Assembly (NCBI GenBank): GCA_015064025.1
Contig: SVSZ01000001.1
Coordinates: forward strand, 1,705 to 65,704
Reading direction: 5' to 3'
DNA: 64,000 nucleotides
DNA from: Oscillospiraceae bacterium
Lineage (GTDB): Bacteria; Bacillota; Clostridia; Oscillospirales; CAG-272
Shown: positions 1 through 64,000 of the stretch, piece after piece
How the letters are laid out: each line of letters starts with the position of its first letter
How positions within the stretch are numbered: position 1 is the first letter of the stretch
Notes under the pieces: model-generated
What the model saw: the letters and a program-made list of their open reading frames with translations, nothing else
The model's database searches: none
Told to the model about the DNA's origin: nothing
Made by a program: the position numbers and the translations under genes

Positions 1-397
1 CGGTACGCCGCTCAAGACCTCCAAGATCCAAAAGGCCGGACAATTCCTCAAGCCGCGCCTCAAACGCCTTGCCCGTGATCCCGTAAAGAGATGCGCGGCT
101 TTCAAGATTGTCGCGCACCGACAGAGCACTGTCCAACACAGAGCTTTGAAACACTACGCCGATCTCGCGCTTGATCCTCATCGCCTCCCGATCAAGCTCC
201 ATACCGTCGATCCGTACGCTTCCACTGTCCTTTTGCAGCTCGCCGCAGATGATGTTGATGGTGGTAGACTTCCCCGCACCGTTGACGCCGAGAAACGCGA
301 AAAGCTCCCCCTCTCTGACGGAAAAGCTCAAATCCCTCACGGCATGCACATCGCCGAAGCTTTTGTTCAGCCGATCGATCTCTATCATATTTTTCAT
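1..397 (-). CDS. ABC transporter ATP-binding protein, N-terminal part (gene runs off the left edge)
   Basis: Absent from the ORF track because it is open-ended. My minus-strand translation from ATG 397-395 reads MKNMIEIDRLNKSFGDVHAVRDLSFSVREGELFAFLGVNGAGKSTT..., with Walker A GVNGAGKST. A GGAGGT RBS lies 7 nt upstream. Confidence 0.85.
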   Translation of the reverse strand, partial: MKNMIEIDRLNKSFGDVHAVRDLSFSVREGELFAFLGVNGAGKSTTINIICGELQKDSGSVRIDGMELDREAMRIKREIGVVFQSSVLDSALSVRDNLESRASLYGITGKAFEARLEELSGLLDLGGLERRT

Positions 398-538
398 AGA
401 TTACCTCCAAAGGTCTCTTTGCCTCTTTATAACATGCAATCTTCAAAAATGCAAGTGTTTTTCACCAATCGGTACTTTTTTTGCACTGTTCGGATAGGAG
501 CTCGGCAGATTTATGCGAGAAGCGTCGAATGTGAAGCC

Positions 539-1519
539 CTACCCGTTTTTCTTATCCGATATCCCGTTTGTGATCAGCAGAACTAACGGAAACAGAACTC
601 CGCCTGCCACAAAAAGGATCCATGAAACGTGCCATGCACCTCCCAAAAAGCTCCATGCAAGGTAAGCAAGCGTGATCAGTCCCCAATATGCGGAACCGAC
701 CGCCTCCGCAAGCGGTGTTCTTTTTTTCTCCTTTGGAGAAAACTCCCCTTCCTGCAAAAGCTTTTCCATGCTCGCATTTTGCACGCCCGCAAGGATAAAG
801 AAAACAACGCCGATTCCCGCCACTGCCAAGGTAACCCCCAGCATGATCACGCAAAGAAGCTCGTTTTCGGCAAAAGCGGACACGATAAGAGGTACGGGAG
901 AGAACACACAAATACAGGTACCGAGAAGATTAAAAAGCACATAGGTGTCCCGAAAGGTACGTTTTCTCTCCTCCACCATGGCTCGCACACCGTGGGAGAG
1001 AGAGAACGGAACGTTCTTTTCAAGAAATTCATACGGTGCGTTTTGAAAGCCGCACAAAGCGAACATGGGAACGGCACACAGAACAAAGGCAAAGAGAGTC
1101 CCAAGTCCGATCGCCCCCGCCATTGCCTCACTCAAAAAAGAACCTCCAAGCTCCGAGACGCCTCCCAGGATCAGCAGCGTGATGGGGGAGAGGATGCATA
1201 GAAAGGTTGCCAGCGCAATCTTCACGGAAGCCCGCTTCCGAAGCTCCAGATAAGCTTCTGCCATCTCTGCCGAAACGTATCTTCTCTCCTCCCCCGTATC
1301 GCGCACGGAAGCGTCCGTCTCTCGGGGGTCCCTTAGAAGATAGTCCGTGCTCACGTCAAATATCTCACTCAGCATCACGATCCTTTCGGTATCGGGAAGA
1401 GCCTGACCGCTCTCCCACTTGGACACCGCTTGCCGCGAGACGTTCATTCGCTCCGCAAGCTCTTCCTGCGACCATGCATTCTTTTTTCTCAGCATGACGA
1501 TCTTCTCTGCTATACTCAT
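539..1519 (-). CDS. XRE-family HTH regulator fused to a multi-pass membrane domain
   Basis: The N-terminus LRKKNAWSQEELAERMNVSRQAVSKWESGQALPD is a typical HTH_3 motif. The C-terminal ~220 aa form several hydrophobic helices. GAGGTG RBS. Confidence 0.8.
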   Translation of the reverse strand: MSIAEKIVMLRKKNAWSQEELAERMNVSRQAVSKWESGQALPDTERIVMLSEIFDVSTDYLLRDPRETDASVRDTGEERRYVSAEMAEAYLELRKRASVKIALATFLCILSPITLLILGGVSELGGSFLSEAMAGAIGLGTLFAFVLCAVPMFALCGFQNAPYEFLEKNVPFSLSHGVRAMVEERKRTFRDTYVLFNLLGTCICVFSPVPLIVSAFAENELLCVIMLGVTLAVAGIGVVFFILAGVQNASMEKLLQEGEFSPKEKKRTPLAEAVGSAYWGLITLAYLAWSFLGGAWHVSWILFVAGGVLFPLVLLITNGISDKKNG

Positions 1520-1643
1520 ATCCGTTCACCTCACGTAAAGTCGGGGGCATCCCCGTATACCGTATTGTAGCACAACCGCAGGAAAACGTCTACCATTTTG
1601 CCCTTTCAATTTGTCAACCGCAGGTTGCGCGTTCGATTTCGTA

Positions 1644-2153
1644 TTACGCATCAACCTCGATCTGAACCGCACGCATCGCATCCAGTGCCGTTCGGTGGCT
1701 CTCCTCGGAAACACCTGCACAGGCGGCAGCATCGACAGTGATCCTCACCTCCGGGAACGCTGCCTTGAGCAACATCGCGTTAGAAATCACACAAATATCC
1801 GTACACAGTCCGCAGAGCTCGATCCCGTCGATGTCCTCACCGTAAGAACGAATCACTCCGGGAAGCTCGATGCTTCCAAAGGTCACCTTATCGACGGTTT
1901 TTTGGGCGTACGGGAGCAACTCCTTACAGATCTGCCAGCCGTCGCTGTCCTTGACGCAATGTTCCACGGGAAGCTTGCGTCCCTCCTGCGTCAAAAGATA
2001 ATCCGCTCCGTGTGTATCGCGCGTAAAGATCACTGTACCGTCAAAACGCTTTACCTTTTCGAGAACGTAAGGAACGATTGCCTGCGCCATGGCACTGCCG
2101 AGACTGCCCGAAATAAAATCCACCTGCATATCTACAACGATCAAAAATTTCAT
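1644..2153 (-). CDS. Isochorismatase-family cysteine hydrolase (nicotinamidase-like)
   Basis: MKFLIVVDMQVDF... and LCGLCTDICV (Asp/Lys/Cys hydrolase signature). 169 aa. AAGGAG RBS. Confidence 0.8.
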   Translation of the reverse strand: MKFLIVVDMQVDFISGSLGSAMAQAIVPYVLEKVKRFDGTVIFTRDTHGADYLLTQEGRKLPVEHCVKDSDGWQICKELLPYAQKTVDKVTFGSIELPGVIRSYGEDIDGIELCGLCTDICVISNAMLLKAAFPEVRITVDAAACAGVSEESHRTALDAMRAVQIEVDA

Positions 2154-2164
2154 GTGTCTTCTCC

Positions 2165-2662
2165 TTATTTTTTCAAGCTCTCAAACCACTCAGCAAACGC
2201 TTTCGTATGCATTTCGGACACATAATTTGTGTCATGCGTCAAAAGCTCCAGCATACGGCGGTCATCCTCGGTGGGATCCTTCTTCCCCGCCACGCTTTTT
2301 GTCAGTGCACCGATCATAAATTTGTTGATCCCTTTGAGCTTTTTACGGTCGATTCCACCCTGCATGGTGAAAAGAGGTACGTCCTCGGGAAGCGAGATCG
2401 CCGCCCGCACCTCCTCCAAAAGAGCCCCCGTATCGCAAAGCCCCACGCCGCAAACGGCACGGACCGAAAAGCGCTTCGCGGCTTTCTTGTATCCTTTAAC
2501 GCTGTTGGCAAACAGCCAACCCATATAAACGATCTCTGTCCCGCGAGGAAGCACGGTCAGTGCTTCGTCGAGGAAGAACACGGGAAGTCCCGTTTGTTTT
2601 CCAAGGATCTTTGCGTACTGTGCAGTGTGTCCCGTGTTGGACGTATAAACGATTGCTTTCAT
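2165..2662 (-). CDS. Flavodoxin-like protein
   Basis: MKAIVYTSNTGHTAQYAKILG is a flavodoxin-type N-terminus. I placed the start at the internal ATG preceded by AAGGAG; the ORF itself extends to 2716. Confidence 0.65.
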   Translation of the reverse strand: MKAIVYTSNTGHTAQYAKILGKQTGLPVFFLDEALTVLPRGTEIVYMGWLFANSVKGYKKAAKRFSVRAVCGVGLCDTGALLEEVRAAISLPEDVPLFTMQGGIDRKKLKGINKFMIGALTKSVAGKKDPTEDDRRMLELLTHDTNYVSEMHTKAFAEWFESLKK

Positions 2663-2861
2663 GCGTTTCTCCTTTTCTGCTTTGGTTTCATGAAAAGTAT
2701 ACCACTTTTTTTGCATTTTGTCAATTTTTACGCATCAAAAGCAAAAATAAGTGATGAAATACAAGAATTTGCAAAAAAGACTTGAAAAAAGACAAAACTT
2801 CATATATAATGATAAGTGGCACTTTGATTTCGTGCCTGTCTCAAAAAAGGAGGACGTTCCG

Positions 2862-3107
2862 ATGAGTTCCGAAAATCAAACCGCGATCCAAAAGGAAAAC
2901 GCGGACGCGAAAAAGATCCTGCGTGAGGTCTATGATATTTTAAGTGAAAAGGGCTACAATCCAATCACGCAGATCGTGGGATATTTGCTTTCCGAGGACC
3001 CGACCTATATCACCAACTGTAACAATGCGCGCGCGCTGATCCGTCGTGTTGACCGCGACGTTCTGATGTGCGAGCTGGTGAAGAGCTATCTGTCTCTGGA
3101 TGAATAA
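2862..3107 (+). CDS. ireB: IreB-family regulatory phosphoprotein (UPF0297)
   Basis: [38 protein letters not shown] is the family signature. AAGGAGG RBS before ATG 2862. Confidence 0.85.
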
Positions 3108-4038
3108 AACGATGCCCGGGACCGAAATCATTTCCCTTCAAGAATCCCATATCTTCAAAATGCCCGAGGCAACCGTGCTTTGCCTCGGCAATTTTGACGG
3201 CGTTCACGTGGCGCACCGCACGCTTTTGAGAAAAGCCAAACAGATCAGAGACACGCGTTTTCCGCACGCAGCATGCGGTGTACTTTGCTTTCACGGACTT
3301 TCCTCCGATTTTTTGCAAGGTACCCCTGTCCCCCATCTCTCCGATGAAGGCGCACGACTTGACGCATTTCGGGAGGAGGGGATGGATTTTGCGGTGCTTT
3401 GTGACTTCCCCACCGTCCAACACATGAGTGCGGAGCAATTCATCGACCGCATTCTGCTTGACGAATGCCATTGCGTTGCCACAGTCTGCGGCTTCAATTA
3501 CCGCTTCGGGGAATACGGAGCGGGCACTCCCGAAACGCTTGAAGCGCATTTTGGCAACGCCGCACATACAGAGCCCGCGTTTATGCTTGACGGCGCGCCC
3601 GTCAGCTCCACGCGCATCCGCACGTGTCTGCTTGAGGGTGACGCAAAAACAGCCGCCACACTTCTCTCTCACCCTTACCGTTTCGTCTCCCCCGTGCTCC
3701 ACGGCAAAAAGCTCGGACGCACCATCGGGATCCCCACGGTCAATCAAGTCATCCCCCGCAGTCTCCTCGTACCTCGCCACGGCGTCTATATTACCGATTG
3801 CAAAATCGGAGATCGAGTCCTTCGCGGTGTCACGAACGTAGGCGTGCACCCGACGGTGGATGAAAACGCCCCCGTCAATTGCGAGACCTATCTTCTTGAT
3901 TTTCACGAAGAAATATACGGTGAGGAGATCGAGCTCTCCTTTTTGCGCTATCTGCGTCCCGAGGAGAAATTTTCTACGCTTGAGGCGCTTCGGTCACGCA
4001 TTGCGCTTGATATTGAGGAAGCGCGAAATTACAAATAA
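3100..4038 (+). CDS. ribF: Bifunctional riboflavin kinase / FAD synthetase
   Basis: 312 aa. [14 protein letters not shown] nucleotidyltransferase motif, and a C-terminal riboflavin kinase region GIPTVN...HGVY...G..NVG. Confidence 0.9.
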
Positions 4039-4064
4039 AAACAAATGCAGAGGAGGAATCGCAA

Positions 4065-5405
4065 GTGAAAAAGCAGCTTATACTTCGCACGCTTGTCTTT
4101 TGCCTCTGCCTTTTTATGCTCTTCTCCGCCGCAAGCCCTCTCGCATTCGCCCAAGAGGAAGAATCCCCCCCCTCCATGGAGGAGGTAAGTGCCGCGTATC
4201 TTTACCATCTTGAACGCGGCACGGCAGTCGCGCAAAAGAATGCGGACACCCCCGTGGGAGCCGGCTCTACCGTCAAGATCATGGCAGGTCTTCTTTTGTG
4301 CGAGGAGCTTTCCTCAAGACTGGAGACAAGAATCGAGATCACCGAGGAGCTGATGGCAGAGGTTCCTCTCTCCCCCGGCTTTAGTCTGAAGATCGCGGTC
4401 GGAGACGTCTTTACCGCCGAACAGCTTCTTTACACAGCGCTTTGCGGTAGCTACAACGATGCCTACTATCTGCTTGCTGCATATACCTTCGGCTCGGTGG
4501 ATGCCATGCTTCAGAAAATGAATCAAAGAGCGAGAGATCTGGAAACGGAGCACACCTTTTACCGCGACGTCACAGGCATTCAAAGCGGCTCTCAGACAAC
4601 CGCCTGTGAGCTTGCGCGCATCGCGACTGAGGCATACGAAAACAAGCTTTATATGAAGCTTTGCGACACCGATGCTTACATGCTCAAATCAAAAAACATC
4701 TCGCGCACCGTCTACAACCGAAACGCACTGATCTCCACGCAGGGCGGCACCGTTACAAAATACTATGACAAAAACTGTTACGGCATGAGTGCGGGAAGCA
4801 CCCCCACGGACGGAAACTGTGTCGTTACAGCCGCAAAGCACGAGACCGAAACCTATCTCTGTATCACGCTGGGCGGCAATGAAACGGAAGCGTACGAATA
4901 CGGTTACGTTGTCGTCAAACGCCTGATCGATTGGGTGTTTGATACCTATTCCTACGTAGAGGTCATTTCCGCGGACAAGGACGTATGGAGGATCCCCGTC
5001 ACGGTCTCCGAGCTTGTCAGTGAAATCCCCTTGCGGACTCACGAATCCTTCTCGGCTTACATCCCCAAGGGAACAGACGTTGAAAAGGAGATCACCTACA
5101 GCATCCGACTGGAGAGCGAAACACTCGAAGCCCCTGTAGAAAAGGACACCTTCGTCGGCTACGTAGCGATCGTTTATCAAGGAAAAACCCTCAAAACACT
5201 TCCCCTTTACACCACGGAGGAAGCGGAAAGAAGTAGCTTCATCGGCACTATAAAGCTCATGCAAGAATTGCTCGGAAACCGCGCCTCTCTTGCGGGCATC
5301 CTCTTTTTCTGTGCGGCACTCACCGCATGGATCGTAACGGAGGTGACGCTCTCACGCAAAAGACGGCGCCGCTGGGATAAATATTTCAGCGACAAGATGA
5401 CTTGA
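4065..5405 (+). CDS. D-alanyl-D-alanine carboxypeptidase (S11 family) with signal peptide and C-terminal membrane anchor
   Basis: GTG start after AGGAGGAA. Signal peptide, then GAGSTVKIMAG (SxxK active site). C-terminal hydrophobic helix followed by RKRRRRW. Confidence 0.85.
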   Translation: MKKQLILRTLVFCLCLFMLFSAASPLAFAQEEESPPSMEEVSAAYLYHLERGTAVAQKNADTPVGAGSTVKIMAGLLLCEELSSRLETRIEITEELMAEVPLSPGFSLKIAVGDVFTAEQLLYTALCGSYNDAYYLLAAYTFGSVDAMLQKMNQRARDLETEHTFYRDVTGIQSGSQTTACELARIATEAYENKLYMKLCDTDAYMLKSKNISRTVYNRNALISTQGGTVTKYYDKNCYGMSAGSTPTDGNCVVTAAKHETETYLCITLGGNETEAYEYGYVVVKRLIDWVFDTYSYVEVISADKDVWRIPVTVSELVSEIPLRTHESFSAYIPKGTDVEKEITYSIRLESETLEAPVEKDTFVGYVAIVYQGKTLKTLPLYTTEEAERSSFIGTIKLMQELLGNRASLAGILFFCAALTAWIVTEVTLSRKRRRRWDKYFSDKMT

Positions 5406-5477
5406 AAAAATCCATAACAAAAAGCGTTCACGCCTCGGTTCTTACCTTGGCGCGAACGCTTTTTCTGTGGATTTTTT
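5405..5477. terminator. Bidirectional terminator between convergent genes
   Basis: Long imperfect inverted repeat aaaaaatccataacaaaaagcgttcacgcc / ggcgcgaacgctttttctgtggatttttt, with A/T runs on both sides. Confidence 0.7.
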
Positions 5478-5484
5478 GGGTAGC

Positions 5485-8400
5485 TCAAATGACAAGTCTC
5501 AATACAGGCACCACCCCGGGTTTGTCGGAAGTGATAACCTCTCGAGAAGTAGCCCCGTTGTTGCCGACCACAGTCACCATTTGAGAAGAATCCTCCATAG
5601 GTGAACGAAGCCACCAAACTCCGTTACCGGTTTTACCGGTGAGCTTACTTGTATACGCTCCCTGTGACTGCGCGTAATCGGTGGACTTTTTCATTCTTGC
5701 AGCGTCAGTCCCCGACGCATCAGAGGAAAAGCCATAGTCACCATAGATCACATCCTGATGGGAAAGCAGGAATATCTTATCCTCCGTAGCTTCGCAAACG
5801 TAGGAATTTGAAATGCTGCCTGTACTTGTTATGCTGTTGTCTACCAAAGTTGTAAGTATGACCTTTTGCTGGAGACTGTCAAAGGCTGTATTCATGAAGG
5901 TCTCGTTGAGCCATTTCCTTATCGTACTGTAGGCATAATTGGAAGCATACGTATTGCTCGGCACTCCGTTTGAGGAATTATAAGATTCGTTCCCCACGGA
6001 AGAAGATACATTCTGGTACGCCTGCGCATCTATGATCATATCACAAATGACCAGTGCTGTGCCATTGGCGGTATCCTCACTAAGGATCGTCCAAGCAATC
6101 GGCTCATATTTGAACCAGTAGACCGTACTTTTAGAATAACCGTTTTCCGTCTGGGTCAGATTACGGGCGGAGGTGAAATACACACCTCGGTAGCGCTCTC
6201 CTCCCTCTGACACGTCAATATACCACATAAAGTTACTGACACTGCCGTTCAGATAATAGCCGTACGACGTCCATGCTCGCGAATTCGAGCTTGATGGAAG
6301 TGTACCTGCTTTGGTTGTAAGGGACCTGATCAGATCCCTATCGGTCACCTTACTTTGCGGATAGGTTCCGAAGTAGACGGTATTGCCGTCACGCTTCAAT
6401 CCGCAAACCGTGCAAATCCCCTCCACATAGTCGTGCTCATGTACGTCATTCGCAACCGACAGAGATGTGCCGCATACATCGCACGTTCCGTCCGAATCCA
6501 AATCGGCACATTCGCTGATTTTATCGCCACAATAATCGCAGATATGATTCTTATCATTGTCGGCACAATCACAAAGCTTGATCCGCAACGCAGGCACAAC
6601 GCCGATAGCGGTTAAGTAAACATTGCCTGTTTTGTTGACATAGCCGTTGGTTGCAACGTTGCGTACGTTCGTCCCGTTTGTATTATAAGGAGAACGGAGC
6701 CACCATTGACCGTAACCGTTTACACACATTGTTCCCTGTGCCTGTGCGTAATCGGTAGCTTTTCTGGACAAATTGTAAGCGATGTCTGCAGCTTCCAAGG
6801 CAGAGATCAGGAAGATCCGATCCTCGGTGTTTTCGCATGCGTGGGAATTCGCGCTGTATCCCGTGCTTGCCACACTGTTATCCACCGTCGTCACGAGAAT
6901 GAGCGATGCTTGCAGCTCGTTAAAGGCGGTCTCCATAAAGGTCTCGTTGAGCCACGTTCTTATCGTGCTGTACGCGTAATTGTTGGGATCCACCGTTTTT
7001 CCGCCCACCGTTCTCGTACCGCTGTCGGTGAGATAATACTCTTGCGAATCTATGATCATGTCGCACAGGATCATTGCAGTACCTTCGAAGGTGTCCTCGG
7101 AAACGATCTTCCAGGAGATCGGCTCATACTTAAACCAATACACCGTGCTTGTAAAATAACCGTTCTCATACTGATACGTGGTGGATTCCGAAGAGGCAGC
7201 CACCGTATACCACGGACGGTAAGACGAGAAATATACTCCTCGATACTTCTCTCCGCCCTCTTCAACGTCAATATACCACATAAAATTGCTGACGTTGCTG
7301 TTGATATAATAGCCGTAAGACGTCCACGCCTGCGAATTACTCTCTGTCGGAAGCGTCCCTGCTTTGGAATTGAGTGTACTCTTCAAGGCATCATCCGTTA
7401 CCTCACTCTGCGGATAGGAGCCAAAAGTGATCTTGTTACCGTTACGGTCGTACGGACGCTTGACACTGCAAAGCGTACAATAACCGTTTTCGTAAGTATG
7501 CCGCGTGAATTCTTCGCACTCTTCACAAATGTGATCCTTATTTGCATCAACACACTCTGTGATCACTGTGCCGCACACATCACAAGCATGATCGTGATCA
7601 GCGTCGGTACAATTACAAAGTCTGATCTGCAATGCAGGCACCACTCCAAGGCCTGCATTAAGCGAAGCGCTGGAAACCGTACCGTTGGGTTCTATGTTGC
7701 GCACGAAGCCGGCTTCACTGTTACCGGGTGAGCGGAGGAACCACCATACGTTTCCGTCGCTTGTATTCACATGTACGCCCTGTGCCTTTGCATAATCGGT
7801 AGCCGCTTTCCCCTGTGCGACAGCGCTGCCATTTGCTTCCTTGTAAGACAGCAGGAATATCTTATCGTGCGTATCCTCACATGCATAGGAATTTGTGGCA
7901 GTTCCGGTGCTTGCCGCACTGTTATCTACCGTCGTTGTGAGAATGTGCGATGCTTGCGCCTCATCAAAGGCGGTTCCTATAAAGCTTTCGTTAAGCCATG
8001 CTCTTACCGCGCTGTGCGCATAGTTGTTGGGATACACCGTTTCTCCGTTCAAGAGTCTGGTACCGCTGTTGGTGATATAGTACACCTGGGAATCCATGAC
8101 CGCGTCACACACGATCATCGCGGTACCGCCCGCAGTATCCTCGGAAAGGATAGTCCAGGCAATCGGTTCATACTTGAACCAATACACCGTACGTGTGGAA
8201 TAACCGTTATCATCCTGATACGTGTAAGCCGTCGACGAGGACTGCGACGGATTATAAGGACGGTAGTAGGTAAAATATACGCCCCTATATTTTTCGCCGC
8301 CGTCTTCTACGTCAATATACCACATGGTATGACTCACGTTACCGCCGATATAGTAGTTGTAAGACGTCCATTTTTGCGGAGTGTAAACCGTCGGAAGCTT

Positions 8401-10899
8401 CCCTGCTCTGGAGTTCAGCGTACTCTTCAGTGCCTCGTTCGTTACCTCGCTTTGAGGATAGGAGCCAAAGTATACGGTCCCACCGTCACGTGTAAATAAC
8501 GGCGGTTCTTCCTTTCCGCAAACTGTGCAACAGCCATCCTCATAAGCATGCGACGTGGTGGCATCGCACTCGTCACAATCATGATCTCTATCTGCATCTG
8601 TGCAGGCTGTGAGATGTTTTTTGCAGTAATCACAGAGGTGATCGCCGTCTCCCGTCGCATCGGAATGCGAACCAACGTCTCCCCCGCACTCGTCACAGTC
8701 GTGATCCCTGTTTGCGTCCGTGCAAGCAGTGAGCGTTTCTCTGCAGTAATCGCAGAGGTGGTCACCGTCGCCTGCGCTATCGGCATGAACGCCAATGGTG
8801 GCTTCGCACTCGTCACACTCATGATCCTTGCCTACGTCAACGCAATCACTTGCGTTTTCTCCGCAGTATTCGCAAAGATGATCTCCGTCGCCCTCTGCAT
8901 CCGAATGCGCACCGACAGGCTCTCCGCATTCATCGCAAACGTGATCCGTGCCCGGATCTGTACAAGACGTGAGCGTTGCTCTGCAGTAATCACAAAGGTG
9001 GTCACCGTCGCCTGTGCTATCGTCATGATCACCAACGGTTCCTTCGCACTCGTCACAAACATGATCCTTGCCTATGTCAACGCAATCACTTGCGTTTTCT
9101 CCGCAGTATTCGCAAAGATGATCTCCGTCGCCCACTGCATCCGAATGCGAACCGACGTTCGCATTGCAATCGTCACAGTGGTGGTCCGTGTCTTCGTCTT
9201 CACAACCCGTAAGGGTTTCTCCGCAGTGATCGCATACGTGATCACCGTCGCCCGCTGTATCGGTGTGACTTCCAAAGCTCTCACCGCACTCGTCACAGGA
9301 GTGGTCCGTGTCTGCGTCTGTGCAAGCTGTGAGCGGTTCTCTGCAGTAATCGCAGAGGTGGTCTCCGTCGCCTGCGCTATCTTCATGCACACCCACGGGC
9401 TCTTCGCACTCATCACACTCATGATCCTTGCCTACGTCAACGCAATCACTTGCGTTTTCTCCGCAGTATTCGCAAAGATGATCTCCGTCATTTGCACGGT
9501 CTGAATGTATTCCGACGTTTTCACCGCACTCATCGCAGTCGTGATCCGTGTTTGCGTCTGTGCAAACGGTAAGGGTTTTTCTGCAGTAATCGCAGAGGTG
9601 GTCACCGTCGCCCACCGCATCCGTATGATCTCCCATCTCAGCGCCGCAATCGTCGCAGTCGTGGTCCTCGTCTTCGTCTTCACAAACAGTGAGGGTTTCT
9701 CCGCAGTGATCGCATACGTGGTCACCGTCACCCGCAGCATCGGTGTGACTTCCAAAGCTCACACCGCACTCGTCGCAGGAGTGGTCCCTGTTTGCGTCCG
9801 CACAAGCAGTGAGCGTTTCTCTGCAGTAATCGCAAAGGTGGTCGCCGTCGCCCACAGTATCGGCATGAACGCCAACGTTTCCTTCGCACTCATCACACGT
9901 GTGATCTTGATTCACATCCGTACAAGCAGTTGCACTTTCATTGCAATATTCGCAAAGATGATCTCCGTCATTTGCAAGGTCTGCATGTATTCCGACGTTT
10001 GCACCGCACTCGTCGCAGTCGTGATCCCTGTCTGTGTCTGCGCAAACAGTGAGTGTTTCTCCGCAGTGATCACAAACGTGGTCACCGTCGCCCGCAGCAT
10101 CGGTATGCCTTCCGACCAACACACCGCACTCATCGCAACCATGGTTTCGATCCGCATCAACACATCTTGTCAAGGGCTCTCTGCAATAATCGCAGACGTG
10201 GTCACCGTCCCCCACAGTATCTGCATGAACACCAACGTTCGCACCGCATTCATCACAGTCATGATCTGTATTCCCGTCAATACAACCGTTCACGTTTTCT
10301 CCGCAATATTCGCAAAGATGATCCCCGTCGCCCGTTGCATCCTCATGCACGCCGACGCTCGCACCGCACTCATCGCAGCCATGGTTTCGATCCGCATCAA
10401 CACAGCTTGTCAAGGGCTCTCTGCAATAATCACAGTCGTGATCGCCGTCATTCGCAATATCCGTATGATCTCCTACGTTCCCATTGCAAGCATCACAGGC
10501 ATGATCGTTATTCGCATCGGTATGAATACAGGCATATTCACACTTCAAGCAAACACCGTTCACCCACTCGTGCGGCTCCTCCGCTACGGCAATGGTGTCA
10601 CAGCAAGTATACGTCTTCTTATGTACGGTTTCATTTTTTGTCCAAACAGCCTCATTTGCATGGTTGTTGGCGTTAAAATCCCCGTAAGCCTCTCCGCATG
10701 CGGTGCAAACGGCATGGTCGTTACAGGTTGCGGTGCCTCCCGCATGAGAGCAGGATGCTCCGCTGTCTCCACTGTCATCGCCTTGCGAATTCTGCTCGCC
10801 GCGATCTCCCGTATGATCGTGTGAAGGTTCCTGTGTGCAGGACGAAAAGACACCGACCAACATCAAAAGAGCCAACACAAGTGCTAAAAACCGTTTCAA
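5485..10899 (-). CDS. Giant lipoprotein: Asp/His/Cys-rich 40-aa tandem repeats plus three DUF6273-like modules
   Basis: The ORF is open to 10917. The likely start is TTG 10899, 8 nt after GGAGG, giving MKRFLALVLALLMLVGVFSSC (lipobox). There are 16 copies of the unit GDGDHxC[DE][YH]Cx5CxDx3DHxCD[ED]Cx5HxD. Three modules follow, each with FG[ST]YPQS, YRGVYF, VYWFKYEPI, WLRSP and GVVP[AV]L. Confidence 0.9.
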   Translation of the reverse strand: MKRFLALVLALLMLVGVFSSCTQEPSHDHTGDRGEQNSQGDDSGDSGASCSHAGGTATCNDHAVCTACGEAYGDFNANNHANEAVWTKNETVHKKTYTCCDTIAVAEEPHEWVNGVCLKCEYACIHTDANNDHACDACNGNVGDHTDIANDGDHDCDYCREPLTSCVDADRNHGCDECGASVGVHEDATGDGDHLCEYCGENVNGCIDGNTDHDCDECGANVGVHADTVGDGDHVCDYCREPLTRCVDADRNHGCDECGVLVGRHTDAAGDGDHVCDHCGETLTVCADTDRDHDCDECGANVGIHADLANDGDHLCEYCNESATACTDVNQDHTCDECEGNVGVHADTVGDGDHLCDYCRETLTACADANRDHSCDECGVSFGSHTDAAGDGDHVCDHCGETLTVCEDEDEDHDCDDCGAEMGDHTDAVGDGDHLCDYCRKTLTVCTDANTDHDCDECGENVGIHSDRANDGDHLCEYCGENASDCVDVGKDHECDECEEPVGVHEDSAGDGDHLCDYCREPLTACTDADTDHSCDECGESFGSHTDTAGDGDHVCDHCGETLTGCEDEDTDHHCDDCNANVGSHSDAVGDGDHLCEYCGENASDCVDIGKDHVCDECEGTVGDHDDSTGDGDHLCDYCRATLTSCTDPGTDHVCDECGEPVGAHSDAEGDGDHLCEYCGENASDCVDVGKDHECDECEATIGVHADSAGDGDHLCDYCRETLTACTDANRDHDCDECGGDVGSHSDATGDGDHLCDYCKKHLTACTDADRDHDCDECDATTSHAYEDGCCTVCGKEEPPLFTRDGGTVYFGSYPQSEVTNEALKSTLNSRAGKLPTVYTPQKWTSYNYYIGGNVSHTMWYIDVEDGGEKYRGVYFTYYRPYNPSQSSSTAYTYQDDNGYSTRTVYWFKYEPIAWTILSEDTAGGTAMIVCDAVMDSQVYYITNSGTRLLNGETVYPNNYAHSAVRAWLNESFIGTAFDEAQASHILTTTVDNSAASTGTATNSYACEDTHDKIFLLSYKEANGSAVAQGKAATDYAKAQGVHVNTSDGNVWWFLRSPGNSEAGFVRNIEPNGTVSSASLNAGLGVVPALQIRLCNCTDADHDHACDVCGTVITECVDANKDHICEECEEFTRHTYENGYCTLCSVKRPYDRNGNKITFGSYPQSEVTDDALKSTLNSKAGTLPTESNSQAWTSYGYYINSNVSNFMWYIDVEEGGEKYRGVYFSSYRPWYTVAASSESTTYQYENGYFTSTVYWFKYEPISWKIVSEDTFEGTAMILCDMIIDSQEYYLTDSGTRTVGGKTVDPNNYAYSTIRTWLNETFMETAFNELQASLILVTTVDNSVASTGYSANSHACENTEDRIFLISALEAADIAYNLSRKATDYAQAQGTMCVNGYGQWWLRSPYNTNGTNVRNVATNGYVNKTGNVYLTAIGVVPALRIKLCDCADNDKNHICDYCGDKISECADLDSDGTCDVCGTSLSVANDVHEHDYVEGICTVCGLKRDGNTVYFGTYPQSKVTDRDLIRSLTTKAGTLPSSSNSRAWTSYGYYLNGSVSNFMWYIDVSEGGERYRGVYFTSARNLTQTENGYSKSTVYWFKYEPIAWTILSEDTANGTALVICDMIIDAQAYQNVSSSVGNESYNSSNGVPSNTYASNYAYSTIRKWLNETFMNTAFDSLQQKVILTTLVDNSITSTGSISNSYVCEATEDKIFLLSHQDVIYGDYGFSSDASGTDAARMKKSTDYAQSQGAYTSKLTGKTGNGVWWLRSPMEDSSQMVTVVGNNGATSREVITSDKPGVVPVLRLVI
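8520..10540 (-). repeat. In-frame 120-bp tandem repeat array (16 units) inside the giant lipoprotein gene
   Basis: The 60-nt blocks starting at 8821, 9061 and 9421 are identical except for one C/T. Their spacing is a multiple of 120 bp. Confidence 0.9.
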
Positions 10900-10983
10900 A
10901 TCAAATTCCTCCATCACACTAAAAATTCAAATGAGATATCCGAGGGAATGATATCAAATACGCGGGGATTCCGCGTATTCGTT

Positions 10984-11799
10984 TTACTTTTTCAACTCCA
11001 ACGTTCTTTCATATGCCGCTGTCACGGCATCCATGCAGGACGCACGGAAGCCGTTTGCCTCCAGGGCGTGGACCCCTGCAATGGTAGTTCCTCCGGGGCT
11101 GCATACCGCATCCTTGAGCTCTCCCGAATGCTTTCCGCTTTCAAGAAGCAATCTTGCGCCTCCCAAAAGGGTCTGTGCCGCATAAAGACGCGCGCGGTCT
11201 CTCGTCAGTCCGCATTCCACGGCACCGTCTGCCAAGCCCTCGGCAAAAAGGTAAACAAACGCAGGTCCGCATCCCGACAGCGCGCTTGCCGCGTCGATCA
11301 TGCCTTCGGGAAGCTCGTCAAGCTTGCCCGATGCCGACATCGCGTCAAGAAAGGCTTGCTTTTCATCCTCGCGCACCTCGCTGCCAAGCGCATAGAGCAC
11401 CATACCCTCCCCCACGGAAACGGGAGTATTGGGCATGATGCGAATGATGGGATAACTCTCACCCACCATTCGCTCGACGTCCGAAAGCGAGATCCCTGCC
11501 GCCATGCTGATCAATACCGTGCGCTCCTTCTTCTCTTCCAGAATCGGGCGCAAAGTATCGAACAATGCTTCAAAGCCCTGCGGCTTGACGCCGAGGAAGA
11601 TGAATGAGGAATGCTCCGCAAGCTCCGAAAGTGCGACAGCTTCGCCGCCTGTCAACGTTGCCAGCTCCTCAGCCTTCGCGGCATCGGAATCACAAAACGC
11701 CAAGAGCTCGCCACCGACACGCTTTCCGACTGCGCGTGCGATCGCGCCGCCCATATTTCCGCATCCGATAAAACCAAACTTATATTTCATCCTTTTCAT
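10984..11799 (-). CDS. proC: Pyrroline-5-carboxylate reductase
   Basis: FGFIGCGNMGGAI NAD(P)-binding motif and a conserved C-terminal SPGGTT. An alternative start at ATG 11790 has a better-spaced RBS. Confidence 0.9.
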   Translation of the reverse strand: MKRMKYKFGFIGCGNMGGAIARAVGKRVGGELLAFCDSDAAKAEELATLTGGEAVALSELAEHSSFIFLGVKPQGFEALFDTLRPILEEKKERTVLISMAAGISLSDVERMVGESYPIIRIMPNTPVSVGEGMVLYALGSEVREDEKQAFLDAMSASGKLDELPEGMIDAASALSGCGPAFVYLFAEGLADGAVECGLTRDRARLYAAQTLLGGARLLLESGKHSGELKDAVCSPGGTTIAGVHALEANGFRASCMDAVTAAYERTLELKK

Positions 11800-11805
11800 C
11801 CCTTC

Positions 11806-13062
11806 TCAACGGATCTGTCCGTTTCCTTTGATCACGTATTTGTAGGAGGTAAGCTCCTCAAGCCCCATCGGTCCTCTTGCGTGGAGCTTTTGCGTGGAAA
11901 TTCCGATCTCGCACCCAAGCCCGAACTCGCCGCCGTCCGTAAAGCGCGTGGAGGCATTGACGTACACCGCCGCACTGTCCACCGCACGGGTAAAGAGGTC
12001 TGCCGCTTCGGCGTTTTCCGTAACGATCGCTTCGCTGTGGTGTGTGGAATGTGCTGCAATATGCAGGACCGCCTCTTGCACGTCCTTTACAACCTTGACC
12101 GCGAGAATGTAGTCGAGAAATTCGGTATCAAAATCCGCGTCTGTCGCAGGTGTTCCCTCAATGATCCTTCCTGCTTCCCCGTCAAGGCGCAATTCCACGG
12201 AGGGAAGTCCCGCCGCCGCGCGATCTACGACAAGGCGCTTTTTGAGCATCGGCAAAAAGACGTCCGCCACCTTACGGCTGACAAGACAGACCTCCTCCGC
12301 ATTGCAAACGGAGGGACGGCTTGTTTTTGCGTTTTCAATGATGCGCACAGCCATTTCAAGATCGGCATCCGCATCCACGTAAACGTGACAGATGCCCGTT
12401 CCCGTCTGAATGCAGGGAACCTTCGCATTCTCGACGCATGCGCGGATCAGTCCCGCACCTCCGCGCGGAATCAAAAGATCGACGTAATCCACCGCAGTCA
12501 TAAGCTCATTCGCTCCCGTGCGCGTTGTATCCTCCAGCATATTCACAAGCGTTACGGGCAATCCGCATGCTGCAAGACCTGCACGAAGTGCCTTGACGAT
12601 CGCCGCTGAAGAACGGTATGCTTCCTTGCCACCGCGCAAAACGCAAACGTTTCCGCTCTTGAGTGAGAGCGCCGCCGCATCGGAGGTAACATTGGGACGG
12701 CTTTCATAAATGATCGCAACAACGCCCATGGGCACGCGCGTCTTTGTCACTGTGATGCCGTTCGGTCTTTGAAAGGAATCCACGCACTTGCCTACGGGAT
12801 CGGGGAGAGAGACCACGTCGCGAATTCCCTCTGCCATCGCACGGATCCGTTTTCCGTCAAGACGCAAACGGTCGATCATCACCTCACTGACGCTTCCCGT
12901 CACTGCTTCGACGTCCTCTGCGTTCGCCGCAAGGATCTGTGCCTCTGCCGCCTCCAATGCATCTGCCATGGAGAGCAGTGCCTCATTTTTCTCCTTTTCG
13001 GAAAGCAAGGAAAGGTGCGTTGTCGCCGCCTTCGCCGCCTTCAGTATTTCAAGCGTTGTCAT
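11806..13062 (-). CDS. proA: Glutamate-5-semialdehyde dehydrogenase
   Basis: Start [11 protein letters not shown] overlaps the proB stop (ATGA). Catalytic region [10 protein letters not shown]. The ORF extends to 13101. Confidence 0.9.
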
Positions 13063-13835
13063 ACAGTATCTCCTTTTTTGGAAAACAGGGTTCCCACGCA
13101 CTTGCCGTCAAAGAGGTCGTACAAAAGCGACGGCTCGGCACCGTTGAGGATCACCATCTCGCATCCCGCCTCCATGCAAAGGCTTGCCGCATGCAGCTTT
13201 GTCCGCATGCCGCCCGTACCCAGAGCCGAGCCCTCGTCACCGCCCAAAGCCATGATCTCATCGGTCAATTCGTCGACCCTTTCAATCAGCATTGCGTCGG
13301 GATAGCGGTGCGGATCCTTTGTATAAAGTCCGTCGATATCCGAAAGAAGGATCAAACGGTCGGCATTGACACTGACCGCCACCATTGCGGAGAGCGTATC
13401 GTTGTCGCCCACCTTGATCTCCTCGGTCGCGATGGTATCGTTTTCGTTGATGATCGGCAAAACGTCCAGCTCAAGAAGCCGTTGCAGAGTATTCTGAAAG
13501 TTATGATAGCGGTCATCGTGTCTGAAGTCCGCTCCCGTCAGAAGGATCTGTGCCACGGTGTGATGGTATTTTTGAAACAGACGGTCATACGTATACATCA
13601 ATTCGCACTGCCCCACTGCCGCCGCGGCTTGCTTTGTGGGAATATCCTTCGGCCGCTCCTTAAGAGAGAGTTTTCCAACGCCCATACCGATCGCTCCCGA
13701 GGAAACGAGAATGATCTCATGCCCCGAGTTTTTCAGATCACTGAGTACTTTGCAAAATTCCTCAACGCGGCGAATATTCAAAAGCCCTGTCGGATGCGCC
13801 AACGTCGACGTACCGATTTTTACTACAATTCTCAT
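13059..13835 (-). CDS. proB: Glutamate 5-kinase (short form, no PUA domain)
   Basis: [12 protein letters not shown]..., [28 protein letters not shown]. Confidence 0.9.
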
Positions 13836-13879
13836 GGAAAAACGCCCCTCTTTCGGTTTACTGTTCCTATATTATATCT

Positions 13880-13908
13880 ATTATATATGAAAAAGCAGAG
13901 TTCGTCAA
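13880..13908 (-). promoter_or_regulatory. proBAC promoter
   Basis: On the minus strand: TTGACG, 17 nt, TATAAT (-35 at 13908-13903, -10 at 13885-13880). Confidence 0.65.
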
Positions 13909-13918
13909 GAGGTTTTGC

Positions 13919-13957
13919 AAAAAAGCGGCTGTCTCAAACCGATGATTTGAGACAGCC
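13919..13957 (-). terminator. Intrinsic terminator after the 454-aa gene
   Basis: Arms GGCTGTCTCAAA / TTTGAGACAGCC, followed by a T-run on the minus strand. The same arm sequence occurs at 42238-42281. Confidence 0.8.
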
Positions 13958-13984
13958 TAATGTTACAAGATATACAATTTTCAG

Positions 13985-15349
13985 TTAAACTCTGCGCAAA
14001 AATGCAAGTCCGCCCTCGGGAAGTGTGACCGTATCGATCATCGCACCCGTTTCGCGGTTTTCCCACGGATGTGTCAGCGTTACAGTCTGCGTCTCGCTTG
14101 TAAGGTTCGAGATGCAAAGATACTGCTCATTACCCGTGAAAAGGCTCATGTACACGTGCTTCGGAAGCTGACCGTGTATCAGCGTGCTATCGGTCACGTT
14201 CATATGGCAAACGTTGTTCTCCTCGACCATGGGCTTATAGAGAGCAAGATATTTGAACCAATTGGCACGGTACTCCTCATTATCGGGGATCCCCGACCAG
14301 TCGCTGTAGGAATAGGGACCCTCCGGATGCTCCTCATCGTACTTCGCCATTTCCTGATAGGTTTCATACATTCCCGTTGTCTTGTACTTGACGCCCGGTA
14401 CGGAAATGATTTTTCCCGCCTGATAGGGACGGCCGTCGGGACGAAGCGGGAACTGCAAAAACGGGATCGTCTGTGCAAACATTCTCTTGACTGCCGTCTC
14501 CCCTGTCCAACGAAGATCCGGACACGGAATGAGATAGGGATCAAATTCGACGGTGCCGAGAAGATCGTCAAGATCGGACACACCCTCTCCTACCCAGAGA
14601 TAATCATAAAGCTTTTCGTCCGACGCGGGGCGGCAGACGTTGGAATAATGCATCTTCATAATGCCGTGATTTTCTTTGACAAAGGAATACATACGGGCAT
14701 AGAAGTCCTCTTCAAACGGATCGTAGCCGATATCAGACTGCACGCAGCTCTTTCTGCCTTCAGCTCTCACTCTGGCATGCGCCTTTGCAAACTCCTCACA
14801 GCCCGTGTCGTTATAAATACCGTCAAACTCATATTCATCAAAGACACGCTTCATCTTGTCAAAGAAATAGGTTGCCCACGTCTCGGACTCTGCGGAGCAA
14901 TTGGCGTACTCAAAGTGTACGCTGATAAGATATGATCTGTAGCGCATGAAATCCTCGCGGAAATCGGGGTCGCGGCGATCAAAATAGAAGGAGGAAAGGT
15001 ACGGGAGCACCTTGATCCCGAAATCGTGGCAAAGACTGATGAATTTTTTCATGCCCTCGGGATCGTGCGAGGAATACTTGTCCGCGCCGTAAAGACGGAT
15101 ATGATCGTTCCACTCCTCGTGCACCTGAATGAGTCCCACGCCCTGCTCGGCAAAGCTTTTGATCAGGTTATAGTCGTATTCGGTGGGCTCAATGGAAAAC
15201 CTTGCGGGATAAGGACCGAGATTGTAGGTCACCTGCCCGGGAAGATAATCCCTGATACGGATATGCTTCGCGCAAGCCTTGACGTGCTCCTGTGCATAAC
15301 GGATATTGTCAAGTCTCTTTTTTTGTTCTTCAAGACTCCACAGCTTCAT
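13985..15349 (-). CDS. Hypothetical protein, glycoside-hydrolase-like TIM-barrel candidate
   Basis: 454 aa with a GGAGG RBS. Strand-acid patterns (LIQVHEEWND, FGIKVLPYLS, FDGIYNDTG, YLWVGEG) resemble GH-like barrels. I cannot name a family. Confidence 0.45.
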   Translation of the reverse strand: MKLWSLEEQKKRLDNIRYAQEHVKACAKHIRIRDYLPGQVTYNLGPYPARFSIEPTEYDYNLIKSFAEQGVGLIQVHEEWNDHIRLYGADKYSSHDPEGMKKFISLCHDFGIKVLPYLSSFYFDRRDPDFREDFMRYRSYLISVHFEYANCSAESETWATYFFDKMKRVFDEYEFDGIYNDTGCEEFAKAHARVRAEGRKSCVQSDIGYDPFEEDFYARMYSFVKENHGIMKMHYSNVCRPASDEKLYDYLWVGEGVSDLDDLLGTVEFDPYLIPCPDLRWTGETAVKRMFAQTIPFLQFPLRPDGRPYQAGKIISVPGVKYKTTGMYETYQEMAKYDEEHPEGPYSYSDWSGIPDNEEYRANWFKYLALYKPMVEENNVCHMNVTDSTLIHGQLPKHVYMSLFTGNEQYLCISNLTSETQTVTLTHPWENRETGAMIDTVTLPEGGLAFLRRV

Positions 15350-15455
15350 AGACAGCCTCCTTCAAATCAGATATCAGACAGTTATATTATAGCAATTCAA
15401 CGCTTCGGAAACAATTGCATTTTTGGGCATAAACATTGCAAATATTGCGGTTGTT

Positions 15456-17411
15456 TCAATGCAAGATAAGGATCACGGGGTAAAGGTGCTCGCAGACAAG
15501 ATCCATTGTGTATGCGCCGAACTCCCCTTCTTCAAATTTGACAGACTCAAGCGTGCCGTCGGGACAGAGACGCTCGACACTTGAAAGCTTTTTCTTTGAT
15601 ATGAGCACGGGCTGCTCGATGGGATCGCAGGAAAGATTGAAGACAGCACAGAACATGCCTCCGTCCTCCATATCCGCCGCGCGGAAATAGACCTCTTCAT
15701 CCCCGGGATAATACAGCGGCAATTCTCCCGCCACGTCAAGGATGCGGATCAATTGCTGTTTTCTCGAAAAGTTGAGAAAGGAAAACGCCTCTTGAATATT
15801 GAACGCCACCTTCGGTGAGCCCGCAAAAGTGAAGATCTTACCGCCAAGCGCATTGTCGAATACAAGAGAACCCGGGAACAGGCGTTCAAAGTTGACCTTG
15901 TCCACCGAATTCGTCACCGTTGAAAGCTCGCGCACAGAATCAAAGAGAGGGACAAGCTCGCGCACTCTTTGCTGTACTGTGCATTTATTTCCGTTCCCCC
16001 CAAGAAGCTCGTGCGTGGGAGTTTTCCCCGTCCACGCGCGAACACGCACGCCGATATGCTTCTCAAATCCGCGTTCGGCAAGATGCGCGGCGGCATCCGA
16101 TGCCAGCATCATGTTGCCGCGAAGCATTTCAAGGATCTCCTCATCCGAAAAAGCGGTATCACGCGTTCCCTCAAGACAAGCAACGCCGCCCGACTGCGTC
16201 GAAAAATACATGGGAAGCCCCAATCTTTCAAGAAGACATTTGCTCCAGTGATCGACGCCGTCGGAAGACTCCACCCAAGCGTCTCCCAGGGGAAACCTCG
16301 GCGTTGCACTGACAGGAATACGGAAGCCACGGTGCCTGAGTGTCGGAGCAAGCTCGGAAAGTGTCTGATAAAAGCCACGGTGCTTTCCGAGAATACGGCG
16401 GTACGCCTTGCCGCTTTCGGGCTCGTAAGCCGCCAAGCGTGTGATCCAGTGCTTAGCCCCCGTCGCACCTTCGATGATCGATCCCGTAAAATGTGTATGC
16501 AAAGAGCGCGCACCCGTGCTGTAGCGATTTTGCGGGCAGGTGTCGGTTTCGGCAAGCACCACGTCTGCCTTGCCCTCAAGCTTTGCGATGGAAGCTGCAC
16601 ATTTCAAAAAGCTGTGGCTGAAATACTTGGCACCCATAGGGGTATAGTTGGCGTTATTGATACGAAGCACCACGGGATTTCCTTCTCCCGCCATGATCTT
16701 GGCAATCTCCACACCAAATTCCACGCTGCTGCCGACCGTGCAATAAGAGCCGGGAATGGTGGGATCCACGCTGTCGATCGCCGCGCGCATAACACGTGCG
16801 CACTCAAGAAGAGAGTCCCTTTGCGTCTGCACAAACAGCTCCGACACCGCTCTTGCGCTCTCGGTTCGCTCGCTTACTGCGGCAAGAAGCGCTTCTCTTT
16901 CCATACGTACACCGAGGCTTCTTTCAAGCCTGTCCAGATGCAAGGGGCAGGCACATCCTCCACCCGTACGGTAAAGGAGTCTGAAATCATCATCCAGCAT
17001 AATATGCGACGGTGCATACGACGCCAATTTCTCAAACGTACGGCGGATATATTCACGAAAGCCCTCGTCCGCAGGACAGACAGTAAAGGTCTTTTCTCCG
17101 TCGACAAGCTTTACGTACTGCTGATACGGAAACAATTCCCCAAGCATCCAGCCATGCCCTATACTCGCCTGAACCAGAATTCCGTTCGGGATTCCCATTT
17201 GCGCAAGCCGCTCACGAAAAAGAGCATACTTCTCGCCAAGGATTCTTGCCTTATCTACGGGCGGATCTCCCTCGGGGACCAGCGTCATGGAAAACAGTGC
17301 ACAGGTCGCTACACCGCTCTCGTACTGCTCTTTGATATCCTCGCAGATTTCCTCCAAATGCTCCACGTCCAAAGGCATGACCGTATACAGCTGTAATTTT
17401 TGCTTTTCCAT
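15456..17411 (-). CDS. Hypothetical protein, 651 aa, unknown family
   Basis: I placed the start at ATG 17411 (MEKQKLQLYTVMPLDVEHL...) after a G-rich RBS. It has coherent composition and the same orientation as the 454-aa gene, which lies 106 nt downstream. No signal peptide. Confidence 0.6.
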   Translation of the reverse strand: MEKQKLQLYTVMPLDVEHLEEICEDIKEQYESGVATCALFSMTLVPEGDPPVDKARILGEKYALFRERLAQMGIPNGILVQASIGHGWMLGELFPYQQYVKLVDGEKTFTVCPADEGFREYIRRTFEKLASYAPSHIMLDDDFRLLYRTGGGCACPLHLDRLERSLGVRMEREALLAAVSERTESARAVSELFVQTQRDSLLECARVMRAAIDSVDPTIPGSYCTVGSSVEFGVEIAKIMAGEGNPVVLRINNANYTPMGAKYFSHSFLKCAASIAKLEGKADVVLAETDTCPQNRYSTGARSLHTHFTGSIIEGATGAKHWITRLAAYEPESGKAYRRILGKHRGFYQTLSELAPTLRHRGFRIPVSATPRFPLGDAWVESSDGVDHWSKCLLERLGLPMYFSTQSGGVACLEGTRDTAFSDEEILEMLRGNMMLASDAAAHLAERGFEKHIGVRVRAWTGKTPTHELLGGNGNKCTVQQRVRELVPLFDSVRELSTVTNSVDKVNFERLFPGSLVFDNALGGKIFTFAGSPKVAFNIQEAFSFLNFSRKQQLIRILDVAGELPLYYPGDEEVYFRAADMEDGGMFCAVFNLSCDPIEQPVLISKKKLSSVERLCPDGTLESVKFEEGEFGAYTMDLVCEHLYPVILILH

Positions 17412-17518
17412 GCACAAACCCCCGTGAATAGAATACACTTTGGTTACATTATAGCGTACCGTCAGTAAAAAATCAAGGGATTTTCTTCGAATTTTTTTCG
17501 TCAATCCGGCGCCCCTTC

Positions 17519-17547
17519 TTGACAAACAGAGCCTTTTGCGGTATAAT
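17519..17547 (+). promoter_or_regulatory. rnpB promoter
   Basis: Perfect TTGACA (17519-17524), 17 nt, TATAAT (17542-17547). Confidence 0.85.
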
Positions 17548-17550
17548 AAG

Positions 17551-17905
17551 GCGTAGCTTCGTTAAACGGTCGCGCGGTATGTTGCCGTAAGGTATTACCG
17601 TGAGGAAAGTCCGGGCTTCACAGGACAGGATAACTGATAACATCAGCCACGGGTAACCGTCGGGAAAGTGCAACAGAAATAAACCGCCGCCTATGCGGTA
17701 AGGATGGAAAGGCGAGGTAAGAGCTCACCCGTTCCTATGGTAACATAGGTCCGCTGTAAACCCTATCCGAAGCAACACCCCGTGAATTGCTCGTCCGGCA
17801 TATATTCGGGGGTGGCACGAAACCTCGGTTTCGAAGCTTCGCGGTGACGCGGAGCGAAGATTGATGACCGTTCACGACAGAACCCGGCTTACAGACGAAG
17901 CTATC
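17551..17905 (+). ncRNA. rnpB: RNase P RNA, bacterial class A
   Basis: P4 strands GAGGAAAGTCCGGGC and ACAGAACCCGGCTTA. GGTAAGAGCTCACC element. P1 pairing TAGCTTCGT / ACGAAGCTA. Ends are accurate to a few nt. Confidence 0.93.
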
Positions 17906-17947
17906 AAAAAAGCTGCCGCAAGCGAAAACCGTTTGCGGCAGCTTTTT
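17906..17947. terminator. Bidirectional terminator after rnpB
   Basis: aaaaa-AGCTGCCGCAA...TTGCGGCAGCT-ttttt. Confidence 0.85.
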
Positions 17948-17985
17948 ATCTAAAAAATGGAATAATTAAAAGCTTTCTCTAACCA

Positions 17986-18933
17986 CTATTCAAGTACAGT
18001 CTCTAAGCGGTACACCTCTAAGTACAGTTCGTGTCCGTAGTACGGTTGTATGGTTTTTTCGGCGTACAGCATAATCCCTTGCTTGGTTGCATACAAGTAA
18101 AAATCTGTATTGTCTTCTGTCTGGTCCTTGTTGTAACCGGCAATTTTTCGCCGCAAAAAATCCACGTCAATGCTTTCCAGATCCATATTGCGATTCCAAT
18201 AATGAATCCCAACAACATCACCGTTTTCTTTAAGTGAAACAATGAGGCGTTCCCCGGTATACACTTCACCAACGTAAATATCGTAACGAAGACCATATTG
18301 AAGAACACGCTCGGAAGAATCCTCGGGAACATAAAAACCGTCGTAACGCGTCCCCCCCACCATATACGTATAGCAAGAAAGGGTATACTTCTCAGGATGC
18401 CAACCGTATATATACTTCTCCATATACGTCTCCACCCATTCCACATATGCCTTAGAATCTGTCGGTGAAACGGGATTTCTTGCAATAGGATCATCTTCGC
18501 AACTTAACCGAAATGAAGTGTCATCCGGAGAAAGCCAAAGCTCTCCCCACCCGTTCTCTTGCTCATAGAAATCCCATGAATAATCGTAAGACGGATACTC
18601 TTTCGTTCTTTTGTATTCAAACCGATAGCTCTTTGAGCCAAAAATGAAGTTTACAGATTTGTCCATTCCTTCTTTCGTCTTTATTACACTATCGGGTCCT
18701 TGAGGCATCAAACGCCAAACGTTGCCTCGGACAAATTTGCATGGTTCCACAGGAGAGGAGGGTGGTTGGGATGGATCGACCGTCACGGTAAGGTCTTCAT
18801 TCATACTCGGATCGTTACCTTGCGTTTCGAGCAATGTGTCCGAGCTTCGGATTTCATTTTCGCAGGAAAGTATCGAAGCAGACAAGGCAAGCAAAAGAAG
18901 CAGACACAACATTCGCAAAAGCTTATTTTTCAC
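17986..18933 (-). CDS. Lipoprotein of unknown function
   Basis: Likely GTG start 18933, 5 nt after GGAGGG, giving VKNKLLRMLCLLLLLALSASILSC (lipobox). No motif I recognise. The ORF extends to 18954. Confidence 0.7.
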   Translation of the reverse strand: MKNKLLRMLCLLLLLALSASILSCENEIRSSDTLLETQGNDPSMNEDLTVTVDPSQPPSSPVEPCKFVRGNVWRLMPQGPDSVIKTKEGMDKSVNFIFGSKSYRFEYKRTKEYPSYDYSWDFYEQENGWGELWLSPDDTSFRLSCEDDPIARNPVSPTDSKAYVEWVETYMEKYIYGWHPEKYTLSCYTYMVGGTRYDGFYVPEDSSERVLQYGLRYDIYVGEVYTGERLIVSLKENGDVVGIHYWNRNMDLESIDVDFLRRKIAGYNKDQTEDNTDFYLYATKQGIMLYAEKTIQPYYGHELYLEVYRLETVLE

Positions 18934-18950
18934 ACTGCACCCTCCGTTTC

Positions 18951-21900
18951 TCAATTAAACGTTGCATTGACATTTCCGGCAATATAAGGATCTATGGTTG
19001 TATTATTCTCACCATAAACCTCATTCATTTTAAGATCAACCGCTTCACACGCTTCCTTTACTGTCTTTCCTGCTTCTAATTCCGCGAAGAAATATTCACA
19101 CCAATCATTCATTTGATTTGAAAGCACACTCAACTCAAACCCTATAACTACTTTCGCCCCCTTAGCATGCGTTGCGTTTACGAGATTATTGGAATCCTCC
19201 CTGCCCTCACCGGTCGAACACGCACCGTAAATAATCAAATCTATATTGGACAGGGCATCGTTCGGCAAACTTTGAAGCATAGATATATTTATTGGTTCAT
19301 TGGATGTTTCAATCCCGGTTTGAAAACCGTGTGTTCTGACAACAACAATTTCCGATTTTGTCATGTGATTGAGCAAGAAATTTTCATTCATACAAGTTTG
19401 TTTTGCATAAATATCCGTATATCCCATAGCTTCAAGATTTCCTATAACGGATGAATAAAACTTTGTACGATTATAAGCTTCGGGAATTGATATGATAGAA
19501 ACCTCATGATCAATTTCAATCAACCATTCATCAAGCGTATTACTATCCTGTGGATCCGCTAATTGCACCAAATCCACTCCACTTGAGGTGCTATTATACG
19601 GTAACGAAAGCGCCATTCCGCTTGCTTCCGAGCATTTTGGAACAAAGCGATAATTTCCACCATCTGTAATTTGCAGCTTCCACCTTCCGGCGTCACTAAC
19701 AGTGGACATTTGTACAATGGAAGCTCCGCTTGCAGTAGATCCGTTGGCAACGGAAACATATTTTGATGAATACAAAGATTTAATTGTATAATATCCGAGA
19801 CCAACATGATTAAAAACCCACTTTGCTTGAGGGCTCGTATGATATGCCCACTGTTGAATCCGCGCCGAATCCGCAGTTGACGGTCCCTCCACATCCATGT
19901 ATCTTTGAGAAGAAATATTTTGTACATGATACGTTCCGCTCGGTATGACTTGACCTACCATAATAGAAAATTTGTATTGATAATCGTTGTCGCCACTATC
20001 AGTAACAATAATATTGGTATACCCGTGCCCAACGCCTGTGATGCGACCGCTTGCATCAACTGTTGCAACATCGGTATTCTCGCTTTTCCAATGATGGGAG
20101 CTATTTGTTTTCCATGTCGCGTTGCTAGGTTGTACGGAAAGAGTAGGTGTATGAGAAGCACCTACAGCCATCCACGTCAACGTATCCGAGGCGGCTCTTG
20201 AAGTAGATTGCACCTCGATGATATTGTTTGCAAGTTTAGTCAGATACCATACGGTTTGGTTATAGCTTGATGAACTTGAGCTTTGTGCAGACATCATTCC
20301 CAATTCAAGTGCACTATCATTTTGAAGGTATGTAAGCACTTTGCTGTTGGCTTTGTTTTTTAAAATTGCGCCTCCGCCGGTTGCATAAGAAATCTGCCAA
20401 TGAAAGCCCGTATTCGCCTTATCATATCTTTTCAACTTCGAATCCTTATAAACGGCATATGTTGTCTTCCAATATGGGCGTATTACATAGCCAAGGGTAT
20501 CACGATATTCTATAATCCAACAACCACTTTCGTTCACTGACGATTGAAAGGTTGTTTCTGGTTCCGTTAACGAATCTCTTTTTTGAAGTTTCGAAATGTA
20601 AGTCCCCAAAACCTTGTTGCGTATTGTGTAATGTCCTCCAATATCACTTGTGACAATTTCAAGATATACGTTGCTATTCCCGGTGGCTTCCGTTGAATAA
20701 ATCGCACCTTCGTCTATCAAGTCCTCCGTTTGGCTCAATGCAAAACCATTTCTGGGGTTATTTTCTGCATTTGAAGTCGCGCCTGTATTGTACTTGGCCC
20801 ACCCGCGAACAATGTCGGTAACATCCATACTAAATGTATCACCGTATGTTACAACAACATTCGATGACACTCCGTCTGTGGTTGAGGCACCAGAAAACAA
20901 AGTGGAATTATTCACTGCAATTTGGGATTCATAATTTTGAGAAGATTGTACCATGGGATGTATATTCATTTGGGAGCGAATCTGTGCAACAGGAGTAAAA
21001 GAGACAGTCGCTCTTCCAATTTGATAGGGATTTAGGCTTTTAAACTGTCCTTGTGTCCCATAGAAATCGTAAAACTTATAAATAACCTTTCCTTGCCCCT
21101 CGGATAGGTTATGTTGTGACGAGTTAGATAATGCATAATTGTACAAAGAGCTGTTATTATAAAGTCCAATATCAATAATTGCATCGTATTCCGTATAAAC
21201 AGGTTCGCTTCCTTCATAAGTAACGTAAGAATTTTTCTCATTCACTATCACTGTCGGATCCACAAAAACAGGATATACAGTGTCCGCTGCTTTTAAAAAT
21301 GCCGCAGGAACGGTAATTAACATGGTATAACCGCCAGTGGCATTTTCCGTTATATCCAAATCACCGTATGCTGTTTTTCCGTTACTATCTTCGATGAGTA
21401 TTTTTTCAAAGTCGAACAGAAAATTTCCCTCCTCATCCAAAAGCCGCCATTCACCTTGTTCGGTTTTTATTGGAGCCAATCCAGAGGTTGTCAAAAGAAA
21501 TCTGAAGGAATATTTTCCGATATTTGACATTAAAACAATATCTTCTTTTATTCCTGAAAGTTGCGTTTGATATCTCAAAGCCGTGTTTGCACCAAATACT
21601 CCATTATAAACTATACTCTTTCCATCCGCACCAAGCTTCACAGGAGAAACAATGAGCGAGTTTTCCGGTTTCATGGACATAGAGTGATTTTCAAACGATA
21701 TCATAATACCGTTGGAAGCATTATTTCCAAAATATGCACTAAAACTATTTTCGGTCATTGCGTACGAATATCCTGCAAGTCCTGTTTCGGAAATACTCGT
21801 GTTCTTATCTCTGATTTCTCCATCAGATGTTATGTATTTTACAGGCTTATCGTATACGTATGAGGTTTTTGAACCATTTTGATTTTGATAAATTACAGTT

Positions 21901-21986
21901 TGTAAACTCTTCTCTTGCGCAAATAAACGATTAACGTGTCCCTTTTCAATTGTCTGTTCCAAGCTTACAGTTTCAGGTCTTGACAC
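18951..21986 (-). CDS. DNRLRE / ricin lectin / Big_2 / ricin lectin / CHAT-like (caspase-fold) protein; body of an interrupted gene
   Basis: YPVFVDPT; MDVTDIVRGWAKYNTG (DNRLRE-type); VATVDASGRITGVGHGYTNIIVT (Big_2); IQQWAY, GRWKL, DEWLI (ricin QxW-type). The C-terminus has IVVVRTHG ... LIIYGACSTGEG ... AKGAKVVIGF. Confidence 0.7.
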   Translation of the reverse strand: MSRPETVSLEQTIEKGHVNRLFAQEKSLQTVIYQNQNGSKTSYVYDKPVKYITSDGEIRDKNTSISETGLAGYSYAMTENSFSAYFGNNASNGIMISFENHSMSMKPENSLIVSPVKLGADGKSIVYNGVFGANTALRYQTQLSGIKEDIVLMSNIGKYSFRFLLTTSGLAPIKTEQGEWRLLDEEGNFLFDFEKILIEDSNGKTAYGDLDITENATGGYTMLITVPAAFLKAADTVYPVFVDPTVIVNEKNSYVTYEGSEPVYTEYDAIIDIGLYNNSSLYNYALSNSSQHNLSEGQGKVIYKFYDFYGTQGQFKSLNPYQIGRATVSFTPVAQIRSQMNIHPMVQSSQNYESQIAVNNSTLFSGASTTDGVSSNVVVTYGDTFSMDVTDIVRGWAKYNTGATSNAENNPRNGFALSQTEDLIDEGAIYSTEATGNSNVYLEIVTSDIGGHYTIRNKVLGTYISKLQKRDSLTEPETTFQSSVNESGCWIIEYRDTLGYVIRPYWKTTYAVYKDSKLKRYDKANTGFHWQISYATGGGAILKNKANSKVLTYLQNDSALELGMMSAQSSSSSSYNQTVWYLTKLANNIIEVQSTSRAASDTLTWMAVGASHTPTLSVQPSNATWKTNSSHHWKSENTDVATVDASGRITGVGHGYTNIIVTDSGDNDYQYKFSIMVGQVIPSGTYHVQNISSQRYMDVEGPSTADSARIQQWAYHTSPQAKWVFNHVGLGYYTIKSLYSSKYVSVANGSTASGASIVQMSTVSDAGRWKLQITDGGNYRFVPKCSEASGMALSLPYNSTSSGVDLVQLADPQDSNTLDEWLIEIDHEVSIISIPEAYNRTKFYSSVIGNLEAMGYTDIYAKQTCMNENFLLNHMTKSEIVVVRTHGFQTGIETSNEPINISMLQSLPNDALSNIDLIIYGACSTGEGREDSNNLVNATHAKGAKVVIGFELSVLSNQMNDWCEYFFAELEAGKTVKEACEAVDLKMNEVYGENNTTIDPYIAGNVNATFN

Positions 21987-21989
21987 ATC

Positions 21990-22238
21990 TTACGGTTCAA
22001 GAGACTGCAATTGTGAAAGAGGGAGTTCTCCTTCTCCAAGAGTAAAAAGTAGATTTTCATCAACCAAAGAAACTGAATTTGTAGCAGTATTTGCATCTAT
22101 CACTACTGTTGTCGAATCATTTAAAGTCTGGTCGGCAGCTACAACTGAAAGCGATGCAGAAAGGATCAATAACGTAACGCAAAGAAATGCAGATACAATT
22201 CTAAGCCACTTCATTTTCAATGTATACGATTTTTTCAT
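21990..22238 (-). CDS. Signal-peptide fragment in frame with the downstream 1,011-codon ORF
   Basis: AAGGAG RBS. MKKSYTLKMKWLRIVSAFLCVTLLILSASLSVVAADQ... It ends at TAA 21992-21990, and the same frame continues. Confidence 0.7.
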   Translation of the reverse strand: MKKSYTLKMKWLRIVSAFLCVTLLILSASLSVVAADQTLNDSTTVVIDANTATNSVSLVDENLLFTLGEGELPLSQLQSLEP

Positions 22239-22288
22239 AGCAATATGTCTCCTTTTCAAAAATGTTTTTTCGGTTCCAAAAAACACTT

Positions 22289-22348
22289 TTGGCGCATAGG
22301 CAACCGGAACCGCACATACGCAAATTAATTTAAGCCTATGCGCGCCAA
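22289..22348 (-). promoter_or_regulatory. Terminator-like / attenuator hairpin in the 5' leader of the cassette
   Basis: Arms 22348-22334 and 22301-22289 give 14-15 bp with a 2-nt bulge and a 32-nt loop. TGTTTTTTGG follows on the minus strand. Confidence 0.6.
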
Positions 22349-22407
22349 AGCAGCAAGAGCATACGGGGGCATATGCAGAACAACGTTATTACACAACATT
22401 TTTTCAT
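22336..22407 (-). CDS. 23-codon Cys-rich mini-ORF (candidate leader peptide)
   Basis: AGGAGG, 8 nt, then ATG. The peptide is MKKCCVITLFCICPRMLLLLWRA. The TAG stop lies inside the 5' arm of the hairpin. Too short for the ORF track. Confidence 0.5.
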   Translation of the reverse strand: MKKCCVITLFCICPRMLLLLWRA

Positions 22408-22483
22408 AACAAATACCTCCTCTTATCGTATTTTTGAAAATCACGAGCAGATTTTATTCACTATGCGCATGATTTTCACCATT

Positions 22484-22537
22484 ATTATATCAAAAATTGG
22501 TCACTTTGTCAAGGCTGTGTTTTGGTCAACTTGTCAA
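22484..22537 (-). promoter_or_regulatory. Consensus promoter with two 16-nt direct repeats
   Basis: On the minus strand: TTGACA (22512-22507), 17 nt, TATAAT (22489-22484). The repeats are TTGACAAGTTGACCAA (22537-22522) and TTGACAAAGTGACCAA (22512-22497). Confidence 0.75.
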
Positions 22538-22551
22538 CTTATCAGTAGTCA

Positions 22552-22591
22552 AGAAAAAAGAGGACAGAGAACATCACATCATTCTCTGTCC
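22552..22591 (-). terminator. Intrinsic terminator downstream of the LRR gene (inside the insertion)
   Basis: GGACAGAGAA / TTCTCTGTCC stem, then TCTTTTTTCTT on the minus strand. Confidence 0.8.
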
Positions 22592-22662
22592 CATTTAGCC
22601 GGTAGAAATTACGTTTTAAAGGCTGTCCTCTGCAAAAATCTTTGATGCAGCTTTTTGTTATT

Positions 22663-24075
22663 TTATTTTACTTCAAGAGCACTTTCAACACTTTCATTTC
22701 CCTTTTCAAAGGTAACGGAGCCCGCGGCGCTGACCGTTTCGACGGAGGTGCAACCGCGGAACGCCTCAGCCTCCACCGTCCGCACACCGCCGAGATCGAT
22801 CTCGGAAAGGGCGGAGCACCCCGAAAACGCGGATGCGGGAAGCACGGAAAGGCTTTGGGGCAGAACGACCCTTTCAAGTGAATCACAATTCATAAAGGCA
22901 TTGATTCCCATGGAAGAAAGACCTTTTCCGAAATCCACGGACACAAGCCCGTCACAGGCGAGAAAGGCGTTCTCACGTAAGGTCTTCAGCGAATTGGGAA
23001 GGACGACGGTGTAGAGCGCGTCACAGCCATAAAAGGCGCGGATACCGATCTCTGTAAGTCCCTCGGGAAGCACGACCTCACGCAGGCTCTTGCACTCGTA
23101 AAACGCATTGGTACCAAGTGTGCGGCATACGGGAAGCAACGTCACGCGCGAGAGAGAGAAAGGATAGTAACCTTCGGAAAAATCTGCGTATCTTGCACCG
23201 AATACGTACCCAAGATAGGTATTTTCCGTTTTCGTTCCGCCGACAAAGGGCAGGGTCATCTCCCGCAGGGCAATGCTCCCCTCAAGAGCGGCGAATTCGA
23301 TCTTTTCAAGCGCGTCACCAAAGGAAATTTTGGTGAGAGAGGTACAGTAGGACAAGGCATGCTCACCGACGAAGGTAAGCCCCTCCAGCCCTTCGATCAC
23401 CTCGAGAGACGCGCATTTTGTGATGGAAAACTTCTCAAGCCTTTCAAGGGACGAAGGCAGTGAAAGCGTGACCAGATCGTTACAGTCGTAAAGCGCGTAT
23501 GCGGGTAGGACGGTCATGTCTCCCGTCAAACGAAGATGCGCAAGACTTGCGGGAATGTCCAGCGGATTGTCTTCAAATCTCTCGGCGCCGAACAGCGTTC
23601 CGAGGAAGCAGTCCCCCTCCCCGTTCTTCCCCATCACGGGCGTTTCCAAGGCAAGAAGGCTCTTGCATCCCGCAAGGATCTCCTTCCCAACGCTTGTAAC
23701 GCTTTCGGGAATCACCAGCGCCTGAAGCGCCGTAAGATCACGAAAGGCACCGTCTCCGATCGCGACCACGGGCAAGCCCTCAATGCTTTTCGGAATCGAG
23801 ATCACCGTTGCGTCACCCGTATATCCCGTTACGGTGACCCCCTTTGCGTTCTTCGTGTAGGTCAGCGCCTCCGTCTCTGTGCTCTGTGTATCCAGAAGCG
23901 CCGATATCTCCTCGGTATAATCGGGCAAGCTCACAGGCTCCTCCGGGGTCGTATCGATCGGTGCGTCGCTCGTCGGCGTTTCGGGCTCGGCAGTCGGCAC
24001 CGCCGTACAGGAAACAAGCATGAGGAGGCACAGGAGCGTGCTGACGATATATATAAGAATACTCTTTCGATGCAT
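22663..24075 (-). CDS. BspA-type leucine-rich-repeat lipoprotein
   Basis: Start ATG 24075 gives MHRKSILIYIVSTLLCLLMLVSC (lipobox). Repeated I/VPxSVxxIGxxAFxxCxxL units follow. The ORF extends to 24390. Confidence 0.85.
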   Translation of the reverse strand: MHRKSILIYIVSTLLCLLMLVSCTAVPTAEPETPTSDAPIDTTPEEPVSLPDYTEEISALLDTQSTETEALTYTKNAKGVTVTGYTGDATVISIPKSIEGLPVVAIGDGAFRDLTALQALVIPESVTSVGKEILAGCKSLLALETPVMGKNGEGDCFLGTLFGAERFEDNPLDIPASLAHLRLTGDMTVLPAYALYDCNDLVTLSLPSSLERLEKFSITKCASLEVIEGLEGLTFVGEHALSYCTSLTKISFGDALEKIEFAALEGSIALREMTLPFVGGTKTENTYLGYVFGARYADFSEGYYPFSLSRVTLLPVCRTLGTNAFYECKSLREVVLPEGLTEIGIRAFYGCDALYTVVLPNSLKTLRENAFLACDGLVSVDFGKGLSSMGINAFMNCDSLERVVLPQSLSVLPASAFSGCSALSEIDLGGVRTVEAEAFRGCTSVETVSAAGSVTFEKGNESVESALEVK

Positions 24076-24250
24076 AACGTATTCCCTTTCTTCATATAGT
24101 TTACGGTTTATTGTACCATAAAAAGGCGCGCTGTGCAAGAGGAGTTTGCGATAATTTGCAATTATTTCAAATCCTTCACGCTTTCTTCTTGTAAAGTACG
24201 CAAAAACGTGGTACAATATTGTAAATACAGCAAACAGGGAGGAGGATCTT

Positions 24251-25216
24251 ATGCAAATCATTGCAGAGGGCGCGCTTGTCGGAATGTGCGTTCGTGACGT
24301 ATTGAAAAAACACCTCTCCCTTTCCACAAAAATGATGAAATACCTCAAATATGAAAACAACGGGATCGAGGTCAACGGAAAGCACTGCACGGTACGTTAT
24401 GTTCTTTGCAAGGGCGACGTGCTCACGGTCAGTACACAGGATCGGGAATCCTCCCCTGCGGTGGAGGCTGTTGATCTTCCCCTGGATATCCTCTATGAGG
24501 ATGACGAGCTTGTCGTTCCCGCCAAGGGAGCAAATATGCCGACGCATCCCTCGCATGACCATCACAGCGACACCGTAGCAAACGCGCTTGCTTACCGTTA
24601 TCTCAAAAGCGGAACGCCCTTCGTTTTCCGTCCCATCAACCGCCTTGACCGTAACACAAGCGGACTTTTGCTTATCGCGCGGAATAAGCGTACGGCGGCA
24701 CTGCTCACGCGTCAGCTGCAATCGGGCAACATTCGAAAGACCTATCTTGCTGTGCTTGACGGTGAAATGGAAACGGAGGGAGGCATCATTGATGCATGTC
24801 TTCACCGCACGCCCGAGAGCATCATCGTCCGCGAGGTCTGCCCACCCGACGCGCCCGACGCAGCCCCCGCAAGAACCGAATACACGGTGCTTTCCACGGG
24901 AAACGGGCATACGCTGGTGCTCGCTCATCCCATCACGGGGCGCACCCATCAGCTCCGCGTACATTTTTCGCACCTGGGCTATCCCATCACGGGAGACAAC
25001 CTTTACGGGACCCCCTCCCACCACATCGGGCGGCATGCGCTCCACGCATATGCCCTTTCCTTTTCACATCCGATCAGCGCATCTCCCATGCAGCTTTGCG
25101 CGCCGTTACCGCAGGATATGCAGGATTTGATCGCTCTTTTCTTCCCGAACTCACTCATGGAGGTATTGAATGAACACAGCCGAGAAAAGGAAGCACCGTC
25201 TTCCTCTCTTTTGTAA
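24251..25216 (+). CDS. RluA-family pseudouridine synthase with S4-like N-terminus
   Basis: HPSHDH..., NRLDRNTSGLLLIARN, GRTHQLRVH. Confidence 0.9.
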   Translation: MQIIAEGALVGMCVRDVLKKHLSLSTKMMKYLKYENNGIEVNGKHCTVRYVLCKGDVLTVSTQDRESSPAVEAVDLPLDILYEDDELVVPAKGANMPTHPSHDHHSDTVANALAYRYLKSGTPFVFRPINRLDRNTSGLLLIARNKRTAALLTRQLQSGNIRKTYLAVLDGEMETEGGIIDACLHRTPESIIVREVCPPDAPDAAPARTEYTVLSTGNGHTLVLAHPITGRTHQLRVHFSHLGYPITGDNLYGTPSHHIGRHALHAYALSFSHPISASPMQLCAPLPQDMQDLIALFFPNSLMEVLNEHSREKEAPSSSLL

Positions 25217-26276
25217 GATCATATATCTGACGCTTGGGGTCAGTGTGCTTCTTTACGTACTCTTTCTTTTGAGCGCCGATTTTGCCGACTTTTTCAACAA
25301 CACCGTAGGTCTTGCGGGAAGAGTGCTTCTCGGCACTCTCACAAGCATCCTCCCCTTTTCTCTTGCGGAAGCACTTCTTTTATTGCTCCCCGTTCTTCTC
25401 GTTACGGCATGTGTCATCGGTTACCGCCGTTACTGCGATTCATGGCGCGGGGTCTTTACCTATCTTGGAATTCTTCTCTCCTTTGTCGCCGTGATCCTCA
25501 ATATTTTTGTCTGGAACTTCGCCGCGGGATATTATACCCCCACGCTTGACCGCAAGCTGGAGCTTGCGCGCACCCCCGTAAAGGCTGAGGAGCTTTACCA
25601 AACCGCAGAGCTGCTCGCGAATGAATTGCACACGCTCGCGCCGATGCTCACTGCCAAAGAGGACGGAGAGACCGTCATGCCCTACTCCTATGCGGAAATG
25701 AACAAAAAGCTTCTTGACGCTTATGAGATCGCCTCCGAAAAATACGGTGCCTTTTCCACGTTTTCCTCCTCTGTCAAGCCCGTCATGCTCAGTGAGCCGA
25801 TGTCCTATACCCATATCACGGGCGTCTACACCTTCTTCACGGGAGAAGCCAATATCAACGTGAATTTTCCCGACTACACGATCCCCTATACGGCAGCACA
25901 CGAGCTTGCACATCAAAGAGGGATCGCACGTGAGGATGAAGCAAACTTCGTTGCCTTCCTCGTCTGCATGGAAGCGGATGATAGCTATATCCGCTACAGC
26001 GGCGTTCTGAATATGTACGAATACGTGATCTCGGCACTCCGCACGGCAGACGTTGAATTGTACCGAGAATCCTATCTCTCCCTTCCCGCATCCGTCCGCG
26101 CAGAGGAAACGGCATACAGTGCGTTCTTTGACAAGTATCGCGAAAACGTTGCGGCGACCGTCACACAGACGACCAACGACACCTACCTCAAAACTCAAGG
26201 TGCCTCTGCGGGAACTAAAAGCTACAGCATGGTGGTGGATCTTGCCGTCGCACTTTACCGTCCGCAATTCGACTGA
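25170..26276 (+). CDS. DUF3810-family membrane metalloprotein
   Basis: N-terminal TM helices; AAHELAHQRGIAREDEANFVAFLVC motif. Overlaps the rluA-family gene by 47 nt. GGAGGT RBS. Confidence 0.75.
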   Translation: MNTAEKRKHRLPLFCKIIYLTLGVSVLLYVLFLLSADFADFFNNTVGLAGRVLLGTLTSILPFSLAEALLLLLPVLLVTACVIGYRRYCDSWRGVFTYLGILLSFVAVILNIFVWNFAAGYYTPTLDRKLELARTPVKAEELYQTAELLANELHTLAPMLTAKEDGETVMPYSYAEMNKKLLDAYEIASEKYGAFSTFSSSVKPVMLSEPMSYTHITGVYTFFTGEANINVNFPDYTIPYTAAHELAHQRGIAREDEANFVAFLVCMEADDSYIRYSGVLNMYEYVISALRTADVELYRESYLSLPASVRAEETAYSAFFDKYRENVAATVTQTTNDTYLKTQGASAGTKSYSMVVDLAVALYRPQFD

Positions 26277-26482
26277 TCCCGCGACGGGCAAATTCAAGCC
26301 TTTTCGCATATACTGACATTGTCTCCCCGATGCGGAAAGATTTTATGTAAAAATCCGTAAAAAAATCAAAAAAATACTTTTCTTTTTGTGGATACTGTGA
26401 TATAATTAATATAATATACCATTCGAACTCAAAATTTCGAGAAAAGGAGCGGGAACCGCACGTCAGTTCCCTTAACATATCT

Positions 26483-27772
26483 ATGTCAACAAGGATGATC
26501 GTTCAAGGAGGAAAGCCGTTGCAGGGCGAGGTATTCGTCAGCGGAATGAAAAACGCGGCGCTTCCTATCCTTTTCGCAACGATACTGGTCGGTGACGCTT
26601 GCACGCTGGAAAACATTCCGGGTGTCAGTGACATCTCCACCTCCTTGGAGCTGCTGCGGCAAATGGGGGCGCAGATCACCTACCTCACCCCTACCACCGT
26701 CCGCATCGACACCTCTTACATCAGGGAGGGGGGGGCGCCCGATGAGCTTGTGCGCAAGCTGCGCGGCTCCTCTTATCTTCTGGGAGCGGAGCTCGGCAGA
26801 TTCGGAAAAACCAGGATCGCATGGCCCGGCGGCTGTGATTTCGGCGGATTTCGCCCGCTTGACCTTCACTTGAAGGGCTTCCGCGCGCTGGGTGCCACCA
26901 CCGAAGCCGAGGGCGGCTTCATTTGTGCCGAGGCGATCGACTGCCTTTGCGGTGGCACGGTATATTTTGATATTGCCTCTGTGGGCGCAACCGTCAACGT
27001 CATTCTCGCCGCAACCAAGGCAGAAGGGACTACGGTCATCGAAAACGCCGCACGTGAGCCCCACATCGTGGACCTTGCCAATTTTCTCAACGCTTGCGGT
27101 GCCAACATCACGGGCGCAGGTACGTCGGTCATCAAGATCCATGGGGTCACCTCTTTGCGTGGCTGTACCTACACCATCATTCCCGACATGATCGAGGCAG
27201 GCACCTTTATGGTCGCCGCCGCGGCAACGGGAGGCAACGTCCGCATTCGTTCGGTGATCCCGAAGCATCTGGAATCGGTCACGACCAAGCTTTGTGAAAT
27301 GGGAGTTGAGGTCATCGAGGAAGACGATTCCGTCGTTGTCAAAAGCGAGGGACGGCTTCAGAACGTCAATATTCAAACCCTTTACTACCCCGGCTTCCCC
27401 ACGGATATGCACCCGCAATTCGCCGTACTTCTCTGCATTGCAAACGGCATCGGTAATATCCACGAAAGCATTTGGGCGAGCCGCTTCCGCTATGCGGAGG
27501 AGCTTCGCAAAATGGGAGCTACCATCACGGTCGATGCACAAAATGCGACCGTCGTCGGTGTGGAACGCCTGACGGGTTCCGTTGTTGACGCGACCGATCT
27601 GCGCGCGGGTGCCGCTCTCGTCATTGCGGGACTTTGCGCAAAAGGAAAAACAGAGATCCGCGGCGTGGAGTATATCCGACGCGGATATGACAGCATCGTG
27701 GAAAAGCTTCAAGGGCTTGGAGCTGAGATCTCGGAGATCACCGTAGACGACACGACCGAATCTGAACAATAA
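26483..27772 (+). CDS. murA: UDP-N-acetylglucosamine 1-carboxyvinyltransferase
   Basis: VSGMKNAALPIL, WPGGCDFG (catalytic Cys loop), DLRAGAALVIAGL. Confidence 0.92.
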   Translation: MSTRMIVQGGKPLQGEVFVSGMKNAALPILFATILVGDACTLENIPGVSDISTSLELLRQMGAQITYLTPTTVRIDTSYIREGGAPDELVRKLRGSSYLLGAELGRFGKTRIAWPGGCDFGGFRPLDLHLKGFRALGATTEAEGGFICAEAIDCLCGGTVYFDIASVGATVNVILAATKAEGTTVIENAAREPHIVDLANFLNACGANITGAGTSVIKIHGVTSLRGCTYTIIPDMIEAGTFMVAAAATGGNVRIRSVIPKHLESVTTKLCEMGVEVIEEDDSVVVKSEGRLQNVNIQTLYYPGFPTDMHPQFAVLLCIANGIGNIHESIWASRFRYAEELRKMGATITVDAQNATVVGVERLTGSVVDATDLRAGAALVIAGLCAKGKTEIRGVEYIRRGYDSIVEKLQGLGAEISEITVDDTTESEQ

Positions 27773-27898
27773 ACCAAAGAGGAACACGTAAGTGCCGAAG
27801 ATCGCACTGCGTGTTCCTCTTTGGTATTTAATGGCTTGAATATGCGTCCCCTCCCCCCGTCAATACTTTTGATATCAAAGCAAAACGGGGTTAAGGGA

Positions 27899-28672
27899 AT
27901 GTACTATAACAAGGTCGAGATCTGCGGTGTCAACACATCAAAGCTAAAGGTTTTGACAGACGAGGAAAAAAGCGCACTGCTTGCGCGCATTAAGGAGGGA
28001 GATGAAGAGGCACGCACCGAGCTGATCAACGGGAATCTGCGCTTGGTGCTTTCCATTGTACAGCGCTTTTCGGGAAGAAAGGAATGCATGGACGACCTGT
28101 TTCAAGTGGGCTGCATCGGACTTGTCAAGGCGGTCGACAATTTCAACACCGACCTCGACGTCAAATTTTCCACCTACGCTGTCCCCATGATCATCGGTGA
28201 AATACGCAGATATTTACGAGACAACAATGCCATTCGCATCAGTCGCTCCGTAAGGGATCTCGCCTACCGAGCACTCCAGGCACGCGAAGAGCTGATTTCG
28301 CAAAAGGAAAGTGAGCCGACGGTGGAGGAGATCGCAGCGCGTCTTGGCGAAAAGCGCGATGCCGTCCTTCATGCAATGGAGGCGATCGTGGAGCCGATCT
28401 CCCTTTACGAGCCCGTATTCAACGACAACGGCGACTCGCTTTATCTGATGGATCAGCTCTCCGACACCTCCTCGGGAGACGAGGTGTGGCTGGAGAATAT
28501 TTGTCTGAACGAAGCCATGAAGCACCTTGGCGAGCGTGAAAAAAAGATCATCAACCTGCGCTTTTACAAAAACAAAACGCAGATGGAGATCGCCGAAGAG
28601 ATCGGTCTTTCGCAGGCACAGGTCTCGCGGCTTGAAAAAGGGGCGCTGGAGAAGATTCGGAAGCAGCTGTAA
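27899..28672 (+). CDS. sigG: Sporulation sigma factor G
   Basis: NKVEICGVNTSKLKVL, GNLRLVLSIVQRF, FSTYAVPMIIGEIRRYLRDNN and GLSQAQVSRLEK are collinear with B. subtilis SigG as I remember it. Confidence 0.93.
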   Translation: MYYNKVEICGVNTSKLKVLTDEEKSALLARIKEGDEEARTELINGNLRLVLSIVQRFSGRKECMDDLFQVGCIGLVKAVDNFNTDLDVKFSTYAVPMIIGEIRRYLRDNNAIRISRSVRDLAYRALQAREELISQKESEPTVEEIAARLGEKRDAVLHAMEAIVEPISLYEPVFNDNGDSLYLMDQLSDTSSGDEVWLENICLNEAMKHLGEREKKIINLRFYKNKTQMEIAEEIGLSQAQVSRLEKGALEKIRKQL

Positions 28673-28852
28673 GCAACCCCAACGAGAAGTGAATCAATCT
28701 TACTCCTTTAAAAGCAAAATTTTATCATTTAAAGAATTAAACATCAAAAAATAGGCTCTATGTTTTTTATGTCTGAAAATTTGCGTTTTTTAATTAAAAA
28801 CGCTAAAAGCATGATGAAATGATGGACCAAAATGACGACATTCTGCCGGCAA

Positions 28853-28902
28853 GCAAAAAAATACGGGGTGTCGACCAATGCAAAATGCATTTTTGACACC
28901 CC
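28853..28902 (-). terminator. Terminator of the GLUG lipoprotein gene
   Basis: GGGGTGTC...GACACCCC stem, followed by GTATTTTTTT on the minus strand. Confidence 0.75.
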
Positions 28903-28941
28903 TTGTCTTTTATCGGATAAGAAGCATAAAGCAAATGGTTG

Positions 28942-30405
28942 TTATTTTAATCTTGGGAATTCCCCTTCAATCAAACACCAAATGTCGGTATCCCATTCCA
29001 TTCGATTTGAATAGAAATCAATTTTTTTAAAATCATCAATATGGGCAGGTGTACCGTTTTTAACAATCTCATTTCCCACAACAACTTGGGTATTTGAATA
29101 ATAACATGAAACAACTTCATTCTGAGACGGTATTATCGAACCGGCTTCACCTTCTTGTAAAATAACATCACCGACGGTCCAACAATGACTAATATTATTA
29201 TATCCTGTTCCAAAAAGCCCACCGGAACCAAGCAACCCTCCTGCATATCCGGAACTACTGCATATCTCAATATCACCGGTTGTATAACAATTTTTCACAG
29301 CAGAAGCAGAAATTCCAATCAGCCCGCCCGCTGTAATCGTACCCGTCCCATTTTGCGAATTGCTTATTTTTACTTCTGAATAGCAATTTTGAACTGTTGT
29401 TAAATTTCCGGAAGACTCTCCTATAAGACCTCCGATTCGAGCAGAAAAAGCCTTAGGTTGTTTTGATGGCACCACTGACGATACTGAAAAATCTATTATA
29501 CCTTGAGAATAACTAGTCTCGATAGGTTTATTTCCTGTATAGTACCCTGCCAAACCACCTAACCATTGACTCGAACCGCCGTTTTCGTGCGTAGCATCAT
29601 AATATGCATTAATAGATACATCAGACGAGCAATGCGCTATCCCGCCCGTACTTCCGGCGACTCCGCCAATGAAAAATTCTTTTCCAAAGGACAAATTTAT
29701 TTTCCCTTCCACAGAACAATTTTCAATACCGCCTGTATTTTCAGCTACAAGCCCCCCTACATAAACAGTTCCGTATTCGGTTGAATCTATATCAATAAGG
29801 AGACCGGTGATATTTAGATTTTCTATTTTCCCTTCTGCATAGCCAAAAAGCCCCGCCCATGATACGTCATATTCTCGTATCTGATTCTTTTCTTTTTTTA
29901 GCGATTTTTCAGTCAGCAGAACGTTTGAAACGGTATAACCATTTCCATCAAACCATCCGGAAAATACCGTTCTGGGTGTAGCACCAATGGGAGTGATCGA
30001 ACGATTATTCATATCAATATGATTTGCCAGTGAAATTTTTACACCCGCAAGATCAGAACCGCCATTCACTATATCGATCAATCCCGCGAATTGTTCCGCC
30101 GTAGAAATAACGAAATCCAATTCTATGACACTATACCATGATGTATCGCTCTCACCACTCCACAATGAACAATTACAGATTGAGCAAATATTATCGACAT
30201 AATTATGTGTAGAACAAAACTGCTCATGACCATTCAAATCATTGCTCATATCTAAATTTGAGATTTCCTCATTGGCATCTTTATTCGAATCGCTCTCTTC
30301 GGTTATAATACTATTTTTATGATTCAAAGCGTTTGACGTGCTATCGCATGCAATCATGGAAAATAACAAAAGTACTGTAAAAGCAAGTGCAAAAATCTTT
30401 TTCAT
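28942..30405 (-). CDS. GLUG-motif repeat lipoprotein
   Basis: GGAGG RBS. MKKIFALAFTVLLLFSMIAC (lipobox). Repeats GGLVAENTGGIENC, GGVAGSTGGIAHC, GGLIGESSG..VQNCY, GGLIGISASAVKNCY and GGLLGSGG. Low-GC region. Confidence 0.8.
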   Translation of the reverse strand: MKKIFALAFTVLLLFSMIACDSTSNALNHKNSIITEESDSNKDANEEISNLDMSNDLNGHEQFCSTHNYVDNICSICNCSLWSGESDTSWYSVIELDFVISTAEQFAGLIDIVNGGSDLAGVKISLANHIDMNNRSITPIGATPRTVFSGWFDGNGYTVSNVLLTEKSLKKEKNQIREYDVSWAGLFGYAEGKIENLNITGLLIDIDSTEYGTVYVGGLVAENTGGIENCSVEGKINLSFGKEFFIGGVAGSTGGIAHCSSDVSINAYYDATHENGGSSQWLGGLAGYYTGNKPIETSYSQGIIDFSVSSVVPSKQPKAFSARIGGLIGESSGNLTTVQNCYSEVKISNSQNGTGTITAGGLIGISASAVKNCYTTGDIEICSSSGYAGGLLGSGGLFGTGYNNISHCWTVGDVILQEGEAGSIIPSQNEVVSCYYSNTQVVVGNEIVKNGTPAHIDDFKKIDFYSNRMEWDTDIWCLIEGEFPRLK

Positions 30406-30484
30406 TTTTTCCTCCAAAAAATAACCATTAATAAAAGCACAACCAAATCATAAAATCACAATTCAAAATGTCTGTGCTTTTAAT

Positions 30485-30513
30485 ATTTTAACCTATTTCG
30501 GGTTAAATGTCAA
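30485..30513 (-). promoter_or_regulatory. Promoter of the GLUG lipoprotein gene
   Basis: On the minus strand: TTGACA (30513-30508), 17 nt, TAAAAT (30490-30485). Confidence 0.6.
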
Positions 30514-30521
30514 TAACCTAA

Positions 30522-30557
30522 AACAGATTATTCTATAATATTTAAAAATAATCTGTT
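30522..30557. promoter_or_regulatory. Operator-like inverted repeat around the XRE gene -10 box
   Basis: AACAGATTATT (30522-30532) and AATAATCTGTT (30547-30557) form a perfect 11-bp inverted repeat. The 14-bp spacer contains TATAAT (30534-30539). Confidence 0.6.
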
Positions 30558-30567
30558 GGAGCTAAAA

Positions 30568-30780
30568 ATGAAATATTCAAGAATTCGTGATCTAAGAGAA
30601 GATAGAGATATCAACCAAACTCAAATTGCCAAAATGTTGGGGATGTCACAAACCGGATATTCGAAATATGAAACGGGCGAAAACGACATCCCAACTTCGA
30701 TTTTGATAAAGCTCGCAAGATTTTACAACACAAGCATTGATTATTTATTGGGAGAAACAAACGATCCAAAAAGGCATTAA
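30568..30780 (+). CDS. Small XRE-family HTH regulator
   Basis: MKYSRIRDLREDRDINQTQIAKMLGMSQTGYSKYETGENDIP. GGAG lies 7 nt before ATG 30568. Confidence 0.85.
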   Translation: MKYSRIRDLREDRDINQTQIAKMLGMSQTGYSKYETGENDIPTSILIKLARFYNTSIDYLLGETNDPKRH

Positions 30781-30839
30781 CAAAAAAGTATCCCGAACAC
30801 AAAAAACAAGCTCGGAATTCTAAAAAAGTCTTGACTTCA

Positions 30840-30881
30840 GCGCAAAGCACATATTTTCAAGCGCCAAGCACATATTTTCAA
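30840..30881 (+). repeat. 2 x 21-bp tandem direct repeat upstream of the tRNA promoter
   Basis: GCGCAAAGCACATATTTTCAA followed by GCGCCAAGCACATATTTTCAA (one mismatch). Confidence 0.9.
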
Positions 30882-30888
30882 AATATAC

Positions 30889-30918
30889 TTGACAAACAAT
30901 TGCGTTCGATGTTATAAT
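30889..30918 (+). promoter_or_regulatory. tRNA-Ala promoter
   Basis: TTGACA (30889-30894), 18 nt, TATAAT (30913-30918). Confidence 0.75.
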
Positions 30919-30934
30919 AGTAGCGTTCAAGCAT

Positions 30935-31010
30935 GGGCTTGTAGCTCAGTTGGGAGAGCGCTGCGTTCGCAACGCAGAGGTCATGGGTTCGAATCCCACC
31001 AGGTCCACCA
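30935..31010 (+). tRNA. tRNA-Ala (anticodon CGC), CCA encoded
   Basis: I folded the cloverleaf by hand. Acceptor stem GGGCTTG/CAGGTCC carries the G3:U70 alanine identity pair. Anticodon loop is TTCGCAA. T-arm is ATGGG-TTCGAAT-CCCAC. Confidence 0.93.
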
Positions 31011-31015
31011 AAAAA

Positions 31016-31056
31016 GGAAGACACCGTTGGCATAGCCAATGGTGTCTTCCTTTTTT
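31016..31056 (+). terminator. tRNA-Ala terminator
   Basis: GGAAGACACCgTTGG / CCAATGGTGTCTTCC, followed by TTTTTT. Confidence 0.85.
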
Positions 31057-31161
31057 GGGGTCGGATTTTCATTGTACGATTCGAACCCCGAGAATTGCTT
31101 GCAATTCTCTTGAATTTGCGTAATCTTTCTGTAAAACCTGCACCGCACGTGGGCGCAAATT

Positions 31162-31189
31162 TGGGTTCAGAATCCCACCAGGTCCACCA
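31162..31189 (+). pseudogene. Orphan copy of the tRNA-Ala 3' end (T-arm, acceptor strand and CCA)
   Basis: TGGGTTCAGAATCCCACCAGGTCCACCA matches tRNA positions 30984-31010 (TGGGTTCGAATCCCACCAGGTCCACCA) with one inserted A. No 5' half lies upstream. Confidence 0.8.
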
Positions 31190-31192
31190 AAA

Positions 31193-31229
31193 GAAGCAGC
31201 CTCGGCTTTTGTCGAGGCTGCTTCTTTTG
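31193..31229. terminator. Bidirectional terminator (also serves araD)
   Basis: GAAGCAGCCTCG / CGAGGCTGCTTC, with T-runs on both strands. Confidence 0.75.
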
Positions 31230-31292
31230 TGAATCTGTTCATTAGTCGGTTCGAACCCCGAGAATGCAAAGCATTCGGCGTCAAAAAAAGTT

Positions 31293-31979
31293 TTATTTTT
31301 TCTGCCCGTAATAGGCATTCTCACCGTGCTTTCTGAAATAGTGTTTATCAAGAAGCTCCCGCTTCATATTCTCCGCCAACGGATTGATCACCAGTGCATG
31401 GTAGTTCATGAAGGCGATTTCCTCAAGGACAATGGCGTTGTGTACGGCCTCAGCGGCGTCCTTTCCCCATGTAAAGGGACCGTGATTCTTCACCAAAACA
31501 GCGGGAATCGACATAGGATCGGTGCCGCGGAAGGTCTCTATAATCATCTTTCCCGTTTCCCTTTCGTACTCGCCGTCGATCTGCTCTGCTGTCATATCCG
31601 CGGTGCAAGGAATCTCACCGTAAAAATAGTCTCCATGCGTCGTCCCCAAAGGGACAAGCCCGCGCGCAGCCTGCGCAAAGGAGGTTGCCCAACGGCTGTG
31701 CGTATGTACGACATCTCCAACCGATGAAAAGGCGCGGTAAAGCTCCAGATGCGTAGGAGTGTCGCTGGAGGGATTCCACTTCCCTTCCACCACTCTTCCG
31801 TCCTCAAGAGAGACCACCACCATATCCTCGGCAGTCATACCGTCATACTCAACGCCAGACGGCTTGATGACCATTACTCCAAGCCCACGGTCAACTGCGG
31901 AAACGTTTCCCCACGTAAAAGTGACAAGCCCATGGCGAGGCAGGAGAAGATTCGCGCGAAGCACTTCTTCCTTCAGCAT
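31293..31979 (-). CDS. araD: L-ribulose-5-phosphate 4-epimerase
   Basis: Collinear with E. coli AraD as I remember it: [69 protein letters not shown]. Confidence 0.92.
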
Positions 31980-33562
31980 ATGATCTCCTCCAATCTGCGC
32001 ACACCCTCAAGTCCCTTTTCAAAACGCTTGAAATATTCGTTGAATCCGCGCATGCCCTCTTCATCGGGGGAGATACACTCTGCCTTCATACTACCAAAAA
32101 CAGAGTCTCCGAGCCATTCACCCAAGGTCGCGTCCTTGCCATTTATCATGTAGGAAGCAAGCAATGCCATACCCCAAGCACCGCCCTCACCCGCCGTTTT
32201 CATGACAGCGACGGGAGTGTGTAATGCGTCGGCGAGGATCTGCTGCGCCACACCCTTGACCTTAAAAAGTCCTCCGTGTGCCAGAAAAACCTTTGCGTTG
32301 ACTTGCTCGCGCTCAAAAAGAATATCCATTCCCGATTTCAAGGTCGCCATGCTTGTATAGAGCTGTGCGCGCATGAAATTGGCAAGCGTCATGCGGCTGT
32401 CCGATGTGCGGAAGCACATGGGAACGCCCTTTTCCACACCGACAATATGTTCCCCTGAAAGATAGTTATAAGCGGTAACGCCGCCGCAATCAGCCTCACC
32501 CGTCATAGCGTGCTCGTAGAGCCTACGGTAAACCTCGGAGCGGTCTGCTTCCGTTCCCATAAGGCTTGAAAACTCAAGGAAGAGCTTTACGTAAGTATCA
32601 AGCTCCGAGCAGCAATTGTTGCAATGCACCATTGCAACGGGGGCACCGTCCGGAGTGGTTACGATATCGATCTCCTCATAAACGCGGGACAGGGGCTTCT
32701 CCAAGACCAGCATAGAAAAGATGGAAGTGCCCGCAGAGACGTTTCCCGTACGCGGTAGCACGGAGTTCGTTGCCACCATACCCGTGCCTGCGTCGCCCTC
32801 GGGGGGACAAAGCGGAATGCCCGCCCGCAAATTCCCCGTCGGATCAAGAAAGTGTGCGCCCTCCTCCGTCAGATAAGCCCCCGTCTCTCCCGCGCAGCGC
32901 ACCGTGGGAAAGATCCTGCCGATATCCAGTGCGACGCCCTTCTCCGCCGCTCTTTTGTTGAATCTCTCGATCATTTCGGGATCAAAAGCGCCATCCTTTA
33001 CGGGGAACATACCCGATGCCTCACCAAGCCCTACCTCGCGTCTTCCCGTCAAAAGAAAATGCAGATATCCCGCCACCGTAGTGACGAGAGAAACACGGGA
33101 TACGTGCTCCTCACCGTTCAGTATCGCCTGATACAGATGCGCTACGCTCCAGCGTTGCGGAATGTGGATATTGAAAAGCTCGGTCAATTCCCTCGATGCC
33201 GCCGCACAGGTTGTGTTTCTCCACGTGCGGAAGGGCACGAGAAGATTGTCCTCTGCATCAAACGCAAGATATCCGTGCATCATTCCCGAAATACCGATCG
33301 CCCCTATGCTTGTAAGAGGAACACCGTAGATCTCGCGCACGTTTTCCGAAAGACTGCGGTAGCACTCCCGAAGTCCCCGCCTTACCTCCTCCAGCGGATA
33401 CGTCCAGTATCCGTTTTCAAAGCGATTTTCCCAAGAAAAGCCACCGTTAGCAATGGGAGTACCGAAGGTGTCAATGAGAGACGCCTTGATACGGGTCGAT
33501 CCCACCTCGATCCCGAGATAGATTTTTCCGCTTTTTATGTATTCAACGACCGAGGATTTCAT
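31973..33562 (-). CDS. FGGY-family sugar kinase (ribulokinase-like)
   Basis: Start ATG 33562 overlaps the aldolase stop (ATGA). [13 protein letters not shown] is an N-terminal ATPase motif. 529 aa. The 3' end overlaps the araD start (ATGCTGA). Confidence 0.8.
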
Positions 33563-34371
33563 TGCTTCGCTCCCTCTTTCGGTTCTAGCGGACAGCGTTC
33601 TGATACATCCTTCATTTTCGCGAGGAGCGTTTTTGCCCCCATGAGAACACTCCACATATCCGTGCTCGCGGATATAAAATCGACGCCCTTGCTCATCCAA
33701 TGGAGGAGCTCTGCCTCATTGTCGGCTCCTGTGGAAAGGCCGATGGGCTTTCCGTGCGCATGCGCGATCCCGATCGCCCTCTCAATGAGTCGGTTGGTCT
33801 CCGCATCCTCCAATGCATGTCCGAGCGCCCCCACGGAGCCGCTCAGATTCATGGGACCAATCACAAATCCATCCACGTAAGGGATCTTGCAGATTTCATC
33901 AAGCGCTTCAACTGCATCGCGAGTCTCCACCTGCAAAAGGAGGCAAACCTCATAACTTCTCTCTTCGATATACTCGTTGATAGTATCAAGTCCGTAGCGC
34001 ACGGCACGACAGGGACCAAAACCACGCTTACCAAGAGGTGGGTAGATGCAGGTATCGATAGCCTTTTGCGCCTCCTCCACGCTGTTGACCATAGGAACCA
34101 CAATGGCTGCAGGCCCCATTTCAAGCACACGCTTGATGTCCGGAATATCGTTCCACGTCACTCTGACCATGCAAGGCGTACCTGCGGATTTCGCCGCAAT
34201 CAGATGCATTTCCACCACCTGAAAATCGGTGGAAAGATGCTCCATATCGATCCAGAGGTAATCAAAGCCAATGTAACCGAGCATTTCACACATACGGTAA
34301 TCCGTTAGATTGACGTGCGTGCCAAGCAAACGGCGCCCCGAGTTGAGCGCTTTACGAAATTCGTTTTCCAT
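33559..34371 (-). CDS. HpcH/HpaI-family aldolase (2-keto-3-deoxy-acid aldolase type)
   Basis: GFDYLWIDMEH, VRV....DIKRVLEMG, IVVPMVNS.EEA, YPPLGKRGFGP. Confidence 0.8.
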   Translation of the reverse strand: MENEFRKALNSGRRLLGTHVNLTDYRMCEMLGYIGFDYLWIDMEHLSTDFQVVEMHLIAAKSAGTPCMVRVTWNDIPDIKRVLEMGPAAIVVPMVNSVEEAQKAIDTCIYPPLGKRGFGPCRAVRYGLDTINEYIEERSYEVCLLLQVETRDAVEALDEICKIPYVDGFVIGPMNLSGSVGALGHALEDAETNRLIERAIGIAHAHGKPIGLSTGADNEAELLHWMSKGVDFISASTDMWSVLMGAKTLLAKMKDVSERCPLEPKEGAKQ

Positions 34372-34412
34372 GAAAATACTCCTTTATAACGATATATCCG
34401 TCTTATGCACCT

Positions 34413-35951
34413 TTACATTAAGGGTGCGAAAATACGGCAGACCTGTTGGAAAAGGCGTACGATAAAATTGCTCTTACAGTCAGGAGCTGTGATCTCGCGG
34501 CAGGATTCCAACGTTTTGAGAAAATCCTCCTCGACAGCGGCAACCGTGGTGGCACCGTAGAGGCACACACCGCATTCGAAATGCAGATACAGGCTTCGGT
34601 AGTCCAGATTCACAGTGCCAACCACCGCAAAGGTTCCGTCGGAAACCACATTTTTTGCATGCATAAAGCCGTCTGTAAATTCATAGACGCGGATCCCCGA
34701 CTCGACAAGCTCCCGATAATAGGAGCGTGTGGTAAAATGCACTGCGGGCTTATCGGGGATATGTGGCGTGATGATGCGGACATCCGCGCCGCTCTTTGCA
34801 CAAAACTTCAAAGCGGAAAGCAGCTCGTCTCCCACCATCAGATACGGTGTTGTGATATACAGATAGCGCTGTGTACGTGATGCGGCATGCAAAAAAACGT
34901 GCTCGCCGACGTTTTCACGATCCATCGGACTGTCAGAATATGGCTGAACCCAACCGTCCGACACCGAGCCAAAGCTTTGACTCGGAAGATAAGACAAAAG
35001 TGACTCCTCCGTTTGCGTCAGAAGACACCACATTCCAAGAAACATGGCAGTAAAGCTTGCCGCTCCTTCTCCGCAGAGACGGATCGCGCTGTCCTTCCAT
35101 ACCCCGAAGCGAATCTTCTCGCCAATATATTCATCGGCAAGATTCACACCTCCCGTATAAGCGACCTTGCCGTCGATCACTGTGATCTTGCGGTGATCGC
35201 GGTTGTTCTGAAGTGTTGTGAGAAAGGGGTGAAACTTATTGAAGATCTTGCACTTGATCCCCGCCTCGCGCATTTTTTTGTCATAGCGGGGCGGAAGCGT
35301 CAGAATAGAACCGAAGTCATCATAGATCAAGCGAACGTCCACGCCGTGTGCGGCGCGTTCCGTAAGGATCTCCAGGATTGAATCCCACATCAAGCCCTCC
35401 TCGATGATAAAATACTCCATGAAGATATAGCGCTCGGCGCGTCTGAGATCCTCCAAAAGAGATGCATGCATTTCTCGCCCCGAAGGAAAATAGCGGCTTG
35501 CCGTATTCTGATAGACCGGAAATGCGGGCACTCCCTGCAAATAATGCAAAAGCTTCCGATCCTCGGGAGCGGCTTCCGTCGCCCGAAGAAGTGCATCCTC
35601 GCGTCGCTCAAAGCCATCGCGCTGTTTTTTGGAAAAGCTCTCAAGTCTTTTACGGAATCCTACGTTCGCCGTTTGATAATGGAATACCCAATAAAACACA
35701 CCTCCGTAAAGCGGAAACAAAAGGATCAGAAACACAAGGGAAAGCTTAAAGGCACTTTTGTCCGAACGGATCATCAAATGGAGTGCGGTTGCAATGCTGA
35801 GCGCAGTGAAAAGCCCACCAAGCCAATAAAAGCGATTGGAGCTGAAGAGCATGAGCGCAAGAAGAACGATCTGAAATAAGATCGCCAGAATGATCAGAAG
35901 TCTGCGCCCGAAAATTTTACGAAGCCGACTTCTGTATTTCCGTTTTTTCAT
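34413..35951 (-). CDS. cls: Cardiolipin synthase
   Basis: N-terminal TM helices and two PLD HKD motifs (HRKITVIDGKVAYTGGVNL; HAKNVVSDGTFAVVGTVNLD). Confidence 0.9.
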   Translation of the reverse strand: MKKRKYRSRLRKIFGRRLLIILAILFQIVLLALMLFSSNRFYWLGGLFTALSIATALHLMIRSDKSAFKLSLVFLILLFPLYGGVFYWVFHYQTANVGFRKRLESFSKKQRDGFERREDALLRATEAAPEDRKLLHYLQGVPAFPVYQNTASRYFPSGREMHASLLEDLRRAERYIFMEYFIIEEGLMWDSILEILTERAAHGVDVRLIYDDFGSILTLPPRYDKKMREAGIKCKIFNKFHPFLTTLQNNRDHRKITVIDGKVAYTGGVNLADEYIGEKIRFGVWKDSAIRLCGEGAASFTAMFLGMWCLLTQTEESLLSYLPSQSFGSVSDGWVQPYSDSPMDRENVGEHVFLHAASRTQRYLYITTPYLMVGDELLSALKFCAKSGADVRIITPHIPDKPAVHFTTRSYYRELVESGIRVYEFTDGFMHAKNVVSDGTFAVVGTVNLDYRSLYLHFECGVCLYGATTVAAVEEDFLKTLESCREITAPDCKSNFIVRLFQQVCRIFAPLM

Positions 35952-36077
35952 GCGCTCCCCCCTTTTCCCAATACTGTTTTTATTTTACCACAAACTCGCA
36001 AAAAAGTCAACGCGCAAAGAATTTTCACATATTTTTTTACAATCTCTCCAAAAAGCAAAAAAACTTCAAAAAAGCTC

Positions 36078-36106
36078 TTGACAGAAAAAAGGTTCCGTGG
36101 TATAAT
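36078..36106 (+). promoter_or_regulatory. rpsF operon promoter; a structured ~85-nt leader follows
   Basis: TTGACA (36078-36083), 17 nt, TATAAT (36101-36106). The leader has hairpins ACGGGC-AAAA-GCCCGT and GCCATGC...GCATGGT, so an S6:S18-binding leader is possible. I did not verify that. Confidence 0.75.
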
Positions 36107-36192
36107 ACTGAATTGGTACGGGCAAAAGCCCGTCTCTCTGCCATGCAAAAAATATCACAGCATGGTCGAATAGTCCATAGGGAGGTAAAAAC

Positions 36193-36576
36193 ATGGAAAA
36201 GATTATCAACTCTTATGAAAGCATGTTCATCGTCAGCCTTGCAAACGGCGAAGAAGCCGCTAAAGCGACCGTGAACAAGTTCACCGGTCTGATCGCTGCA
36301 AACGCAGAGGTCATTCAGATCGATGAATGGGGCAAGCGCCGCCTTGCATATCCCATCGAGGATATGAACGACGGTTACTACACCGTAGCAACCTTCAAGT
36401 GCGAGGGTGATTTCCCCGCTGAGCTTCAGCGTTTGATGAACATCGACGAGAGCGTTATGCGCGTCATGGTTCTCAAGCTCGATCATGAGCCCGTTGTAAA
36501 GGCAACCGAGGCTCCTGCTGAAGAAGCTACCGAGGAAGCAGCTGCAGAAGAAGCTCCTGCAACCGACGCAGAGTAA
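36193..36576 (+). CDS. rpsF: 30S ribosomal protein S6 (Ala/Glu-rich C-terminal tail)
   Basis: YESMFIV..., GKRRLAYPI. Lies in the rpsF-ssb-rpsR context. Confidence 0.92.
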   Translation: MEKIINSYESMFIVSLANGEEAAKATVNKFTGLIAANAEVIQIDEWGKRRLAYPIEDMNDGYYTVATFKCEGDFPAELQRLMNIDESVMRVMVLKLDHEPVVKATEAPAEEATEEAAAEEAPATDAE

Positions 36577-36609
36577 TTCTTTACACTGCAAAAAAGGAGG
36601 CATTTTACG

Positions 36610-37080
36610 ATGTCAAGCTTGAATCTTAACAAGGTCGTTCTTTGCGGAAGACTGACCGCGGACCCTGAATTGAAGCAGACCACCAGCGGCATTGCCGTTG
36701 TCTCCTTCACACTGGCAGTCAACCGTCGGTTCCGTTCCGGATCCGCAGACGGTGCACAGTCCACCCAACAGCAGGCTGACTTTATCAGTGTCGTAGCTTG
36801 GAGACAAACTGCAGAGTTTATTTCTCGCTACTTTAAGAAAGGCTCTGCCCTTTGCATCACAGGCTCCATTCAGACGAGAACCTGGCAGGATGCGCAGGGA
36901 CAGAAGCGCTATGCTACCGAGGTTGTTGCCGATGAAGCAATGTTTGTTGACAGCAAGAACGACGGAAGCTCCGTCGGCGGTCAATTCGGCGACAGCTACA
37001 ATGCACCGTCCTACTCTTCCGCGCCCACTGCGGCACCGAAGTTTGAAGAGTTGAAGACGGATGACGATCTGCCCTTCTGA
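36610..37080 (+). CDS. ssb: Single-stranded DNA-binding protein
   Basis: LNKVVLCGRLTADPEL OB-fold start and an acidic DDDLPF tail. Confidence 0.93.
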   Translation: MSSLNLNKVVLCGRLTADPELKQTTSGIAVVSFTLAVNRRFRSGSADGAQSTQQQADFISVVAWRQTAEFISRYFKKGSALCITGSIQTRTWQDAQGQKRYATEVVADEAMFVDSKNDGSSVGGQFGDSYNAPSYSSAPTAAPKFEELKTDDDLPF

Positions 37081-37117
37081 TGAAGCGGCACACAAAATGA
37101 ATAGGAGGATTTGATAA

Positions 37118-37390
37118 ATGGATAACAACGTAACCAAGACGGAAGAAGTTGTACGCCCGGCTCGTCCCGCGAACAACCCCCGCAGAAGAAAAAAGGTTTG
37201 CATTTTCTGTGCAGACAAGGTTGCTTTTATTGATTACAAGGACAGCGCAAAGCTTCGCAAGTTCATCAGCGAGAGAGGTAAGATTCTTCCCAGAAGAATC
37301 TCCGGCACCTGCGCACTTCACCAGAGAGAGCTCAACACCGCGATCAAGCGCGCTCGTAACGTAGCTCTTCTTCCCTTCGTAACCGACTGA
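37118..37390 (+). CDS. rpsR: 30S ribosomal protein S18
   Basis: [13 protein letters not shown]...[31 protein letters not shown]. Confidence 0.93.
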
Positions 37391-37406
37391 TAGTCACATA
37401 AAAAAA

Positions 37407-37448
37407 GGTGGTTCAAATGCGTCTCGCATTTGAACCACTCTTTTTTTC
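37407..37448 (+). terminator. rpsR terminator
   Basis: GGTGGTTCAAATGCG / CGCATTTGAACCAC, followed by TCTTTTTTT. Confidence 0.85.
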
Positions 37449-37497
37449 ACCCCCTCCTTTTTTCGTCATATAATGACATTGAAGGAGGTGTCAACCT

Positions 37498-37740
37498 ATG
37501 CACAAGGACCTTGAGGGATGTGCGTGCATCATCGGCTCTATGACAGAGACCCTGCGGGCGCAAAGGGCGCTTGCAAGAGAAGCGATTCTCGCGGATACGG
37601 TCAAGGCTGACTCGGGTAAGAGCAGACGTGGCTGTGCTTATGCACTCTCCTTTTCCTGCACACAACAAAAGAACGTCCAAAGAATTCTTGAAAAAAACGG
37701 CATTCGCGTCAAAGCCTATATGGGAGGAGACGTGGAATGA
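37498..37740 (+). CDS. DUF3343-like small protein (putative S/Se carrier type)
   Basis: 80 aa. The core RRGCAYALSFSC and the trailing ILEKNGIRVKAY resemble DUF3343 members. Its stop overlaps the next gene's start (ATGA). Confidence 0.55.
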   Translation: MHKDLEGCACIIGSMTETLRAQRALAREAILADTVKADSGKSRRGCAYALSFSCTQQKNVQRILEKNGIRVKAYMGGDVE

Positions 37741-38891
37741 TCTATCTTGATAATGCCGCAACAAGCTATCCAAAGCCGCGCGCGGTCATCGAGGAGACCG
37801 CGCGCTGCATGCGTGAATACGGAGGCAATCCCGGGCGAGGCTCACATCCGCTCGCCCTCCGCGCCGCCGAAAAAATATACGAATGCCGTGAGGAGATCGC
37901 CCACCTTTTCGCCTCTCCCTTTCCCGAAAACGTCTCCTTTGCGATGAACGCCACCATGGCGCTCAACACGGTCATTAAGGGGGTACTGAAAAGAGGAGAT
38001 CACGTCCTCATTTCGGACATGGAGCACAACGCAGTATTGCGTCCCATCTACAGGCTTGCGCGTGAGAAACGCATTCGTTACACAGTATTTCCTACCTTCG
38101 CTCGCTTCCCGGAGCGCACTGACGAGGATATTCTGAATGCCATACGGGAGCGAATTCGCCCTTCGACCCGTCTTTTGGTCGCCTCACATGCATCCAACAT
38201 TTGCTCTGCAACGCTTCCGATTGAAAAAATCGGCGCTCTTTGTCGGGAGCACGGGATCTTTTTTTGCGTGGATGCCGCGCAATCGGCAGGACATTTGCCG
38301 ATCGACGTCGTCCGTATGCAGATCGATGCGCTTTGCTTCCCCTCGCACAAAGGACTTCTCGGTCCGCAAGGCGCAGGCGGGATCGTATGGGGTGACGGGG
38401 TGATTTCACAAGCATTGATTGAGGGAGGAAGCGGCTACGACTCCTTCAATCCCGAAATGCCGAACGATCCACCGGAAAGATACGAGGCAGGAACGCTTCC
38501 CACCCCAATCATCGCAGGGCTTTGCGAGGGGATCCGCACATTGCAGACACAGGGAATCGCAAGGATGCATGAACACGTGTGCTCTCTCAACAAACGTCTG
38601 TCCGCTCATCTTTGCGCCCTTCCCTTTGTTACGGTGCATGCAAAGCACCACGTGGGGGAGGTGCTTCTCTTCTCCGCTACAGGTGTCCCCTCCGACACGA
38701 TTGGGCAAAAGCTTTCTTCCCTTGGCTTTTGCGTACGCACGGGCTATCATTGCGCCCCCCTGGCACACACGTCTCTCGGAACTCCGGAGGGAGGAGCGGT
38801 GCGCGTCAGCCCTTCCTTTTGCACGGAGGAGGAAGAGATCGACGAATTTGCCAACGCGCTGGAGGATGCTTTGGAAAAGCTGAAAAAGTAA
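37737..38891 (+). CDS. Class-V aminotransferase-fold PLP enzyme (cysteine desulfurase / selenocysteine lyase family)
   Basis: IYLDNAATSYPKP, HASNICS, FPSHKGLLGPQGAGG (PLP lysine), RTGYHCAPLAH. Confidence 0.85.
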   Translation: MIYLDNAATSYPKPRAVIEETARCMREYGGNPGRGSHPLALRAAEKIYECREEIAHLFASPFPENVSFAMNATMALNTVIKGVLKRGDHVLISDMEHNAVLRPIYRLAREKRIRYTVFPTFARFPERTDEDILNAIRERIRPSTRLLVASHASNICSATLPIEKIGALCREHGIFFCVDAAQSAGHLPIDVVRMQIDALCFPSHKGLLGPQGAGGIVWGDGVISQALIEGGSGYDSFNPEMPNDPPERYEAGTLPTPIIAGLCEGIRTLQTQGIARMHEHVCSLNKRLSAHLCALPFVTVHAKHHVGEVLLFSATGVPSDTIGQKLSSLGFCVRTGYHCAPLAHTSLGTPEGGAVRVSPSFCTEEEEIDEFANALEDALEKLKK

Positions 38892-38892
38892 C

Positions 38893-38934
38893 AGAAACTG
38901 CGGTAAATGCAAAAACGCACTTACCGCAGTTTCT
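38893..38934. terminator. Bidirectional terminator between convergent genes
   Basis: AGAAACTGCGGTAA / TTACCGCAGTTTCT. Confidence 0.8.
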
Positions 38935-38940
38935 ATTCAA

Positions 38941-40017
38941 TCAATCAAAATAACCTTCTCTGTAAAGAAGCTCGGCAATCAGCACAGCTCCACCTGCGGC
39001 ACCGCGCAGGGTGTTGTGAGAAAGACCTACAAACTTGTAGTCGAAGAGCGTATCCTCACGGAGTCTGCCCACGGTAACCCCCATACCGCCCCAAATATCG
39101 CGGTCCAATTTTGCCTGAGGCCGATTATCCTCCTCAAAATAGGTGACAAACTGCTCGGGAGCGTGAGGGAGCTTCAATTCCTGGGGCTTTCCGGAGAAAT
39201 TCTTCCACGCCTCAAGGATCTCCTCGCGAGTAGGCTTATTCTCAAAGCGCACAAACACCGCAGCCGTGTGACCGTTGGTTACGGGAACGCGAATACACTG
39301 GGTGGTGATCAGAGGTGCATCTGCCTTGACGATCTCTCCGTTCTCCACGTGTCCCCAAACACGAAGGGGCTCCTGCTCGCTCTTTTCCTCCTCACCGCCG
39401 ATGTAAGGAATGACGTTATCGATCATTTCGGGCCACTCGTTGAAGGTCTTACCTGCACCCGAGATCGCCTGATACGTGGTCGCAACGACCTCCTTGATAC
39501 CGTACTTGAGAAGAGGCGTGAGGGCAGGAACGTAGGACTGGATAGAGCAATTGGGCTTGACAGCAATAAAGCCGCGCTTCGTCCCCAGACGCTTACGCTG
39601 TGCGGCGATCACCTCAAGATGTGAATCGTTGATCTCCGGGATCACCATGGGTACGTCGGGAGTCCAGCGGTTTGCGGAGTTGTTGGAAACCACGGGGATC
39701 TCCGCCTTCGCATACGCTTCCTCAAGAGCCTTGATCTCGTCCTTCTTCATATCAACGGCACAGAAGACGAAGGAGCACTTCGCTCCCACCTCTTTGATAT
39801 TAGCCGCATCGAGAACAACCATATCCTTATACTGCTCCGGCATCGGAATATCCAGCTTCCAACGCGCGCCGACCGCCTCGGCATAGCTCTTTCCCGCAGA
39901 TCTTGCGGAAGCCGCCAGAACGGAAACCTCAAAATAGGGATGGTCTGCAAGAAGCGTCAAAAAGCGCTGACCTACCATACCTGTCGCGCCGATGACACCA
40001 ACCTTCATTTTACTCAT
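38941..40017 (-). CDS. asd: Aspartate-semialdehyde dehydrogenase
   Basis: MSKMKVGVIGATGMVGQRF. KPNCSIQ (active-site Cys region). The ORF extends to 40041. Confidence 0.9.
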   Translation of the reverse strand: MSKMKVGVIGATGMVGQRFLTLLADHPYFEVSVLAASARSAGKSYAEAVGARWKLDIPMPEQYKDMVVLDAANIKEVGAKCSFVFCAVDMKKDEIKALEEAYAKAEIPVVSNNSANRWTPDVPMVIPEINDSHLEVIAAQRKRLGTKRGFIAVKPNCSIQSYVPALTPLLKYGIKEVVATTYQAISGAGKTFNEWPEMIDNVIPYIGGEEEKSEQEPLRVWGHVENGEIVKADAPLITTQCIRVPVTNGHTAAVFVRFENKPTREEILEAWKNFSGKPQELKLPHAPEQFVTYFEEDNRPQAKLDRDIWGGMGVTVGRLREDTLFDYKFVGLSHNTLRGAAGGAVLIAELLYREGYFD

Positions 40018-40100
40018 GATAACATTGTCCTTTCTTGACACTTATGATAAAAAGTATGTATTATATTATACATGAAACAATGTGAAATTGCAATACCTTC

Positions 40101-40129
40101 TTGACATTTTTTTGCGGAAATAGTATAAT
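40101..40129 (+). promoter_or_regulatory. Promoter of the THUMP methyltransferase gene
   Basis: TTGACA (40101-40106), 17 nt, TATAAT (40124-40129). Confidence 0.75.
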
Positions 40130-40171
40130 AAAAGATGAACGTTTTTTGATATTTTTTTAGGGAGAATGCTT

Positions 40172-41302
40172 ATGAAGTTAGAGCTGGTCGCCACCTGCCT
40201 ATTCGGCTTGGAAAAATTGCTGGGTGAGGAAATCGACGCGTTGGGACTGCACCGTCTTGACACAATGGACGGACGCGTCACCTTTCTGGGTGAGGAAATC
40301 GACGTGGCTCGCGCCAATCTTTCCTTGCGCTGTGCGGAGCACGTCTTCATCAAGCTCGGCACCTTCCCCACCACAAGCTTTGACGAGCTTTACGAGGGGA
40401 CCCGGGCACTCCCCTTTGAGGAATGGATCGGACGGCTCGATGCGTTTCCCGTAAAAGGACACGCCATCAAAAGTCGCCTGTATTCCGTGCCCGACTGTCA
40501 AAGCATCGTCAAAAAGGCAATCGTTGACAGGCTCTCCGCGCACTACGGCGTGAAGTGGTTTTCCGAAACAGAGATAAAATACCAGATCGAATTTTTCATC
40601 TTCAAGGACATGGCAACGCTGATGATCGACACCTCGGGAGTGCCTCTGCACAAGCGCGGATACCGCCCCGCGGCAGGTCCCGCCCCCTTGCGTGAAACGC
40701 TCGCGGCGGCTTTGGCGCTAACCTCCCGCCCTCGCGAGGATACCCTTTTCTGGGATCCCATGTGCGGCTCCGGTACCATCGCCATAGAGGCGGCGCTGAT
40801 CCTGTCAAATCGCGCCCCCGGTCTTGGGAGAAGCTTTGCTGCCGAAGCCTTCCCCACCATTCCGTCTGTCCTTTGGAAGGAAGCACGAGAGGAAGCCACG
40901 GACGAGATTCGCGCGGGCTCCCAATATGAAGTATATGCCTCGGACATCGACGAGGATATTCTGGACACAGTCTATGAAAACGCACTTCGGGCCGGTGTTG
41001 AGGAGCATCTGAACATCTTTTCTGCGGACGTGCGGAGAATCCAAAAGCCCGACGCAAGGCGCGGCACCGTTGTTTGCAACCCACCCTACGGGGAGCGATT
41101 GATGACCCCCGCCGAGGCGGAACAGCTCTACCGCGATATGGGACATGCATTTGAGGAGCTTTCCCCTTGGCAGATCTATATCATCACGTCGCACCCGCAG
41201 TTTGAACGCTGCTACGGTCGCCGAGCAGACAAAATCAAAAAGCTTTACAACGGAATGATCCCCTGCAATCTTTATCAGTATTTCAAGCCGAGAAACAAAT
41301 AA
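40172..41302 (+). CDS. THUMP-domain class I SAM-dependent RNA methyltransferase (RlmL/YpsC-like)
   Basis: LHKRGYR, PLRETLAAAL, DPMCGSGTIAIEA, VVCNPPYGERL. Confidence 0.85.
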   Translation: MKLELVATCLFGLEKLLGEEIDALGLHRLDTMDGRVTFLGEEIDVARANLSLRCAEHVFIKLGTFPTTSFDELYEGTRALPFEEWIGRLDAFPVKGHAIKSRLYSVPDCQSIVKKAIVDRLSAHYGVKWFSETEIKYQIEFFIFKDMATLMIDTSGVPLHKRGYRPAAGPAPLRETLAAALALTSRPREDTLFWDPMCGSGTIAIEAALILSNRAPGLGRSFAAEAFPTIPSVLWKEAREEATDEIRAGSQYEVYASDIDEDILDTVYENALRAGVEEHLNIFSADVRRIQKPDARRGTVVCNPPYGERLMTPAEAEQLYRDMGHAFEELSPWQIYIITSHPQFERCYGRRADKIKKLYNGMIPCNLYQYFKPRNK

Positions 41303-41318
41303 ACAGCGAGGTAACCGC

Positions 41319-42230
41319 ATGGAGGGACTCTCATACAATTTCAATAAAATAGAAAGAAAAAAGACCTTCGACGTCTCTGCCTTTGTCAGTGCCTATTATT
41401 TTTCCTACAAGCCGCGCTTTGTCCCCCGTCCCGAGACGTACGATTTTTCTCAGATCTTTCTCATTCTTGAGGGAGAAGGCCTTTATACAACCGAAAACGG
41501 CACATATCCCTTCTCCCCCGGTATGATGTTCTACCGTCCCGCCCATCACACCTCCTCTTATAAGTGGACAAGCGAGAACGTTCGCTTCGGTCTGATCAGT
41601 CTTGTTTGCGATTCCGAGGCGATGAACGCCTTGGGAAGCGCTCCCATTCCTCTCTTCGGCGACGAGATCGCAAGTCTTTTCGATCTGATACGCACAGGCA
41701 CACGCGTTTGCGAGGAGCTTCGCGCAACCGACGAAATGCTTGGTATGCGCTTCAAGCCCGATACCCCGGACGTAGTGATTGACTTCCTTTCCGCATCCAT
41801 TGAAAGATTTCTTTGCATGCTGTATTGCAGGATCTGCGGTGTTGAGCTGCTGATCGACGAATCTCAGAAATCGAATAAATATATTGATGAGACGGTATTT
41901 TCTGAAAACATCAAAAAATTTCTTGAGGAGCACATCACGGAGCAGTTGACCATCTCCCGCATTTGTGCGGAATTCGGCATCAGCCAGACCACGCTGATGA
42001 AAAAATTCCGTCGTGAGAACGGTCAAGGCATCATGGATTACTTCATGAATCGGAAGATCGCAGAGGCCAAGAGATTGATCCACGGCACGTCAAAAAGCTT
42101 TGCGGAGATTGCGGAATGCCTTGGCTTTAATTCCGCAAACTACTTCTCCCGCGTTTTTAAGGCGAGAGAAGGCATCACTCCCACGGAATACAGCAAATCC
42201 GTTTCCAAAAGGAACGTTACAAAATTATAA
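41319..42230 (+). CDS. AraC-family transcriptional regulator
   Basis: Cupin-like N-terminus and a C-terminal double HTH (ISQTTLMKKFRRENG...; FNSANYFSRVFKAREGITPTEY). Confidence 0.88.
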   Translation: MEGLSYNFNKIERKKTFDVSAFVSAYYFSYKPRFVPRPETYDFSQIFLILEGEGLYTTENGTYPFSPGMMFYRPAHHTSSYKWTSENVRFGLISLVCDSEAMNALGSAPIPLFGDEIASLFDLIRTGTRVCEELRATDEMLGMRFKPDTPDVVIDFLSASIERFLCMLYCRICGVELLIDESQKSNKYIDETVFSENIKKFLEEHITEQLTISRICAEFGISQTTLMKKFRRENGQGIMDYFMNRKIAEAKRLIHGTSKSFAEIAECLGFNSANYFSRVFKAREGITPTEYSKSVSKRNVTKL

Positions 42231-42237
42231 ACAAATC

Positions 42238-42281
42238 AAAGATCGGCTGTCTCAAATCGCGATTTGAGACAGCCGATCTTT
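42238..42281. terminator. 44-bp perfect palindrome; bidirectional terminator
   Basis: AAAGATCGGCTGTCTCAAATCG|CGATTTGAGACAGCCGATCTTT. Confidence 0.85.
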
Positions 42282-42283
42282 GA

Positions 42284-43429
42284 TCAGTCATCAACCCTCT
42301 CACCGAGGATGTTTCTGTATTTTTGATAGAAGCTTTCGAAATAACCTCCGTCAAGAGCCTCGCGGATCTTGCGCGTGAGATTGTTATAGAAATAGAGGTT
42401 GTGCGTGACAGCCAGCGTCATCCCCACCGTCTCCTTTGCCTTGAGCAGATGGCGGATGTATGCGCGGCTGTAGTTCTTGCACGCCTCGCACTCACAGCCC
42501 TCATCGATCGGACGGTCGTCAAGAGCGTATTTTTCGTTTGTGAGGTTCATCTTTCCGTGCCACGTAAAAACGTTTCCGTGTCGCGCGTTTCTTGTGGGCA
42601 TAACACAGTCGAAGAAATCCACGCCGTAGTGAACCGCTTCCAGAATGTTGCAGGGGGTTCCCACGCCCATCAGATATCTTGGCTTGTCGGCAGGCATATA
42701 AGGCTCTACCGCGTCAATGATGCGGTACATCTCCTCGGTCGCCTCTCCCACGGCAAGACCGCCGATGGCGTAGCCCTCACAGGGGACCTCACGGATCATT
42801 TTCATGTGTTCGATACGCAGATCCTCATAGGTGCCGCCCTGGTTGATACCGAAGAGCATTTGCTCGCGATTGATGGTATCGGGAAGAGCGTTGAGTCTGT
42901 CCATTTCCGCGCGGCAACGGAGGAGCCAACGATAGGTGCGCTCCATGCTCTGCTTACAGTATGCGTGCGGTGCGGGGTTTTCGACACACTCATCAAACGC
43001 CATAGCAATGGTAGACGCCAGATGCGATTGGATCTGCATGCTTTCCTCGGGTCCCATAAAGACAGCACTGCCGTCCAGATGTGAGCGAAAGCGCACCCCC
43101 TCCTCGGTGATCTTGCGGAGCTTTGCAAGCGAGAACACCTGAAATCCGCCGCTATCGGTAAGCACCGGACCGTCCCAGTTCATAAACTTGCGAAGCCCTC
43201 CCAGCTGATAGATTAGCCCGTCTCCCGGACGAAGATGGAGGTGATAGGTATTGGAAAGCTCGACCTGACAGTCGATCTTTCGCAAAGCCATGGTGTTGAT
43301 ACCGCCCTTGATGGCACCGCAGGTTCCCACGTTCATGAAGACAGGGGTCTGGATGTCACCGTGCACGGTATGCAAAACACCTCGGCGCGCGCGTCCGTCT
43401 GTGGTAAGTACCTCAAATTTTTTTGACAT
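42284..43429 (-). CDS. tgt: Queuine tRNA-ribosyltransferase
   Basis: GRARRG.LHT.HG.I.TP.FM.VGT, LTDSGGFQV, and the Zn site CECEACKNYSRAYIRHL. Confidence 0.93.
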   Translation of the reverse strand: MSKKFEVLTTDGRARRGVLHTVHGDIQTPVFMNVGTCGAIKGGINTMALRKIDCQVELSNTYHLHLRPGDGLIYQLGGLRKFMNWDGPVLTDSGGFQVFSLAKLRKITEEGVRFRSHLDGSAVFMGPEESMQIQSHLASTIAMAFDECVENPAPHAYCKQSMERTYRWLLRCRAEMDRLNALPDTINREQMLFGINQGGTYEDLRIEHMKMIREVPCEGYAIGGLAVGEATEEMYRIIDAVEPYMPADKPRYLMGVGTPCNILEAVHYGVDFFDCVMPTRNARHGNVFTWHGKMNLTNEKYALDDRPIDEGCECEACKNYSRAYIRHLLKAKETVGMTLAVTHNLYFYNNLTRKIREALDGGYFESFYQKYRNILGERVDD

Positions 43430-43490
43430 GATAAGAATATCCTTTCCGTTTGCAAGAGAACAGCTTGCAAATGTATATTAAAAACAAAGC

Positions 43491-45518
43491 TTAAAATCCC
43501 GTTCTGTCGAACTGCTTGTCCAATGCATGATGAGACATTTCGAGCGCCACGGGACGTCCGTGGGGACAGAAGGTGATGTCCGGAAGCTCCATGAGCTTTC
43601 CGATGATCCATTTGATATGCTCGTCGGCATAGGCTCTTCCCGCCTTGAGTGCCGCCTTGCAGGATGCTTGGTAAAGCGCTTTTTCAAAGATGATGTCACG
43701 CGTCAGCTTCACGCTTCCCGTAGCGGTGAGTATCCGCCCTGCCATGGTGCCGAGCATGTCGGCAACAGCGTCGGTCTCAACTCCCTCGGGAATCGCGTCA
43801 ACGGATACGGTGTTGCGCGCGAAGCGCACGGAAAAACCAATATCGGAAAGCTCGGACTCATAGTCCCGCAACGCCTCCACCTCACCGCTCGTCATCATCA
43901 CATCGATCGGAAGCATCAGCATTTGTGAGCAGATCTCGGCGTTCTTAAGTCCTGCCTTGAGGGATTCGAAGATGATCCGCTCGTGCGCCGCGTGCTTATC
44001 GACAAGAAGCATTTTATCCTCGCACTCCACGATCACGTAGGTGTGGAAAACCTCACCGACAATTCGGTACTCGGGACTCACGCGCTCCTCCTTTGAAGAA
44101 GGTAAAGGCTCCTCGTGTACAACGTGCGCAGGCTCGACAGCAGATTCCGGCGTGGGAACGGGGGTGCTTTCGTCACAAGTCACCCGCTTAGGCTCACCGC
44201 CCGGCACTTGCACGGGAGCAGCGGGAGTAGCCGCAGGCACGTCGATCGGCGTGTTTGAAGGCTCTGAGGGTTTTGCGTGAAGATCAAAACGCGAGGCTTG
44301 GATCCGATCGGCGCGGGGACGCTCTTCCTTTGCGTAAAGCGAGCGGTATTCCTCCGCAGTCATGCGACCGGACGCTCTTGCTGCGGGCGTCTCCTTGTAG
44401 GAGATCTGACGTGCGGCAAGGGATTCCCCTGCCCCTTCCCTTACGGGAAGAGCGCTATCCGACACTCGTCCCGCAAAAGGGGAGATCTTGGTTTTCTTTT
44501 GAAAGCTCAATTCCACGTTGGGACGCGTCGCGTTGCTCTCAAGAGCGGTTCGAACGGTGTAATAGATCGCCTCGAACACCGCTTTTTCGTTGGAAAACTT
44601 GACCTCCAGCTTGGCGGGATGAACGTTCACGTCCACACGTGAAGGATTGATCTTGATATACAGCACACAGCAAGGGAACTTTTCGGGAGGCATATAAGAG
44701 GTATACGCCTGCTCAAGAGCCGCCATAGCAGTCTTGCTTTTGACAAAGCGTCCGTTGATGAAAAAGTTCTGATAGTTGCGGTTTGCCTTGAAATTGTCGC
44801 TCCGTCCGATAAAGCCGGAAACCGAGATCCCGTCGCTCTCTGCATTGACGGTAATAAGGCGCGAGGCAAAATCACGCCCAAAAATTGCGTAAACGGTATT
44901 GTGAAGATTGCCGTCTCCCGCTGTCTCCAGCTTCATGTTGCCGTCAATAATGAGACGGAAAGCGATGTGAGGATTGGAGAGTGCAACCTTTTCTACGTTC
45001 GCAGTCACCGCCATCGCCTCCGTCACGTCCTTTTTGAGGAACTTGCGACGTGCAGGCACGTTGGCGAACAGATTCTCAATGATGACAGAGGTACCCGTAG
45101 AGCACCCTTGTTCCGTGACACCGACAATCTCACCGCCGTGCGCCTCAAGTACAGCGCCGAACTGTGCGTCGGCGGTTTTGGAGATGATACGCAGATCGGA
45201 TACCGACGCGATGGCGGCAAGCGCCTCTCCGCGAAAGCCCAATGTCATGATCCCGTCGAGGTCTTCGGCATTTTTGATCTTGCTGGTCGCATGGCGTCGG
45301 ATCGCCACGGGAAGATCCTCGGGGCTCATACCGCAGCCGTTATCCGTGACACGCATAAAGGTCACGCCGCCGTTTTGTATTTCGACCGTGATACGGTCGG
45401 CACCTGCGTCAATGGCGTTCTCCATCAGCTCCTTGATCACAGATGCGGGGCGGTCTACCACCTCGCCTGCCGCGATCAGATTTGCAACGGCGAACGGAAG
45501 CACATTGATCCTTCCCAT
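43491..45518 (-). CDS. mutL: DNA mismatch repair protein MutL
   Basis: VANLIAAGEVVDRPASVIKELMENAIDAG, GFRGEAL. Confidence 0.93.
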   Translation of the reverse strand: MGRINVLPFAVANLIAAGEVVDRPASVIKELMENAIDAGADRITVEIQNGGVTFMRVTDNGCGMSPEDLPVAIRRHATSKIKNAEDLDGIMTLGFRGEALAAIASVSDLRIISKTADAQFGAVLEAHGGEIVGVTEQGCSTGTSVIIENLFANVPARRKFLKKDVTEAMAVTANVEKVALSNPHIAFRLIIDGNMKLETAGDGNLHNTVYAIFGRDFASRLITVNAESDGISVSGFIGRSDNFKANRNYQNFFINGRFVKSKTAMAALEQAYTSYMPPEKFPCCVLYIKINPSRVDVNVHPAKLEVKFSNEKAVFEAIYYTVRTALESNATRPNVELSFQKKTKISPFAGRVSDSALPVREGAGESLAARQISYKETPAARASGRMTAEEYRSLYAKEERPRADRIQASRFDLHAKPSEPSNTPIDVPAATPAAPVQVPGGEPKRVTCDESTPVPTPESAVEPAHVVHEEPLPSSKEERVSPEYRIVGEVFHTYVIVECEDKMLLVDKHAAHERIIFESLKAGLKNAEICSQMLMLPIDVMMTSGEVEALRDYESELSDIGFSVRFARNTVSVDAIPEGVETDAVADMLGTMAGRILTATGSVKLTRDIIFEKALYQASCKAALKAGRAYADEHIKWIIGKLMELPDITFCPHGRPVALEMSHHALDKQFDRTGF

Positions 45519-45550
45519 GAAAACGTATTCTCCTTTCCGTAAAGCTCTTT

Positions 45551-48154
45551 TTAAAGTCTTTTCTTCAGATCAAACAAAAACGACATGCATTCAAAGGGAG
45601 AAAGGGTGTTCAGATCCACTGCCTTCAATTCAGCGATGATCTGCTCACGGATGCAATCGTCAAAGGAGATGAGGCTGTCGTCGCGCACCTCTTCCTTTTT
45701 CTTTCCCTTCGCCCCCGTGTCACTCTCTGCAACAGCGCGGGAGGTCGCCTCGACGGAGGCGAGAATTTCCTTGGCACGCTTTACGACCTCCGCAGGAAGC
45801 CCTGCCAACTTTGCGACCTCGATGCCGTAGCTGTCATCGGTAGAGCCGCGCACGATTTTACGAAGGAAGGTGACGCTGTCCCCTCTCTTCTTGGCGGCAA
45901 CGTTGTAGTTGACGATTCCTTCAAATTCCTCCTCCATCACCGTCAATTCGTGGTAATGAGTCGCAAAAAGAGTTTTGGCACCGATCTTCTTGCTGTTTGT
46001 ATATTCCACAATGGCACGCGCGATGCTCATGCCGTCAAAGGTGGAGGTTCCCCTTCCCACCTCGTCGTAAATGATGAGACTCTTGCGTGTCGCGTTCTTT
46101 AAGATGTAAGAGACCTCGTTCATCTCCAGCATAAAGGTAGACTGTCCCGATGCCAAGTCATCGGAAGCACCCACACGGGTAAAAACGCGGTCAACCAGCC
46201 CCAGCGTCGCCTCGCGCGCGGGAACAAAGGAACCGATCTGTGCCATGACCGTGATCAGAGCTACCTGGCGCATATAGGTGGATTTACCTGCCATGTTGGG
46301 TCCTGTGATCAGCATGAGCCTGTTCTTGTCGGTATCCAGATAGGCGTCGTTGGGAACGAAATACGTATCCTTGACAAACTGCTCCACCACGGGGTGTCTG
46401 CCGTCCTTGATATCGATCACATCGTCCTGCGTGATCTCGGGACGAACGTATTTGTTTTTGGATGCAACGGTGGCAAGAGAGAGGTATACGTCAAGCTCCG
46501 CCAGAAGCGCCGCTGTGTTCTGAATGCGAACACTTTCGGCAGATACGCGGTTGCGGACGTCCTGGAAAAGCTCGTATTCCAAAGCACAGATGCGATCAGC
46601 AGCCCCCAGAATGACGGATTCCATTTCCTTGAGCTCCTCTGTGATATAGCGCTCCCCGCCTGCCAACGTTTGCTTGCGGATATAGTGCGCGGGCACCTGA
46701 TCCATAAAGGATTTTGAGACCTCAATGTAATAGCCGAAAACCTTATTATAGCCTACGTGAAGCGTGCGGATCCCCGTTTTGTTGCGTTCCTCCTCGGCAA
46801 TCCGCTCAAGCCAACCCTTGCCGTCCTTCATAACGGAACGAAGCTTGTCAACGTCCTCGTTGTATCCGTCGGCAATGATGCCCCCCTCACGAAGAGAAAA
46901 GGGCGGCTCCTCGCAGATCGCGCTCGTGATCGTTGCGCAAAGATCCTCAAGGGTGTCCAGCTCGTGACAGATGCGCACAAGGCGTGCGCTTTGACACTTG
47001 GTAAGAAGAAGCTTGACCTCGGGAAGCACTGCGGCGGTTGCCGCGACAGCGCGCAGATCCTTACCGTTGGCACTTCCGTAAACGATGCGCGTCGTCAGTC
47101 TTTCCAGATCCAATACGTGAGAGAGCGCTTCTGCCAGCTCCTCACGAAGCATGAAATTGCCGAAAAGCTCTTCAACAGCCCCTTGGCGGCGCACGATGAC
47201 ACCCTGATTCATCAAGGGGTGCTCCACCCATTTGCGAAGCATACGGGCACCTGCGGCGGTCCTTGTTTTATCAAGAACCCAAAGCAACGTGCCGCGCTTG
47301 TCCTTGGAACGCATCGACTCGGTCAATTCAAGATTGCGGCGTGTGTTCAGATCCATATCCAGATATTGCCCGTCCGTATAGATGTTCAGTGAGCGAATAT
47401 AGGAAATGTCTCTTTTCTGCGTATCCTCAATATAGGAAAGGATCGCGCCCACCGCGCACATCAGAGCACGGGCGTTCAAATGCTCCTCGCGCACCCCCTC
47501 ACCAAACTGCGCAGCTACGCGTTCGATGCTCTTTACGGGATCAAAGCGCGCGGTCTCGCCGTCTGTGATCAGAATGTGCTTGTTAGAACTAAGATATTCT
47601 CCGATCTCCCCCATGTTTGCGCGGTTGAGATTGCAGATGATCTCACGCGGTGCGTAAGTGCCGATCTCGGTTTTCAGTCTCTGCGTCATGTTCTCGCCCG
47701 AGAGCACCGTGGCGTGCACCTCTGCCGTGGAGGCATCCGCAAAGCAAACGGCGCATTCGCGCTCGCACATATAAAGGGAGCAGAGGTAGTTGTTCATCTG
47801 CTCGCTCAACAGATCCGATTCAATGAGCGTTCCCGGAGTGACCACACGGATGACCTCTCGCTTGACCAGTCCCTTGGCAAGTGCGGGGTCCTCCACCTGT
47901 TCACAAATGGCGACCTTGTAGCCCTTCTCGATCAGCTTTCCGATATAGCTCTCCGACGAATGGAAGGGGACGCCGCACATGGGAGCACGCTCGGCTTCTC
48001 CGCAATCTCTTCCCGTCAGCGTCAGCTCCAGCTCACGCGAGGCAAGAATGGCGTCGTCAAAGAACATCTCGTAAAAATCACCGAGACGGTAAAAAAGGAG
48101 ATAATCCTTGTATTCATTTTTGATCTGGAAATATTGCTCCATCATCGGAGTCAT
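45551..48154 (-). CDS. mutS: DNA mismatch repair protein MutS
   Basis: TPMMEQYF.IK, FYRLGDFYEMFF, Walker A GPNMAGKSTYMRQ, TFMLEM. Confidence 0.95.
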   Translation of the reverse strand: MTPMMEQYFQIKNEYKDYLLFYRLGDFYEMFFDDAILASRELELTLTGRDCGEAERAPMCGVPFHSSESYIGKLIEKGYKVAICEQVEDPALAKGLVKREVIRVVTPGTLIESDLLSEQMNNYLCSLYMCERECAVCFADASTAEVHATVLSGENMTQRLKTEIGTYAPREIICNLNRANMGEIGEYLSSNKHILITDGETARFDPVKSIERVAAQFGEGVREEHLNARALMCAVGAILSYIEDTQKRDISYIRSLNIYTDGQYLDMDLNTRRNLELTESMRSKDKRGTLLWVLDKTRTAAGARMLRKWVEHPLMNQGVIVRRQGAVEELFGNFMLREELAEALSHVLDLERLTTRIVYGSANGKDLRAVAATAAVLPEVKLLLTKCQSARLVRICHELDTLEDLCATITSAICEEPPFSLREGGIIADGYNEDVDKLRSVMKDGKGWLERIAEEERNKTGIRTLHVGYNKVFGYYIEVSKSFMDQVPAHYIRKQTLAGGERYITEELKEMESVILGAADRICALEYELFQDVRNRVSAESVRIQNTAALLAELDVYLSLATVASKNKYVRPEITQDDVIDIKDGRHPVVEQFVKDTYFVPNDAYLDTDKNRLMLITGPNMAGKSTYMRQVALITVMAQIGSFVPAREATLGLVDRVFTRVGASDDLASGQSTFMLEMNEVSYILKNATRKSLIIYDEVGRGTSTFDGMSIARAIVEYTNSKKIGAKTLFATHYHELTVMEEEFEGIVNYNVAAKKRGDSVTFLRKIVRGSTDDSYGIEVAKLAGLPAEVVKRAKEILASVEATSRAVAESDTGAKGKKKEEVRDDSLISFDDCIREQIIAELKAVDLNTLSPFECMSFLFDLKKRL

Positions 48155-48189
48155 AGTCGGTACGCTCCTTTTTCGTTTTTATCGGGAGA

Positions 48190-48576
48190 TCAGTGGCAGC
48201 CTCCGCAGGTACTGCAATTGTGTGTGCAGCCGGAGGGCTCTTCCCCCGTGATCTGCGTCATGATGGTCTGATTGACCTTGTTCATCAGCTCGTTCACGAC
48301 CTCCTGCGTGCGGTTGAGCTCTGCAAACAGAGGATGCTCCGAAATCAGCGTGTAAAGCTCGTCAATACGGCGCTGAATGCTCTCGATCAGCTGCATATCA
48401 CGCTCCGGCTGTGTGACAGCCTTCTGCATTGCGATCTGCTGTACGTCATATTCGGTGAGATAGGTCTTAAGCTCCGTGCAGGCTTCATATGCGTTCTTTG
48501 CCTCCTCAAGAGCGACAAGACGCGCGTCCTCCTTCAGCTTCTTTCCAAGCTCGCTTGCAAGTTCAAAAATTTCCAT
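48190..48576 (-). CDS. YlbF/YmcA-family protein with C-terminal Cys cluster
   Basis: Helical N-terminal body typical of YlbF-like regulators. The tail is EEPSGCTHNCSTCGGCH. Confidence 0.7.
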   Translation of the reverse strand: MEIFELASELGKKLKEDARLVALEEAKNAYEACTELKTYLTEYDVQQIAMQKAVTQPERDMQLIESIQRRIDELYTLISEHPLFAELNRTQEVVNELMNKVNQTIMTQITGEEPSGCTHNCSTCGGCH

Positions 48577-48600
48577 GGTAATATCCTCAACTTTCTTATA

Positions 48601-50022
48601 TCACTGTATTTTTTTGCCGTACAGGGCGAACGCATCCGCCCGATCGGCTACAAAATTGACAAATTTACCCGTGTCCTCGGGCACACCTTCAAAAAAGGCG
48701 ATCTTATTCCCCTCCGTACGTGCGGAATAAAGGTTTGCGTTCTTCTTGCTCTCACCGTCGCAAAGCACACGCATGGGCTTTCCGAGAAGCGCTTGATTCT
48801 TCTCCAGTCCGATGGCATTCTGAACGGTAAGCAAACGCTCGAAACGCGCGCTCTTGACGTCCGCGGGCACCTGCTCCATTTCAGCCGCGGGTGTCCCCTT
48901 TCTCGGTGAATAGATAAAGGAATAAAGCATATCAAAGCGGACGCGCTCAAGGATAGAAATCGTCCCCTCAAAGTCCTCCTCGGTCTCCCCCGGAAATCCC
49001 ACAATAATGTCGGAGGTCAGCGTGACGTCGGGCATTTTCTCGCGCATATAGTCTACAATGTCAAGATAACGCGCTACGTCGTAGCGACGGTTCATAAGGC
49101 CGAGAATTCGGTCACTTCCCGATTGCACAGGCAGATGGAACTGATGCGCGATATGGCGTGATGACGCCATCACGTCGATCAGCTTGCGGCTTGCGTCCTT
49201 CGGGTGGCTTGTCATGAAGCGAAGAAGGAAATCGCCTTCAATGGCATCAAGCTCCGAAAGCAGATCCGCAAAGTCGTAACCAAACGCCGCATCCTTTGCG
49301 TAGGAATTGACGTTTTGTCCGAGAAGCGTGATATCACGGTATCCACGCAAAACAAGCTCACGCACCTCCTTGACGATCTCTTCCTTTTCGCGGCTGCGCT
49401 CCCGTCCGCGCACGTAAGGCACGATGCAATAGGAGCAGAAGTTATTACAGCCGTACATCACCGAGACCCATGCACGGTAGTCACTCTCGCGGTAAATGGG
49501 CTGCTCCTCGGCAACAAGATACTCTGTTTCCTCGGGGCAATAGAGTCTCTTTCCTGTGGCAAGCTTCTCAACAAGCAGCTCGGGAAAGCGGTGCAGTGAC
49601 GCGGTGCCAAAGATAAAATCCACGTAGGGATAGCGGAATTTGATATCGTTTCTGCGGTGCTCCTGCGCCACCATACAGCCCGCAACACAAATCACAAGAG
49701 AGGGCTTTTTTGCCTTGAGATGCTTGTACTGCCCTACGATGGAAAGCGCCTTTTGCTCGGCATGCTCGCGGATCGCGCAGGTGTTGACAACGATCAGATC
49801 GGCATCCTCGGGCGCGCCTGTCAGCTCATATCCCATCGCAATGGAAAGTCCCGAAAGCTTTTCGCTGTCCGCCTCGTTTTGCTGGCATCCAAAGGTCAGA
49901 ACGTATGCACGGCGACGAACACCCGATTCCGCAAAAAAGCGGTCGTTTTCCGCTCTCATGCGCGCAATGTATTCCCGTTGCCGAACCAACTCCGAAGCGG
50001 GGAGAATATTGCTTTTTTTCAT
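48601..50022 (-). CDS. miaB: tRNA (i6A37) methylthiotransferase
   Basis: Start ATG 50022 after GGGGGAAG. FGCQQNEADSE, radical-SAM GCNNFCSYCIVPYVRG, and a TRAM-like C-terminus. Confidence 0.92.
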   Translation of the reverse strand: MKKSNILPASELVRQREYIARMRAENDRFFAESGVRRRAYVLTFGCQQNEADSEKLSGLSIAMGYELTGAPEDADLIVVNTCAIREHAEQKALSIVGQYKHLKAKKPSLVICVAGCMVAQEHRRNDIKFRYPYVDFIFGTASLHRFPELLVEKLATGKRLYCPEETEYLVAEEQPIYRESDYRAWVSVMYGCNNFCSYCIVPYVRGRERSREKEEIVKEVRELVLRGYRDITLLGQNVNSYAKDAAFGYDFADLLSELDAIEGDFLLRFMTSHPKDASRKLIDVMASSRHIAHQFHLPVQSGSDRILGLMNRRYDVARYLDIVDYMREKMPDVTLTSDIIVGFPGETEEDFEGTISILERVRFDMLYSFIYSPRKGTPAAEMEQVPADVKSARFERLLTVQNAIGLEKNQALLGKPMRVLCDGESKKNANLYSARTEGNKIAFFEGVPEDTGKFVNFVADRADAFALYGKKIQ

Positions 50023-50167
50023 TTTCTTCCCCCTGTCAAAACAATAATATCTCATCTTATTATTATACACGAAGAGACAAAAAAAGTCAAGTGAAAAAAG
50101 CAAGTTTTCCCCCGGCTTACCGCTTTTATTGTGCTTTCACCGTTTCTTCTGCGGGCTCCCCGGTGCC

Positions 50168-50290
50168 TGTCGCGCCTTCCCCTCTCCGTCACGGATTCGC
50201 CTCCCCCCAAAGTGCGCGTGCACGAAGGGAGAGGCAAGGCTCCCCCTTTGGGGGAGCTGGCGAGCGAATGCGAGACTGAGAGGGCTTGCA
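50168..50290. repeat. GC-rich intergenic repeat, locus A (long imperfect hairpin)
   Basis: Arms CCCTCTCCGTCACGGATTCGCCTCCCCCCAAAG (50180-50212) and CTCCCCCTTTGGGGGAGC...GAGACTGAGAGGG (50241-50284). The 12-mer CCCTCTCCGTCA also occurs at 55119 and, reverse-complemented, at 63891. Confidence 0.8.
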
Positions 50291-50366
50291 TCTTAACCAT
50301 CAGTGCCTGTGGCAAACGTTATGCTCCCGTGAAAAACCACATTGCGAAATCGGTATTGGTTTCTTC

Positions 50367-50400
50367 AAAAAAGGAACCGCAAACAAACGTTTGCGGTTCC
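50367..50400 (-). terminator. Terminator of the 1,423-aa gene
   Basis: GGAACCGCAAAC / GTTTGCGGTTCC, followed by a T-run on the minus strand. Confidence 0.85.
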
Positions 50401-50445
50401 GAAAAAGCGTTATGCTGTTTTCATTTTAGATAAGTATCTGCGAGA

Positions 50446-53400
50446 TTACGCAAAGGTGATGTTCGCAGAAGCGTAACCGGCGATCACTTCATCCGAAGAA
50501 TTGACCACCCATATCTGGATCAATACCTCGGTCCCTGCTGTGAGCTCAACAGTCAAGGGATTCCTACGTTTAGCAACACCGCTTGCAAGCTCAAGACCGG
50601 TTGCCTTATCCGTAACAACGATCTTAATATTCGCACTGCTCGTAATCGGTGTCGTACGATCAAACGTCAAGGTTCCGTCGGCTGTTGCCGTATACTTAAA
50701 GTAATAGCCGTCCGTTGTAATGGGAGCACTCTGGGCACCTATTGCCACCTTTGTAGCGGTTGCACTCAGGGAAGCAATTTCTTCGGGGTTCGCCGCAGAG
50801 CCGAGTTTAATGTCGGCACTGAGAGAGATCGTACCGCTCACACCGCGGTTCACGACGAAGATCACAGGACCTGTACCCTCTTCTACGGGAGGAATCGGCT
50901 TTGTCGCCGTTGCATTCGGGTACAAGGATGTCTTGTTGTCGGGAGCTGTTGCAAGATAGTAAACAACCTCTGCATTGGTCTCTCCGTCAACCAACGTAAG
51001 TCCGCTTACGTCAACCGTAATTTCCTTACCTGTAAGCCCCAGAGAATAATACTTACCGGGATCTACTGTCCAGGAGGTTACCGTAGCATCAAGCACGATC
51101 GGATTGTATACCGTACCGGCTTCGGGAGTAAAGCCTGCAGTGAAGGTAATGTCAGCCGCTGCACGGTCACCCGTGAGCTCGTCTGCAATCACAATCACTT
51201 GAATCTTAACGGTCTCACTTGCTGCGACCGTCACGTTGAGAGCCCCTTCGGTCACGTCGCTGAGCTTGAAGGTGCCTGTAGCTGTCGTTACAATGATATC
51301 GGCAACAACACCGTCGGTGATGGTAGCAATATCAAAGGACGCGGTTCCGGGAACGTCGCTGTAAGGATTCTTCCAGGTGTAGTAGTAACCGTCCGCATCG
51401 TTCGCTTCAAGACTAAGGTCGATAGAAGCAACCTCATTCTTTACGCTCGGGATGCTTACAGGCTTATTCACAGAACCTACGGGATAATCGAAGGTATAAG
51501 TATATTCGCTTCCGTCTCCCACGATCTTAAAGCTCACCGACTCTTCGTCCGCCAAGAGGAAGGATATTCTGCCATCTGTATCGTTATAAGTAGTTCCGTT
51601 GTAGATTACAGAGAAGCCCGTGGGACCTGTGAAGGTCGCCTCGTTCTTATAAGCATTCGTGCTTTCAACGTAAAGTGCACTGTAATCTATCTGGAAGGAC
51701 ACGGTACCACTGACCGCCAGCACGTCGGAAAGCTTGCTGAGAGAGGCAGTAAAGGCAGTGGATAGCACAAGATCCGCCTCTGCGGGATAGGTATCGTCGG
51801 ATCCGGGATTGACAACAACGTGTACCGTGTATTCTGCGTTCTTTATTGCCTTGAAGCTAAGGACACCGTCCACTCCGTTTGCGCTCATCTTCTTATAGGG
51901 GGTAGTTCCCATCATTACGATAAGGTCGGTTTCTACATCTGCCGCCTCGCAAGTGAGCATAAATTCTACCGTACCCGTTGCACTGGGAACGAAGTCGAAG
52001 TAATATCCATCTTTGATATAGGTTCCGAGGTGAAGCTCCGTCTCACCAAAGGCAAGCGTATCATGTCTTGCGGCAGAGCCCAGAGGGTCGTTCACGTTGA
52101 TATTGTAAACACCGCATCCCTCGATCGCAAAGGTGATTGCATCGGTTTGATCGGTGCTAAGCTCGATCGTTGCAATTCCCTTTGCCTCAGCATCGGGATC
52201 GTCGTTGGGAATCAACGTGTCGGTGATCTCACCGTCGTTGTAGAGAAGCTTGAAGCCCGCAGGACCTGTAACGGTGATGACCTCACCCGGGAAAGCACCT
52301 TGATAATAAAGGGTCCCGTTTACAACAGCGGTGGTGTTGTTCTTGACGATGGTGATGGGATTGTTCTTGTTTCCGAGATCCGCATCTACGGTCACGTTAC
52401 CTGTAAATCCGCCGAGGATCGTCAACTGAGGATTCGTAAATGCATCGGAGCCTGCCGTGTTTGCGATCAGCTTTGCGGAAAGTCCGCGAATGTTCGCAAC
52501 AGCAAAGTTTCCGGAGTAAAGGGTTACCGTCTTTTCCCCGACCTTCAAGGTCATATAAGCGATCGCCGCAAAATCACGGTCAAGATTTTCGGGCTTGATA
52601 TCAATGATCGAAGCGGTCATATAGGTCTTGGAGGTATCCTCTTCGTCGATCTCGAAGCCTGCCGCTCCCTCGAAATCCTTTACGTATTTGACGTCAAGGT
52701 AATTCACGTCCTTGTCAAGGGTATCAAGGTTTTCCTTATTGAAGGAGCCTGCGGTCAATACGTAATCATAAGGAGCGATGAGCGTTCCGCGGTCAACGAT
52801 CGTGGCGCCAAGGGTCTCGGTGATCTCCTCAAGACGAGCCGTGTTGACTTCGGTTGCGAAACGCAAGCCGTTGGGAGTTTCGAAACGAACGGTGGTCTCA
52901 CCCAAGGTGTTGATAACGTCGTTGTACGCATCCAGCTCCGCTTCCTTCGTAAGATAGGAAAGGTGTTCGCCTTCCCCGTCCACGTAATTTGCGGGATCTG
53001 CCACTTCGACCTTGACGTTGTCGATACAAATGCCGCCCTTCAATTCACTTTCAAGGCTATTGGTTCTTTGAATCTTCGCAACGTTCCAATAGGAGCCCGC
53101 ATCCTTACCGATGGTAAGGTTGCCATGTCCGACCGTTCTCTCTGCCACGTAGGTGTCGTTAAGATAGATCTGATAGACACCCGTTTCAAGATTCAGAACA
53201 AGCTTGAGATTGTTCCACTGACCGATCTTCATGTAGGTCTCGGTAGCACCGATGGCAACCTGACCGTCGTTGTCGGACATCTTACCCGTTGCGATGTCGA
53301 CCTTGAAGATCTGCATCCAAGACTTTCTCTCGTTCTTATCCTCTGCAGTGCTTGCCGCATTGTAGCTGTAGAACGACTCAAACTGGGACTCTACAATTCC

Positions 53401-54717
53401 CTTGGAGCCATGCTCGATGAAGTAGTCCGCCGAAAGAACAACGGTCTTACCGGGATTCTCCGCATCGTTATATGCGAAGGTGGGGTGTACAAACTTGGAA
53501 GCCTTAGCAATGTTCTGTCCGCCGTTCGCGATCTCGGTGACCGCATCGGGAACGATGTAATATCTCTTCCCGTCGGTCAAAAGATCGCCCCAGCTGTCAT
53601 CGGTCACGTAATAGAAGCCGTTGTTTCTATCAAGCTTCAGATCAAAGTTCTCCACACCGTGCTCCTTGGTATCCAAAGACACGGTATTGCTTTTACCGTC
53701 CCATACGATGCCCGAAGCATAGGTCTTCTTGCAATCCGCACTGATGAGTGTGTAAGTATCGGTAGGAAGTGCCGCCGCCATAGGGATACGGCAAACGATA
53801 CTGCCATCCATACGCTCGTAGGTTGCAAGAGAAGGTGTGGAAACACCGCCTGCCTGGTAGCCTACGCTGTAGATGTAATCCTCGAAATCCTCATAGGGCT
53901 TGGATTCCCTGGGCTCAGCCGTCGGAGTGTCGCCTGCGAAGAACCTGATGTTGTCGATCTGAACAGAGCCGGCACCGGGATATTTATTGGGCTTTGTAAC
54001 AATGAACTTCCCTTCGGGGATGACAAGGTTGGTGCTAACCTTGGTCCCCATGTTGCTGACATTTTCAAAAACTTTTACACCGTTGATGTAAAGGTCGTAT
54101 CTGCATGCCTTCATGTCGAGCACCATGGAAACGGTGTTCCAGACACCGAGCTTCATGCTGTTCTCTGCCAGAGCAGTTCCAAAGGAACCGCCGCCCTCCG
54201 TCACCAAGAATGCCTTACCGTCCTGCAGCTGCACGCAGAAGAGAGAGATCCACGAAGCGTCTCCGGCTGCGGAACGCGCGTTCGTAAGCTGTGTCTGGAG
54301 TCTTCCCGTAGAGCCGGGACCAAAGAAGAGATCTACCTCGTATACGATCTTTTCATACGTTTCATGGCTGATCTCGGGATTGTTGATCGTTTGGCTGACG
54401 TCCTTGTTCAATTCGTCCGGAGCCTTATTGTTCGTCGTATCGTTGACCTTGTAATCAAAGCTCCACGCATTGGAACCAAAGGTATCGGAAATGACGGAAT
54501 TCGCAAGCGCCAGCTTCATCCCGGAGGTAGGCGCCTTGCCAACCGTTTCCGCTTCAAAATCCAGAGCGAAGATCGGAGTCGGCGTGGCGGGCGGCGTTTC
54601 CTGTTCTTCAAAGAGGACGCCGTTAAAATCCGCAAAAGTAGGGATGCTGATCAGAGGTAGAATCGTTACAAGTGCCAATGCAAACGCAAGGATCCTGCTG
54701 TGCTTTCTGATTTTCAT
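50446..54717 (-). CDS. 1,423-aa secreted surface protein (LamG-like lectin domains plus PPC-like beta-sandwich repeats)
   Basis: Signal peptide MKIRKHSRILAFALALVTILPLISIPTFA. Two lectin-type cores: GVWNTVSMVLDM....YDLYINGV and IGQWNNLKLVLNLETGVYQIYLND. A GLRFATEV...GTLIAPYDYV module. Several DGYY[FY].[FYW] units. Paralogous to 61033-63390. Confidence 0.85.
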   Translation of the reverse strand: MKIRKHSRILAFALALVTILPLISIPTFADFNGVLFEEQETPPATPTPIFALDFEAETVGKAPTSGMKLALANSVISDTFGSNAWSFDYKVNDTTNNKAPDELNKDVSQTINNPEISHETYEKIVYEVDLFFGPGSTGRLQTQLTNARSAAGDASWISLFCVQLQDGKAFLVTEGGGSFGTALAENSMKLGVWNTVSMVLDMKACRYDLYINGVKVFENVSNMGTKVSTNLVIPEGKFIVTKPNKYPGAGSVQIDNIRFFAGDTPTAEPRESKPYEDFEDYIYSVGYQAGGVSTPSLATYERMDGSIVCRIPMAAALPTDTYTLISADCKKTYASGIVWDGKSNTVSLDTKEHGVENFDLKLDRNNGFYYVTDDSWGDLLTDGKRYYIVPDAVTEIANGGQNIAKASKFVHPTFAYNDAENPGKTVVLSADYFIEHGSKGIVESQFESFYSYNAASTAEDKNERKSWMQIFKVDIATGKMSDNDGQVAIGATETYMKIGQWNNLKLVLNLETGVYQIYLNDTYVAERTVGHGNLTIGKDAGSYWNVAKIQRTNSLESELKGGICIDNVKVEVADPANYVDGEGEHLSYLTKEAELDAYNDVINTLGETTVRFETPNGLRFATEVNTARLEEITETLGATIVDRGTLIAPYDYVLTAGSFNKENLDTLDKDVNYLDVKYVKDFEGAAGFEIDEEDTSKTYMTASIIDIKPENLDRDFAAIAYMTLKVGEKTVTLYSGNFAVANIRGLSAKLIANTAGSDAFTNPQLTILGGFTGNVTVDADLGNKNNPITIVKNNTTAVVNGTLYYQGAFPGEVITVTGPAGFKLLYNDGEITDTLIPNDDPDAEAKGIATIELSTDQTDAITFAIEGCGVYNINVNDPLGSAARHDTLAFGETELHLGTYIKDGYYFDFVPSATGTVEFMLTCEAADVETDLIVMMGTTPYKKMSANGVDGVLSFKAIKNAEYTVHVVVNPGSDDTYPAEADLVLSTAFTASLSKLSDVLAVSGTVSFQIDYSALYVESTNAYKNEATFTGPTGFSVIYNGTTYNDTDGRISFLLADEESVSFKIVGDGSEYTYTFDYPVGSVNKPVSIPSVKNEVASIDLSLEANDADGYYYTWKNPYSDVPGTASFDIATITDGVVADIIVTTATGTFKLSDVTEGALNVTVAASETVKIQVIVIADELTGDRAAADITFTAGFTPEAGTVYNPIVLDATVTSWTVDPGKYYSLGLTGKEITVDVSGLTLVDGETNAEVVYYLATAPDNKTSLYPNATATKPIPPVEEGTGPVIFVVNRGVSGTISLSADIKLGSAANPEEIASLSATATKVAIGAQSAPITTDGYYFKYTATADGTLTFDRTTPITSSANIKIVVTDKATGLELASGVAKRRNPLTVELTAGTEVLIQIWVVNSSDEVIAGYASANITFA

Positions 54718-54956
54718 AGCATTTTTCCTTTCTTTGTTTCGGGAAAAACCCGTTTTTTCAGATCAAAGCAACGAAGTCTCACATGGTGCGTCCCGCGGGA
54801 GGATCGAACACCGATTGAAATATAGCTGTATGCCATAAGAAAACCAAGCCCGATTCCCCAAGATCGCCAAGCGCGAAACGACGGGAACACATGCAAGTAA
54901 GCTTCATTTTCTCCTGTTGACAACCGTGTGAAGACACACTGATTGATCCTACTTCA

Positions 54957-54985
54957 TATTATATCATTCGACCCGTATTTTGTCA
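54957..54985 (-). promoter_or_regulatory. Candidate promoter of the 1,423-aa gene
   Basis: On the minus strand: TTGACAAAAT...AATGATAAATA (-35 at 54985-54980, -10 TAAATA at 54962-54957). It resembles the promoter of the paralog. Confidence 0.5.
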
Positions 54986-55076
54986 ATTAACAAACGGCAC
55001 AAAAAGCCTCCCGACAAATTGTATTTTTTGAACAAAGGCATTTTGGAAGACTCTCTTCTGTGCCAGTCAACACCTT

Positions 55077-55560
55077 GCCCTCTCAGTCGCCTTACAGCGA
55101 CAGCTCTCACAGAGGGGTACCCTCTCCGTCAGCCTGCGGCTGCCACCTCCCCAAAGGCAATGTCGTCAACTTAAAGTTGCCGCCATTGCGTGAGGCACGA
55201 CGCTTTGCGTCGCATGATGCGTGCCGTTTTACGGCACAGTGATATCGCCGCTGTGTGGCTGTGAGGCGTGTTGCTTCGCAACACATTGAGGAAGAAAATT
55301 TCCGCGTTTTACAACGCTGAAATTTTCAAATAATTCTTAAGTTGACGACGTTGCCCCCAAAGGGGGAGCCTCTTGCGGTAGTGAGCCGGCGGCGAACGTT
55401 GAGGTGAGCTTTTTGCACAGCAAAAAGACGGAAGGAGTAATAGCATCCCTCTTTGAGGCGAGTTTGCGAAGCAAACTGCGATAGTGAGGCGAAAGCCGAA
55501 CGTTGAGGTGAGCTTTTTGCGCAGCAAAAAGACGGAAGGAGTATTTTTTAGAAATTTTAC
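55077..55560. repeat. GC-rich intergenic repeat mosaic, locus B (nested inverted repeats, 47-nt direct repeat, hairpin array)
   Basis: Family motifs at 55077-55157. Inverted repeat GTCGTCAACTTAAAG (55161-55175) with CTTAAGTTGACGAC (55336-55349). Direct repeats 55392-55438 and 55496-55542 (1 mismatch). Seven TGAGG motifs and eight short hairpins. Confidence 0.85.
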
Positions 55561-55603
55561 CGTCATTTTCGGCAGGCGTTCACATCACGGCATTTTATAT
55601 TAT

Positions 55604-55640
55604 TAAAAAAACCGTCCGCGGTGCGTTTTGCACCGCGGAC
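55604..55640 (-). terminator. glyQS terminator
   Basis: CGTCCGCGGTGC / GCACCGCGGACG, followed by TTTTTTT on the minus strand. Confidence 0.88.
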
Positions 55641-55692
55641 GATGGGGGTTGATAAGCGCCTGCTCTTCTCCGTCCGGCACACGCCGCGCGGA

Positions 55693-57108
55693 TCAGAATT
55701 CGATCTTCTTTTCGATATAGGACTTCAATTCGGAGATCGGGATGCGAACCTGCTCCATAGTGTCTCTGTCGCGTACGGTTACGCAGTTATCTGCTTCCTT
55801 CTCACCGTCACCTACCGTCTCAAAGTCAACAGTGATGCAAAGAGGTGTACCGATCTCGTCCTGACGGCGGTAACGCTTACCGATAGAGCCTGTTTCGTCG
55901 TAGTCTATCATGAAGTACTTGGAAAGCTCGTCATAGATCTCACCCGCCTTATCACCCAGCTTCTTTGAAAGTGGGAGGATCGCCGCCTTGAAGGGCGCGA
56001 GTGCGGGATGGAGATGCAGAACGGTACGAACGTCGTTCTTCTCCGCGTCGATGACCTCCTCGTCGTAGGCGTCAACAAGGAATGCAAGAGCGACGCGGTC
56101 AGCACCGAGAGAGGGCTCGATAACGTAAGGAATGTAATGCTCGCCCGTTTCCTGATCGAAATAGGTCATATCCTTACCGCTGTGGGTCTGGTGTTGACCA
56201 AGGTCGTAATCGGTACGGTCGGCAACGCCCCAAAGCTCGCCCCATCCGAACGGGAAAAGGAACTCAAAGTCGGTGGTTGCTTTGGAATAGAAGCAAAGCT
56301 CATCGGGATCGTGGTCGCGCAGACGGAGATTTTCGTCGCGCATACCGAGGTTCAGAAGGAACTGATGGCAGTAATCCTTCCAATATGCAAACCACTCAAG
56401 ATCGGTGCCGGGCTTGCAGAAAAATTCAAGCTCCATCTGCTCGAACTCACGGGTACGGAACACAAAGTTACCGGGGGTGATCTCATTGCGGAAGGACTTA
56501 CCGATCTGCGCGATACCGAAGGGGAGCTTCTTGCGCGTGGTACGCTGTGCCGCGGGGAAGTTTACGAAAATTCCCTGTGCCGTTTCGGGACGCAGATAAA
56601 CGGTGCTGGAGTTATCCTCGGTGACACCGATGAAGGTTTTGAACATGAGGTTAAACTTCTTGATATCGGCAAAATCATGACCGCCGCACTGGGGGCAGGC
56701 AATGTTCTTTTCCTTGATATAGGAAGCCATTTCCTCAAAGCTCCATGCCGCGGGGTTGTCGTTAAGACCGTTTTGGAAGGCATAATCCTCGATCAGCTTG
56801 TCCGCACGGTGGCGCATTTTGCACTGCTTGCAGTCCATCAAGGGATCGGAGAAGCCGCCGACGTGACCCGAAGCGACCCAAGCCTGGGGATTCATGATGA
56901 TGGCGCTGTCAAGACCGACGTTGTACTTGCTTTCCTGTACGAACTTTTTCCACCAAGCACGCTTGACGTTGTTCTTGAACTCAACGCCCAAGGGACCGTA
57001 GTCCCAGGAGTTGGCAAGACCGCCGTAGATCTCGGAACCGGGGAAAATGAAGCCGCGCGTTTTACAAAGCGCTACGATTTTATCCATTGTTTTTTCAGAA
57101 TTGTTCAT
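55693..57108 (-). CDS. glyQS: Glycine--tRNA ligase (dimeric class II type)
   Basis: Start ATG 57108 after [56 protein letters not shown]. Confidence 0.93.
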
Positions 57109-57144
57109 AATGATTCTCCTGCTGTGTTTGCTATAATACATTTT

Positions 57145-57173
57145 ATTTTATCATTTTTTCAACGCCTTGTCAA
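57145..57173 (-). promoter_or_regulatory. glyQS promoter (short ~30-nt leader)
   Basis: On the minus strand: TTGACA (57173-57168), 17 nt, TAAAAT (57150-57145). Confidence 0.7.
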
Positions 57174-57328
57174 GAGATTGTCAAAAATATGTAAGAAAAG
57201 AAACGTGTATTTTGTATCCGCCGTGAAAAACGCACTTCAAAAAAAGAAAAAAAGCCTTGAAAAAGGCAGAAAAGCGTGATAGAATAAGGGGTGGGAGAGA
57301 CTTCCCTATTTTATTACGGAGAAACAAC

Positions 57329-58084
57329 ATGAAGGACTTACTTGATTGTGCAATGGATATCGGTGAGGAGATGCTCGTTTCGGGCGCCGAGGTACACCGT
57401 GCTGAGGATTCCATCCGCAGAATGTGCACGGCTTTGGGAGCTGTGCGTACAGATATTTTCATCATCCCAAGCAGTATGGTGGCAAGCATCCATACAGAGA
57501 GCGGCGAATGCTTTACGCAAACGCGCCGCATCACCGTGTCGGGCACGAACATCGAAAAACTTCACCGCCTCAACGATCTTTCTCGCCGCATTTGCAACGA
57601 AAAGCTCACTATTTGCGACATCCGCGCAGAGCTTGACGACATCAAAAAATGCAAGAACTATCCGCTTTGGCTTGAATACGTTGCATACGCCGTGATCGCA
57701 GGCGCCTTTACCCTCTTTTTCGGAGGCGACTTCAAGGAAGCGGCAGTGTCACTCCTTGTGGGGATCCTCTTGAAATTTGTCGTCATGCTGACCGATCGAA
57801 CCATGCCCAATAAAATATTTGCAAAGTTCATCTGCACCTTTCTCGCAACCGCGTCGGCGTTTCTGGCTGTCAAGATCGGCTTCATCGGCGGCGTTGACAA
57901 GGTCATCATCGGAAACATTATGACTCAGATCCCGGGCATTGGTCTTACCACTGCACTGCGCGACCTCTTCACGGGAGACAGCATCGCGGGACTCTTGCGT
58001 TCTATTGAAGCGGTGCTTGTGGCGCTTGCCATTGCAGCGGGTTACTTTTTGTGCGTTCTTACGTTGGGAGGTGTCCTGTCATGA
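57329..58084 (+). CDS. Threonine/serine exporter family protein (ThrE/YjjP-like, large subunit)
   Basis: LLDCAMDIGEEMLVSGAEVHRAEDSIRRM, followed by multiple TM helices. Confidence 0.8.
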   Translation: MKDLLDCAMDIGEEMLVSGAEVHRAEDSIRRMCTALGAVRTDIFIIPSSMVASIHTESGECFTQTRRITVSGTNIEKLHRLNDLSRRICNEKLTICDIRAELDDIKKCKNYPLWLEYVAYAVIAGAFTLFFGGDFKEAAVSLLVGILLKFVVMLTDRTMPNKIFAKFICTFLATASAFLAVKIGFIGGVDKVIIGNIMTQIPGIGLTTALRDLFTGDSIAGLLRSIEAVLVALAIAAGYFLCVLTLGGVLS

Positions 58085-58542
58085 CGCAAGCTGAGATATT
58101 ACAGATCATCACGGGATTTCTCGGTTCCCTCTTCTTCGCTGTTCTTTTTAACGTCCGAGGAAAAAAGCTTATCTTTGCCGCGCTTGGCGGATTTTTGTCT
58201 TGGGCGCTCTTTGTCCTCTTCAAATTCATCACCCCGAATGAGGCATTCCGCTACTTCCTTGTTGCTGTTTTGATCTCTGTCTACGCAGAGATCTTAGCAC
58301 GTGTACTGAAAACACCCACTACCACGTTCATTATATCGGCGCTCATTCCGCTCATTCCCGGAGGCTCTCTTTATTATACAATGTCTTCCCTCCTGGAGGG
58401 GAGCAGTGAAAGCTTTTTGGAAAAAGGCATTTACACCCTGGAGCTTGCCGCCGCACTGGCACTCGGCATCGTCCTGACCAGCGCTGTGACAAAGATGATC
58501 ACCGCAGCGGGGATGCGAAAAAAAGAGAAAAAGGCGGGATAA
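58081..58542 (+). CDS. Threonine/serine exporter family protein (YjjB-like, small subunit)
   Basis: ATGA overlap with the upstream gene. Four to five TM helices. LIPLIPGGSLYYTM motif. Confidence 0.75.
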   Translation: MTQAEILQIITGFLGSLFFAVLFNVRGKKLIFAALGGFLSWALFVLFKFITPNEAFRYFLVAVLISVYAEILARVLKTPTTTFIISALIPLIPGGSLYYTMSSLLEGSSESFLEKGIYTLELAAALALGIVLTSAVTKMITAAGMRKKEKKAG

Positions 58543-58549
58543 GGGGAGG

Positions 58550-59104
58550 CTATACTTTTCTCCGTCGGGGCAGGTCGTGACGCAAAATGCCGATGACGAT
58601 GGAGCAAATAAGAAAGGTCTCTGTGGCAGCACCCGGAATCGATCCCTTGATGATATTGTAGGTCAACCAGCAGGGCGAGGAGAAAAAGCTGAGGAGGCGC
58701 ACACGGAAGGGATCTTTTTGCGCCAAAGAAAAGGTAGTAAAGAACATTCCTGCCATGGGAAGAAGCGCCAATGCCCCCTCCCCCTGTATCCACGAAAAGA
58801 CGGAGGCAGCGGCAAACAGCGCACAGAACACAGCGTACCAAACGTTTGACTGCGCCCACCCTTGATCCTTTCGAAAATAGAAAACGATACCGCGAAAAAT
58901 ACCGATGGCATTGAGCATTCCGCCCGCAAAGGCACCGAGAAGAAACATGTGCACGGTCCAAAGAACGTTGTTGATGATCTGCCATATGAGGATTCCACTT
59001 CTGCTCTTTTGCTGAAAGGAAAAGATGCCGAAAAAGGCAGCAAAGACACCGATGATCTGCGCGATGAGATAGATCGGATCGGCATTTTCGAAAAAGGCAG
59101 GCAT
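58550..59104 (-). CDS. YgjV-like inner membrane protein
   Basis: ATG 59104 after AAGGAG. Hydrophobic, with IAQIIGVFAAFFGIFSFQQK...LNAIGIFR, resembling the YgjV family. Confidence 0.55.
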   Translation of the reverse strand: MPAFFENADPIYLIAQIIGVFAAFFGIFSFQQKSRSGILIWQIINNVLWTVHMFLLGAFAGGMLNAIGIFRGIVFYFRKDQGWAQSNVWYAVFCALFAAASVFSWIQGEGALALLPMAGMFFTTFSLAQKDPFRVRLLSFFSSPCWLTYNIIKGSIPGAATETFLICSIVIGILRHDLPRRRKV

Positions 59105-59106
59105 TG

Positions 59107-60213
59107 TCAATTCTCCTTTTCAACGTAAAGGTTCAGATCCCACGCAGGGACGCCGCCAAAGCGGCGCAAATAATATCTGTTATAGTGCGGAAAAAGCTTG
59201 TGTATCAGAAGCGGAAGTGCAAACAGATCTTCACTTCTGTGGTAAAGCGATACCATCAGCATGGGCGCGTGACGTGCAAGCGTTTCGCGTGAACCAAGCA
59301 AGGCTTCCCTCTCTGCCCCCTCTACGTCATATTTAACGTACTGCACAGGAGCTCCGTTCAAAACCGCATCGAGCGGCATTGCCGTGATCTCTTCGGTTTT
59401 GGGAGGTCTTGCCGCAAGGGTTTCCGAGCGATTTTTCAAAAAGGAAGCATTGCGATTTCCGCTTTTGTCAAAGGAAAGCACCGCATTTTCCGACCATGCA
59501 CCCGCATGCACCGCACAAACCTGCGCGCGGATCTCGTCGGCGGCGTACGTCTGTAGCTTTTTGAAATTGCGTGTATCCGGCTCCATGGCATAGACCTTGG
59601 AAAGCGCGCCGCCACGCTCGATCAACTCACGCACCGTGTCTCCGTTGTAAGCCCCAAGGTCGGCGGCAAAGGAAAAACGCGCCGGGCGAATGAGTGTATT
59701 CCACGTTGCGTCTGCGTCACTCCGCGCCGCCAGCAGTGTTCCTATATCCCCTGTCAGCTTATAGGAAAGCACACCGTCAAATATGCGGCGGGATTCTTCA
59801 TCGGAAAGAAGCTCGCGTGCAGCCTTCAGCTCTTCCCTGTGCACATTGAAAAACGCACGGTCAAAAAGCCCCTCGCCAAAGGCAGGCACGTCGGGGGCGT
59901 ACAGCTCGCATTCGGAGCCGATACGGGCAATATTTTCAAGAACCTCGGGACGGGAGGAGCCAAAGGACAAAAGAGCTATGACGTTCTCTTGTCCGAATTT
60001 TTCCTTCATCGCGCTCCACGGGAGCACAGGCATTCCATGGAAAAGATTGCCGCGCGCAAAGCCGTCGGAGGCAAAGATACCCGAAACGGGAATACTGCGA
60101 CCGTCAAGAACGTCAAGGATCTTGTCGGCACCGTTCCCCATCCCCCAAAGAACTATTTTTTTGTTTGTCTGTTGCAGATGATCCCAAAGATCACGTTTGC
60201 ACTCTTCAAGCAT
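59107..60213 (-). CDS. FkbM-family methyltransferase
   Basis: ADLGAYNGDTVRE...AMEPD..NF.KL. I chose ATG 60213 (GAGG RBS) as the start, because ATG 60240 overlaps the hit promoter. Confidence 0.75.
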   Translation of the reverse strand: MLEECKRDLWDHLQQTNKKIVLWGMGNGADKILDVLDGRSIPVSGIFASDGFARGNLFHGMPVLPWSAMKEKFGQENVIALLSFGSSRPEVLENIARIGSECELYAPDVPAFGEGLFDRAFFNVHREELKAARELLSDEESRRIFDGVLSYKLTGDIGTLLAARSDADATWNTLIRPARFSFAADLGAYNGDTVRELIERGGALSKVYAMEPDTRNFKKLQTYAADEIRAQVCAVHAGAWSENAVLSFDKSGNRNASFLKNRSETLAARPPKTEEITAMPLDAVLNGAPVQYVKYDVEGAEREALLGSRETLARHAPMLMVSLYHRSEDLFALPLLIHKLFPHYNRYYLRRFGGVPAWDLNLYVEKEN

Positions 60214-60233
60214 ACCTACCTCACAGAAAGCAG

Positions 60234-60262
60234 TTGACATTTTTCACGTTTCGGTGTATAAT
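60234..60262 (+). promoter_or_regulatory. HIT gene promoter
   Basis: Perfect TTGACA (60234-60239), 17 nt, TATAAT (60257-60262). Confidence 0.8.
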
Positions 60263-60294
60263 GAATCCAGTACACCGAAAGGAAGGTTTTTTAT

Positions 60295-60636
60295 ATGAAC
60301 GATTGTCTGTTTTGCAAGATCATTGCGGGAGAGATCCCCTCAAAAAAGGTATATGAGGACGAGTATGTCTATGCGTTTTACGATATCGCTCCCATGGCAC
60401 CTGTCCACGTCCTTGTCGTCCCCAAGCTTCACATCGCGTCTGCCGACGGCGTGTCTGCCGACAACAGCGCCTACGTCGCGCGCATTTTTGAGGCGATCCC
60501 GAAGATCGCCGCTGCCGAAGGACTTGCGAACGGCTACCGCGTGATCACCAATTGCGGCGAAGACGGTTGCCAGAGTGTCCGTCACCTGCACTTCCACATT
60601 TTGGGCGGCAGAAAGCTCCCCGAGACACTGGCATGA
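60295..60636 (+). CDS. HIT-family (histidine triad) protein
   Basis: CLFCKII.GEIP...VYED, and HLHFHILGG. Confidence 0.92.
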   Translation: MNDCLFCKIIAGEIPSKKVYEDEYVYAFYDIAPMAPVHVLVVPKLHIASADGVSADNSAYVARIFEAIPKIAAAEGLANGYRVITNCGEDGCQSVRHLHFHILGGRKLPETLA

Positions 60637-60683
60637 GCCGAGGAATATTTTAGCACAAACGCCGGAAAAAGTCAATATACTGC

Positions 60684-60728
60684 AAAAAAAGAAACGTTTT
60701 TCGAAAAAAGCGAAAACGTTTCTTTTTT
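60684..60728. terminator. Bidirectional terminator
   Basis: AGAAACGTTTT / AAAACGTTTCT, flanked by an A-run and a T-run. Confidence 0.75.
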
Positions 60729-60813
60729 GCATACGTATGTAGCTTGTTAGTATGGAAGGTTGCCCTTTAGAAGATGGTCGATCATATCGCACACAGAAAA
60801 CCATGCTGAAAGA

Positions 60814-61032
60814 TCAATTCTCAACAGCGATTCTTTCCAGAATGATTTCGTCTATCGCGTTGCATACTCCAAAAAAACACCTATCCACTTCTTTATTGGA
60901 AAACCGCAACACACGCAACCCAAGGGATTCCATATACAAATCACGTTCCCCATCTTGCATGAAGCCGTCATCTGTATGATGTTGTCTACCGTCGATTTCT
61001 ATCACAAGCTTCGCAGACGCACAATAGAAATT
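60814..61032 (-). pseudogene. 5'-truncated DUF559 (Vsr-like endonuclease fold) remnant
   Basis: NFYCASAKLVIEIDGRQHH...GLRVLRFSNKEV is the C-terminal half of the DUF559 pattern. It begins at the codon right after the TAA of the upstream 785-aa gene and has no N-terminal half. Confidence 0.7.
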
Positions 61033-63390
61033 TTACGTCGCCGGAACTGTGCCGTTTGCAAAAGCGGTCAGGATATCAAGATTTTCCCGATTCCACTGAA
61101 TATTCTCATCCGCAAGAGCTGCGATCGCTACGTTTTTGATGCTCCGTTTCGTCATATCGGAGTAGAAGGTATACTCATCTCCATCGATTTCGAGGGTAAC
61201 GTATCCAATTGCCGCGAATTCACGACTGACGTTCGAGGCGCGGATATTTGTAATGCTTCCTGCCATATAGTCCCCTTCGGGAAGCCCTACCGCCTCCGCA
61301 TAGGGATAATAAACACCGTCAAACTTGACGTCCAGATAATTGGTTGCATTCCCAAGGGCATCCAAGGCTTCCTTGGTAAACGCTCCCGCACGGGTCACGT
61401 AGTCAGCAGGTGCAATCAACGTTCCCATGTCCTTGATCGCGGCGTCACCGAAAAGGTCGGACAGATGCTCCAGAACATGTGTATCAACCCGTGTCGCAAA
61501 GCGCAAGCCTGTGGGCTCTGCCAAACGAATTGACGCCCCCTCCACAATTTCCAACGCGCCCTGCACGTAACGGGAAAGCGCATTTTCGTCCAACACCTTA
61601 CCGTTCAAGTCGGCATTCGACAAATCCACCTTCGAGGTCACAAGGACATCATCGATATAAACGCCGCCCGAATACTCCGCACCTGTGATATTGGTCGATC
61701 TTTGTATTTTTGCAAAGCTCCATTTGGAGGTGTTGTCGTATCCCACGGAGAGATTGGTCGCCCCCACCGTTTCTTGCTTGGCAAAAACGTTGTTGACGTA
61801 CATGTCGTACACACCCGTCTCAAGATTGAAGAACACCGTTACTGTGTTCCATTCCCCTATGGAAAGATGCATATTTGTACCGTCAAAGCGTCCCGAATCC
61901 ATTTCGATCACGTACATCTGGATCCACGTTCCCGTGGAAGCTCCCGCATTGTACTTATATCCCTCAAATTGGATCTCAAGCTTCCCCGTAGAATTTTCTT
62001 CGATAAAATACTTTGCCTCCAAGAGAAGCTGAGGTGTAGTGTCATACGTAAAGCTTGTATGTCCCACCTTGAACGCCTTGGCTACGTTGGCAGCGCCACA
62101 GGCAGTCTCTGCAAGCGAATCCCTTACCACGTATACCACCGTGCCGTCGTAGGTGGTGATATATTTTCCTGTGCTCGGTTCCCACGTAAAGGTGTACGGG
62201 GTACCGTCCACAGTGCCTGTGGAGGGAGATGTGGGATCCCACTCAAGGTTCCACGCTTTCACGCTTCTTCCGTCGCGTGTGATCAGCGCGTAGGAATCCT
62301 CCGAGGAAGCTGCGGACATATCCAAGTACACCGCGCGATTTCCGTCCTCTGCGGTGACCGTCTTTGCCAAGGAAGGAACGGACGGGAAGAGCGATGCGTC
62401 CGTCAAGAGGACTCCCTCATCCGAAAAATCAACGTACGTCCTTGTAAATTCATCCTCATCGGCAAAATACATTTCTACGTTATCATATTGAACGTAACCG
62501 CCGTAGCTCGTGGGTGCGCCGCTGCGGTCGGTCTGGAAGCCGAACGACTTTTCAGTCAAGCTGATACTTGTATTGACGGGCGCGCTTGTATTTTGCTGTA
62601 CAGAAGCCATCGTTCCATTGACAAATACGGAGCGCTGTGCCGTAGAAAGGTCAATGAGGATCGCTACGCTGTGCCACTTACCCAGTGAAAGCGTTACAGC
62701 ACCGCCTGAAAGATCAACACCGTTTTCGTGATGATCAAAGGATGCCGCCGTTCCCGAGGACTTGATCTCAAAGAGCTCAACGTTCCCGCCCGAGGATCCG
62801 ATACGGGAGGAAATTCCCGCAGAGCATGCAAAATCAGCCGAAAGATAGAGATCAAGCTTGATGGCAACGTATCTTCCGTTGGTATTCGAAAAAGCGGGGT
62901 TATTCAGCACCGTCGCGGTTGCAATATTTCCGGCACCTACGTACGCATCCGCAAATGCACCGCTGACAACGCAGTAGGTCTTCCCACCCGACGTGAAGGA
63001 GCCGCTGACGGGTTTTGCCGTGTTGACGGTCGCATTCGTGAAGGCAACACCGTTTGCCGCCGTACCGCTAAGGAGAGAACCGTTAAGAGTTGGCGACGTG
63101 ATTTCAGAGAGCGAATTCGAAGCTGACTCCCATAGATAATAATCATAATTGCCTTGCGGCTTTACGTCCAATTGAAGAACGTCTCCGTGTGATGCGGAAT
63201 CATTCGTCGCGGCTGTCAGTGCGGCGCCGGATGCATGCCTTTCCTTAACAACGCTTGAAAGCTCTGCCCCGTCAAAGCTCTGTACGTATTCCTTTTGTGT
63301 CTCTGCAAATACAGACGTGGGCACAAGAGAGAACAGGAGCACGACCGAAAGAAGGACTGCCAAAGACCTACGCGTTTTTTGAAATTTCAT
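61033..63390 (-). CDS. 785-aa secreted surface protein, paralog of 50446-54717
   Basis: Signal peptide MKFQKTRRSLAVLLSVVLLFSLVPTSVFA. IGEWNTVTVFFNLETGVYDMYVNN, FAKIQR, GLRFATRV...GTLIAPADYV...NYLDVKF, all collinear with the 1,423-aa protein. Confidence 0.85.
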   Translation of the reverse strand: MKFQKTRRSLAVLLSVVLLFSLVPTSVFAETQKEYVQSFDGAELSSVVKERHASGAALTAATNDSASHGDVLQLDVKPQGNYDYYLWESASNSLSEITSPTLNGSLLSGTAANGVAFTNATVNTAKPVSGSFTSGGKTYCVVSGAFADAYVGAGNIATATVLNNPAFSNTNGRYVAIKLDLYLSADFACSAGISSRIGSSGGNVELFEIKSSGTAASFDHHENGVDLSGGAVTLSLGKWHSVAILIDLSTAQRSVFVNGTMASVQQNTSAPVNTSISLTEKSFGFQTDRSGAPTSYGGYVQYDNVEMYFADEDEFTRTYVDFSDEGVLLTDASLFPSVPSLAKTVTAEDGNRAVYLDMSAASSEDSYALITRDGRSVKAWNLEWDPTSPSTGTVDGTPYTFTWEPSTGKYITTYDGTVVYVVRDSLAETACGAANVAKAFKVGHTSFTYDTTPQLLLEAKYFIEENSTGKLEIQFEGYKYNAGASTGTWIQMYVIEMDSGRFDGTNMHLSIGEWNTVTVFFNLETGVYDMYVNNVFAKQETVGATNLSVGYDNTSKWSFAKIQRSTNITGAEYSGGVYIDDVLVTSKVDLSNADLNGKVLDENALSRYVQGALEIVEGASIRLAEPTGLRFATRVDTHVLEHLSDLFGDAAIKDMGTLIAPADYVTRAGAFTKEALDALGNATNYLDVKFDGVYYPYAEAVGLPEGDYMAGSITNIRASNVSREFAAIGYVTLEIDGDEYTFYSDMTKRSIKNVAIAALADENIQWNRENLDILTAFANGTVPAT

Positions 63391-63529
63391 GATTTTTCTT
63401 CCTTTCTTCGCGGATTCAAAAAGAAAAACGAATCAAATAAAAAGCTGTTATCAAAACGAAAATCCGTCTGTGAGTGAGTAGACGAACAGAAAATGCCCTT
63501 CCCTTTTTTCAAAAAGGATCTGACATTTT

Positions 63530-63558
63530 ATTTTATCATTTTTTACACATTTTGTCAA
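63530..63558 (-). promoter_or_regulatory. Promoter of the 785-aa gene
   Basis: On the minus strand: TTGACA (63558-63553), 17 nt, TAAAAT (63535-63530). It shares a 22-nt identical block with the glyQS promoter. Confidence 0.7.
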
Positions 63559-63608
63559 GAAGAAAAGGAAACAAAATGAACGTACGCAAATTGGTGCGGT
63601 TGCACAAC

Positions 63609-64000
63609 TCCTTCCGTCACAGCTTCGCCGCGAACCCCCAAAGCTCGCAAGCTCGCTTCGGGGAACCCCGTCGCCGCGAACCCCCAAAGCTCGCGAGCTC
63701 GCTTCGGGGAACCCCGGAGGGGGCTAACCTGCTGTCGTTTTGCAGATTTCATTGGAACAAAAGCAACCCACTACACCGCAGGTCGCCCCTACGGGTATAA
63801 TTGCCCTCCGTTCGTGCACGCCCACTCCTCCCCGCACCGCAAAGCGGTGTTCCCCTCCTCTCGGAGGAGGGCTAAAGCGCGGCGAAGCCGTGACGGAGAG
63901 GGTAGCCTCCCACTCTGGGGGAGGTGGCGCGGCGAACCGTGTTCGCACCCGATGATACGGTAGGGGCGACCTGCGGTCGCCCGCATAGCCTCCCTCTTTG
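63609..64000. repeat. GC-rich intergenic repeat mosaic, locus C (runs to the window edge)
   Basis: 46-nt tandem duplication at 63625-63670 and 63671-63716 (1 mismatch). 17-bp perfect inverted repeat CCGCAGGTCGCCCCTAC (63776-63792) with 63960-63976. Family motif TGACGGAGAGGG at 63891-63902. Confidence 0.85.

Follow-up and report, generated by a model that had tools for sequence, protein, structure and literature searches.

The open reading frame at positions 5485–10917 encodes a putative cell-surface lipoprotein, which we interpret, with slightly better than even confidence, as an anchored, metal-stapled stalk (Zn, possibly also Ca) that displays lectin-like DUF6273 heads. From the N-terminus, the predicted architecture comprises a lipidated cysteine, an acidic tether, a Cys-rich module, 33 beads of ~20 aa, and three heads with two-bead linkers between them. 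Each bead carries the ligand set [C/H](−7), H(0), C(+2), and C(+5), with the acidic positions D(−5), D/N(−3), D/N(−1), and D(+3) interleaved. At the core of each bead fold would sit a tetrahedral transition-metal ion, most likely Zn2+, with S3N coordination in the Cys-type half-repeat and S2N2 coordination in the His-type half-repeat; the Asp/Asn string may additionally bind Ca2+. We propose that these metal sites act as staples replacing disulfides, which would be unreliable outside the cell for a strict anaerobe, and that the array, stapled in this way, would form a strongly acidic and semi-rigid stalk. This stalk would carry the heads through and past the Gram-positive wall, where they could bind an external ligand that is probably a glycan or some surface structure.

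Gene and Domain Order

The following features were assigned in and around the gene. The window is the whole 64-kb stretch of DNA that was analyzed; residue numbers throughout refer to the 1810-aa version of the protein, in which the lipobox Cys is residue 27.

10957–10979, no strand assigned: 10-bp palindromic hairpin between the proC stop codon and the start of the lipoprotein gene (consensus match only)
5485–10917, minus strand: longest open reading frame, 1810 aa from a GTG, stop codon within the range
5485–10899, minus strand: probable real coding sequence, 1804 aa, TTG start
10837–10899, minus strand: predicted lipoprotein signal peptide and lipobox, aa 7–27, ending in LVGVFSS-C27 (PROSITE-style pattern match only)
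10753–10836, minus strand: acidic Gly/Ser/Asp-rich tether behind the putatively lipidated Cys, aa 28–55 (pI 4.08, net charge −6 over 28 aa)
10525–10752, minus strand: second Cys-rich module, ~75 aa, single copy, aa 56–131 (sequence pattern)
8551–10524, minus strand: array of 33 Cys/His/Asp half-repeats, aa 132–789, a leading half-unit plus sixteen 40-aa units; proposed metal-stapled stalk
7618–8550, minus strand: head 1, aa 790–1100, cap knuckle plus DUF6273 module of ~295 aa (profile match)
7501–7617, minus strand: linker 1, aa 1101–1139, two half-repeat knuckles, DHACDVC and DHICEEC (repeat family D2, copy 7511–7557)
6574–7500, minus strand: head 2, aa 1140–1448, cap knuckle plus DUF6273 module (profile match and AF2 model)
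6442–6573, minus strand: linker 2, aa 1449–1492, knuckle NHICDYC and a degenerate DGTCDVC without His (repeat family D2, copy 6524–6570)
5488–6441, minus strand: head 3, aa 1493–1810, cap knuckle plus DUF6273 module, C-terminal end of the protein (profile match)
5421–5436, minus strand: terminator-like hairpin and T-run, ~50 nt past the stop codon (consensus match only)

Translation probably starts at codon 7 of the 1810-aa frame, the TTG at 10899, because a GGAGGA (10912–10907) lies 7 nt 5′ of it and because the protein is identical to the 1804-aa GenBank entry MBE6588544.1, which is labelled “hypothetical protein”. From this TTG, the N-terminus reads M-KR-FLALVLALLMLVGVFSS-C and thus combines a basic n-region, a hydrophobic h-region, and a lipobox Cys within ~35 residues; the lipobox that had been noticed at the start of the protein in a previous sequence-only reading fits the PROSITE-style lipoprotein pattern. 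The second Cys-rich module (C-S-H-A-G-G-T-A-T-C...C-x2-C-G...Y-x-C-C...H-E-W-x2-G-x-C-x2-C) is unrelated to the bead array and has no match in Pfam and NCBIfam; many copies of it are found in the relatives P0003, P0004, and P0011. A mobile or phage context was rejected in view of the neighboring genes, namely ribF, a DD-carboxypeptidase gene, proC, proA, and mutS, and the hairpin at 10957–10979 may terminate the upstream proC transcript.

The Repeat Array

The motif DGDHxC[DE][YH]C occurs 16 times at a spacing of exactly 40 aa (aa 157–757), with the full GDGDH in 13 of the 16 units, and the sixteen head-to-tail units counted previously are in phase. An extra half-unit at aa 132–155 heads the array and brings it to 33 half-repeats; with the four additional knuckles between the DUF6273 modules, one of them devoid of His, the protein contains ~37 beads. 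Columns D2, G3, D4, H5, C7, C10, C17, D19, H24, C26, D27, and C29 of the 40-aa unit are invariant. The average unit holds 5.0 Cys, 3.3 His, 8.1 Asp, and 3.1 Glu, in line with the 5 Cys and 3 His originally stated, whereas the ~9 Asp were slightly too high. The division of the unit into half-repeats also stands, but the basic element is ~19 rather than 20 aa long and the 40-aa unit of this protein is its 19+21 variant.

The sequence stems from a metagenome-assembled genome, and TRF detects higher-order periods of 240–480 nt with ~80% identity in the array, whose copy number could be a few units off. That the array as such is a mis-assembled repeat or a non-coding region nevertheless appears next to negligible as a possibility: The units differ by 8–45% in DNA sequence but retain each of the 12 ligand and Asp columns, the reading frame is open across 5.4 kb, and such arrays are present in hundreds of independent assemblies. 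Identical repeats that were collapsed or expanded during assembly do not account for the array, given that its units average 67% DNA identity. The assembly artefact raised as an objection in the sequence-only reading is countered by the range of unit identities (55–92%) and by a JGI/IMG member of the same 90%-identity cluster, which comprises 1809 aa.

Search for a Named Family

The 40-aa unit matches no Pfam-A or NCBIfam model over threshold and no PDB sequence significantly (best E = 0.09), a Foldseek search of the PDB with the three-unit model gave a best E of only 2.6, and the literature searched contained no relevant description of the repeat motif or of cysteine-rich stalks in Clostridia. 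The initial impression that the unit belongs to no named repeat family is thereby upheld. Below threshold, the matches of this protein in Pfam are all metal knuckles, namely zf-H2C2_2 (21.7 bits for the array against a cutoff of 40, with 10–15 model residues covered), PknG_rubred, and the LITAF-type HxCxxC; the arrays of relatives weakly match zf-BED, C2H2, TRASH, HMBD, and desulfoferrodoxin-N, and weak Foldseek matches include Rpb12 and rubredoxins, the latter not significant (E ≥ 3.6). Membership in the C2H2/BED zinc fingers was rejected on account of the missing full-length match, the scores below cutoff, and the absence of a helix in the model; rubredoxins and zinc ribbons were rejected on account of the single CxxC per 19–21-aa bead instead of two, together with the Foldseek values. 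A place among the Pht histidine-triad proteins was rejected for the lack of HxxHxH anywhere in the protein.

The sequence-only reading had likened the Asp strings to thrombospondin type-3 or DxDxDG loops and the CxxC pairs to zinc knuckles. A combination of CxxC zinc knuckle and DxDxD calcium-type string fits the family logo given below as well as the sub-threshold knuckle matches. Homology to thrombospondin type-3 repeats, however, is undetectable and was dropped: The TSP_3 profile (PF02412) is silent at E ≤ 10 for the array and for a single unit and at E ≤ 1 for the whole protein. Ldl_recept_a likewise gave no match at E ≤ 10.

The Bead as a Recurrent Module of Gut Clostridia

A profile of the unit retrieves 712 proteins at E ≤ 1e-3, counted as clusters at 50% identity, and 144 at E ≤ 1e-30 among 1.84 billion cluster representatives, and judged by these matches a chance origin of the repeat is excluded. 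Nearly all carriers are giant surface proteins from gut Clostridia, and their head domains are unrelated; instead of being unusual, as had been supposed, the array is a recurrent module of hundreds of such proteins, and the family is large enough for its own database model. The repeat is found in many gut Oscillospiraceae, Christensenellaceae, and relatives, the hosts being strict gut anaerobes; the survey at the DNA level used a degenerate pattern of two bead cores 57 nt apart. Fusicatenibacter faecihominis CLA-AA-H277 and Hominifimenecus microfluidus CLA-AA-H215 each gave a single match to this pattern and are candidate carriers.

The family consensus reads [C/H]-x-D-x-[DN]-x-[DN]-H-x-C-D-x-C-G with a period of usually 19 aa, and arrays comprise about 4 to 56 beads. 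In a logo of 1314 repeats from 193 proteins, position −7 relative to the His is occupied by His (52%) or Cys (47%), and the acidic columns are conserved as D−5 (92%), D/N−3 (91%), D/N−1 (93%), and D+3 (94%), which correspond to positions 1, 3, 5, and 9 of an EF-hand-type loop. Position 6 of the DxDxDG loop holds the invariant His in place of Gly, and it is the motif resemblance that possibly indicates Ca2+ binding. The C/H that bridges adjacent beads is kept at 1922 of 1927 unique junctions (missing at only 5), and at the array ends an upstream C/H precedes 279 of 281 first repeats and a downstream C/H follows 271 of 281 last repeats; the bridging ligand could belong to the upstream or to the downstream site.

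The distal domains of the family are unrelated to each other and include Glug, BspA-type LRR, the Listeria-Bacteroides repeat, CBMs, and a dockerin-like tail. With anchors called by simple regular expressions, which left 59 of the 144 representatives in no anchor class, the array is found closer to the anchored end in 35 of 42 non-redundant N-terminal lipoproteins (p = 1.5e-5; median gap of 54.5 aa to the anchor vs 540 aa on the distal side) and in 39 of 43 non-redundant C-terminally anchored proteins (p = 3e-8; 90 aa on the anchor side vs 933 aa on the distal side). A minority of family members have the array distant from a recognizable anchor. What separates the lipobox from the head in single-head DUF6273 lipoproteins is an acidic low-complexity linker, a few beads, or another Cys-rich repeat; in terms of domain order, the arrays of relatives occupy the place of acidic disordered linkers. 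The previous description of the array came without a functional proposal, and this comparative architecture points to a role as anchor-proximal stalk.

Proposed Metal Sites in Place of Disulfides

For three consecutive units, AF2 returns a model (pLDDT 84.5, pTM 0.48) without helices and with beta-bridges of the knuckle type only. The prediction is one of confident bead-like knuckles; given the pTM of 0.48, flexible beads fit as well as a rod. Because Cys and His exchange freely at the bridging column, this column looks like a metal ligand rather than half of a disulfide. Thiolate-Zn sites are uncommon outside the cell, where they are sensitive to oxidation. A more far-reaching version, which we regard as doubtful, would make each 19–21-aa bead the element of a “bimetallic wire” and thereby of a new extracellular fold class, nucleated by one Zn2+ bound by C/H, H, C, and C and by one Ca2+ bound by D, D/N, D/N, and D. 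If this were true, metal staples would substitute for the disulfides of thrombospondin-type calcium wires as an adaptation to strictly anaerobic life, luminal Zn and Ca would determine how long and stiff the stalk is and hence how adhesin heads are displayed, and sequestration of metals by the host, e.g., by calprotectin, could collapse the stalks.

Alternative Explanations

The same ligands could serve metal capture instead of metal stapling, the array being an extracellular scavenger, store, or detoxifying sponge for Zn or other metals with a role like that of Pht proteins or of a surface metallothionein and with the DUF6273 heads as secondary elements. About four soft or borderline and four hard ligands per 20 aa, which amount to 82 Cys, 55 His, and 133 Asp in 658 aa, speak for this explanation, as do the lipoprotein nature of the protein, which Pht proteins share, and the weak similarity of relatives' arrays to the heavy-metal models HMBD and TRASH. 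We nevertheless consider it unlikely: The array is portable, is found on many unrelated heads, adjoins the anchor, and takes the same place as plain disordered linkers, HxxHxH motifs are lacking, and no metal transporter gene is adjacent, the neighbors being ribF, the DD-carboxypeptidase gene, proC, and proA. Moreover, the strictly kept period and hydrophobic/Ser-Thr pattern together with the confident predicted fold argue for a structural rather than an exchangeable site. The anchor-adjoining position also weighs against an array that is itself adhesive, for instance one that is polyanionic and binds mineral, pectin, mucin, or polymers of the cell wall via Ca bridges. Many bacterial adhesins do bind via repeats, and a net charge of −164 over 664 aa (pI 4.05) as well as the conserved D-x-[DN]-x-[DN] string with a further Asp at +8 would suit such a binder; since the array is not located at the tip, with recognized binding domains always distal to it, and since the unit has few variable positions and no hypervariable patch, this appears distinctly unlikely.

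If, on the other hand, the cysteines were paired as in thrombospondin type-3 or LDL-receptor class A repeats, Ca would be the sole metal, in keeping with the extracellular location and with Asp strings that resemble Ca-binding loops. Disulfide pairing is difficult to reconcile with a bridging position at which Cys and His are freely swapped, with three Cys in Cys-type but two in His-type half-repeats, and with the relatives P0093 and P0111, in which whole arrays bridge by His alone and retain Cys only as the CxxC pair; the strictly anaerobic hosts and the unmatched TSP_3 and Ldl_recept_a profiles add to making this explanation very unlikely. In a redox wire, finally, the knuckles would bind Fe in rubredoxin-like or small Fe-S centers and conduct electrons outside the cell. 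In favor of this are the anaerobic host and a weak, partial likeness to PknG_rubred in this protein, to the desulfoferrodoxin N-domain in a relative, and to rubredoxins in the non-significant Foldseek matches; all of these matches are sub-threshold or 10–15 residues long, however, each site has a single CxxC and the one or two His typical of structural Zn, no redox partner genes lie nearby, and the architecture is that of an adhesin, which renders an electron conduit extremely improbable.

Comparison with Known Systems

Thrombospondin type-3 repeats form an extracellular “calcium wire”, in which Asp-rich tandem repeats with little secondary structure have their chain organized around bound ions. 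The array described here resembles them in its short tandem repeats, DxDxD-type strings, regular Cys, and little regular secondary structure; it differs in that its Cys are joined by and exchange with conserved His, in the predicted transition-metal binding, and in its occurrence in bacterial anaerobes. Zinc knuckles and ribbons (LITAF HxCxxC, the first knuckle of C2H2/BED, rubredoxin), which are classically intracellular, share the local H-x-C-x-x-C-G turn and the knuckle-type beta-bridges of the model. In the present beads, by contrast, a single CxxC is combined with a His located two residues earlier and, a further seven residues toward the N-terminus, with a C/H. The beads, each of 19–21 aa, are lined up in tandem, as many as 56 in one protein, in an extracellular setting with four conserved acidic residues interleaved, and none of these knuckle or ribbon domains is matched over its full length.

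Stalks of Gram-positive adhesins such as the Zn-dependent G5-E repeats of SasG/Aap, Rib/alpha-like repeats, and SHIRT domains are built from beta-sheet domains of 70–130 aa; in SasG/Aap, Zn drives intermolecular dimerization and not the folding of the repeat. Common to these stalks and the array are tandem repeats between anchor and tip, variable copy number, and the presumed projection of the tip, whereas the unit here is a 20-aa bead that is predicted to be metal-nucleated. The pneumococcal Pht lipoproteins, which acquire Zn, carry 5–6 dispersed HxxHxH motifs in a larger fold; they are likewise Firmicutes surface lipoproteins with repeated Zn-binding motifs (predicted in our case), but the present protein has 37 Cys-containing knuckles in place of HxxHxH.

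Bacterial examples of a tandem zinc-knuckle repeat outside the cell are not known to us, and the literature searched contained none. Provided that the beads are nucleated by metal, they would constitute a widespread repeat of this kind and would represent a route to long, stable, disulfide-free surface stalks in strict anaerobes; the surface display of DUF6273, BspA-LRR, Glug, and CBM heads would then be linked to how much metal is available in the gut. With a database model of the bead, hundreds of giant hypothetical surface proteins could have their “empty” thirds annotated.

The DUF6273 Heads

The three modules that had been recognized by eye as DUF6273-type match the DUF6273 profile (PF19789) in three stretches well above the gathering threshold (E = 6.9e-66; 221.8 bits vs a cutoff of 23.5). 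The AF2 model of head 2 (pLDDT 90.9, pTM 0.86) shares its fold with DUF6273 domain structures: Foldseek aligns it with 9qa6, the DUF6273 N-terminal domain of the T. ramosa IgA peptidase (E = 2.1e-7), and also with phage DUF6273/DUF1566 proteins, some of which are annotated as tail or tail-fibre. DUF6273 has been described as C-type-lectin-like and as a DGR target with the variable region at its C-terminus (PMC10743442, PMC11792537), and its biochemical function is given as unknown (PMC12415215). In the present heads, too, it is the segment at the C-terminus of the domain that varies most, in the part to which DGR variable regions have been mapped (PMC11792537); the heads deviate from the family in that the unit comprises ~295 aa plus a cap knuckle (H-x-Y-x2-G-x-C-x2-C in head 1) compared with 172 aa in the Pfam model and in that three copies are strung on a predicted metal-knuckle stalk.

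Within the 64-kb window, no direct or inverted repeat ties the DUF6273 C-termini to extragenic DNA; there is no sign of a DGR because the window holds no such template repeat, and DGR targeting of the heads was dropped. Between the three heads, the WWLRSP...GVVPAL segment is 15–27% identical, the core 56–64%. This divergence peaks in the loop region diversified by phages in this domain, which makes different specificities of the three heads probable, and the lipoprotein provides a non-phage, triple-copy setting for DUF6273.

Gene and Domain Architecture

The open reading frame at 5485–10917 (reverse strand) is genuine and, in its longest form counted from the GTG at 10917, encodes 1810 residues, a numbering that is retained here (lipobox cysteine, residue 27). 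A Shine–Dalgarno-like GGAGGA (10912–10907) lies 7 nt 5′ of a TTG at 10899 (reverse strand, codon 7), and the identical protein MBE6588544.1 ("hypothetical protein") is modeled in GenBank with 1804 residues, for which reasons we consider this TTG to be probably the true start. Read from there, the N-terminus M-KR-FLALVLALLMLVGVFSS-C matches the pattern of a canonical M-K-R lipoprotein signal and would by this pattern be of the lipoprotein type. The gene neighbors in the window are ribF, DD-carboxypeptidase, proC, and proA, with mutS farther off: a housekeeping neighborhood. With a bead denoting a half-repeat of ~20 residues and a head a DUF6273 module, the protein is composed as follows:

Domain order: lipid anchor, 28-aa acidic tether, one ~75-aa Cys-rich module, 33 beads, head, 2 beads, head, 2 beads, head
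10525–10752, reverse strand (aa 56–131): second unnamed Cys-rich module, ~75 aa, one copy
aa 790–800, 1140–1150, and 1495–1505: cap knuckle H-x-[YW]-x2-G-x-C-x2-C, immediately N-terminal to each DUF6273 module

Within the array (aa 132–789; 33 half-repeats, counting one leading half-unit) the motif DGDHxC[DE][YH]C occurs 16 times at a spacing of exactly 40 aa, four extra knuckles make up both linkers between the DUF6273 modules, and Pfam recognizes DUF6273 three times (E = 6.9e-66): the sequence-only reading, which had described the frame, the lipobox, sixteen 40-aa units, and three such modules, was accurate in this respect. Twelve columns of the unit are invariant (D2, G3, D4, H5, C7, C10, C17, D19, H24, C26, D27, C29), its composition per 40 aa is 5.0 Cys, 3.3 His, 8.1 Asp, and 3.1 Glu, and the formal net charge of the array is −164 over 664 aa. 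The unit is a 19+21 alternation, the period across the family usually being 19 aa (1853 of ~2500 spacings).

The DUF6273 Heads

Each head combines a cap knuckle (H-x-Y-x2-G-x-C-x2-C) with a module of ~295 aa. The cap knuckle, which is present in many single-module homologs too, may belong to the domain itself, extending it at the N-terminus beyond the reach of the Pfam model; its pattern also occurs at aa 116–126. The predicted model of head 2 with its linker (pLDDT 90.9, pTM 0.86) has a sole significant neighbor in the PDB, the T. ramosa IgA peptidase 9qa6 (E = 2.1e-7, 250 columns), whose N-terminal domain is DUF6273 (PMC12402451) and in which this domain has no assigned function (PMC12415215). 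Among viral models, head 2 matches DUF6273/DUF1566 proteins, some of them annotated as tail or tail fibre. In the literature, DUF6273 is described as C-type-lectin-like and as a target of DGRs, the variable region occupying the C-terminal end of the domain (PMC10743442, PMC11792537). Across the family, variation peaks in the segment from WWLRSP to GVVPAL, whose identity of 15–27% among the three heads, compared with 56–64% in the core, suggests that the heads differ in specificity. No template repeat is present within the 64-kb window, which hence gives no sign of a DGR.

A Repeat Without a Name

Searches of the whole protein returned DUF6273 only in Pfam and no match in NCBIfam or among PDB sequences. 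The array alone gave partial, sub-threshold Pfam matches (zf-H2C2_2, 21.7 bits at a cutoff of 40; PknG_rubred, 18.7 at a cutoff of 28.5), no match to TSP_3 even at E ≤ 10, and none in NCBIfam, while a three-unit profile reached at best E = 0.09 among PDB sequences, with C2H2 fingers. In the less acidic arrays of relatives, summed matches of 10–15 residues fall on the CxxC knuckle in a wide range of unrelated zinc-finger models; we read these as a generic knuckle signal and not as family membership. Literature searches yielded no description of the repeat either; as had been proposed, it is without a name in the databases and literature searched.

The Bead as a Putative Metal Site

Seven residues before the His stands a bridging column that holds Cys or His, freely exchanged, in 99% of repeats; among unique junctions, the bridging residue is there in 1922 of 1927. 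Some relatives have entire arrays with His only. Such exchange is what a residue that ligates metal should show, and it cannot be reconciled with a conserved disulfide partner. Each bead would thereby offer four predicted ligands, bridging C/H (−7), H(0), C(+2), and C(+5), giving a putative S3N site where the half-repeat is of Cys type and S2N2 where it is of His type; the bridging ligand may serve the site on its upstream or its downstream side. Both sets are typical of structural Zn. The earlier impression that the repeat resembles a metal binder was right. An AlphaFold2 model of three units (39-sequence alignment; pLDDT 84.5, pTM 0.48) lacks helices and shows isolated β-bridges from the inner residue of H-x-C to the residue three past CxxC, a knuckle hairpin that recurs six times. 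Foldseek found no significant PDB neighbor for this model, the non-significant top matches including rubredoxins and Rpb12. Four conserved acidic positions correspond to positions 1, 3, 5, and 9 in a loop of the DxDxDG/EF-hand type, the Gly at position 6 being replaced by His. By this resemblance of motif, each bead may have an additional site, of Ca type.

The Array as a Probable Stalk

We compared array positions among representatives of 50%-identity clusters, using the largest array per protein. Among 42 N-terminal lipoproteins, 35 have the array closer to the end that is anchored (p = 1.5e-5; medians, 54.5 aa from lipobox Cys to array and 540 aa beyond it), and so do 39 of the 43 proteins anchored C-terminally by a TM or sortase anchor (p = 3e-8; 90 aa on the anchor side versus 933 aa on the other). 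The distal domains are unrelated between family members: Glug, BspA-type LRR, Listeria-Bacteroides repeats, CBMs, a dockerin-like tail, and an MBL-like domain. Moreover, in hundreds of single-head DUF6273 lipoproteins, 50–65% identical to the present heads, the lipobox-to-head segment is an acidic low-complexity linker, a few copies of the bead repeat, or another Cys-rich repeat. Because of this anchor-proximal position, the unrelated distal domains, and the exchange with plain linkers, the array is probably a stalk or spacer, a portable module that the sequence-only reading had missed. A membrane-anchored monoderm lipoprotein has to traverse a thick wall for its head to be exposed, and a long acidic stalk would be a sensible means of carrying heads across it.

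Other explanations of the array have to be weighed against the stalk. An artefact in which assembly had collapsed or inflated a set of identical copies is contradicted by the DNA identity of the units, on average only 67% (55–92%), and selection keeps the reading frame open. A disulfide/Ca repeat could draw on the acidic loop positions and conflicts with the Cys/His exchange; the remaining rivals are a redox wire, a metal-scavenging sponge, and a directly adhesive polyanion. All five account less well than a stalk for anchor-proximal position and interchange with plain linkers together, although metal capture and direct adhesion are possible additional roles. The protein would be a surface adhesin-like lipoprotein, new in that its repetitive stalk consists of undescribed, predicted metal-nucleated 20-aa beads.

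Six lipoproteins of 400–490 aa (P0252, P0253, P0258, P0263, P0270, P0278) carry 2–5 GDGDH-type 40-aa units followed by one DUF6273 head, 54–62% identical to the present heads. They look like short versions of the giant's architecture, and the latter may have derived from such a protein via internal duplication.

Distribution

The repeat is not unique to this protein. A profile of the 16 units matches 712 cluster representatives among 1.84 billion at E ≤ 1e-3 (408 at ≤ 1e-10, 144 at ≤ 1e-30), mostly proteins of great length in which as many as 46 stretches match, and a DNA pattern of two repeat cores 57 nt apart occurs at at least 120 loci in GTDB representative genomes. Among the loci listed, nearly all belong to gut Clostridia (Oscillospiraceae, Ruminococcaceae, Acutalibacteraceae, Christensenellaceae, some Lachnospiraceae) from humans, ruminants, deer, and horse, two being cultured strains; the array is thus not unusual for such an organism, contrary to what had been supposed. 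Two pattern matches fall in bins assigned outside the Clostridia, one to Bifidobacteriaceae (L064, 60.8-kb contig) and one to Muribaculaceae (L075, 1356-nt contig); they might stem from mis-binning or from rare transfer. Arrays hold ~4 to 56 beads, with the logo [H52/C47]-x-D92-x-[D57/N34]-x-[D65/N28]-H-x-C-D94-x-C-G58-x-x-[ILV]-[ST] (1314 repeats, 193 proteins).

Other Features of the Window

The second Cys-rich module reads C-S-H-A-G-G-T-A-T-C ... C-x2-C-G-x2-Y-G ... N-H ... W-T-K ... H-x-K-x-Y-x-C-C ... E-x-H-E-W-x2-G-x-C-x2-C-x-Y-x-C, has no match in Pfam or NCBIfam, and forms long tandem arrays in the related proteins P0003, P0004, and P0011. Further features are:

13985–15349 and 15456–17525, both reverse strand: adjacent ORFs, 454 and 689 aa
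18951–21986, reverse strand: 1011-aa protein, RicinB_lectin_2 + Big_2, within a low-GC island
50446–54717, reverse strand: 1423-aa protein, N-terminal signal-like hydrophobic segment, without Cys knuckles
55393–55543 and 63625–63716: two pairs of near-identical direct repeats, 46–47 nt, one pair 104 nt apart, the other tandem

Neither the adjacent ORFs nor the 1423-aa protein has a Pfam match at E ≤ 1e-5; the latter is another large uncharacterised, predicted exported protein. The low-GC island (18000–22000; GC 0.39–0.42 versus ~0.51 elsewhere in the window) may have been horizontally acquired. The direct repeat at 55393–55543 contains an internal palindrome, GCTTTTTGC.CAGCAAAAAG.

Follow-up and report, generated by a model that had tools for sequence, protein, structure and literature searches.

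A putatively horizontally acquired two-gene operon in a gene-turnover slot between rnpB and an LRR lipoprotein gene

Introduction

Integration hotspots of E. coli carry unrelated gene sets between the same conserved neighbours, and these sets arrive without dependence on an integrase or a tRNA; homologous recombination in the flanks has been proposed instead (Touchon et al. 2009, PMC2617782). T6SS effector-immunity modules are replaced downstream of a conserved gene end, as in V. cholerae (PMC5361080), through homologous recombination or homology-facilitated illegitimate recombination (HFIR, PMC3240628). The interval between rnpB and an LRR gene described here resembles the hotspots in that it holds different gene sets between the same neighbours, but the comparison spans species and genera of uncultured Clostridia (3-4 lineages) rather than a strain population, one of the flanks is an RNA gene (rnpB), and the breakpoint is placed from codon usage only. 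It resembles the T6SS modules in pairing a large secreted protein with a small protein, in its probable crossover within conserved upstream sequence, and in its lack of mobility genes; it differs in having no secretion-system context and no orphan partner genes left behind. Whereas the small partner in the T6SS modules is a cognate immunity protein, a toxin-immunity relationship between the two products here would be putative.

Cassettes of the MIC231 type lack a transposase and are mobilised in trans by IS4/IS231-type transposases, which leave duplications of 10-12 bp. Like these, the tract studied here has passenger genes, no transposase and a 10-bp direct repeat at its ends; unlike these, it has no defining terminal inverted repeats, and no further copies of its ends were found.

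A variable slot between rnpB and the LRR gene

The tract lies in the window (the whole 64,000-nucleotide stretch of DNA that was analysed, from a gut bacterium of the Oscillospiraceae, Clostridia) between these flanking features:

17554..17907, plus strand: rnpB, RNase P RNA class A (Rfam RF00010), the left conserved flank of the variable slot
17907..17947, both strands: bidirectional intrinsic terminator hairpin (predicted), 18-bp stem, -30.6 kcal/mol, z -6.5
22663..24075, minus strand: BspA-type LRR lipoprotein gene (Pfam LRR_5, 2.3e-65), the right conserved flank of the slot

The assignment of rnpB to class A comes from a covariance-model score of 231.7 bits, above the gathering score of 100, over model positions 1-367 (the full RF00010 model). 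In the relatives L003-L005, rnpB is mostly identical to that of the window and homology stops at its 3' end, at about 17904. The gene order in L003/L031 and L004/L005 is DUF3810-RluA-LRR-X-rnpB-P651-P454, in which X is a MATE transporter gene in L003/L031 and the gene of a 182-aa membrane protein in L004/L005; the LRR gene is syntenic in L003, L004, L005 and L031, and the flanking proteins are 47-83% identical between the window and the relatives. The slot thus behaves as replaceable, with conserved flanks and differing contents in related genomes. No remnants of the MATE transporter gene or of the 182-aa membrane protein gene were found in the window. Comparing the rnpB-LRR junction in relatives, as the preliminary description suggested, yielded no empty-site allele in the searched collections, and the slot was filled by other genes. 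A search for an alternative allele in the same species returned only 100% identical sequences (L043 and the NCBI MAG protein P0001), and apart from these two nothing exceeded 69% protein identity. As judged from these sequence comparisons, the tract appears to be an accessory operon specific to this lineage, occupying a slot of gene turnover that rnpB and the LRR gene delimit. The hairpin at 17907-17947, which is bordered by an A6 run before it and a T5 run after it, is predicted to terminate both rnpB on the plus strand and the operon on the minus strand; at the rnpB-terminator position the relatives have hairpins unrelated to it.

The operon and its expression signals

The following features make up the operon:

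22551..22592, minus strand: terminator-like hairpin and T-run after the LRR gene
22484..22512, minus strand: predicted cassette promoter, TTGACA-17-TATAAT with a TG extension
22336..22407, minus strand: leader small ORF MKKCCVITLFCICPRMLLLLWRA, 23 codons, with an AGGAGG ribosome-binding site ahead
22245..22345, minus strand: two leader hairpins between the small ORF and the large gene, -34.3 kcal/mol, z -3.0
18951..22238, minus strand: large gene of ~1095 codons (from Pfam, homologue alignment, structure models and fold searches)
17986..18933, minus strand: lipoprotein gene, 315 aa, GTG start after GGAGG, signal peptide MKNKLLRMLCLLLLLALSASILSC

Read on the minus strand, the order is the LRR-gene terminator, the promoter, a ~240-nt leader, the large gene, the 315-aa lipoprotein gene and the rnpB hairpin. 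Three co-oriented genes had been reported earlier, but there are two, the 98-aa and 1011-aa ORFs being one gene split by a TAA codon. The proposal that the insert brings its own terminator and its own promoter was borne out: a terminator-like hairpin occupies 22592..22561, and the promoter, with an extended -10 element, matches the consensus at 12/12 positions at 22512..22484. In the relatives no terminator follows the LRR gene and the next gene starts 27-40 nt later. The 5' arm of the first leader hairpin overlaps the stop codon of the small ORF, and the leader of L036 has the same architecture (z -4.3); its small ORF, of 23 aa, occupies the corresponding position and likewise ends GCA TAG. 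The start of the lipoprotein as read from the sequence agrees with the 315-aa gene call P0200. This protein matched no known family in Pfam, NCBIfam, PDB, PADLOC or PHROG, and is weakly similar (E 3e-8) to lipoproteins encoded downstream of homologous large genes.

Base composition and the right edge of the tract

The tract had been delimited by a 10-bp direct repeat, both copies of which a sequence search recovered at 17938-17947 (+) and 22647-22656 (+). These copies and the compositional feature next to the right one are as follows:

17938..17947, plus strand: left copy of GCAGCTTTTT, the right arm of the rnpB hairpin plus its T-run
22647..22656, plus strand: right copy of GCAGCTTTTT, 18/23 identity with 17925-17947 when extended
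22666..22716, minus strand: AT3-rich tail of the LRR gene, GC3 0/12 in the last 12 codons and 2/17 in the last 17

The reported drop in G+C between the repeats was confirmed (0.400 for 17948-22656, 0.513 for the rest of the window), and the suggested k-mer profile placed the tract in the top 10% of tetranucleotide outliers. GC3 is 0.34 in the large gene and 0.59-0.63 in neighbouring genes, and the codon usage of the tract is strongly atypical for the host genome. The low GC3 does not end at the right repeat. At ~22701-22716 the GC3 of the LRR gene falls abruptly from 15/17 to 2/17 codons, and the tail is low against the rest of the gene with a binomial P of 1e-5, a signal based on 12-17 codons. 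This tail still codes for the conserved, orthologous C-terminus, while the last 17 codons of the orthologues have a GC3 of 9-13/17, and among 35 other host-like genes in the window one has a comparable AT3-rich tail. The right compositional edge lies ~45-60 nt past the right repeat, within the LRR gene, and the tail at 22666..22716 is probably the true right edge of the imported DNA.

The gene pair at other loci

Other Clostridia carry the same pair of large gene and lipoprotein gene at chromosomal sites of five further kinds, where its neighbours include alaS, a spoVAC-like gene and a sigF-type operon. Almost every genome examined has the module at a locus of a different kind, and at none of the other loci is it linked to rnpB. 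In every genome examined it is poorer in G+C than its flanks. Its G+C stays at 0.40-0.48 while the host flanks vary from 0.43 to 0.58, the pattern that a shared pool of transferable genes would produce. At the DNA level, matches to other loci are confined to the coding region of the large gene. A search for the cassette elsewhere, also suggested earlier, gave no match in plasmid or phage collections, and no viral contig matched it. A domain search of the tract found no integrase or transposase, in agreement with the preliminary description, and no tyrosine or serine recombinase appears in the Pfam-annotated gene lists for ~30 kb around it.

Origin of the tract and meaning of the repeat

The preliminary description combined two claims, that the tract is a horizontally acquired cassette and that it left a target-site-duplication-like scar exactly at the rnpB terminator, and these fared differently. 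Acquisition is supported by the absence of the tract from syntenic relatives, its atypical codon usage and the occurrence of the module in unrelated contexts, whereas we found no support for the scar beyond chance. A scar would fit the insertion of a transposase-less cassette precisely after the rnpB terminator with duplication of the 10 bp of GCAGCTTTTT, which we regard as unlikely. Such a cassette would have been mobilised in trans, or would be what remains of an element whose enzyme has been lost, and before its insertion the rnpB hairpin would have been the shared terminator of rnpB and the LRR gene, much as a single hairpin beside rnpB closes both converging transcription units in the relatives. 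The 10-mer is exact at both ends within the longer 18/23 match, it is uncommon rather than the widespread genomic word that could have refuted this idea (five independent matches in 599 kb of related DNA), and only 2.3% of dinucleotide shuffles of the tight zones share a word of at least 10 bases. Moreover, the 13-mer TTTTTGTTATTTT that comes after the right GCAGCTTTTT stands behind the stem of the rnpB terminator in L004/L005 as well, so that a rebuilt empty site of hairpin plus TTTTTGTTATTTT equals the post-hairpin sequence of these relatives, at ~1e-3 by base rate. However, TTTTTGTTATTTT reads Lys-TAA-C-A5 and recurs at other gene-end/terminator junctions, and the LRR gene abuts rnpB in no relative. 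The chance expectation proposed as a check of the 10-mer did not place it clearly above background: the shuffle frequency rises to 4.2% within +-100 nt and 8.4% within +-150 nt, of 97 pairs of real intergenic regions from this window 12 have a word of 10 or more bases in common, direct 10-mer pairs at a spacing of 1-10 kb number 1407 in the window, and the cassette boundaries for the repeat test had been picked from the repeat itself. The scar reading is weak because a 10-mer match occurs in 2-12% of comparable pairs, because low GC3 carries on beyond the right repeat and into the coding sequence of the LRR gene, and because terminal inverted repeats are absent and the other module copies have no common or consistent flanking repeat. 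Inside the GCAGCTTTTT copies, no inverted pair links 17948-17990 with 22600-22646, and the terminal bases compared by eye match at only 8/20 positions; nor did the window, the related loci (599 kb) or the collections of plasmids and phages yield a second copy of the cassette ends. A third copy of GCAGCTTTTT, on the reverse strand at 17907-17916, is the other arm of the rnpB hairpin, and the right copy lies outside any significant structure (-3.9 kcal/mol, z -0.14). On the reading favoured below, the two copies of the 10-bp repeat would resemble each other by chance, as AT-rich sequences of the terminator type.

tRNA and tmRNA genes are familiar sites of islands, and an island bounded by direct repeats beside a structured RNA gene resembles this pattern. 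The tract could then be a cis-mobilisable element dependent on a trans-acting tyrosine or serine recombinase, with the 10-mer as the attL/attR core at a small-RNA gene. We consider this very improbable, since no integrase lies within or near the tract, the core lacks surrounding recombinase-binding inverted repeats, and the repeat falls in the terminator, beyond the end of the Rfam match at 17907, and does not duplicate the 3' part of rnpB, at whose end homology with the relatives stops. In addition, a full-text literature search returned no paper describing integration at rnpB, and the module is unlinked to rnpB at every other locus where it was found. We consider it improbable that the operon was present here ancestrally and that other genes took its place in the relatives, in which case low G+C would be a property of the gene family and not a sign of recent import. 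A family-specific bias could explain why the module lies below its flanks in G+C in every genome examined, and relatives as distant as 47-83% protein identity would leave room for change in either direction. Yet the difference in GC3 (0.34 against ~0.6) is mostly synonymous, so amino-acid content does not explain it, and the abrupt shift inside the LRR tail, the narrow G+C range of the module against that of its hosts and its changing locus type all speak against this reading.

We therefore favour, as on balance probable, a lineage-specific operon in a turnover slot that was imported by recombination through the conserved flanks, with the repeat arising by chance; such import is the most likely origin of the tract. 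One crossover would have fallen within the final ~50 nt of the LRR gene, the second probably in or beside rnpB, which has long runs identical to the relatives despite flanking proteins only 47-83% identical and is thus usable as a recombination anchor. The donor would likely be a lower-G+C relative with the same neighbourhood, and the operon would not have arrived by cut-and-paste of its own. The tract would accordingly be a horizontally acquired two-gene operon, an ordinary genomic islet and not a new mobile element. There is a slim chance that the repeat is instead a true duplication, produced by an unrecognised kind of cassette, mobilised in trans, whose target is the distal edge of intrinsic terminator hairpins. 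If so, its own upstream-facing terminator and promoter would leave the flanking genes undisturbed and make the cassette independent of them, and its footprint would be seen in the match between the rebuilt empty site and the terminator junction of L004/L005.

The large gene for a putative lectin-protease

Two features of the large gene bear on its product and its integrity:

18954..19541, minus strand: C-terminal clan-CD (CHAT/gingipain-like) cysteine-peptidase-like domain (from Pfam, Foldseek and a structure model)
21990..21992, minus strand: in-frame TAA, where homologues have Leu or Glu

The product is predicted to be secreted and to combine several lectin domains with a His-Cys domain of caspase fold (CHAT/gingipain-like). 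Its domains are, in order, a signal peptide, an N-terminal all-beta region, a beta-trefoil, Big_2, a Ricin-B trefoil and the C-terminal caspase-fold domain, with Pfam matches to RicinB_lectin_2 (4.9e-28), Big_2 (4e-8) and CHAT (27.9 bits when the domain is scanned alone, cut-off 24). The structure model of the C-terminal domain has a pLDDT of 90.7, and Foldseek matched it to SAVED-CHAT (8tl0, E 1e-9) and gingipain R (TM 0.76-0.77), the matched entries including 8eey, 1cvr and 4ief. His71, Gly72 and Cys108 of this domain are invariant in 15 homologues. Like the clan CD peptidases (CHAT proteases and gingipains), the domain combines a caspase-like fold, in the predicted structure, with an invariant His-Gly...Cys dyad, placing it in this clan; unlike them, it is short (~190 aa) and C-terminal on a secreted lectin-rich protein. 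It also differs from the CHAT proteases in having no SAVED, TPR or CRISPR partner and in belonging to an interrupted gene, and we regard it as a putative peptidase. The homologues of the large protein, the closest being 42% identical, are 1090-1130 aa long and colinear across the internal stop, which parts an 82-aa signal-peptide piece from the remaining 1011 aa. The same TAA codon is present in L043, which is a second metagenome assembly made independently, and, as a nonsense codon after the signal peptide of the large gene, it indicates that the cargo is probably being lost.

Composition and landmarks of the tract

The 10-mer at both positions, the drop in G+C, the LRR-gene terminator and the cassette promoter that the preliminary description had read by eye were all found, and the landmarks of the tract between rnpB and the LRR gene, whose genes all lie on the minus strand, are as follows.

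17938-17947, plus strand: GCAGCTTTTT, left copy (sequence search of the window)
22647-22656, plus strand: GCAGCTTTTT, right copy (sequence search of the window)
17907-17916, minus strand: GCAGCTTTTT, third copy, the opposite arm of the palindrome that holds the left copy
22592..22561, minus strand: terminator after the LRR gene (sequence and hairpin folding)
22512..22484, minus strand: cassette promoter, perfect consensus (sequence)
22407..22336, minus strand: leader small ORF of 23 codons with a strong ribosome-binding site (read from the sequence)
21990-21992, minus strand: in-frame TAA in the large gene, just after the signal peptide (translation and comparison with homologues)

G+C is 0.400 between the repeats versus 0.513 in the rest of the window, and GC3 is 0.34 in the large gene and 0.45 in the lipoprotein gene versus 0.59-0.63 in their neighbours. 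The tract also falls within the top 10% of the tetranucleotide outliers of the window, the others being at 7.5-11 kb and 28.5-31.5 kb. On its left, rnpB (231.7 bits against RF00010) ends at 17907 and is followed by a hairpin with an 18-bp stem (-30.6 kcal/mol), and since A and T runs flank this hairpin on both sides, termination is possible in both directions. The rnpB promoter (17518-17549) and the cassette promoter (22482-22513) both carry a perfect TTGACA-17-TATAAT and, in inverted orientation, share 75% identity along a 32-nt stretch (CTTGACAAA...TATAATAA).

The interval between rnpB and the LRR gene in relatives

The nearest other organisms are uncultured ruminant-gut Clostridia/Oscillospiraceae with ≤69% protein identity in the rnpB-adjacent gene. 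The gene order DUF3810-RluA-LRR-[X]-rnpB-P651-P454, in which the last two are genes beyond rnpB, is kept in three species-level relatives (L003, L004 and L005) and in L031, which repeats the L003 arrangement. In L003 and L031, X is a MATE transporter with G+C like that of the host; in L004 and L005 it is a membrane protein of 182 aa with lower G+C. The cassette is absent from all four loci, in none of them does the LRR gene abut rnpB, and the window holds no remnants of the MATE or 182-aa genes. These differing contents between the same flanks indicate that the interval is a replaceable slot and that the cassette is specific to the lineage of the window.

The window comes from a 77-kb contig of JGI metagenome 3300031555, and its positions 16990-24834 are matched at 100% identity by a 7,845-bp contig of a second metagenome (3300032167); exact-protein look-ups returned only these two contigs, and the large protein is also annotated in an NCBI MAG, "Ruminococcaceae bacterium" (P0001). 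The empty-site allele that the preliminary description had proposed to seek in related strains or MAGs was not found, the relatives holding other genes in the slot: the genome collection yielded relatives at ≤69% protein identity only, the metagenome scan yielded four distant loci only, and a protein search with the rnpB-adjacent gene yielded nothing closer. A same-species genome with a different allele at the slot was likewise not found in the genome, metagenome and protein searches.

In our assessment the feature is of a well-known kind, an islet of accessory genes at a hotspot flanked by conserved genes (PMC2617782), and module replacement through conserved flanks is also known (PMC5361080). 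As an insertion, it would add one more case of accessory-gene turnover between conserved neighbours, rnpB being one of them.

Origin of the junctions

The preliminary description regarded the 10-bp repeat as a scar resembling a target-site duplication, a reading that finds no support above chance level and is possible but unlikely. Direct 10-mer pairs spaced 1-10 kb apart number 1407 in the window, and when the two boundary zones were shuffled with their dinucleotide content kept, a shared word of ≥10 bases arose in 2.3%, 4.2% or 8.4% of trials, depending on the width of the zones; among real intergenic pairs in the window, 12 of 97 have such a word. The repeat extends to 18/23 identity, with imperfect pairs equally long elsewhere in the region, and the ends of the tract have no terminal inverted repeats. 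Other copies of the module show no consistent flanking repeat, with nothing beyond an unrelated 10-mer (L036) and a 9-mer (L038). The match is thus within chance for AT-rich intergenic DNA. GCAGCTTTTT is an uncommon word, with five independent hits in 599 kb, so the objection that it belongs to a widespread terminator, which the preliminary description had raised against itself, does not apply. The right-hand copy was also considered as part of a terminator and rejected (-3.9 kcal/mol, z -0.14).

A duplication is favoured by a second word at the right junction, the 13 bases TTTTTGTTATTTT that follow the stem-like GCAGC of the right 10-mer (22652-22664). They are found identically right after the rnpB terminator stem in L004 (6024-6036) and L005 (6341-6353), where they take in the T-run together with the stop codon of the converging gene, and the base rate of such a coincidence is about 1e-3. 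However, TTTTTGTTATTTT spells Lys-TAA-C-A5, a word also present at other gene-end/terminator junctions, which makes a match by convergence plausible.

The composition of the LRR gene suggests homologous recombination at the right junction. On the right, the foreign composition continues beyond the repeat and into this gene (22663..24075, minus strand): G or C ends none of the last 12 codons and 2 of the last 17, against 15 of the preceding 17 and an average of 0.64 in the rest of the gene (binomial P 1e-5). So abrupt a switch illustrates how a probable recombination breakpoint can be located from a single sequence where close relatives are lacking. A comparable AT3-rich tail occurs in 1 of 35 other host-like genes of the window. 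The tail keeps the orthologous C-terminus (VTFEKGNESVESALEVK versus VTFGEGNDRVKNILELE in L004), and 9-13 of the 17 codons end in G/C in the relatives. Most simply, the 3' end of an LRR homologue came in as part of the imported DNA, and the right junction would then be a product of homologous recombination. On the left, the sequence ceases to match the relatives at the 3' end of rnpB and the terminator differs in each relative, so the rnpB hairpin may or may not have arrived with the cassette. With its long runs identical across the window and the relatives, rnpB would be a good recombination anchor. Homologous recombination and the 13-base match would be compatible if a donor of lower G+C, sharing this neighbourhood, had received the insertion first, and recombination through the flanks then transferred everything from the LRR tail to rnpB.

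The cargo module

The cargo is a more interesting by-product than the insertion itself. In gut and rumen Clostridia the gene pair recurs as an uncharacterised module: a leader with a small ORF, a secreted multi-lectin protein whose C-terminal domain has the caspase fold, and a lipoprotein as its cognate partner. Glycoproteins of the host or of microbes might be its targets. Homologues of the large protein are ≤42% identical over their full length, and in those examined a co-oriented lipoprotein gene of 310-430 aa always lies next downstream, these lipoproteins being weakly similar to one another. Five other kinds of neighbourhood hold the pair, among them a position upstream of alaS, one following a spoVAC-like gene and one next to a sigF-type operon, and in every case the G+C of the large gene is below that of its flanks (0.40-0.48 versus 0.43-0.58). 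The recurrence of the pair in varied neighbourhoods, its lower G+C and the leader design shared with L036 are hallmarks of a transferable accessory module. The horizontal acquisition originally proposed is therefore supported by the absence of the cassette from syntenic relatives, its foreign GC3 and the presence of the module in varied loci of other Clostridia. On plasmids and phages, where the preliminary description had suggested looking, the module was not found: the protein search gave single-domain matches only (DNRLRE-type N-terminus, Ig domains) and the DNA search for the cassette gave none, nor was the cassette found on viral contigs.

In two different genomes (L044, 7157-12719; L045, 7232-12626) the module lies directly downstream of a spoVAC/spoVAEB-like gene, which points to a second site of recurrence.

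The 98-aa and 1011-aa ORFs of a mechanical listing are one gene, interrupted by the TAA. Translation across it gives ...LQSLEP*DVSRPETVSLEQ, and homologues read LQTLSP-L-DVALPETI and LKKLKP-E-NVQRPESI; since they are colinear with one sense residue at this position, a single TAA replaces a sense codon. Without the disruption the gene has ~1095 codons, which fits the 1090-1130 aa of the homologues. The TAA is identical in two independent metagenome assemblies, implying a genuine nonsense allele, or a site of recoding, rather than an error of assembly. A product made downstream of it would be without the signal peptide.

The N-terminal 570 aa of the large protein give an all-beta model (pLDDT 87.5) with a beta-trefoil at about residues 450-570; the fold search of this part matched beta-sandwich and beta-trefoil pieces only, with no enzyme fold, and residues 4-256 are similar to DNRLRE-domain proteins of Bacillus plasmids. 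Big_2 and RicinB_lectin_2 domains follow. The C-terminal 190 aa score above the Pfam CHAT cut-off if scanned alone, their His-Gly and Cys are invariant in 15 homologues, and their model (pLDDT 90.7) matches SAVED-CHAT, Csx29, gingipains, separase and caspases. The second gene encodes a 315-aa lipoprotein that matched no known family, and a word-based search for its homologues returned itself alone. Defence-system models gave 0 matches to the cassette proteins, and PHROG matches were limited to the Ig domain.

A leader that may be an attenuator separates the promoter from the large gene. It comprises the small ORF and two hairpins within 22245-22407 (minus strand); the stop of the ORF (GCA TAG) sits in the 5' arm of the long hairpin, and the second, AU-rich hairpin precedes the large gene's own ribosome-binding site. 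L036 (2650-2850), whose homologue is 42% identical, has the same layout, with a 23-codon small ORF and GCA TAG inside the 5' arm of the long hairpin. The leader has no match in Rfam.

Other patches in the window

The strongest tetranucleotide outlier of the window is a second low-G+C patch at 28942-31010 (0.35-0.40). Just upstream of tRNA-Ala(CGC) it encodes a GLUG-motif protein of 491 aa (GC3 0.30) and a small HTH_3 regulator, and it resembles a further acquired islet, in this case adjoining a tRNA gene. The gene of an 1810-aa DUF6273 protein (5485-10917, minus strand) is an outlier in tetranucleotides and GC skew, with normal G+C. The single other AT3-rich tail belongs to the ORF at 2207-2785 (plus strand), where G or C ends 1 of the final 17 codons; this ORF is set in a stretch of reduced G+C (0.46, 2000-3500) and may mark another recombination boundary.

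Follow-up and report, generated by a model that had tools for sequence, protein, structure and literature searches.

A putative two-gene polymorphic-toxin cassette in an Oscillospiraceae bacterium, with a clan CD peptidase-like toxin gene interrupted after its signal peptide and an intact lipoprotein gene

Caspase-like domains placed at the C-terminus, called Tox-Caspase, are known in Sec-exported polymorphic toxins (PMC3482391), and the combination of DNRLRE, DUF6531 and RHS is the WapA architecture (PMC12704120). We analysed a locus in a 64,000-nucleotide stretch of DNA from an Oscillospiraceae/Ruminococcaceae bacterium of the gut (GCA_015064025.1), hereafter the window. Our analysis suggests that positions 17986-22512 of the minus strand are probably a two-gene polymorphic-toxin cassette, in which the toxin gene has been pseudogenised or export-disabled and the immunity gene retained (Table 1). 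No literature on the family of the window protein was found.

Table 1. Features of the cassette and its borders in the window, with the evidence for each (aa, residues of the body ORF).
Feature	Position	Strand	Basis
13-bp terminator-like hairpin of upstream LRR gene	22592-22561		just before promoter-like site
Promoter-like site (TTGACA, 17-nt spacer, TG-extended TATAAT)	22484..22512	-	consensus match only, 12/12
82-codon leader ORF (MKKSYTL...)	21993..22238	-	aligned with N-termini of uninterrupted relatives
In-frame TAA nonsense codon	21990..21992	-	reading frame and contig comparison
N-terminal beta-sandwich domain (aa 1-245; HVNRL, KEDIVL, YPVFVDPT)	21252..21986	-	model pLDDT 89.6, homologues
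Second beta-sandwich domain (aa 250-449; DVTDIVRGWAKYN...NGFAL)	20640..21239	-	position and weak profile match
Degenerate beta-trefoil (aa 450-590)	20217..20639	-	RicinB_lectin_2 20.9 bits, E 5.8e-4, sub-threshold
Big_2 / Ig_Eae-type immunoglobulin-like domain (aa 602-664)	19995..20183	-	Big_2 33.5 bits
Predicted ricin-type beta-trefoil lectin (aa 672-820)	19527..19973	-	RicinB_lectin_2 108.9 bits, E 2e-31
Predicted clan CD (CHAT/gingipain/caspase-like) cysteine peptidase domain (aa 821-1011, 191 aa)	18954..19526	-	fold and motifs
Intact predicted lipoprotein gene (315 aa)	17986..18933	-	ORF, lipobox, own Shine-Dalgarno
Hairpin, 18-nt arms, 94% complementary, A5/T5 flanks	17907..17947	.	inverted-repeat search

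The toxin gene is present as two ORFs, which NCBI annotates as separate hypothetical proteins (leader, MBE6588552.1; body, MBE6588551.1). The leader ORF, with AAAGGAGA directly 5′ of its ATG, encodes a Sec-type signal peptide (MKKSYTLKMKWLRIVSAFLCVTLLILSASLSVVA/ADQ) and then a variable linker. Beyond the TAA the frame stays open (D-V-S-R-P-E-T), and the body ORF of 1,011 codons runs on the minus strand from a GTG at 21986, 3 nt past the TAA, to a TGA at 18953-18951. No Shine-Dalgarno sequence was found 5′ of this GTG. The body carries no second lesion and is otherwise intact, and read-through of leader and body would give a product of 1,095 aa. The initial annotation had described a single in-frame TAA parting the signal peptide from the body, with a 1,095-aa product if the TAA were a sense codon; the frame from 22238 to 18951, the body frame and the seven contigs described below all agree with this.

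The TAA-terminated 82-aa leader ORF was found on eight contigs from at least seven samples, four from JGI (3300031555, 3300032167, 3300018475 and 3300024270) and three from ENA (ERZ27248436, ERZ27248306 and ERZ27248446), where some ENA assemblies may reuse JGI reads and the truly independent read sets are more than one. All seven contigs retrieved showed 100.000% identity to the window, reading GAACCG-TAA-GATGTG, and, being identical throughout, represent one clone. The TAA could in principle be an artefact of sequencing, assembly or consensus hiding an intact gene of 1,095 codons, as the source is a MAG, every relative at 34-42% identity is uninterrupted, and the body is free of a second lesion. 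However, contigs from seven sample accessions all carry the TAA while being otherwise 100% identical, and the lesion is a substitution rather than a homopolymer indel, which makes such an artefact extremely improbable. The base-call error that the initial annotation had left open is excluded because the identical TAA occurs in seven samples. The TAA is therefore real, in line with the proposal that one nonsense codon uncouples the protein from export.

No uninterrupted allele of the toxin gene was found in the collections searched. Comparison with orthologous sequences, which the initial annotation had recommended, showed that distant relatives (34-48% identity), among them P0002-P0013, are uninterrupted and have E, D, N or L at the TAA column. 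On this alignment, GAA to TAA would be the simplest single change at codon 83. Recoding does not explain the TAA, because genuine stops in the window are TAA more often than TAG or TGA, with 17 of 36 long ORFs ending in it.

Analysis of the body revealed a series of domains ahead of the C-terminal one. The N-terminal beta-sandwich domain, whose YPVFVDPT motif lies at 21275-21252, is common to WapA/Rhs-type toxins of Listeria, Brevibacillus, Bacillus and actinomycetes, and no Pfam family was matched by this region (aa 1-245). The second beta-sandwich may tentatively be regarded as a divergent DNRLRE/CBM96-like jelly roll. The window protein had no HMM match to DNRLRE (NF033679) or CBM96 (PF24517) at E ≤ 1, nor did the DNRLRE model match 10 relatives at E ≤ 0.1. 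An hhalign comparison of the N-region profile with four true DNRLRE domains gave a weak match (probability 29.9%, E 5.6e-4), which pairs the motifs PMT.TW, DIT.IVRGW and NGF.L. In distant relatives, the shared N-terminal domain is immediately followed by a true DNRLRE domain (E 1e-30 to 1e-38). The only confident matches of the second beta-sandwich model in a Foldseek search of the PDB were pro-TGF-beta prodomain jelly rolls, and the TGFb_propeptide family also matches the DNRLRE-bearing relatives. The DNRLRE label of the initial annotation thus finds no NCBIfam match in the window protein, but true DNRLRE domains occupy the same position in distant relatives.

The first trefoil, scored over aa 450-600, is degenerate because it falls below the RicinB_lectin_2 cut-off of 25.6 bits; in relatives, the corresponding region matches Beta-tre_PLH30. 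The second trefoil scores above threshold as a ricin-type lectin (PF14200 / PF00652) and is predicted to bind sugar. The domain order given in the initial annotation holds for Big_2, the second ricin lectin and the CHAT-like domain, while its first lectin remains sub-threshold.

The C-terminal domain has the predicted fold of a clan CD peptidase. Its AlphaFold model (pLDDT 92.4) gave 73 Foldseek matches in the PDB at E ≤ 1e-3, and the best 50 of the 73 are all clan CD. SAVED-CHAT came top (E 3.9e-10); Csx29 TPR-CHAT, Kgp, caspases, separase and legumain were also matched, and gingipain R was superposed with TM 0.70-0.75 and rmsd 3.5 Å. The catalytic candidates are His886-Gly887 (within THG, 19331-19326) and Cys923 (of GAC, 19220-19218). 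In domain numbering these are H66, G67 and C103, all three conserved without exception in 14 homologues with 17-52% identity to the window domain. In the model, H66-G67 follow strand E60-64 and C103 follows strand E97-101, and they align with the tHG and aC of the CHAT structure 8rot. Pfam CHAT (PF12770) scores 28.0 bits against the domain alone, covering only profile positions 134-268 of 289, and 23.8 bits against the whole protein, with the match over aa 869-989 and a gathering threshold of 24. Among the 14 homologous domains, eight match CHAT, two Peptidase_C25 and one C50 in Pfam. Proteolytic activity is predicted from model and motifs. The caspase/CHAT order and spacing of His and Cys had been noticed from the sequence, with the advice to run Foldseek on the last 190 residues; both the motifs and the search bear the reading out.

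Judged by its sequence, the gene is a member of a Sec-exported polymorphic-toxin family of animal-gut Clostridia, whose plan consists of an N-terminal region shared with WapA/Rhs, lectin and Ig modules, and an interchangeable C-terminal domain. The clan CD domain is present in only 21 of 89 family proteins, and about 30 C-terminal classes were counted among 69 complete relatives. One relative ends in a TNT domain and is followed by an Imm63 gene, another ends in PGAP1 with an RHS gene adjoining, and another ends in YkzU beside relaxase, MobC and transposase genes. Other relatives have papain-like (Peptidase_C39_2/C70), M12 or M23 domains at this place. The N-terminal domain also recurs in DNRLRE + DUF6531 + RHS proteins.

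The next gene downstream, which is key to the toxin-immunity reading, had been missed by the initial annotation. Its GTG start codon, at 18933, lies 17 nt beyond the stop of the toxin gene and has a GGAGG 7 nt 5′ of it. In the window copy, the signal peptide includes a lipobox Cys (...ALSASILS-C), and this Cys is invariant in 16 aligned family members, each with a hydrophobic stretch before it; the product is thus predicted to be a bacterial lipoprotein. It had no match to any described Imm (immunity) family. The window copy also matched no Pfam family, DUF4901 included at E ≤ 1, although DUF4901 (YcdB/YcdC repeated domain, PF16244) matches 7 of 16 members of the lipoprotein family (best E 4.6e-5). 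One member showed a weak resemblance to the FTP propeptide motif.

With an iterated profile of the window lipoprotein, downstream ORFs were matched at 17 of 20 clan CD loci and at none of 49 others (Fisher p = 1.9e-13). BLAST links among the downstream proteins gave a similar picture, 34 joining loci of the same C-terminal class and 3 joining loci of different classes. Since it tracks the clan CD domain in this way, the lipoprotein is likely the cognate immunity or inhibitor protein of that domain. Vertical inheritance of the whole operon could lie behind part of the co-variation, because clan CD loci tend to be closer relatives overall. However, the lipoprotein still accompanies clan CD proteins that range from 650-1,350 aa in length and differ in their middle regions, which argues against purely vertical inheritance. 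Between the two readings offered by the initial annotation, a polymorphic-toxin-like effector is better supported than a glycan-targeted protease, given the C-terminal swaps, the TNT-Imm63 pair and the co-varying downstream gene.

The hairpin at the distal end of the cassette is likely a bidirectional terminator serving both the toxin-lipoprotein operon and the convergent rnpB. The GC content of the cassette is 39-44%, against 51% in the rest of the window. The cassette occupies a low-GC patch adjoining rnpB.

The same data allow the family to be read as modular secreted enzymes, here a lectin-targeted protease, rather than as antibacterial weaponry. Such an enzyme would degrade host or dietary glycoproteins or remodel its own cell surface, and in place of an immunity protein the lipoprotein would act as a dedicated anchor or chaperone, a pro-domain-like regulator or a substrate. 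Carbohydrate-active and surface proteins typically contain ricin, Big_2 and CBM96-like modules, peptidases are frequent among the alternative C-terminal domains, and the many lectin and peptidase combinations would also suit secreted degradative enzymes. Host or surface proteins are the substrates of secreted clan CD enzymes such as gingipains and clostripain (PMC3482391), and a DUF4901-related lipoprotein family with one weakly FTP-like member would suit a role in which the lipoprotein inhibits, and so regulates, a protease of its own cell. However, the same scaffold bears TNT with Imm63 behind it, a classic pairing of toxin and immunity protein, and its N-terminal domain is common to RHS/WapA toxins. 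One-for-one swapping of the C-terminal domain and the downstream gene, low GC and nearby mobile-element genes are hallmarks of conflict systems and not of metabolism. We consider the enzyme explanation rather unlikely.

It may also be asked whether the clan CD domain is itself the effector of a toxin, or instead a peptidase for autoprocessing or release, or a binding module without activity, with the lectin-rich body acting as effector. Most caspase-like domains in polymorphic toxins are indeed releasing peptidases (PMC3482391), and the domain is compact (190 aa), the part of the CHAT profile that it covers being limited as given above. But it stands at the very end of the protein, and a toxin role has been assigned to terminal caspase-like domains (PMC3482391). 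In relatives, exactly this slot is filled by TNT, M23, M12, papain-like or lipase domains. Moreover, the clan CD domain has a downstream gene of its own that co-varies with it, and its catalytic H, G and C are invariant. A releasing or inactive role is accordingly very unlikely, and the domain is taken here as the putative toxin.

Independent leader lesions were found in six family members, the window gene included. In the five further relatives, the signal peptide is cut from an open body by a TAA (L013), a TAG (L055) or a 1-nt frameshift (L040, L054 and L009/P0049). Across the other ~92% of the gene, just three lesions were seen (L064, L047 and L016). Six of nine lesions thus fall within ~8-10% of the length (binomial p 2e-5 to 6e-5), although the count is post hoc and its ascertainment is biased towards loci whose matches are long and intact. 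In L013, the leader lesion is accompanied by a broken lipoprotein gene.

These lesions raise the alternative that leader interruption is a selected or regulated "export-off" state and not plain decay. Re-initiation at the GTG would keep the 3-kb body translated and thereby shield transcription of the immunity gene behind it from polar effects; or else rare producers would arise by read-through or frameshifting at a low level. The five independent relatives with a severed signal peptide and an open body, the concentration of lesions in the leader, and the intact body and catalytic residues of the window gene would fit this. However, the biased ascertainment of a post hoc count weighs against it, and the lesions differ in position and kind, so there is no conserved recoding signal. 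Furthermore, TAA is the most efficient stop codon, the body GTG lacks a preceding Shine-Dalgarno sequence, and the loss of the lipoprotein in L013 looks like ordinary decay. Both the export-off state and the broader idea that gut Clostridia have repeatedly been selected to disarm such toxins by breaking the leader are thus unlikely in our judgement. The toxin gene may still be used in some way, since the body ORF is perfectly intact apart from the TAA.

Returning to the cassette as a disabled toxin with its immunity gene, we propose the following ancestral form and present state. Gene 1, to judge from relatives, would have encoded a Sec-exported protein of about 1,095 aa, ordered as signal peptide, WapA-like N-domain, DNRLRE/CBM96-like jelly roll, degenerate trefoil, Big_2 and ricin lectin. 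These carrier modules would take and target the protein to cell-surface glycans, and the last 190 aa would place a clan CD His/Cys peptidase, the putative toxin, in the slot of the relatives' toxin domains. Gene 2 would encode a membrane-anchored lipoprotein of a divergent, DUF4901-related family, found only behind clan CD-type toxins, which would bind the peptidase on the outer side of the producer membrane and block it there; the toxin target would therefore be extracellular or in the cell envelope. With the nonsense mutation at codon 83, translation would stop after the signal peptide and linker. The 1,011-codon body would at best be made without a signal peptide, through weak re-initiation at the GTG, so the toxin would not be exported. 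As the lipoprotein gene is intact and retains a Shine-Dalgarno sequence of its own, the present state would be one of "lost weapon, kept shield".

Compared with the Tox-Caspase polymorphic toxins (Zhang, Iyer, Aravind et al. 2012, PMC3482391), the window family similarly has Sec/signal-peptide export, a conserved N-terminal trafficking region with an interchangeable C-terminal toxin, a caspase-like H/C peptidase as last domain, and a next downstream gene that co-varies. However, Tox-Caspase toxins occur mainly in Bacteroidetes, Gammaproteobacteria and Actinobacteria, whereas the window family belongs to gut Clostridia. Their partners are Imm36 or Imm57, rather than a DUF4901-related lipoprotein of 290-410 aa, and their carriers are RHS, filamentous or PVC-type modules instead of lectin and Ig modules.

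The WapA and Gram-positive Rhs toxins (Streptococcus suis WapA, PMC12704120; Listeria and Brevibacillus loci L091 and L084) share with the window protein polymorphic C-termini, a Sec signal peptide, and the same N-terminal beta-sandwich ending YPVxIDP, followed by a domain at the DNRLRE position. In the window protein, however, the latter is too divergent for an NF033679 match, and trefoil lectins and Big_2 are present instead of DUF6531, the RHS/YD shell and the Rhs-associated core.

CHAT proteases (PF12770; SAVED-CHAT 8tl0, Csx29/Craspase 8eey) gave the best structure and sequence matches, with His-Gly and Cys aligned. Known CHAT proteases are intracellular and signal-activated, act in defence or signalling, and have large regulatory domains, whereas the window domain is a minimal one of 190 aa that ends a secreted lectin protein and spans only the catalytic half of the CHAT profile. 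PADLOC gave no match for the window clan CD protein. Gingipains (C25), with the highest TM-scores (0.70-0.75), are likewise clan CD enzymes that bacteria secrete and that bear fused Ig-like or adhesin modules. However, their catalytic domains are larger (~350 aa), they are host-directed and leave the cells of Bacteroidota through the type IX secretion system, and they carry an N-terminal pro-domain where the window cassette has a separate lipoprotein partner.

On the minus strand, an ATG at 22238 opens an 82-codon leader ORF (MKKSYTLKMKWLRIVSAFLCVTLLILSASLSVVAADQ...), which is preceded by AAAGGAGA and a promoter-like site at 22512-22484 with a perfect TTGACA-17-TATAAT match, and which is closed by a TAA at 21992-21990. 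Past this TAA the unchanged frame encodes D-V-S-R-P-E-T, and a 1,011-codon body ORF runs from the GTG at 21986 to the TGA at 18953-18951. The two pieces, from a Ruminococcaceae/Oscillospiraceae MAG, are named E7643_00095 and E7643_00090 at NCBI, each as a "hypothetical protein". Our analysis showed that these two proteins, MBE6588552.1 and MBE6588551.1, are a single disrupted gene.

An exact protein look-up found the 82-aa leader ORF on eight contigs from at least seven samples (JGI 3300031555, 3300032167, 3300018475 and 3300024270; ENA ERZ27248436, ERZ27248306 and ERZ27248446), and the body ORF was called 3 nt after it on each contig. All seven retrieved contigs read GAACCG-TAA-GATGTG and were 100.000% identical to the window, so a base-call or assembly error is ruled out in practice. 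The initial annotation had described a signal peptide parted from its body by one in-frame TAA, which the ORF map and these contigs confirmed; of the three causes it offered, base-call error falls, and the reading as a pseudogenised or export-disabled gene is kept. The retrieved copies all belong to a single clone. A 15-billion-protein collection contained no uninterrupted allele at ≥90% identity, and an exact look-up of the 1,011-aa body protein gave no match. A DNA pattern scan around the TAA returned no match in genome_contigs or metagenome_contigs, but JGI contigs with the exact sequence do exist and were reached through the protein look-up, so this zero is not evidence of absence. Reassignment of the stop codon was rejected as an explanation, since TAA is the most frequent genuine stop in the window, closing 17 of 36 long ORFs.

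The nearest relatives from the protein search (P0002-P0013; 34-42% identity, 1,089-1,135 aa) are open through the TAA column, where they have E, D, N or L. The alignment there reads EDVARPET or EDVPRPET in relatives versus (stop)DVSRPET in the window gene, and GAA to TAA would be the simplest single change giving the stop. A slippery repeat at this site was also rejected, because the lesion is a substitution and the frameshifts of relatives lie in runs of only 3-4 bases. No second lesion was found in the window toxin gene and its catalytic residues are retained, which indicates that the mutation is recent or that the body is still constrained.

Features of the toxin locus (window coordinates; aa, residues of the body ORF) and leader lesions in the family (L numbers, loci collected from genomes and metagenomes)
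Feature	Position	Strand	Support or remark
Beta-sandwich domain, ends YPVFVDPT	aa 1-245; 21986-21252	-	
Second beta-sandwich, putatively DNRLRE-like by position	aa 250-449; 21239-20640	-	
Degenerate beta-trefoil	aa 450-590; 20639-20217	-	20.9 bits, cut-off 25.6
Big_2	aa 602-664; 20183-19995	-	33.5 bits
Ricin-type lectin	aa 672-820; 19973-19527	-	108.9 bits
Clan CD peptidase domain	aa 821-1011; 19526-18954	-	AlphaFold model and Foldseek
RNase P RNA gene (RF00010)	17554-17907	+	231.7 bits
Leader lesion, window gene	21990-21992		TAA
Leader lesion, L013 (closest GTDB relative, 48% identity)	L013:6079-6081		In-frame TAA inside signal peptide; Gln in P0004
Leader lesion, L055	~5857		In-frame TAG directly past signal peptide
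Leader lesion, L040	~5990		1-nt frameshift
Leader lesion, L054	~5850		1-nt frameshift
Leader lesion, L009 (P0049, TNT toxin)	~5000-5025		1-nt frameshift

The C-terminal domain of the body was modelled by AlphaFold with a pLDDT of 92.4 and a pTM of 0.90. In the model a His-Gly pair follows the strand at 60-64 and a Cys follows the strand at 97-101. Only H66, G67, C103, N114 and G123 are invariant in 14 C-terminal domains, which are 17-52% identical to that of the window; the first three correspond to H886, G887 and C923 of the ORF (19331-19326 and 19220-19218). The top Foldseek matches in the PDB were exclusively clan CD enzymes, among them activated SAVED-CHAT (E 3.9e-10), Csx29/TPR-CHAT, Kgp, caspases 3 and 7, separase and legumain; gingipain R matched with a TM of 0.70-0.75 and an rmsd of 3.5 Å. 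In Pfam, CHAT was borderline for the whole protein (23.8 bits versus a cut-off of 24) and above threshold for the domain scanned alone (28.0 bits, catalytic half of the profile only), and the 14 homologues matched CHAT (8/14), C25 (2/14) and C50 (1/14). Fold, motif and profile thus agree in supporting the clan CD assignment made previously, for which the Foldseek search had been suggested as a check. Among 1.84 billion cluster representatives of public data, a profile of the domain matched 3,318 proteins at E <= 1e-3. The best 150 of these matches all have the domain at the extreme C-terminus, in proteins of ~120 to 1,200 aa. An intracellular CHAT defence system was rejected, as PADLOC gave no match for this protein, which bears lectin modules as well as a signal peptide.

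The N-terminal 449 aa had no Pfam or NCBIfam match. They were modelled as two all-beta domains (AlphaFold with 20 homologues, pLDDT 89.6), for which the sole confident Foldseek matches in the PDB were the jelly rolls of the pro-TGF-beta prodomain; a profile search of PDB sequences with this region returned nothing. As Foldseek matches were also confined to beta-sandwich and pro-TGF-beta-like structures, a catalytic N-terminal region was rejected. The second domain had been called DNRLRE-type, yet NF033679 (DNRLRE) matched neither the window protein nor 10 relatives. What points that way is position, since in Listeria, Brevibacillus and actinomycete relatives the first domain is followed immediately by a strong DNRLRE/CBM96 domain (E 1e-30 to 1e-38), together with a profile-profile alignment to DNRLRE in which the PMT.TW, DIT.IVRGW and NGF.L motifs align with a probability of only 30%. 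A third pointer is that these DNRLRE-bearing distant relatives weakly match TGFb_propeptide. We treat residues 250-449 as a putative, unproven divergent DNRLRE/CBM96-like jelly roll.

In GTDB species genomes the family had 232 matches. The comparison covered 89 family proteins: that of the window, 8 from metagenome loci and 80 from loci in GTDB genomes. Relatives share the leader, both N-terminal domains and the lectin modules but vary at the C-terminus, with ~30 C-terminal classes among the 69 complete proteins; the clan CD domain is present in 21 of the 89. The other classes that could be identified are a TNT NAD-glycohydrolase with an Imm63 immunity gene behind it, a PGAP1-like lipase with an adjoining RHS gene, YkzU near relaxase, MobC and transposase genes, and papain-like C39_2/C70, M12 reprolysin-like and M23 peptidases. 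Such a constant scaffold with swapped C-termini is the defining pattern of polymorphic toxins.

The initial annotation overlooked a lipoprotein partner gene. This intact 315-codon gene starts at GTG 18933, 17 nt past the toxin stop, with GGAGG 7 nt upstream of the GTG, and runs on the minus strand to 17986; its signal sequence is ...LLLLALSASILS-C. The protein had no Pfam or PADLOC match, and a word-index homology search returned itself alone. All four clan CD relatives examined have a lipoprotein gene (293-412 aa) 13-25 nt past the toxin stop. An iterated profile, seeded by the window protein and built from downstream ORFs at related loci, recruited 17 of 20 downstream ORFs at clan CD loci versus 0 of 49 downstream of toxins with other C-terminal domains (Fisher p = 1.9e-13). 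BLAST links between downstream proteins were likewise mostly within a C-terminal class (34, versus 3 between classes). The lipobox Cys is invariant in the family; 7 of 16 members matched DUF4901 (YcdB/YcdC repeat) and one weakly matched the thermolysin-propeptide FTP motif. Against the PDB, the profile matched signal-peptide regions only. Nothing specific emerged from the literature on DUF4901, or on CHAT in combination with a lipoprotein and polymorphic toxins. The lipoprotein partner of P0002 has a linker of tandem TESTE(A/V)P repeats whose copy number is not the same in the two samples compared, giving 412 aa (L001:6276-7514) and 426 aa (L002:5418-6698).

We infer that the lipoprotein is a putative cognate immunity or inhibitor protein. 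TNT, a cytoplasmic toxin, is paired with cytoplasmic Imm63, and the partners of peptidase-type toxins are mostly lipoproteins or membrane proteins. With a lipoprotein as partner, the target is likely to be extracellular or in the cell envelope, an unusual site for caspase-like toxins. The clan CD peptidase would putatively act outside the cytoplasmic membrane, on wall or surface substrates of the target cell, which it may reach by means of the lectin modules. The lipoprotein family, specifically paired with the peptidase, may form a novel class of inhibitors of clan CD proteases.

The low-GC cassette (39-44% GC versus 51% in the rest of the window) abuts a stable-RNA gene, as the toxin-lipoprotein operon is convergent with the RNase P RNA gene and shares with it the likely hairpin terminator at 17907-17947. 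Stable-RNA genes are a common landmark of island insertion. The RNase P RNA gene has a perfect -35/-10 promoter-like site at 17519-17547. At nearly all clan CD loci compared, the GC content of the toxin gene is below that of the flanking DNA. The cassette lies between the two copies of an imperfect direct repeat of 23 nt (78% identity; 17925-17947 and 22634-22656), the first of which forms the 3' arm of the hairpin; the repeat could be a chance match or an insertion-boundary remnant. Directly upstream lies a BspA-type leucine-rich-repeat surface protein (22663-24390, minus strand; LRR_5 E 1.6e-65), whose 575-aa ORF probably starts too early, since JGI calls it at 470 aa. A second low-GC patch (28942-31010, 35-40% GC), with a 491-aa GLUG-motif protein and tRNA-Ala(CGC) at 30935-31010, may be another acquired segment. 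The window also holds two giant minus-strand ORFs, one of 1,810 aa with three DUF6273 stretches (5485-10917) and one of 1,423 aa with no Pfam match (50446-54717).

The signal peptide is cut from an otherwise open body in five further family members, giving six independent leader lesions with the window gene (three nonsense, three 1-nt frameshifts). The remaining ~92% of the gene has three lesions only (L064, L047 and L016), so that 6 of 9 fall within ~8-10% of the gene length (p = 2e-5 to 6e-5, for a post hoc count in a locus collection that favours intact bodies). The leader lesions vary in kind and position among members. L013 has a second broken gene, that of the lipoprotein, which is now two ORFs of 127 aa and 224 aa (L013:9203-10306); toxin and partner are both decaying there. 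The clustering is therefore a lead, not a finding. Possibly, an early lesion with re-initiation would keep the long ORF translated and the putative immunity gene expressed. This clustering and the possibility that the lipoprotein family inhibits clan CD peptidases are the two aspects of interest.

Because of the TAA, translation would yield just the signal peptide and 48 linker residues. No Shine-Dalgarno sequence precedes GTG 21986; the body would be translated only via inefficient re-initiation there, and its product would be cytoplasmic. The putative immunity gene remains intact, with a ribosome-binding site of its own. We regard the locus as a predicted toxin gene that is pseudogenised or, at the least, disabled for export; its warhead is a clan CD peptidase and its probable cognate lipoprotein is intact, a clean example of a toxin lost and an immunity gene kept. 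The overall interpretation given at the outset was essentially right, and its polymorphic-toxin-like effector is backed by the C-terminal swapping, the TNT-Imm63 member and the N-terminal domain found in RHS/WapA proteins.

The family is a sizeable and so far uncharacterised group of Sec-exported, lectin-bearing, predicted polymorphic toxins; its hosts are uncultured Clostridia from the guts of ruminants and other animals. DNRLRE + DUF6531 + RHS proteins, which show the WapA layout of polymorphic toxins in Gram-positive bacteria (PMC12704120), begin with this family's first N-terminal domain, so WapA-type proteins and the family of the window gene have it in common. As early as 2012, Zhang et al. 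(PMC3482391) had predicted caspase-like "Tox-Caspase" domains at the C-terminus of Sec-exported toxins.
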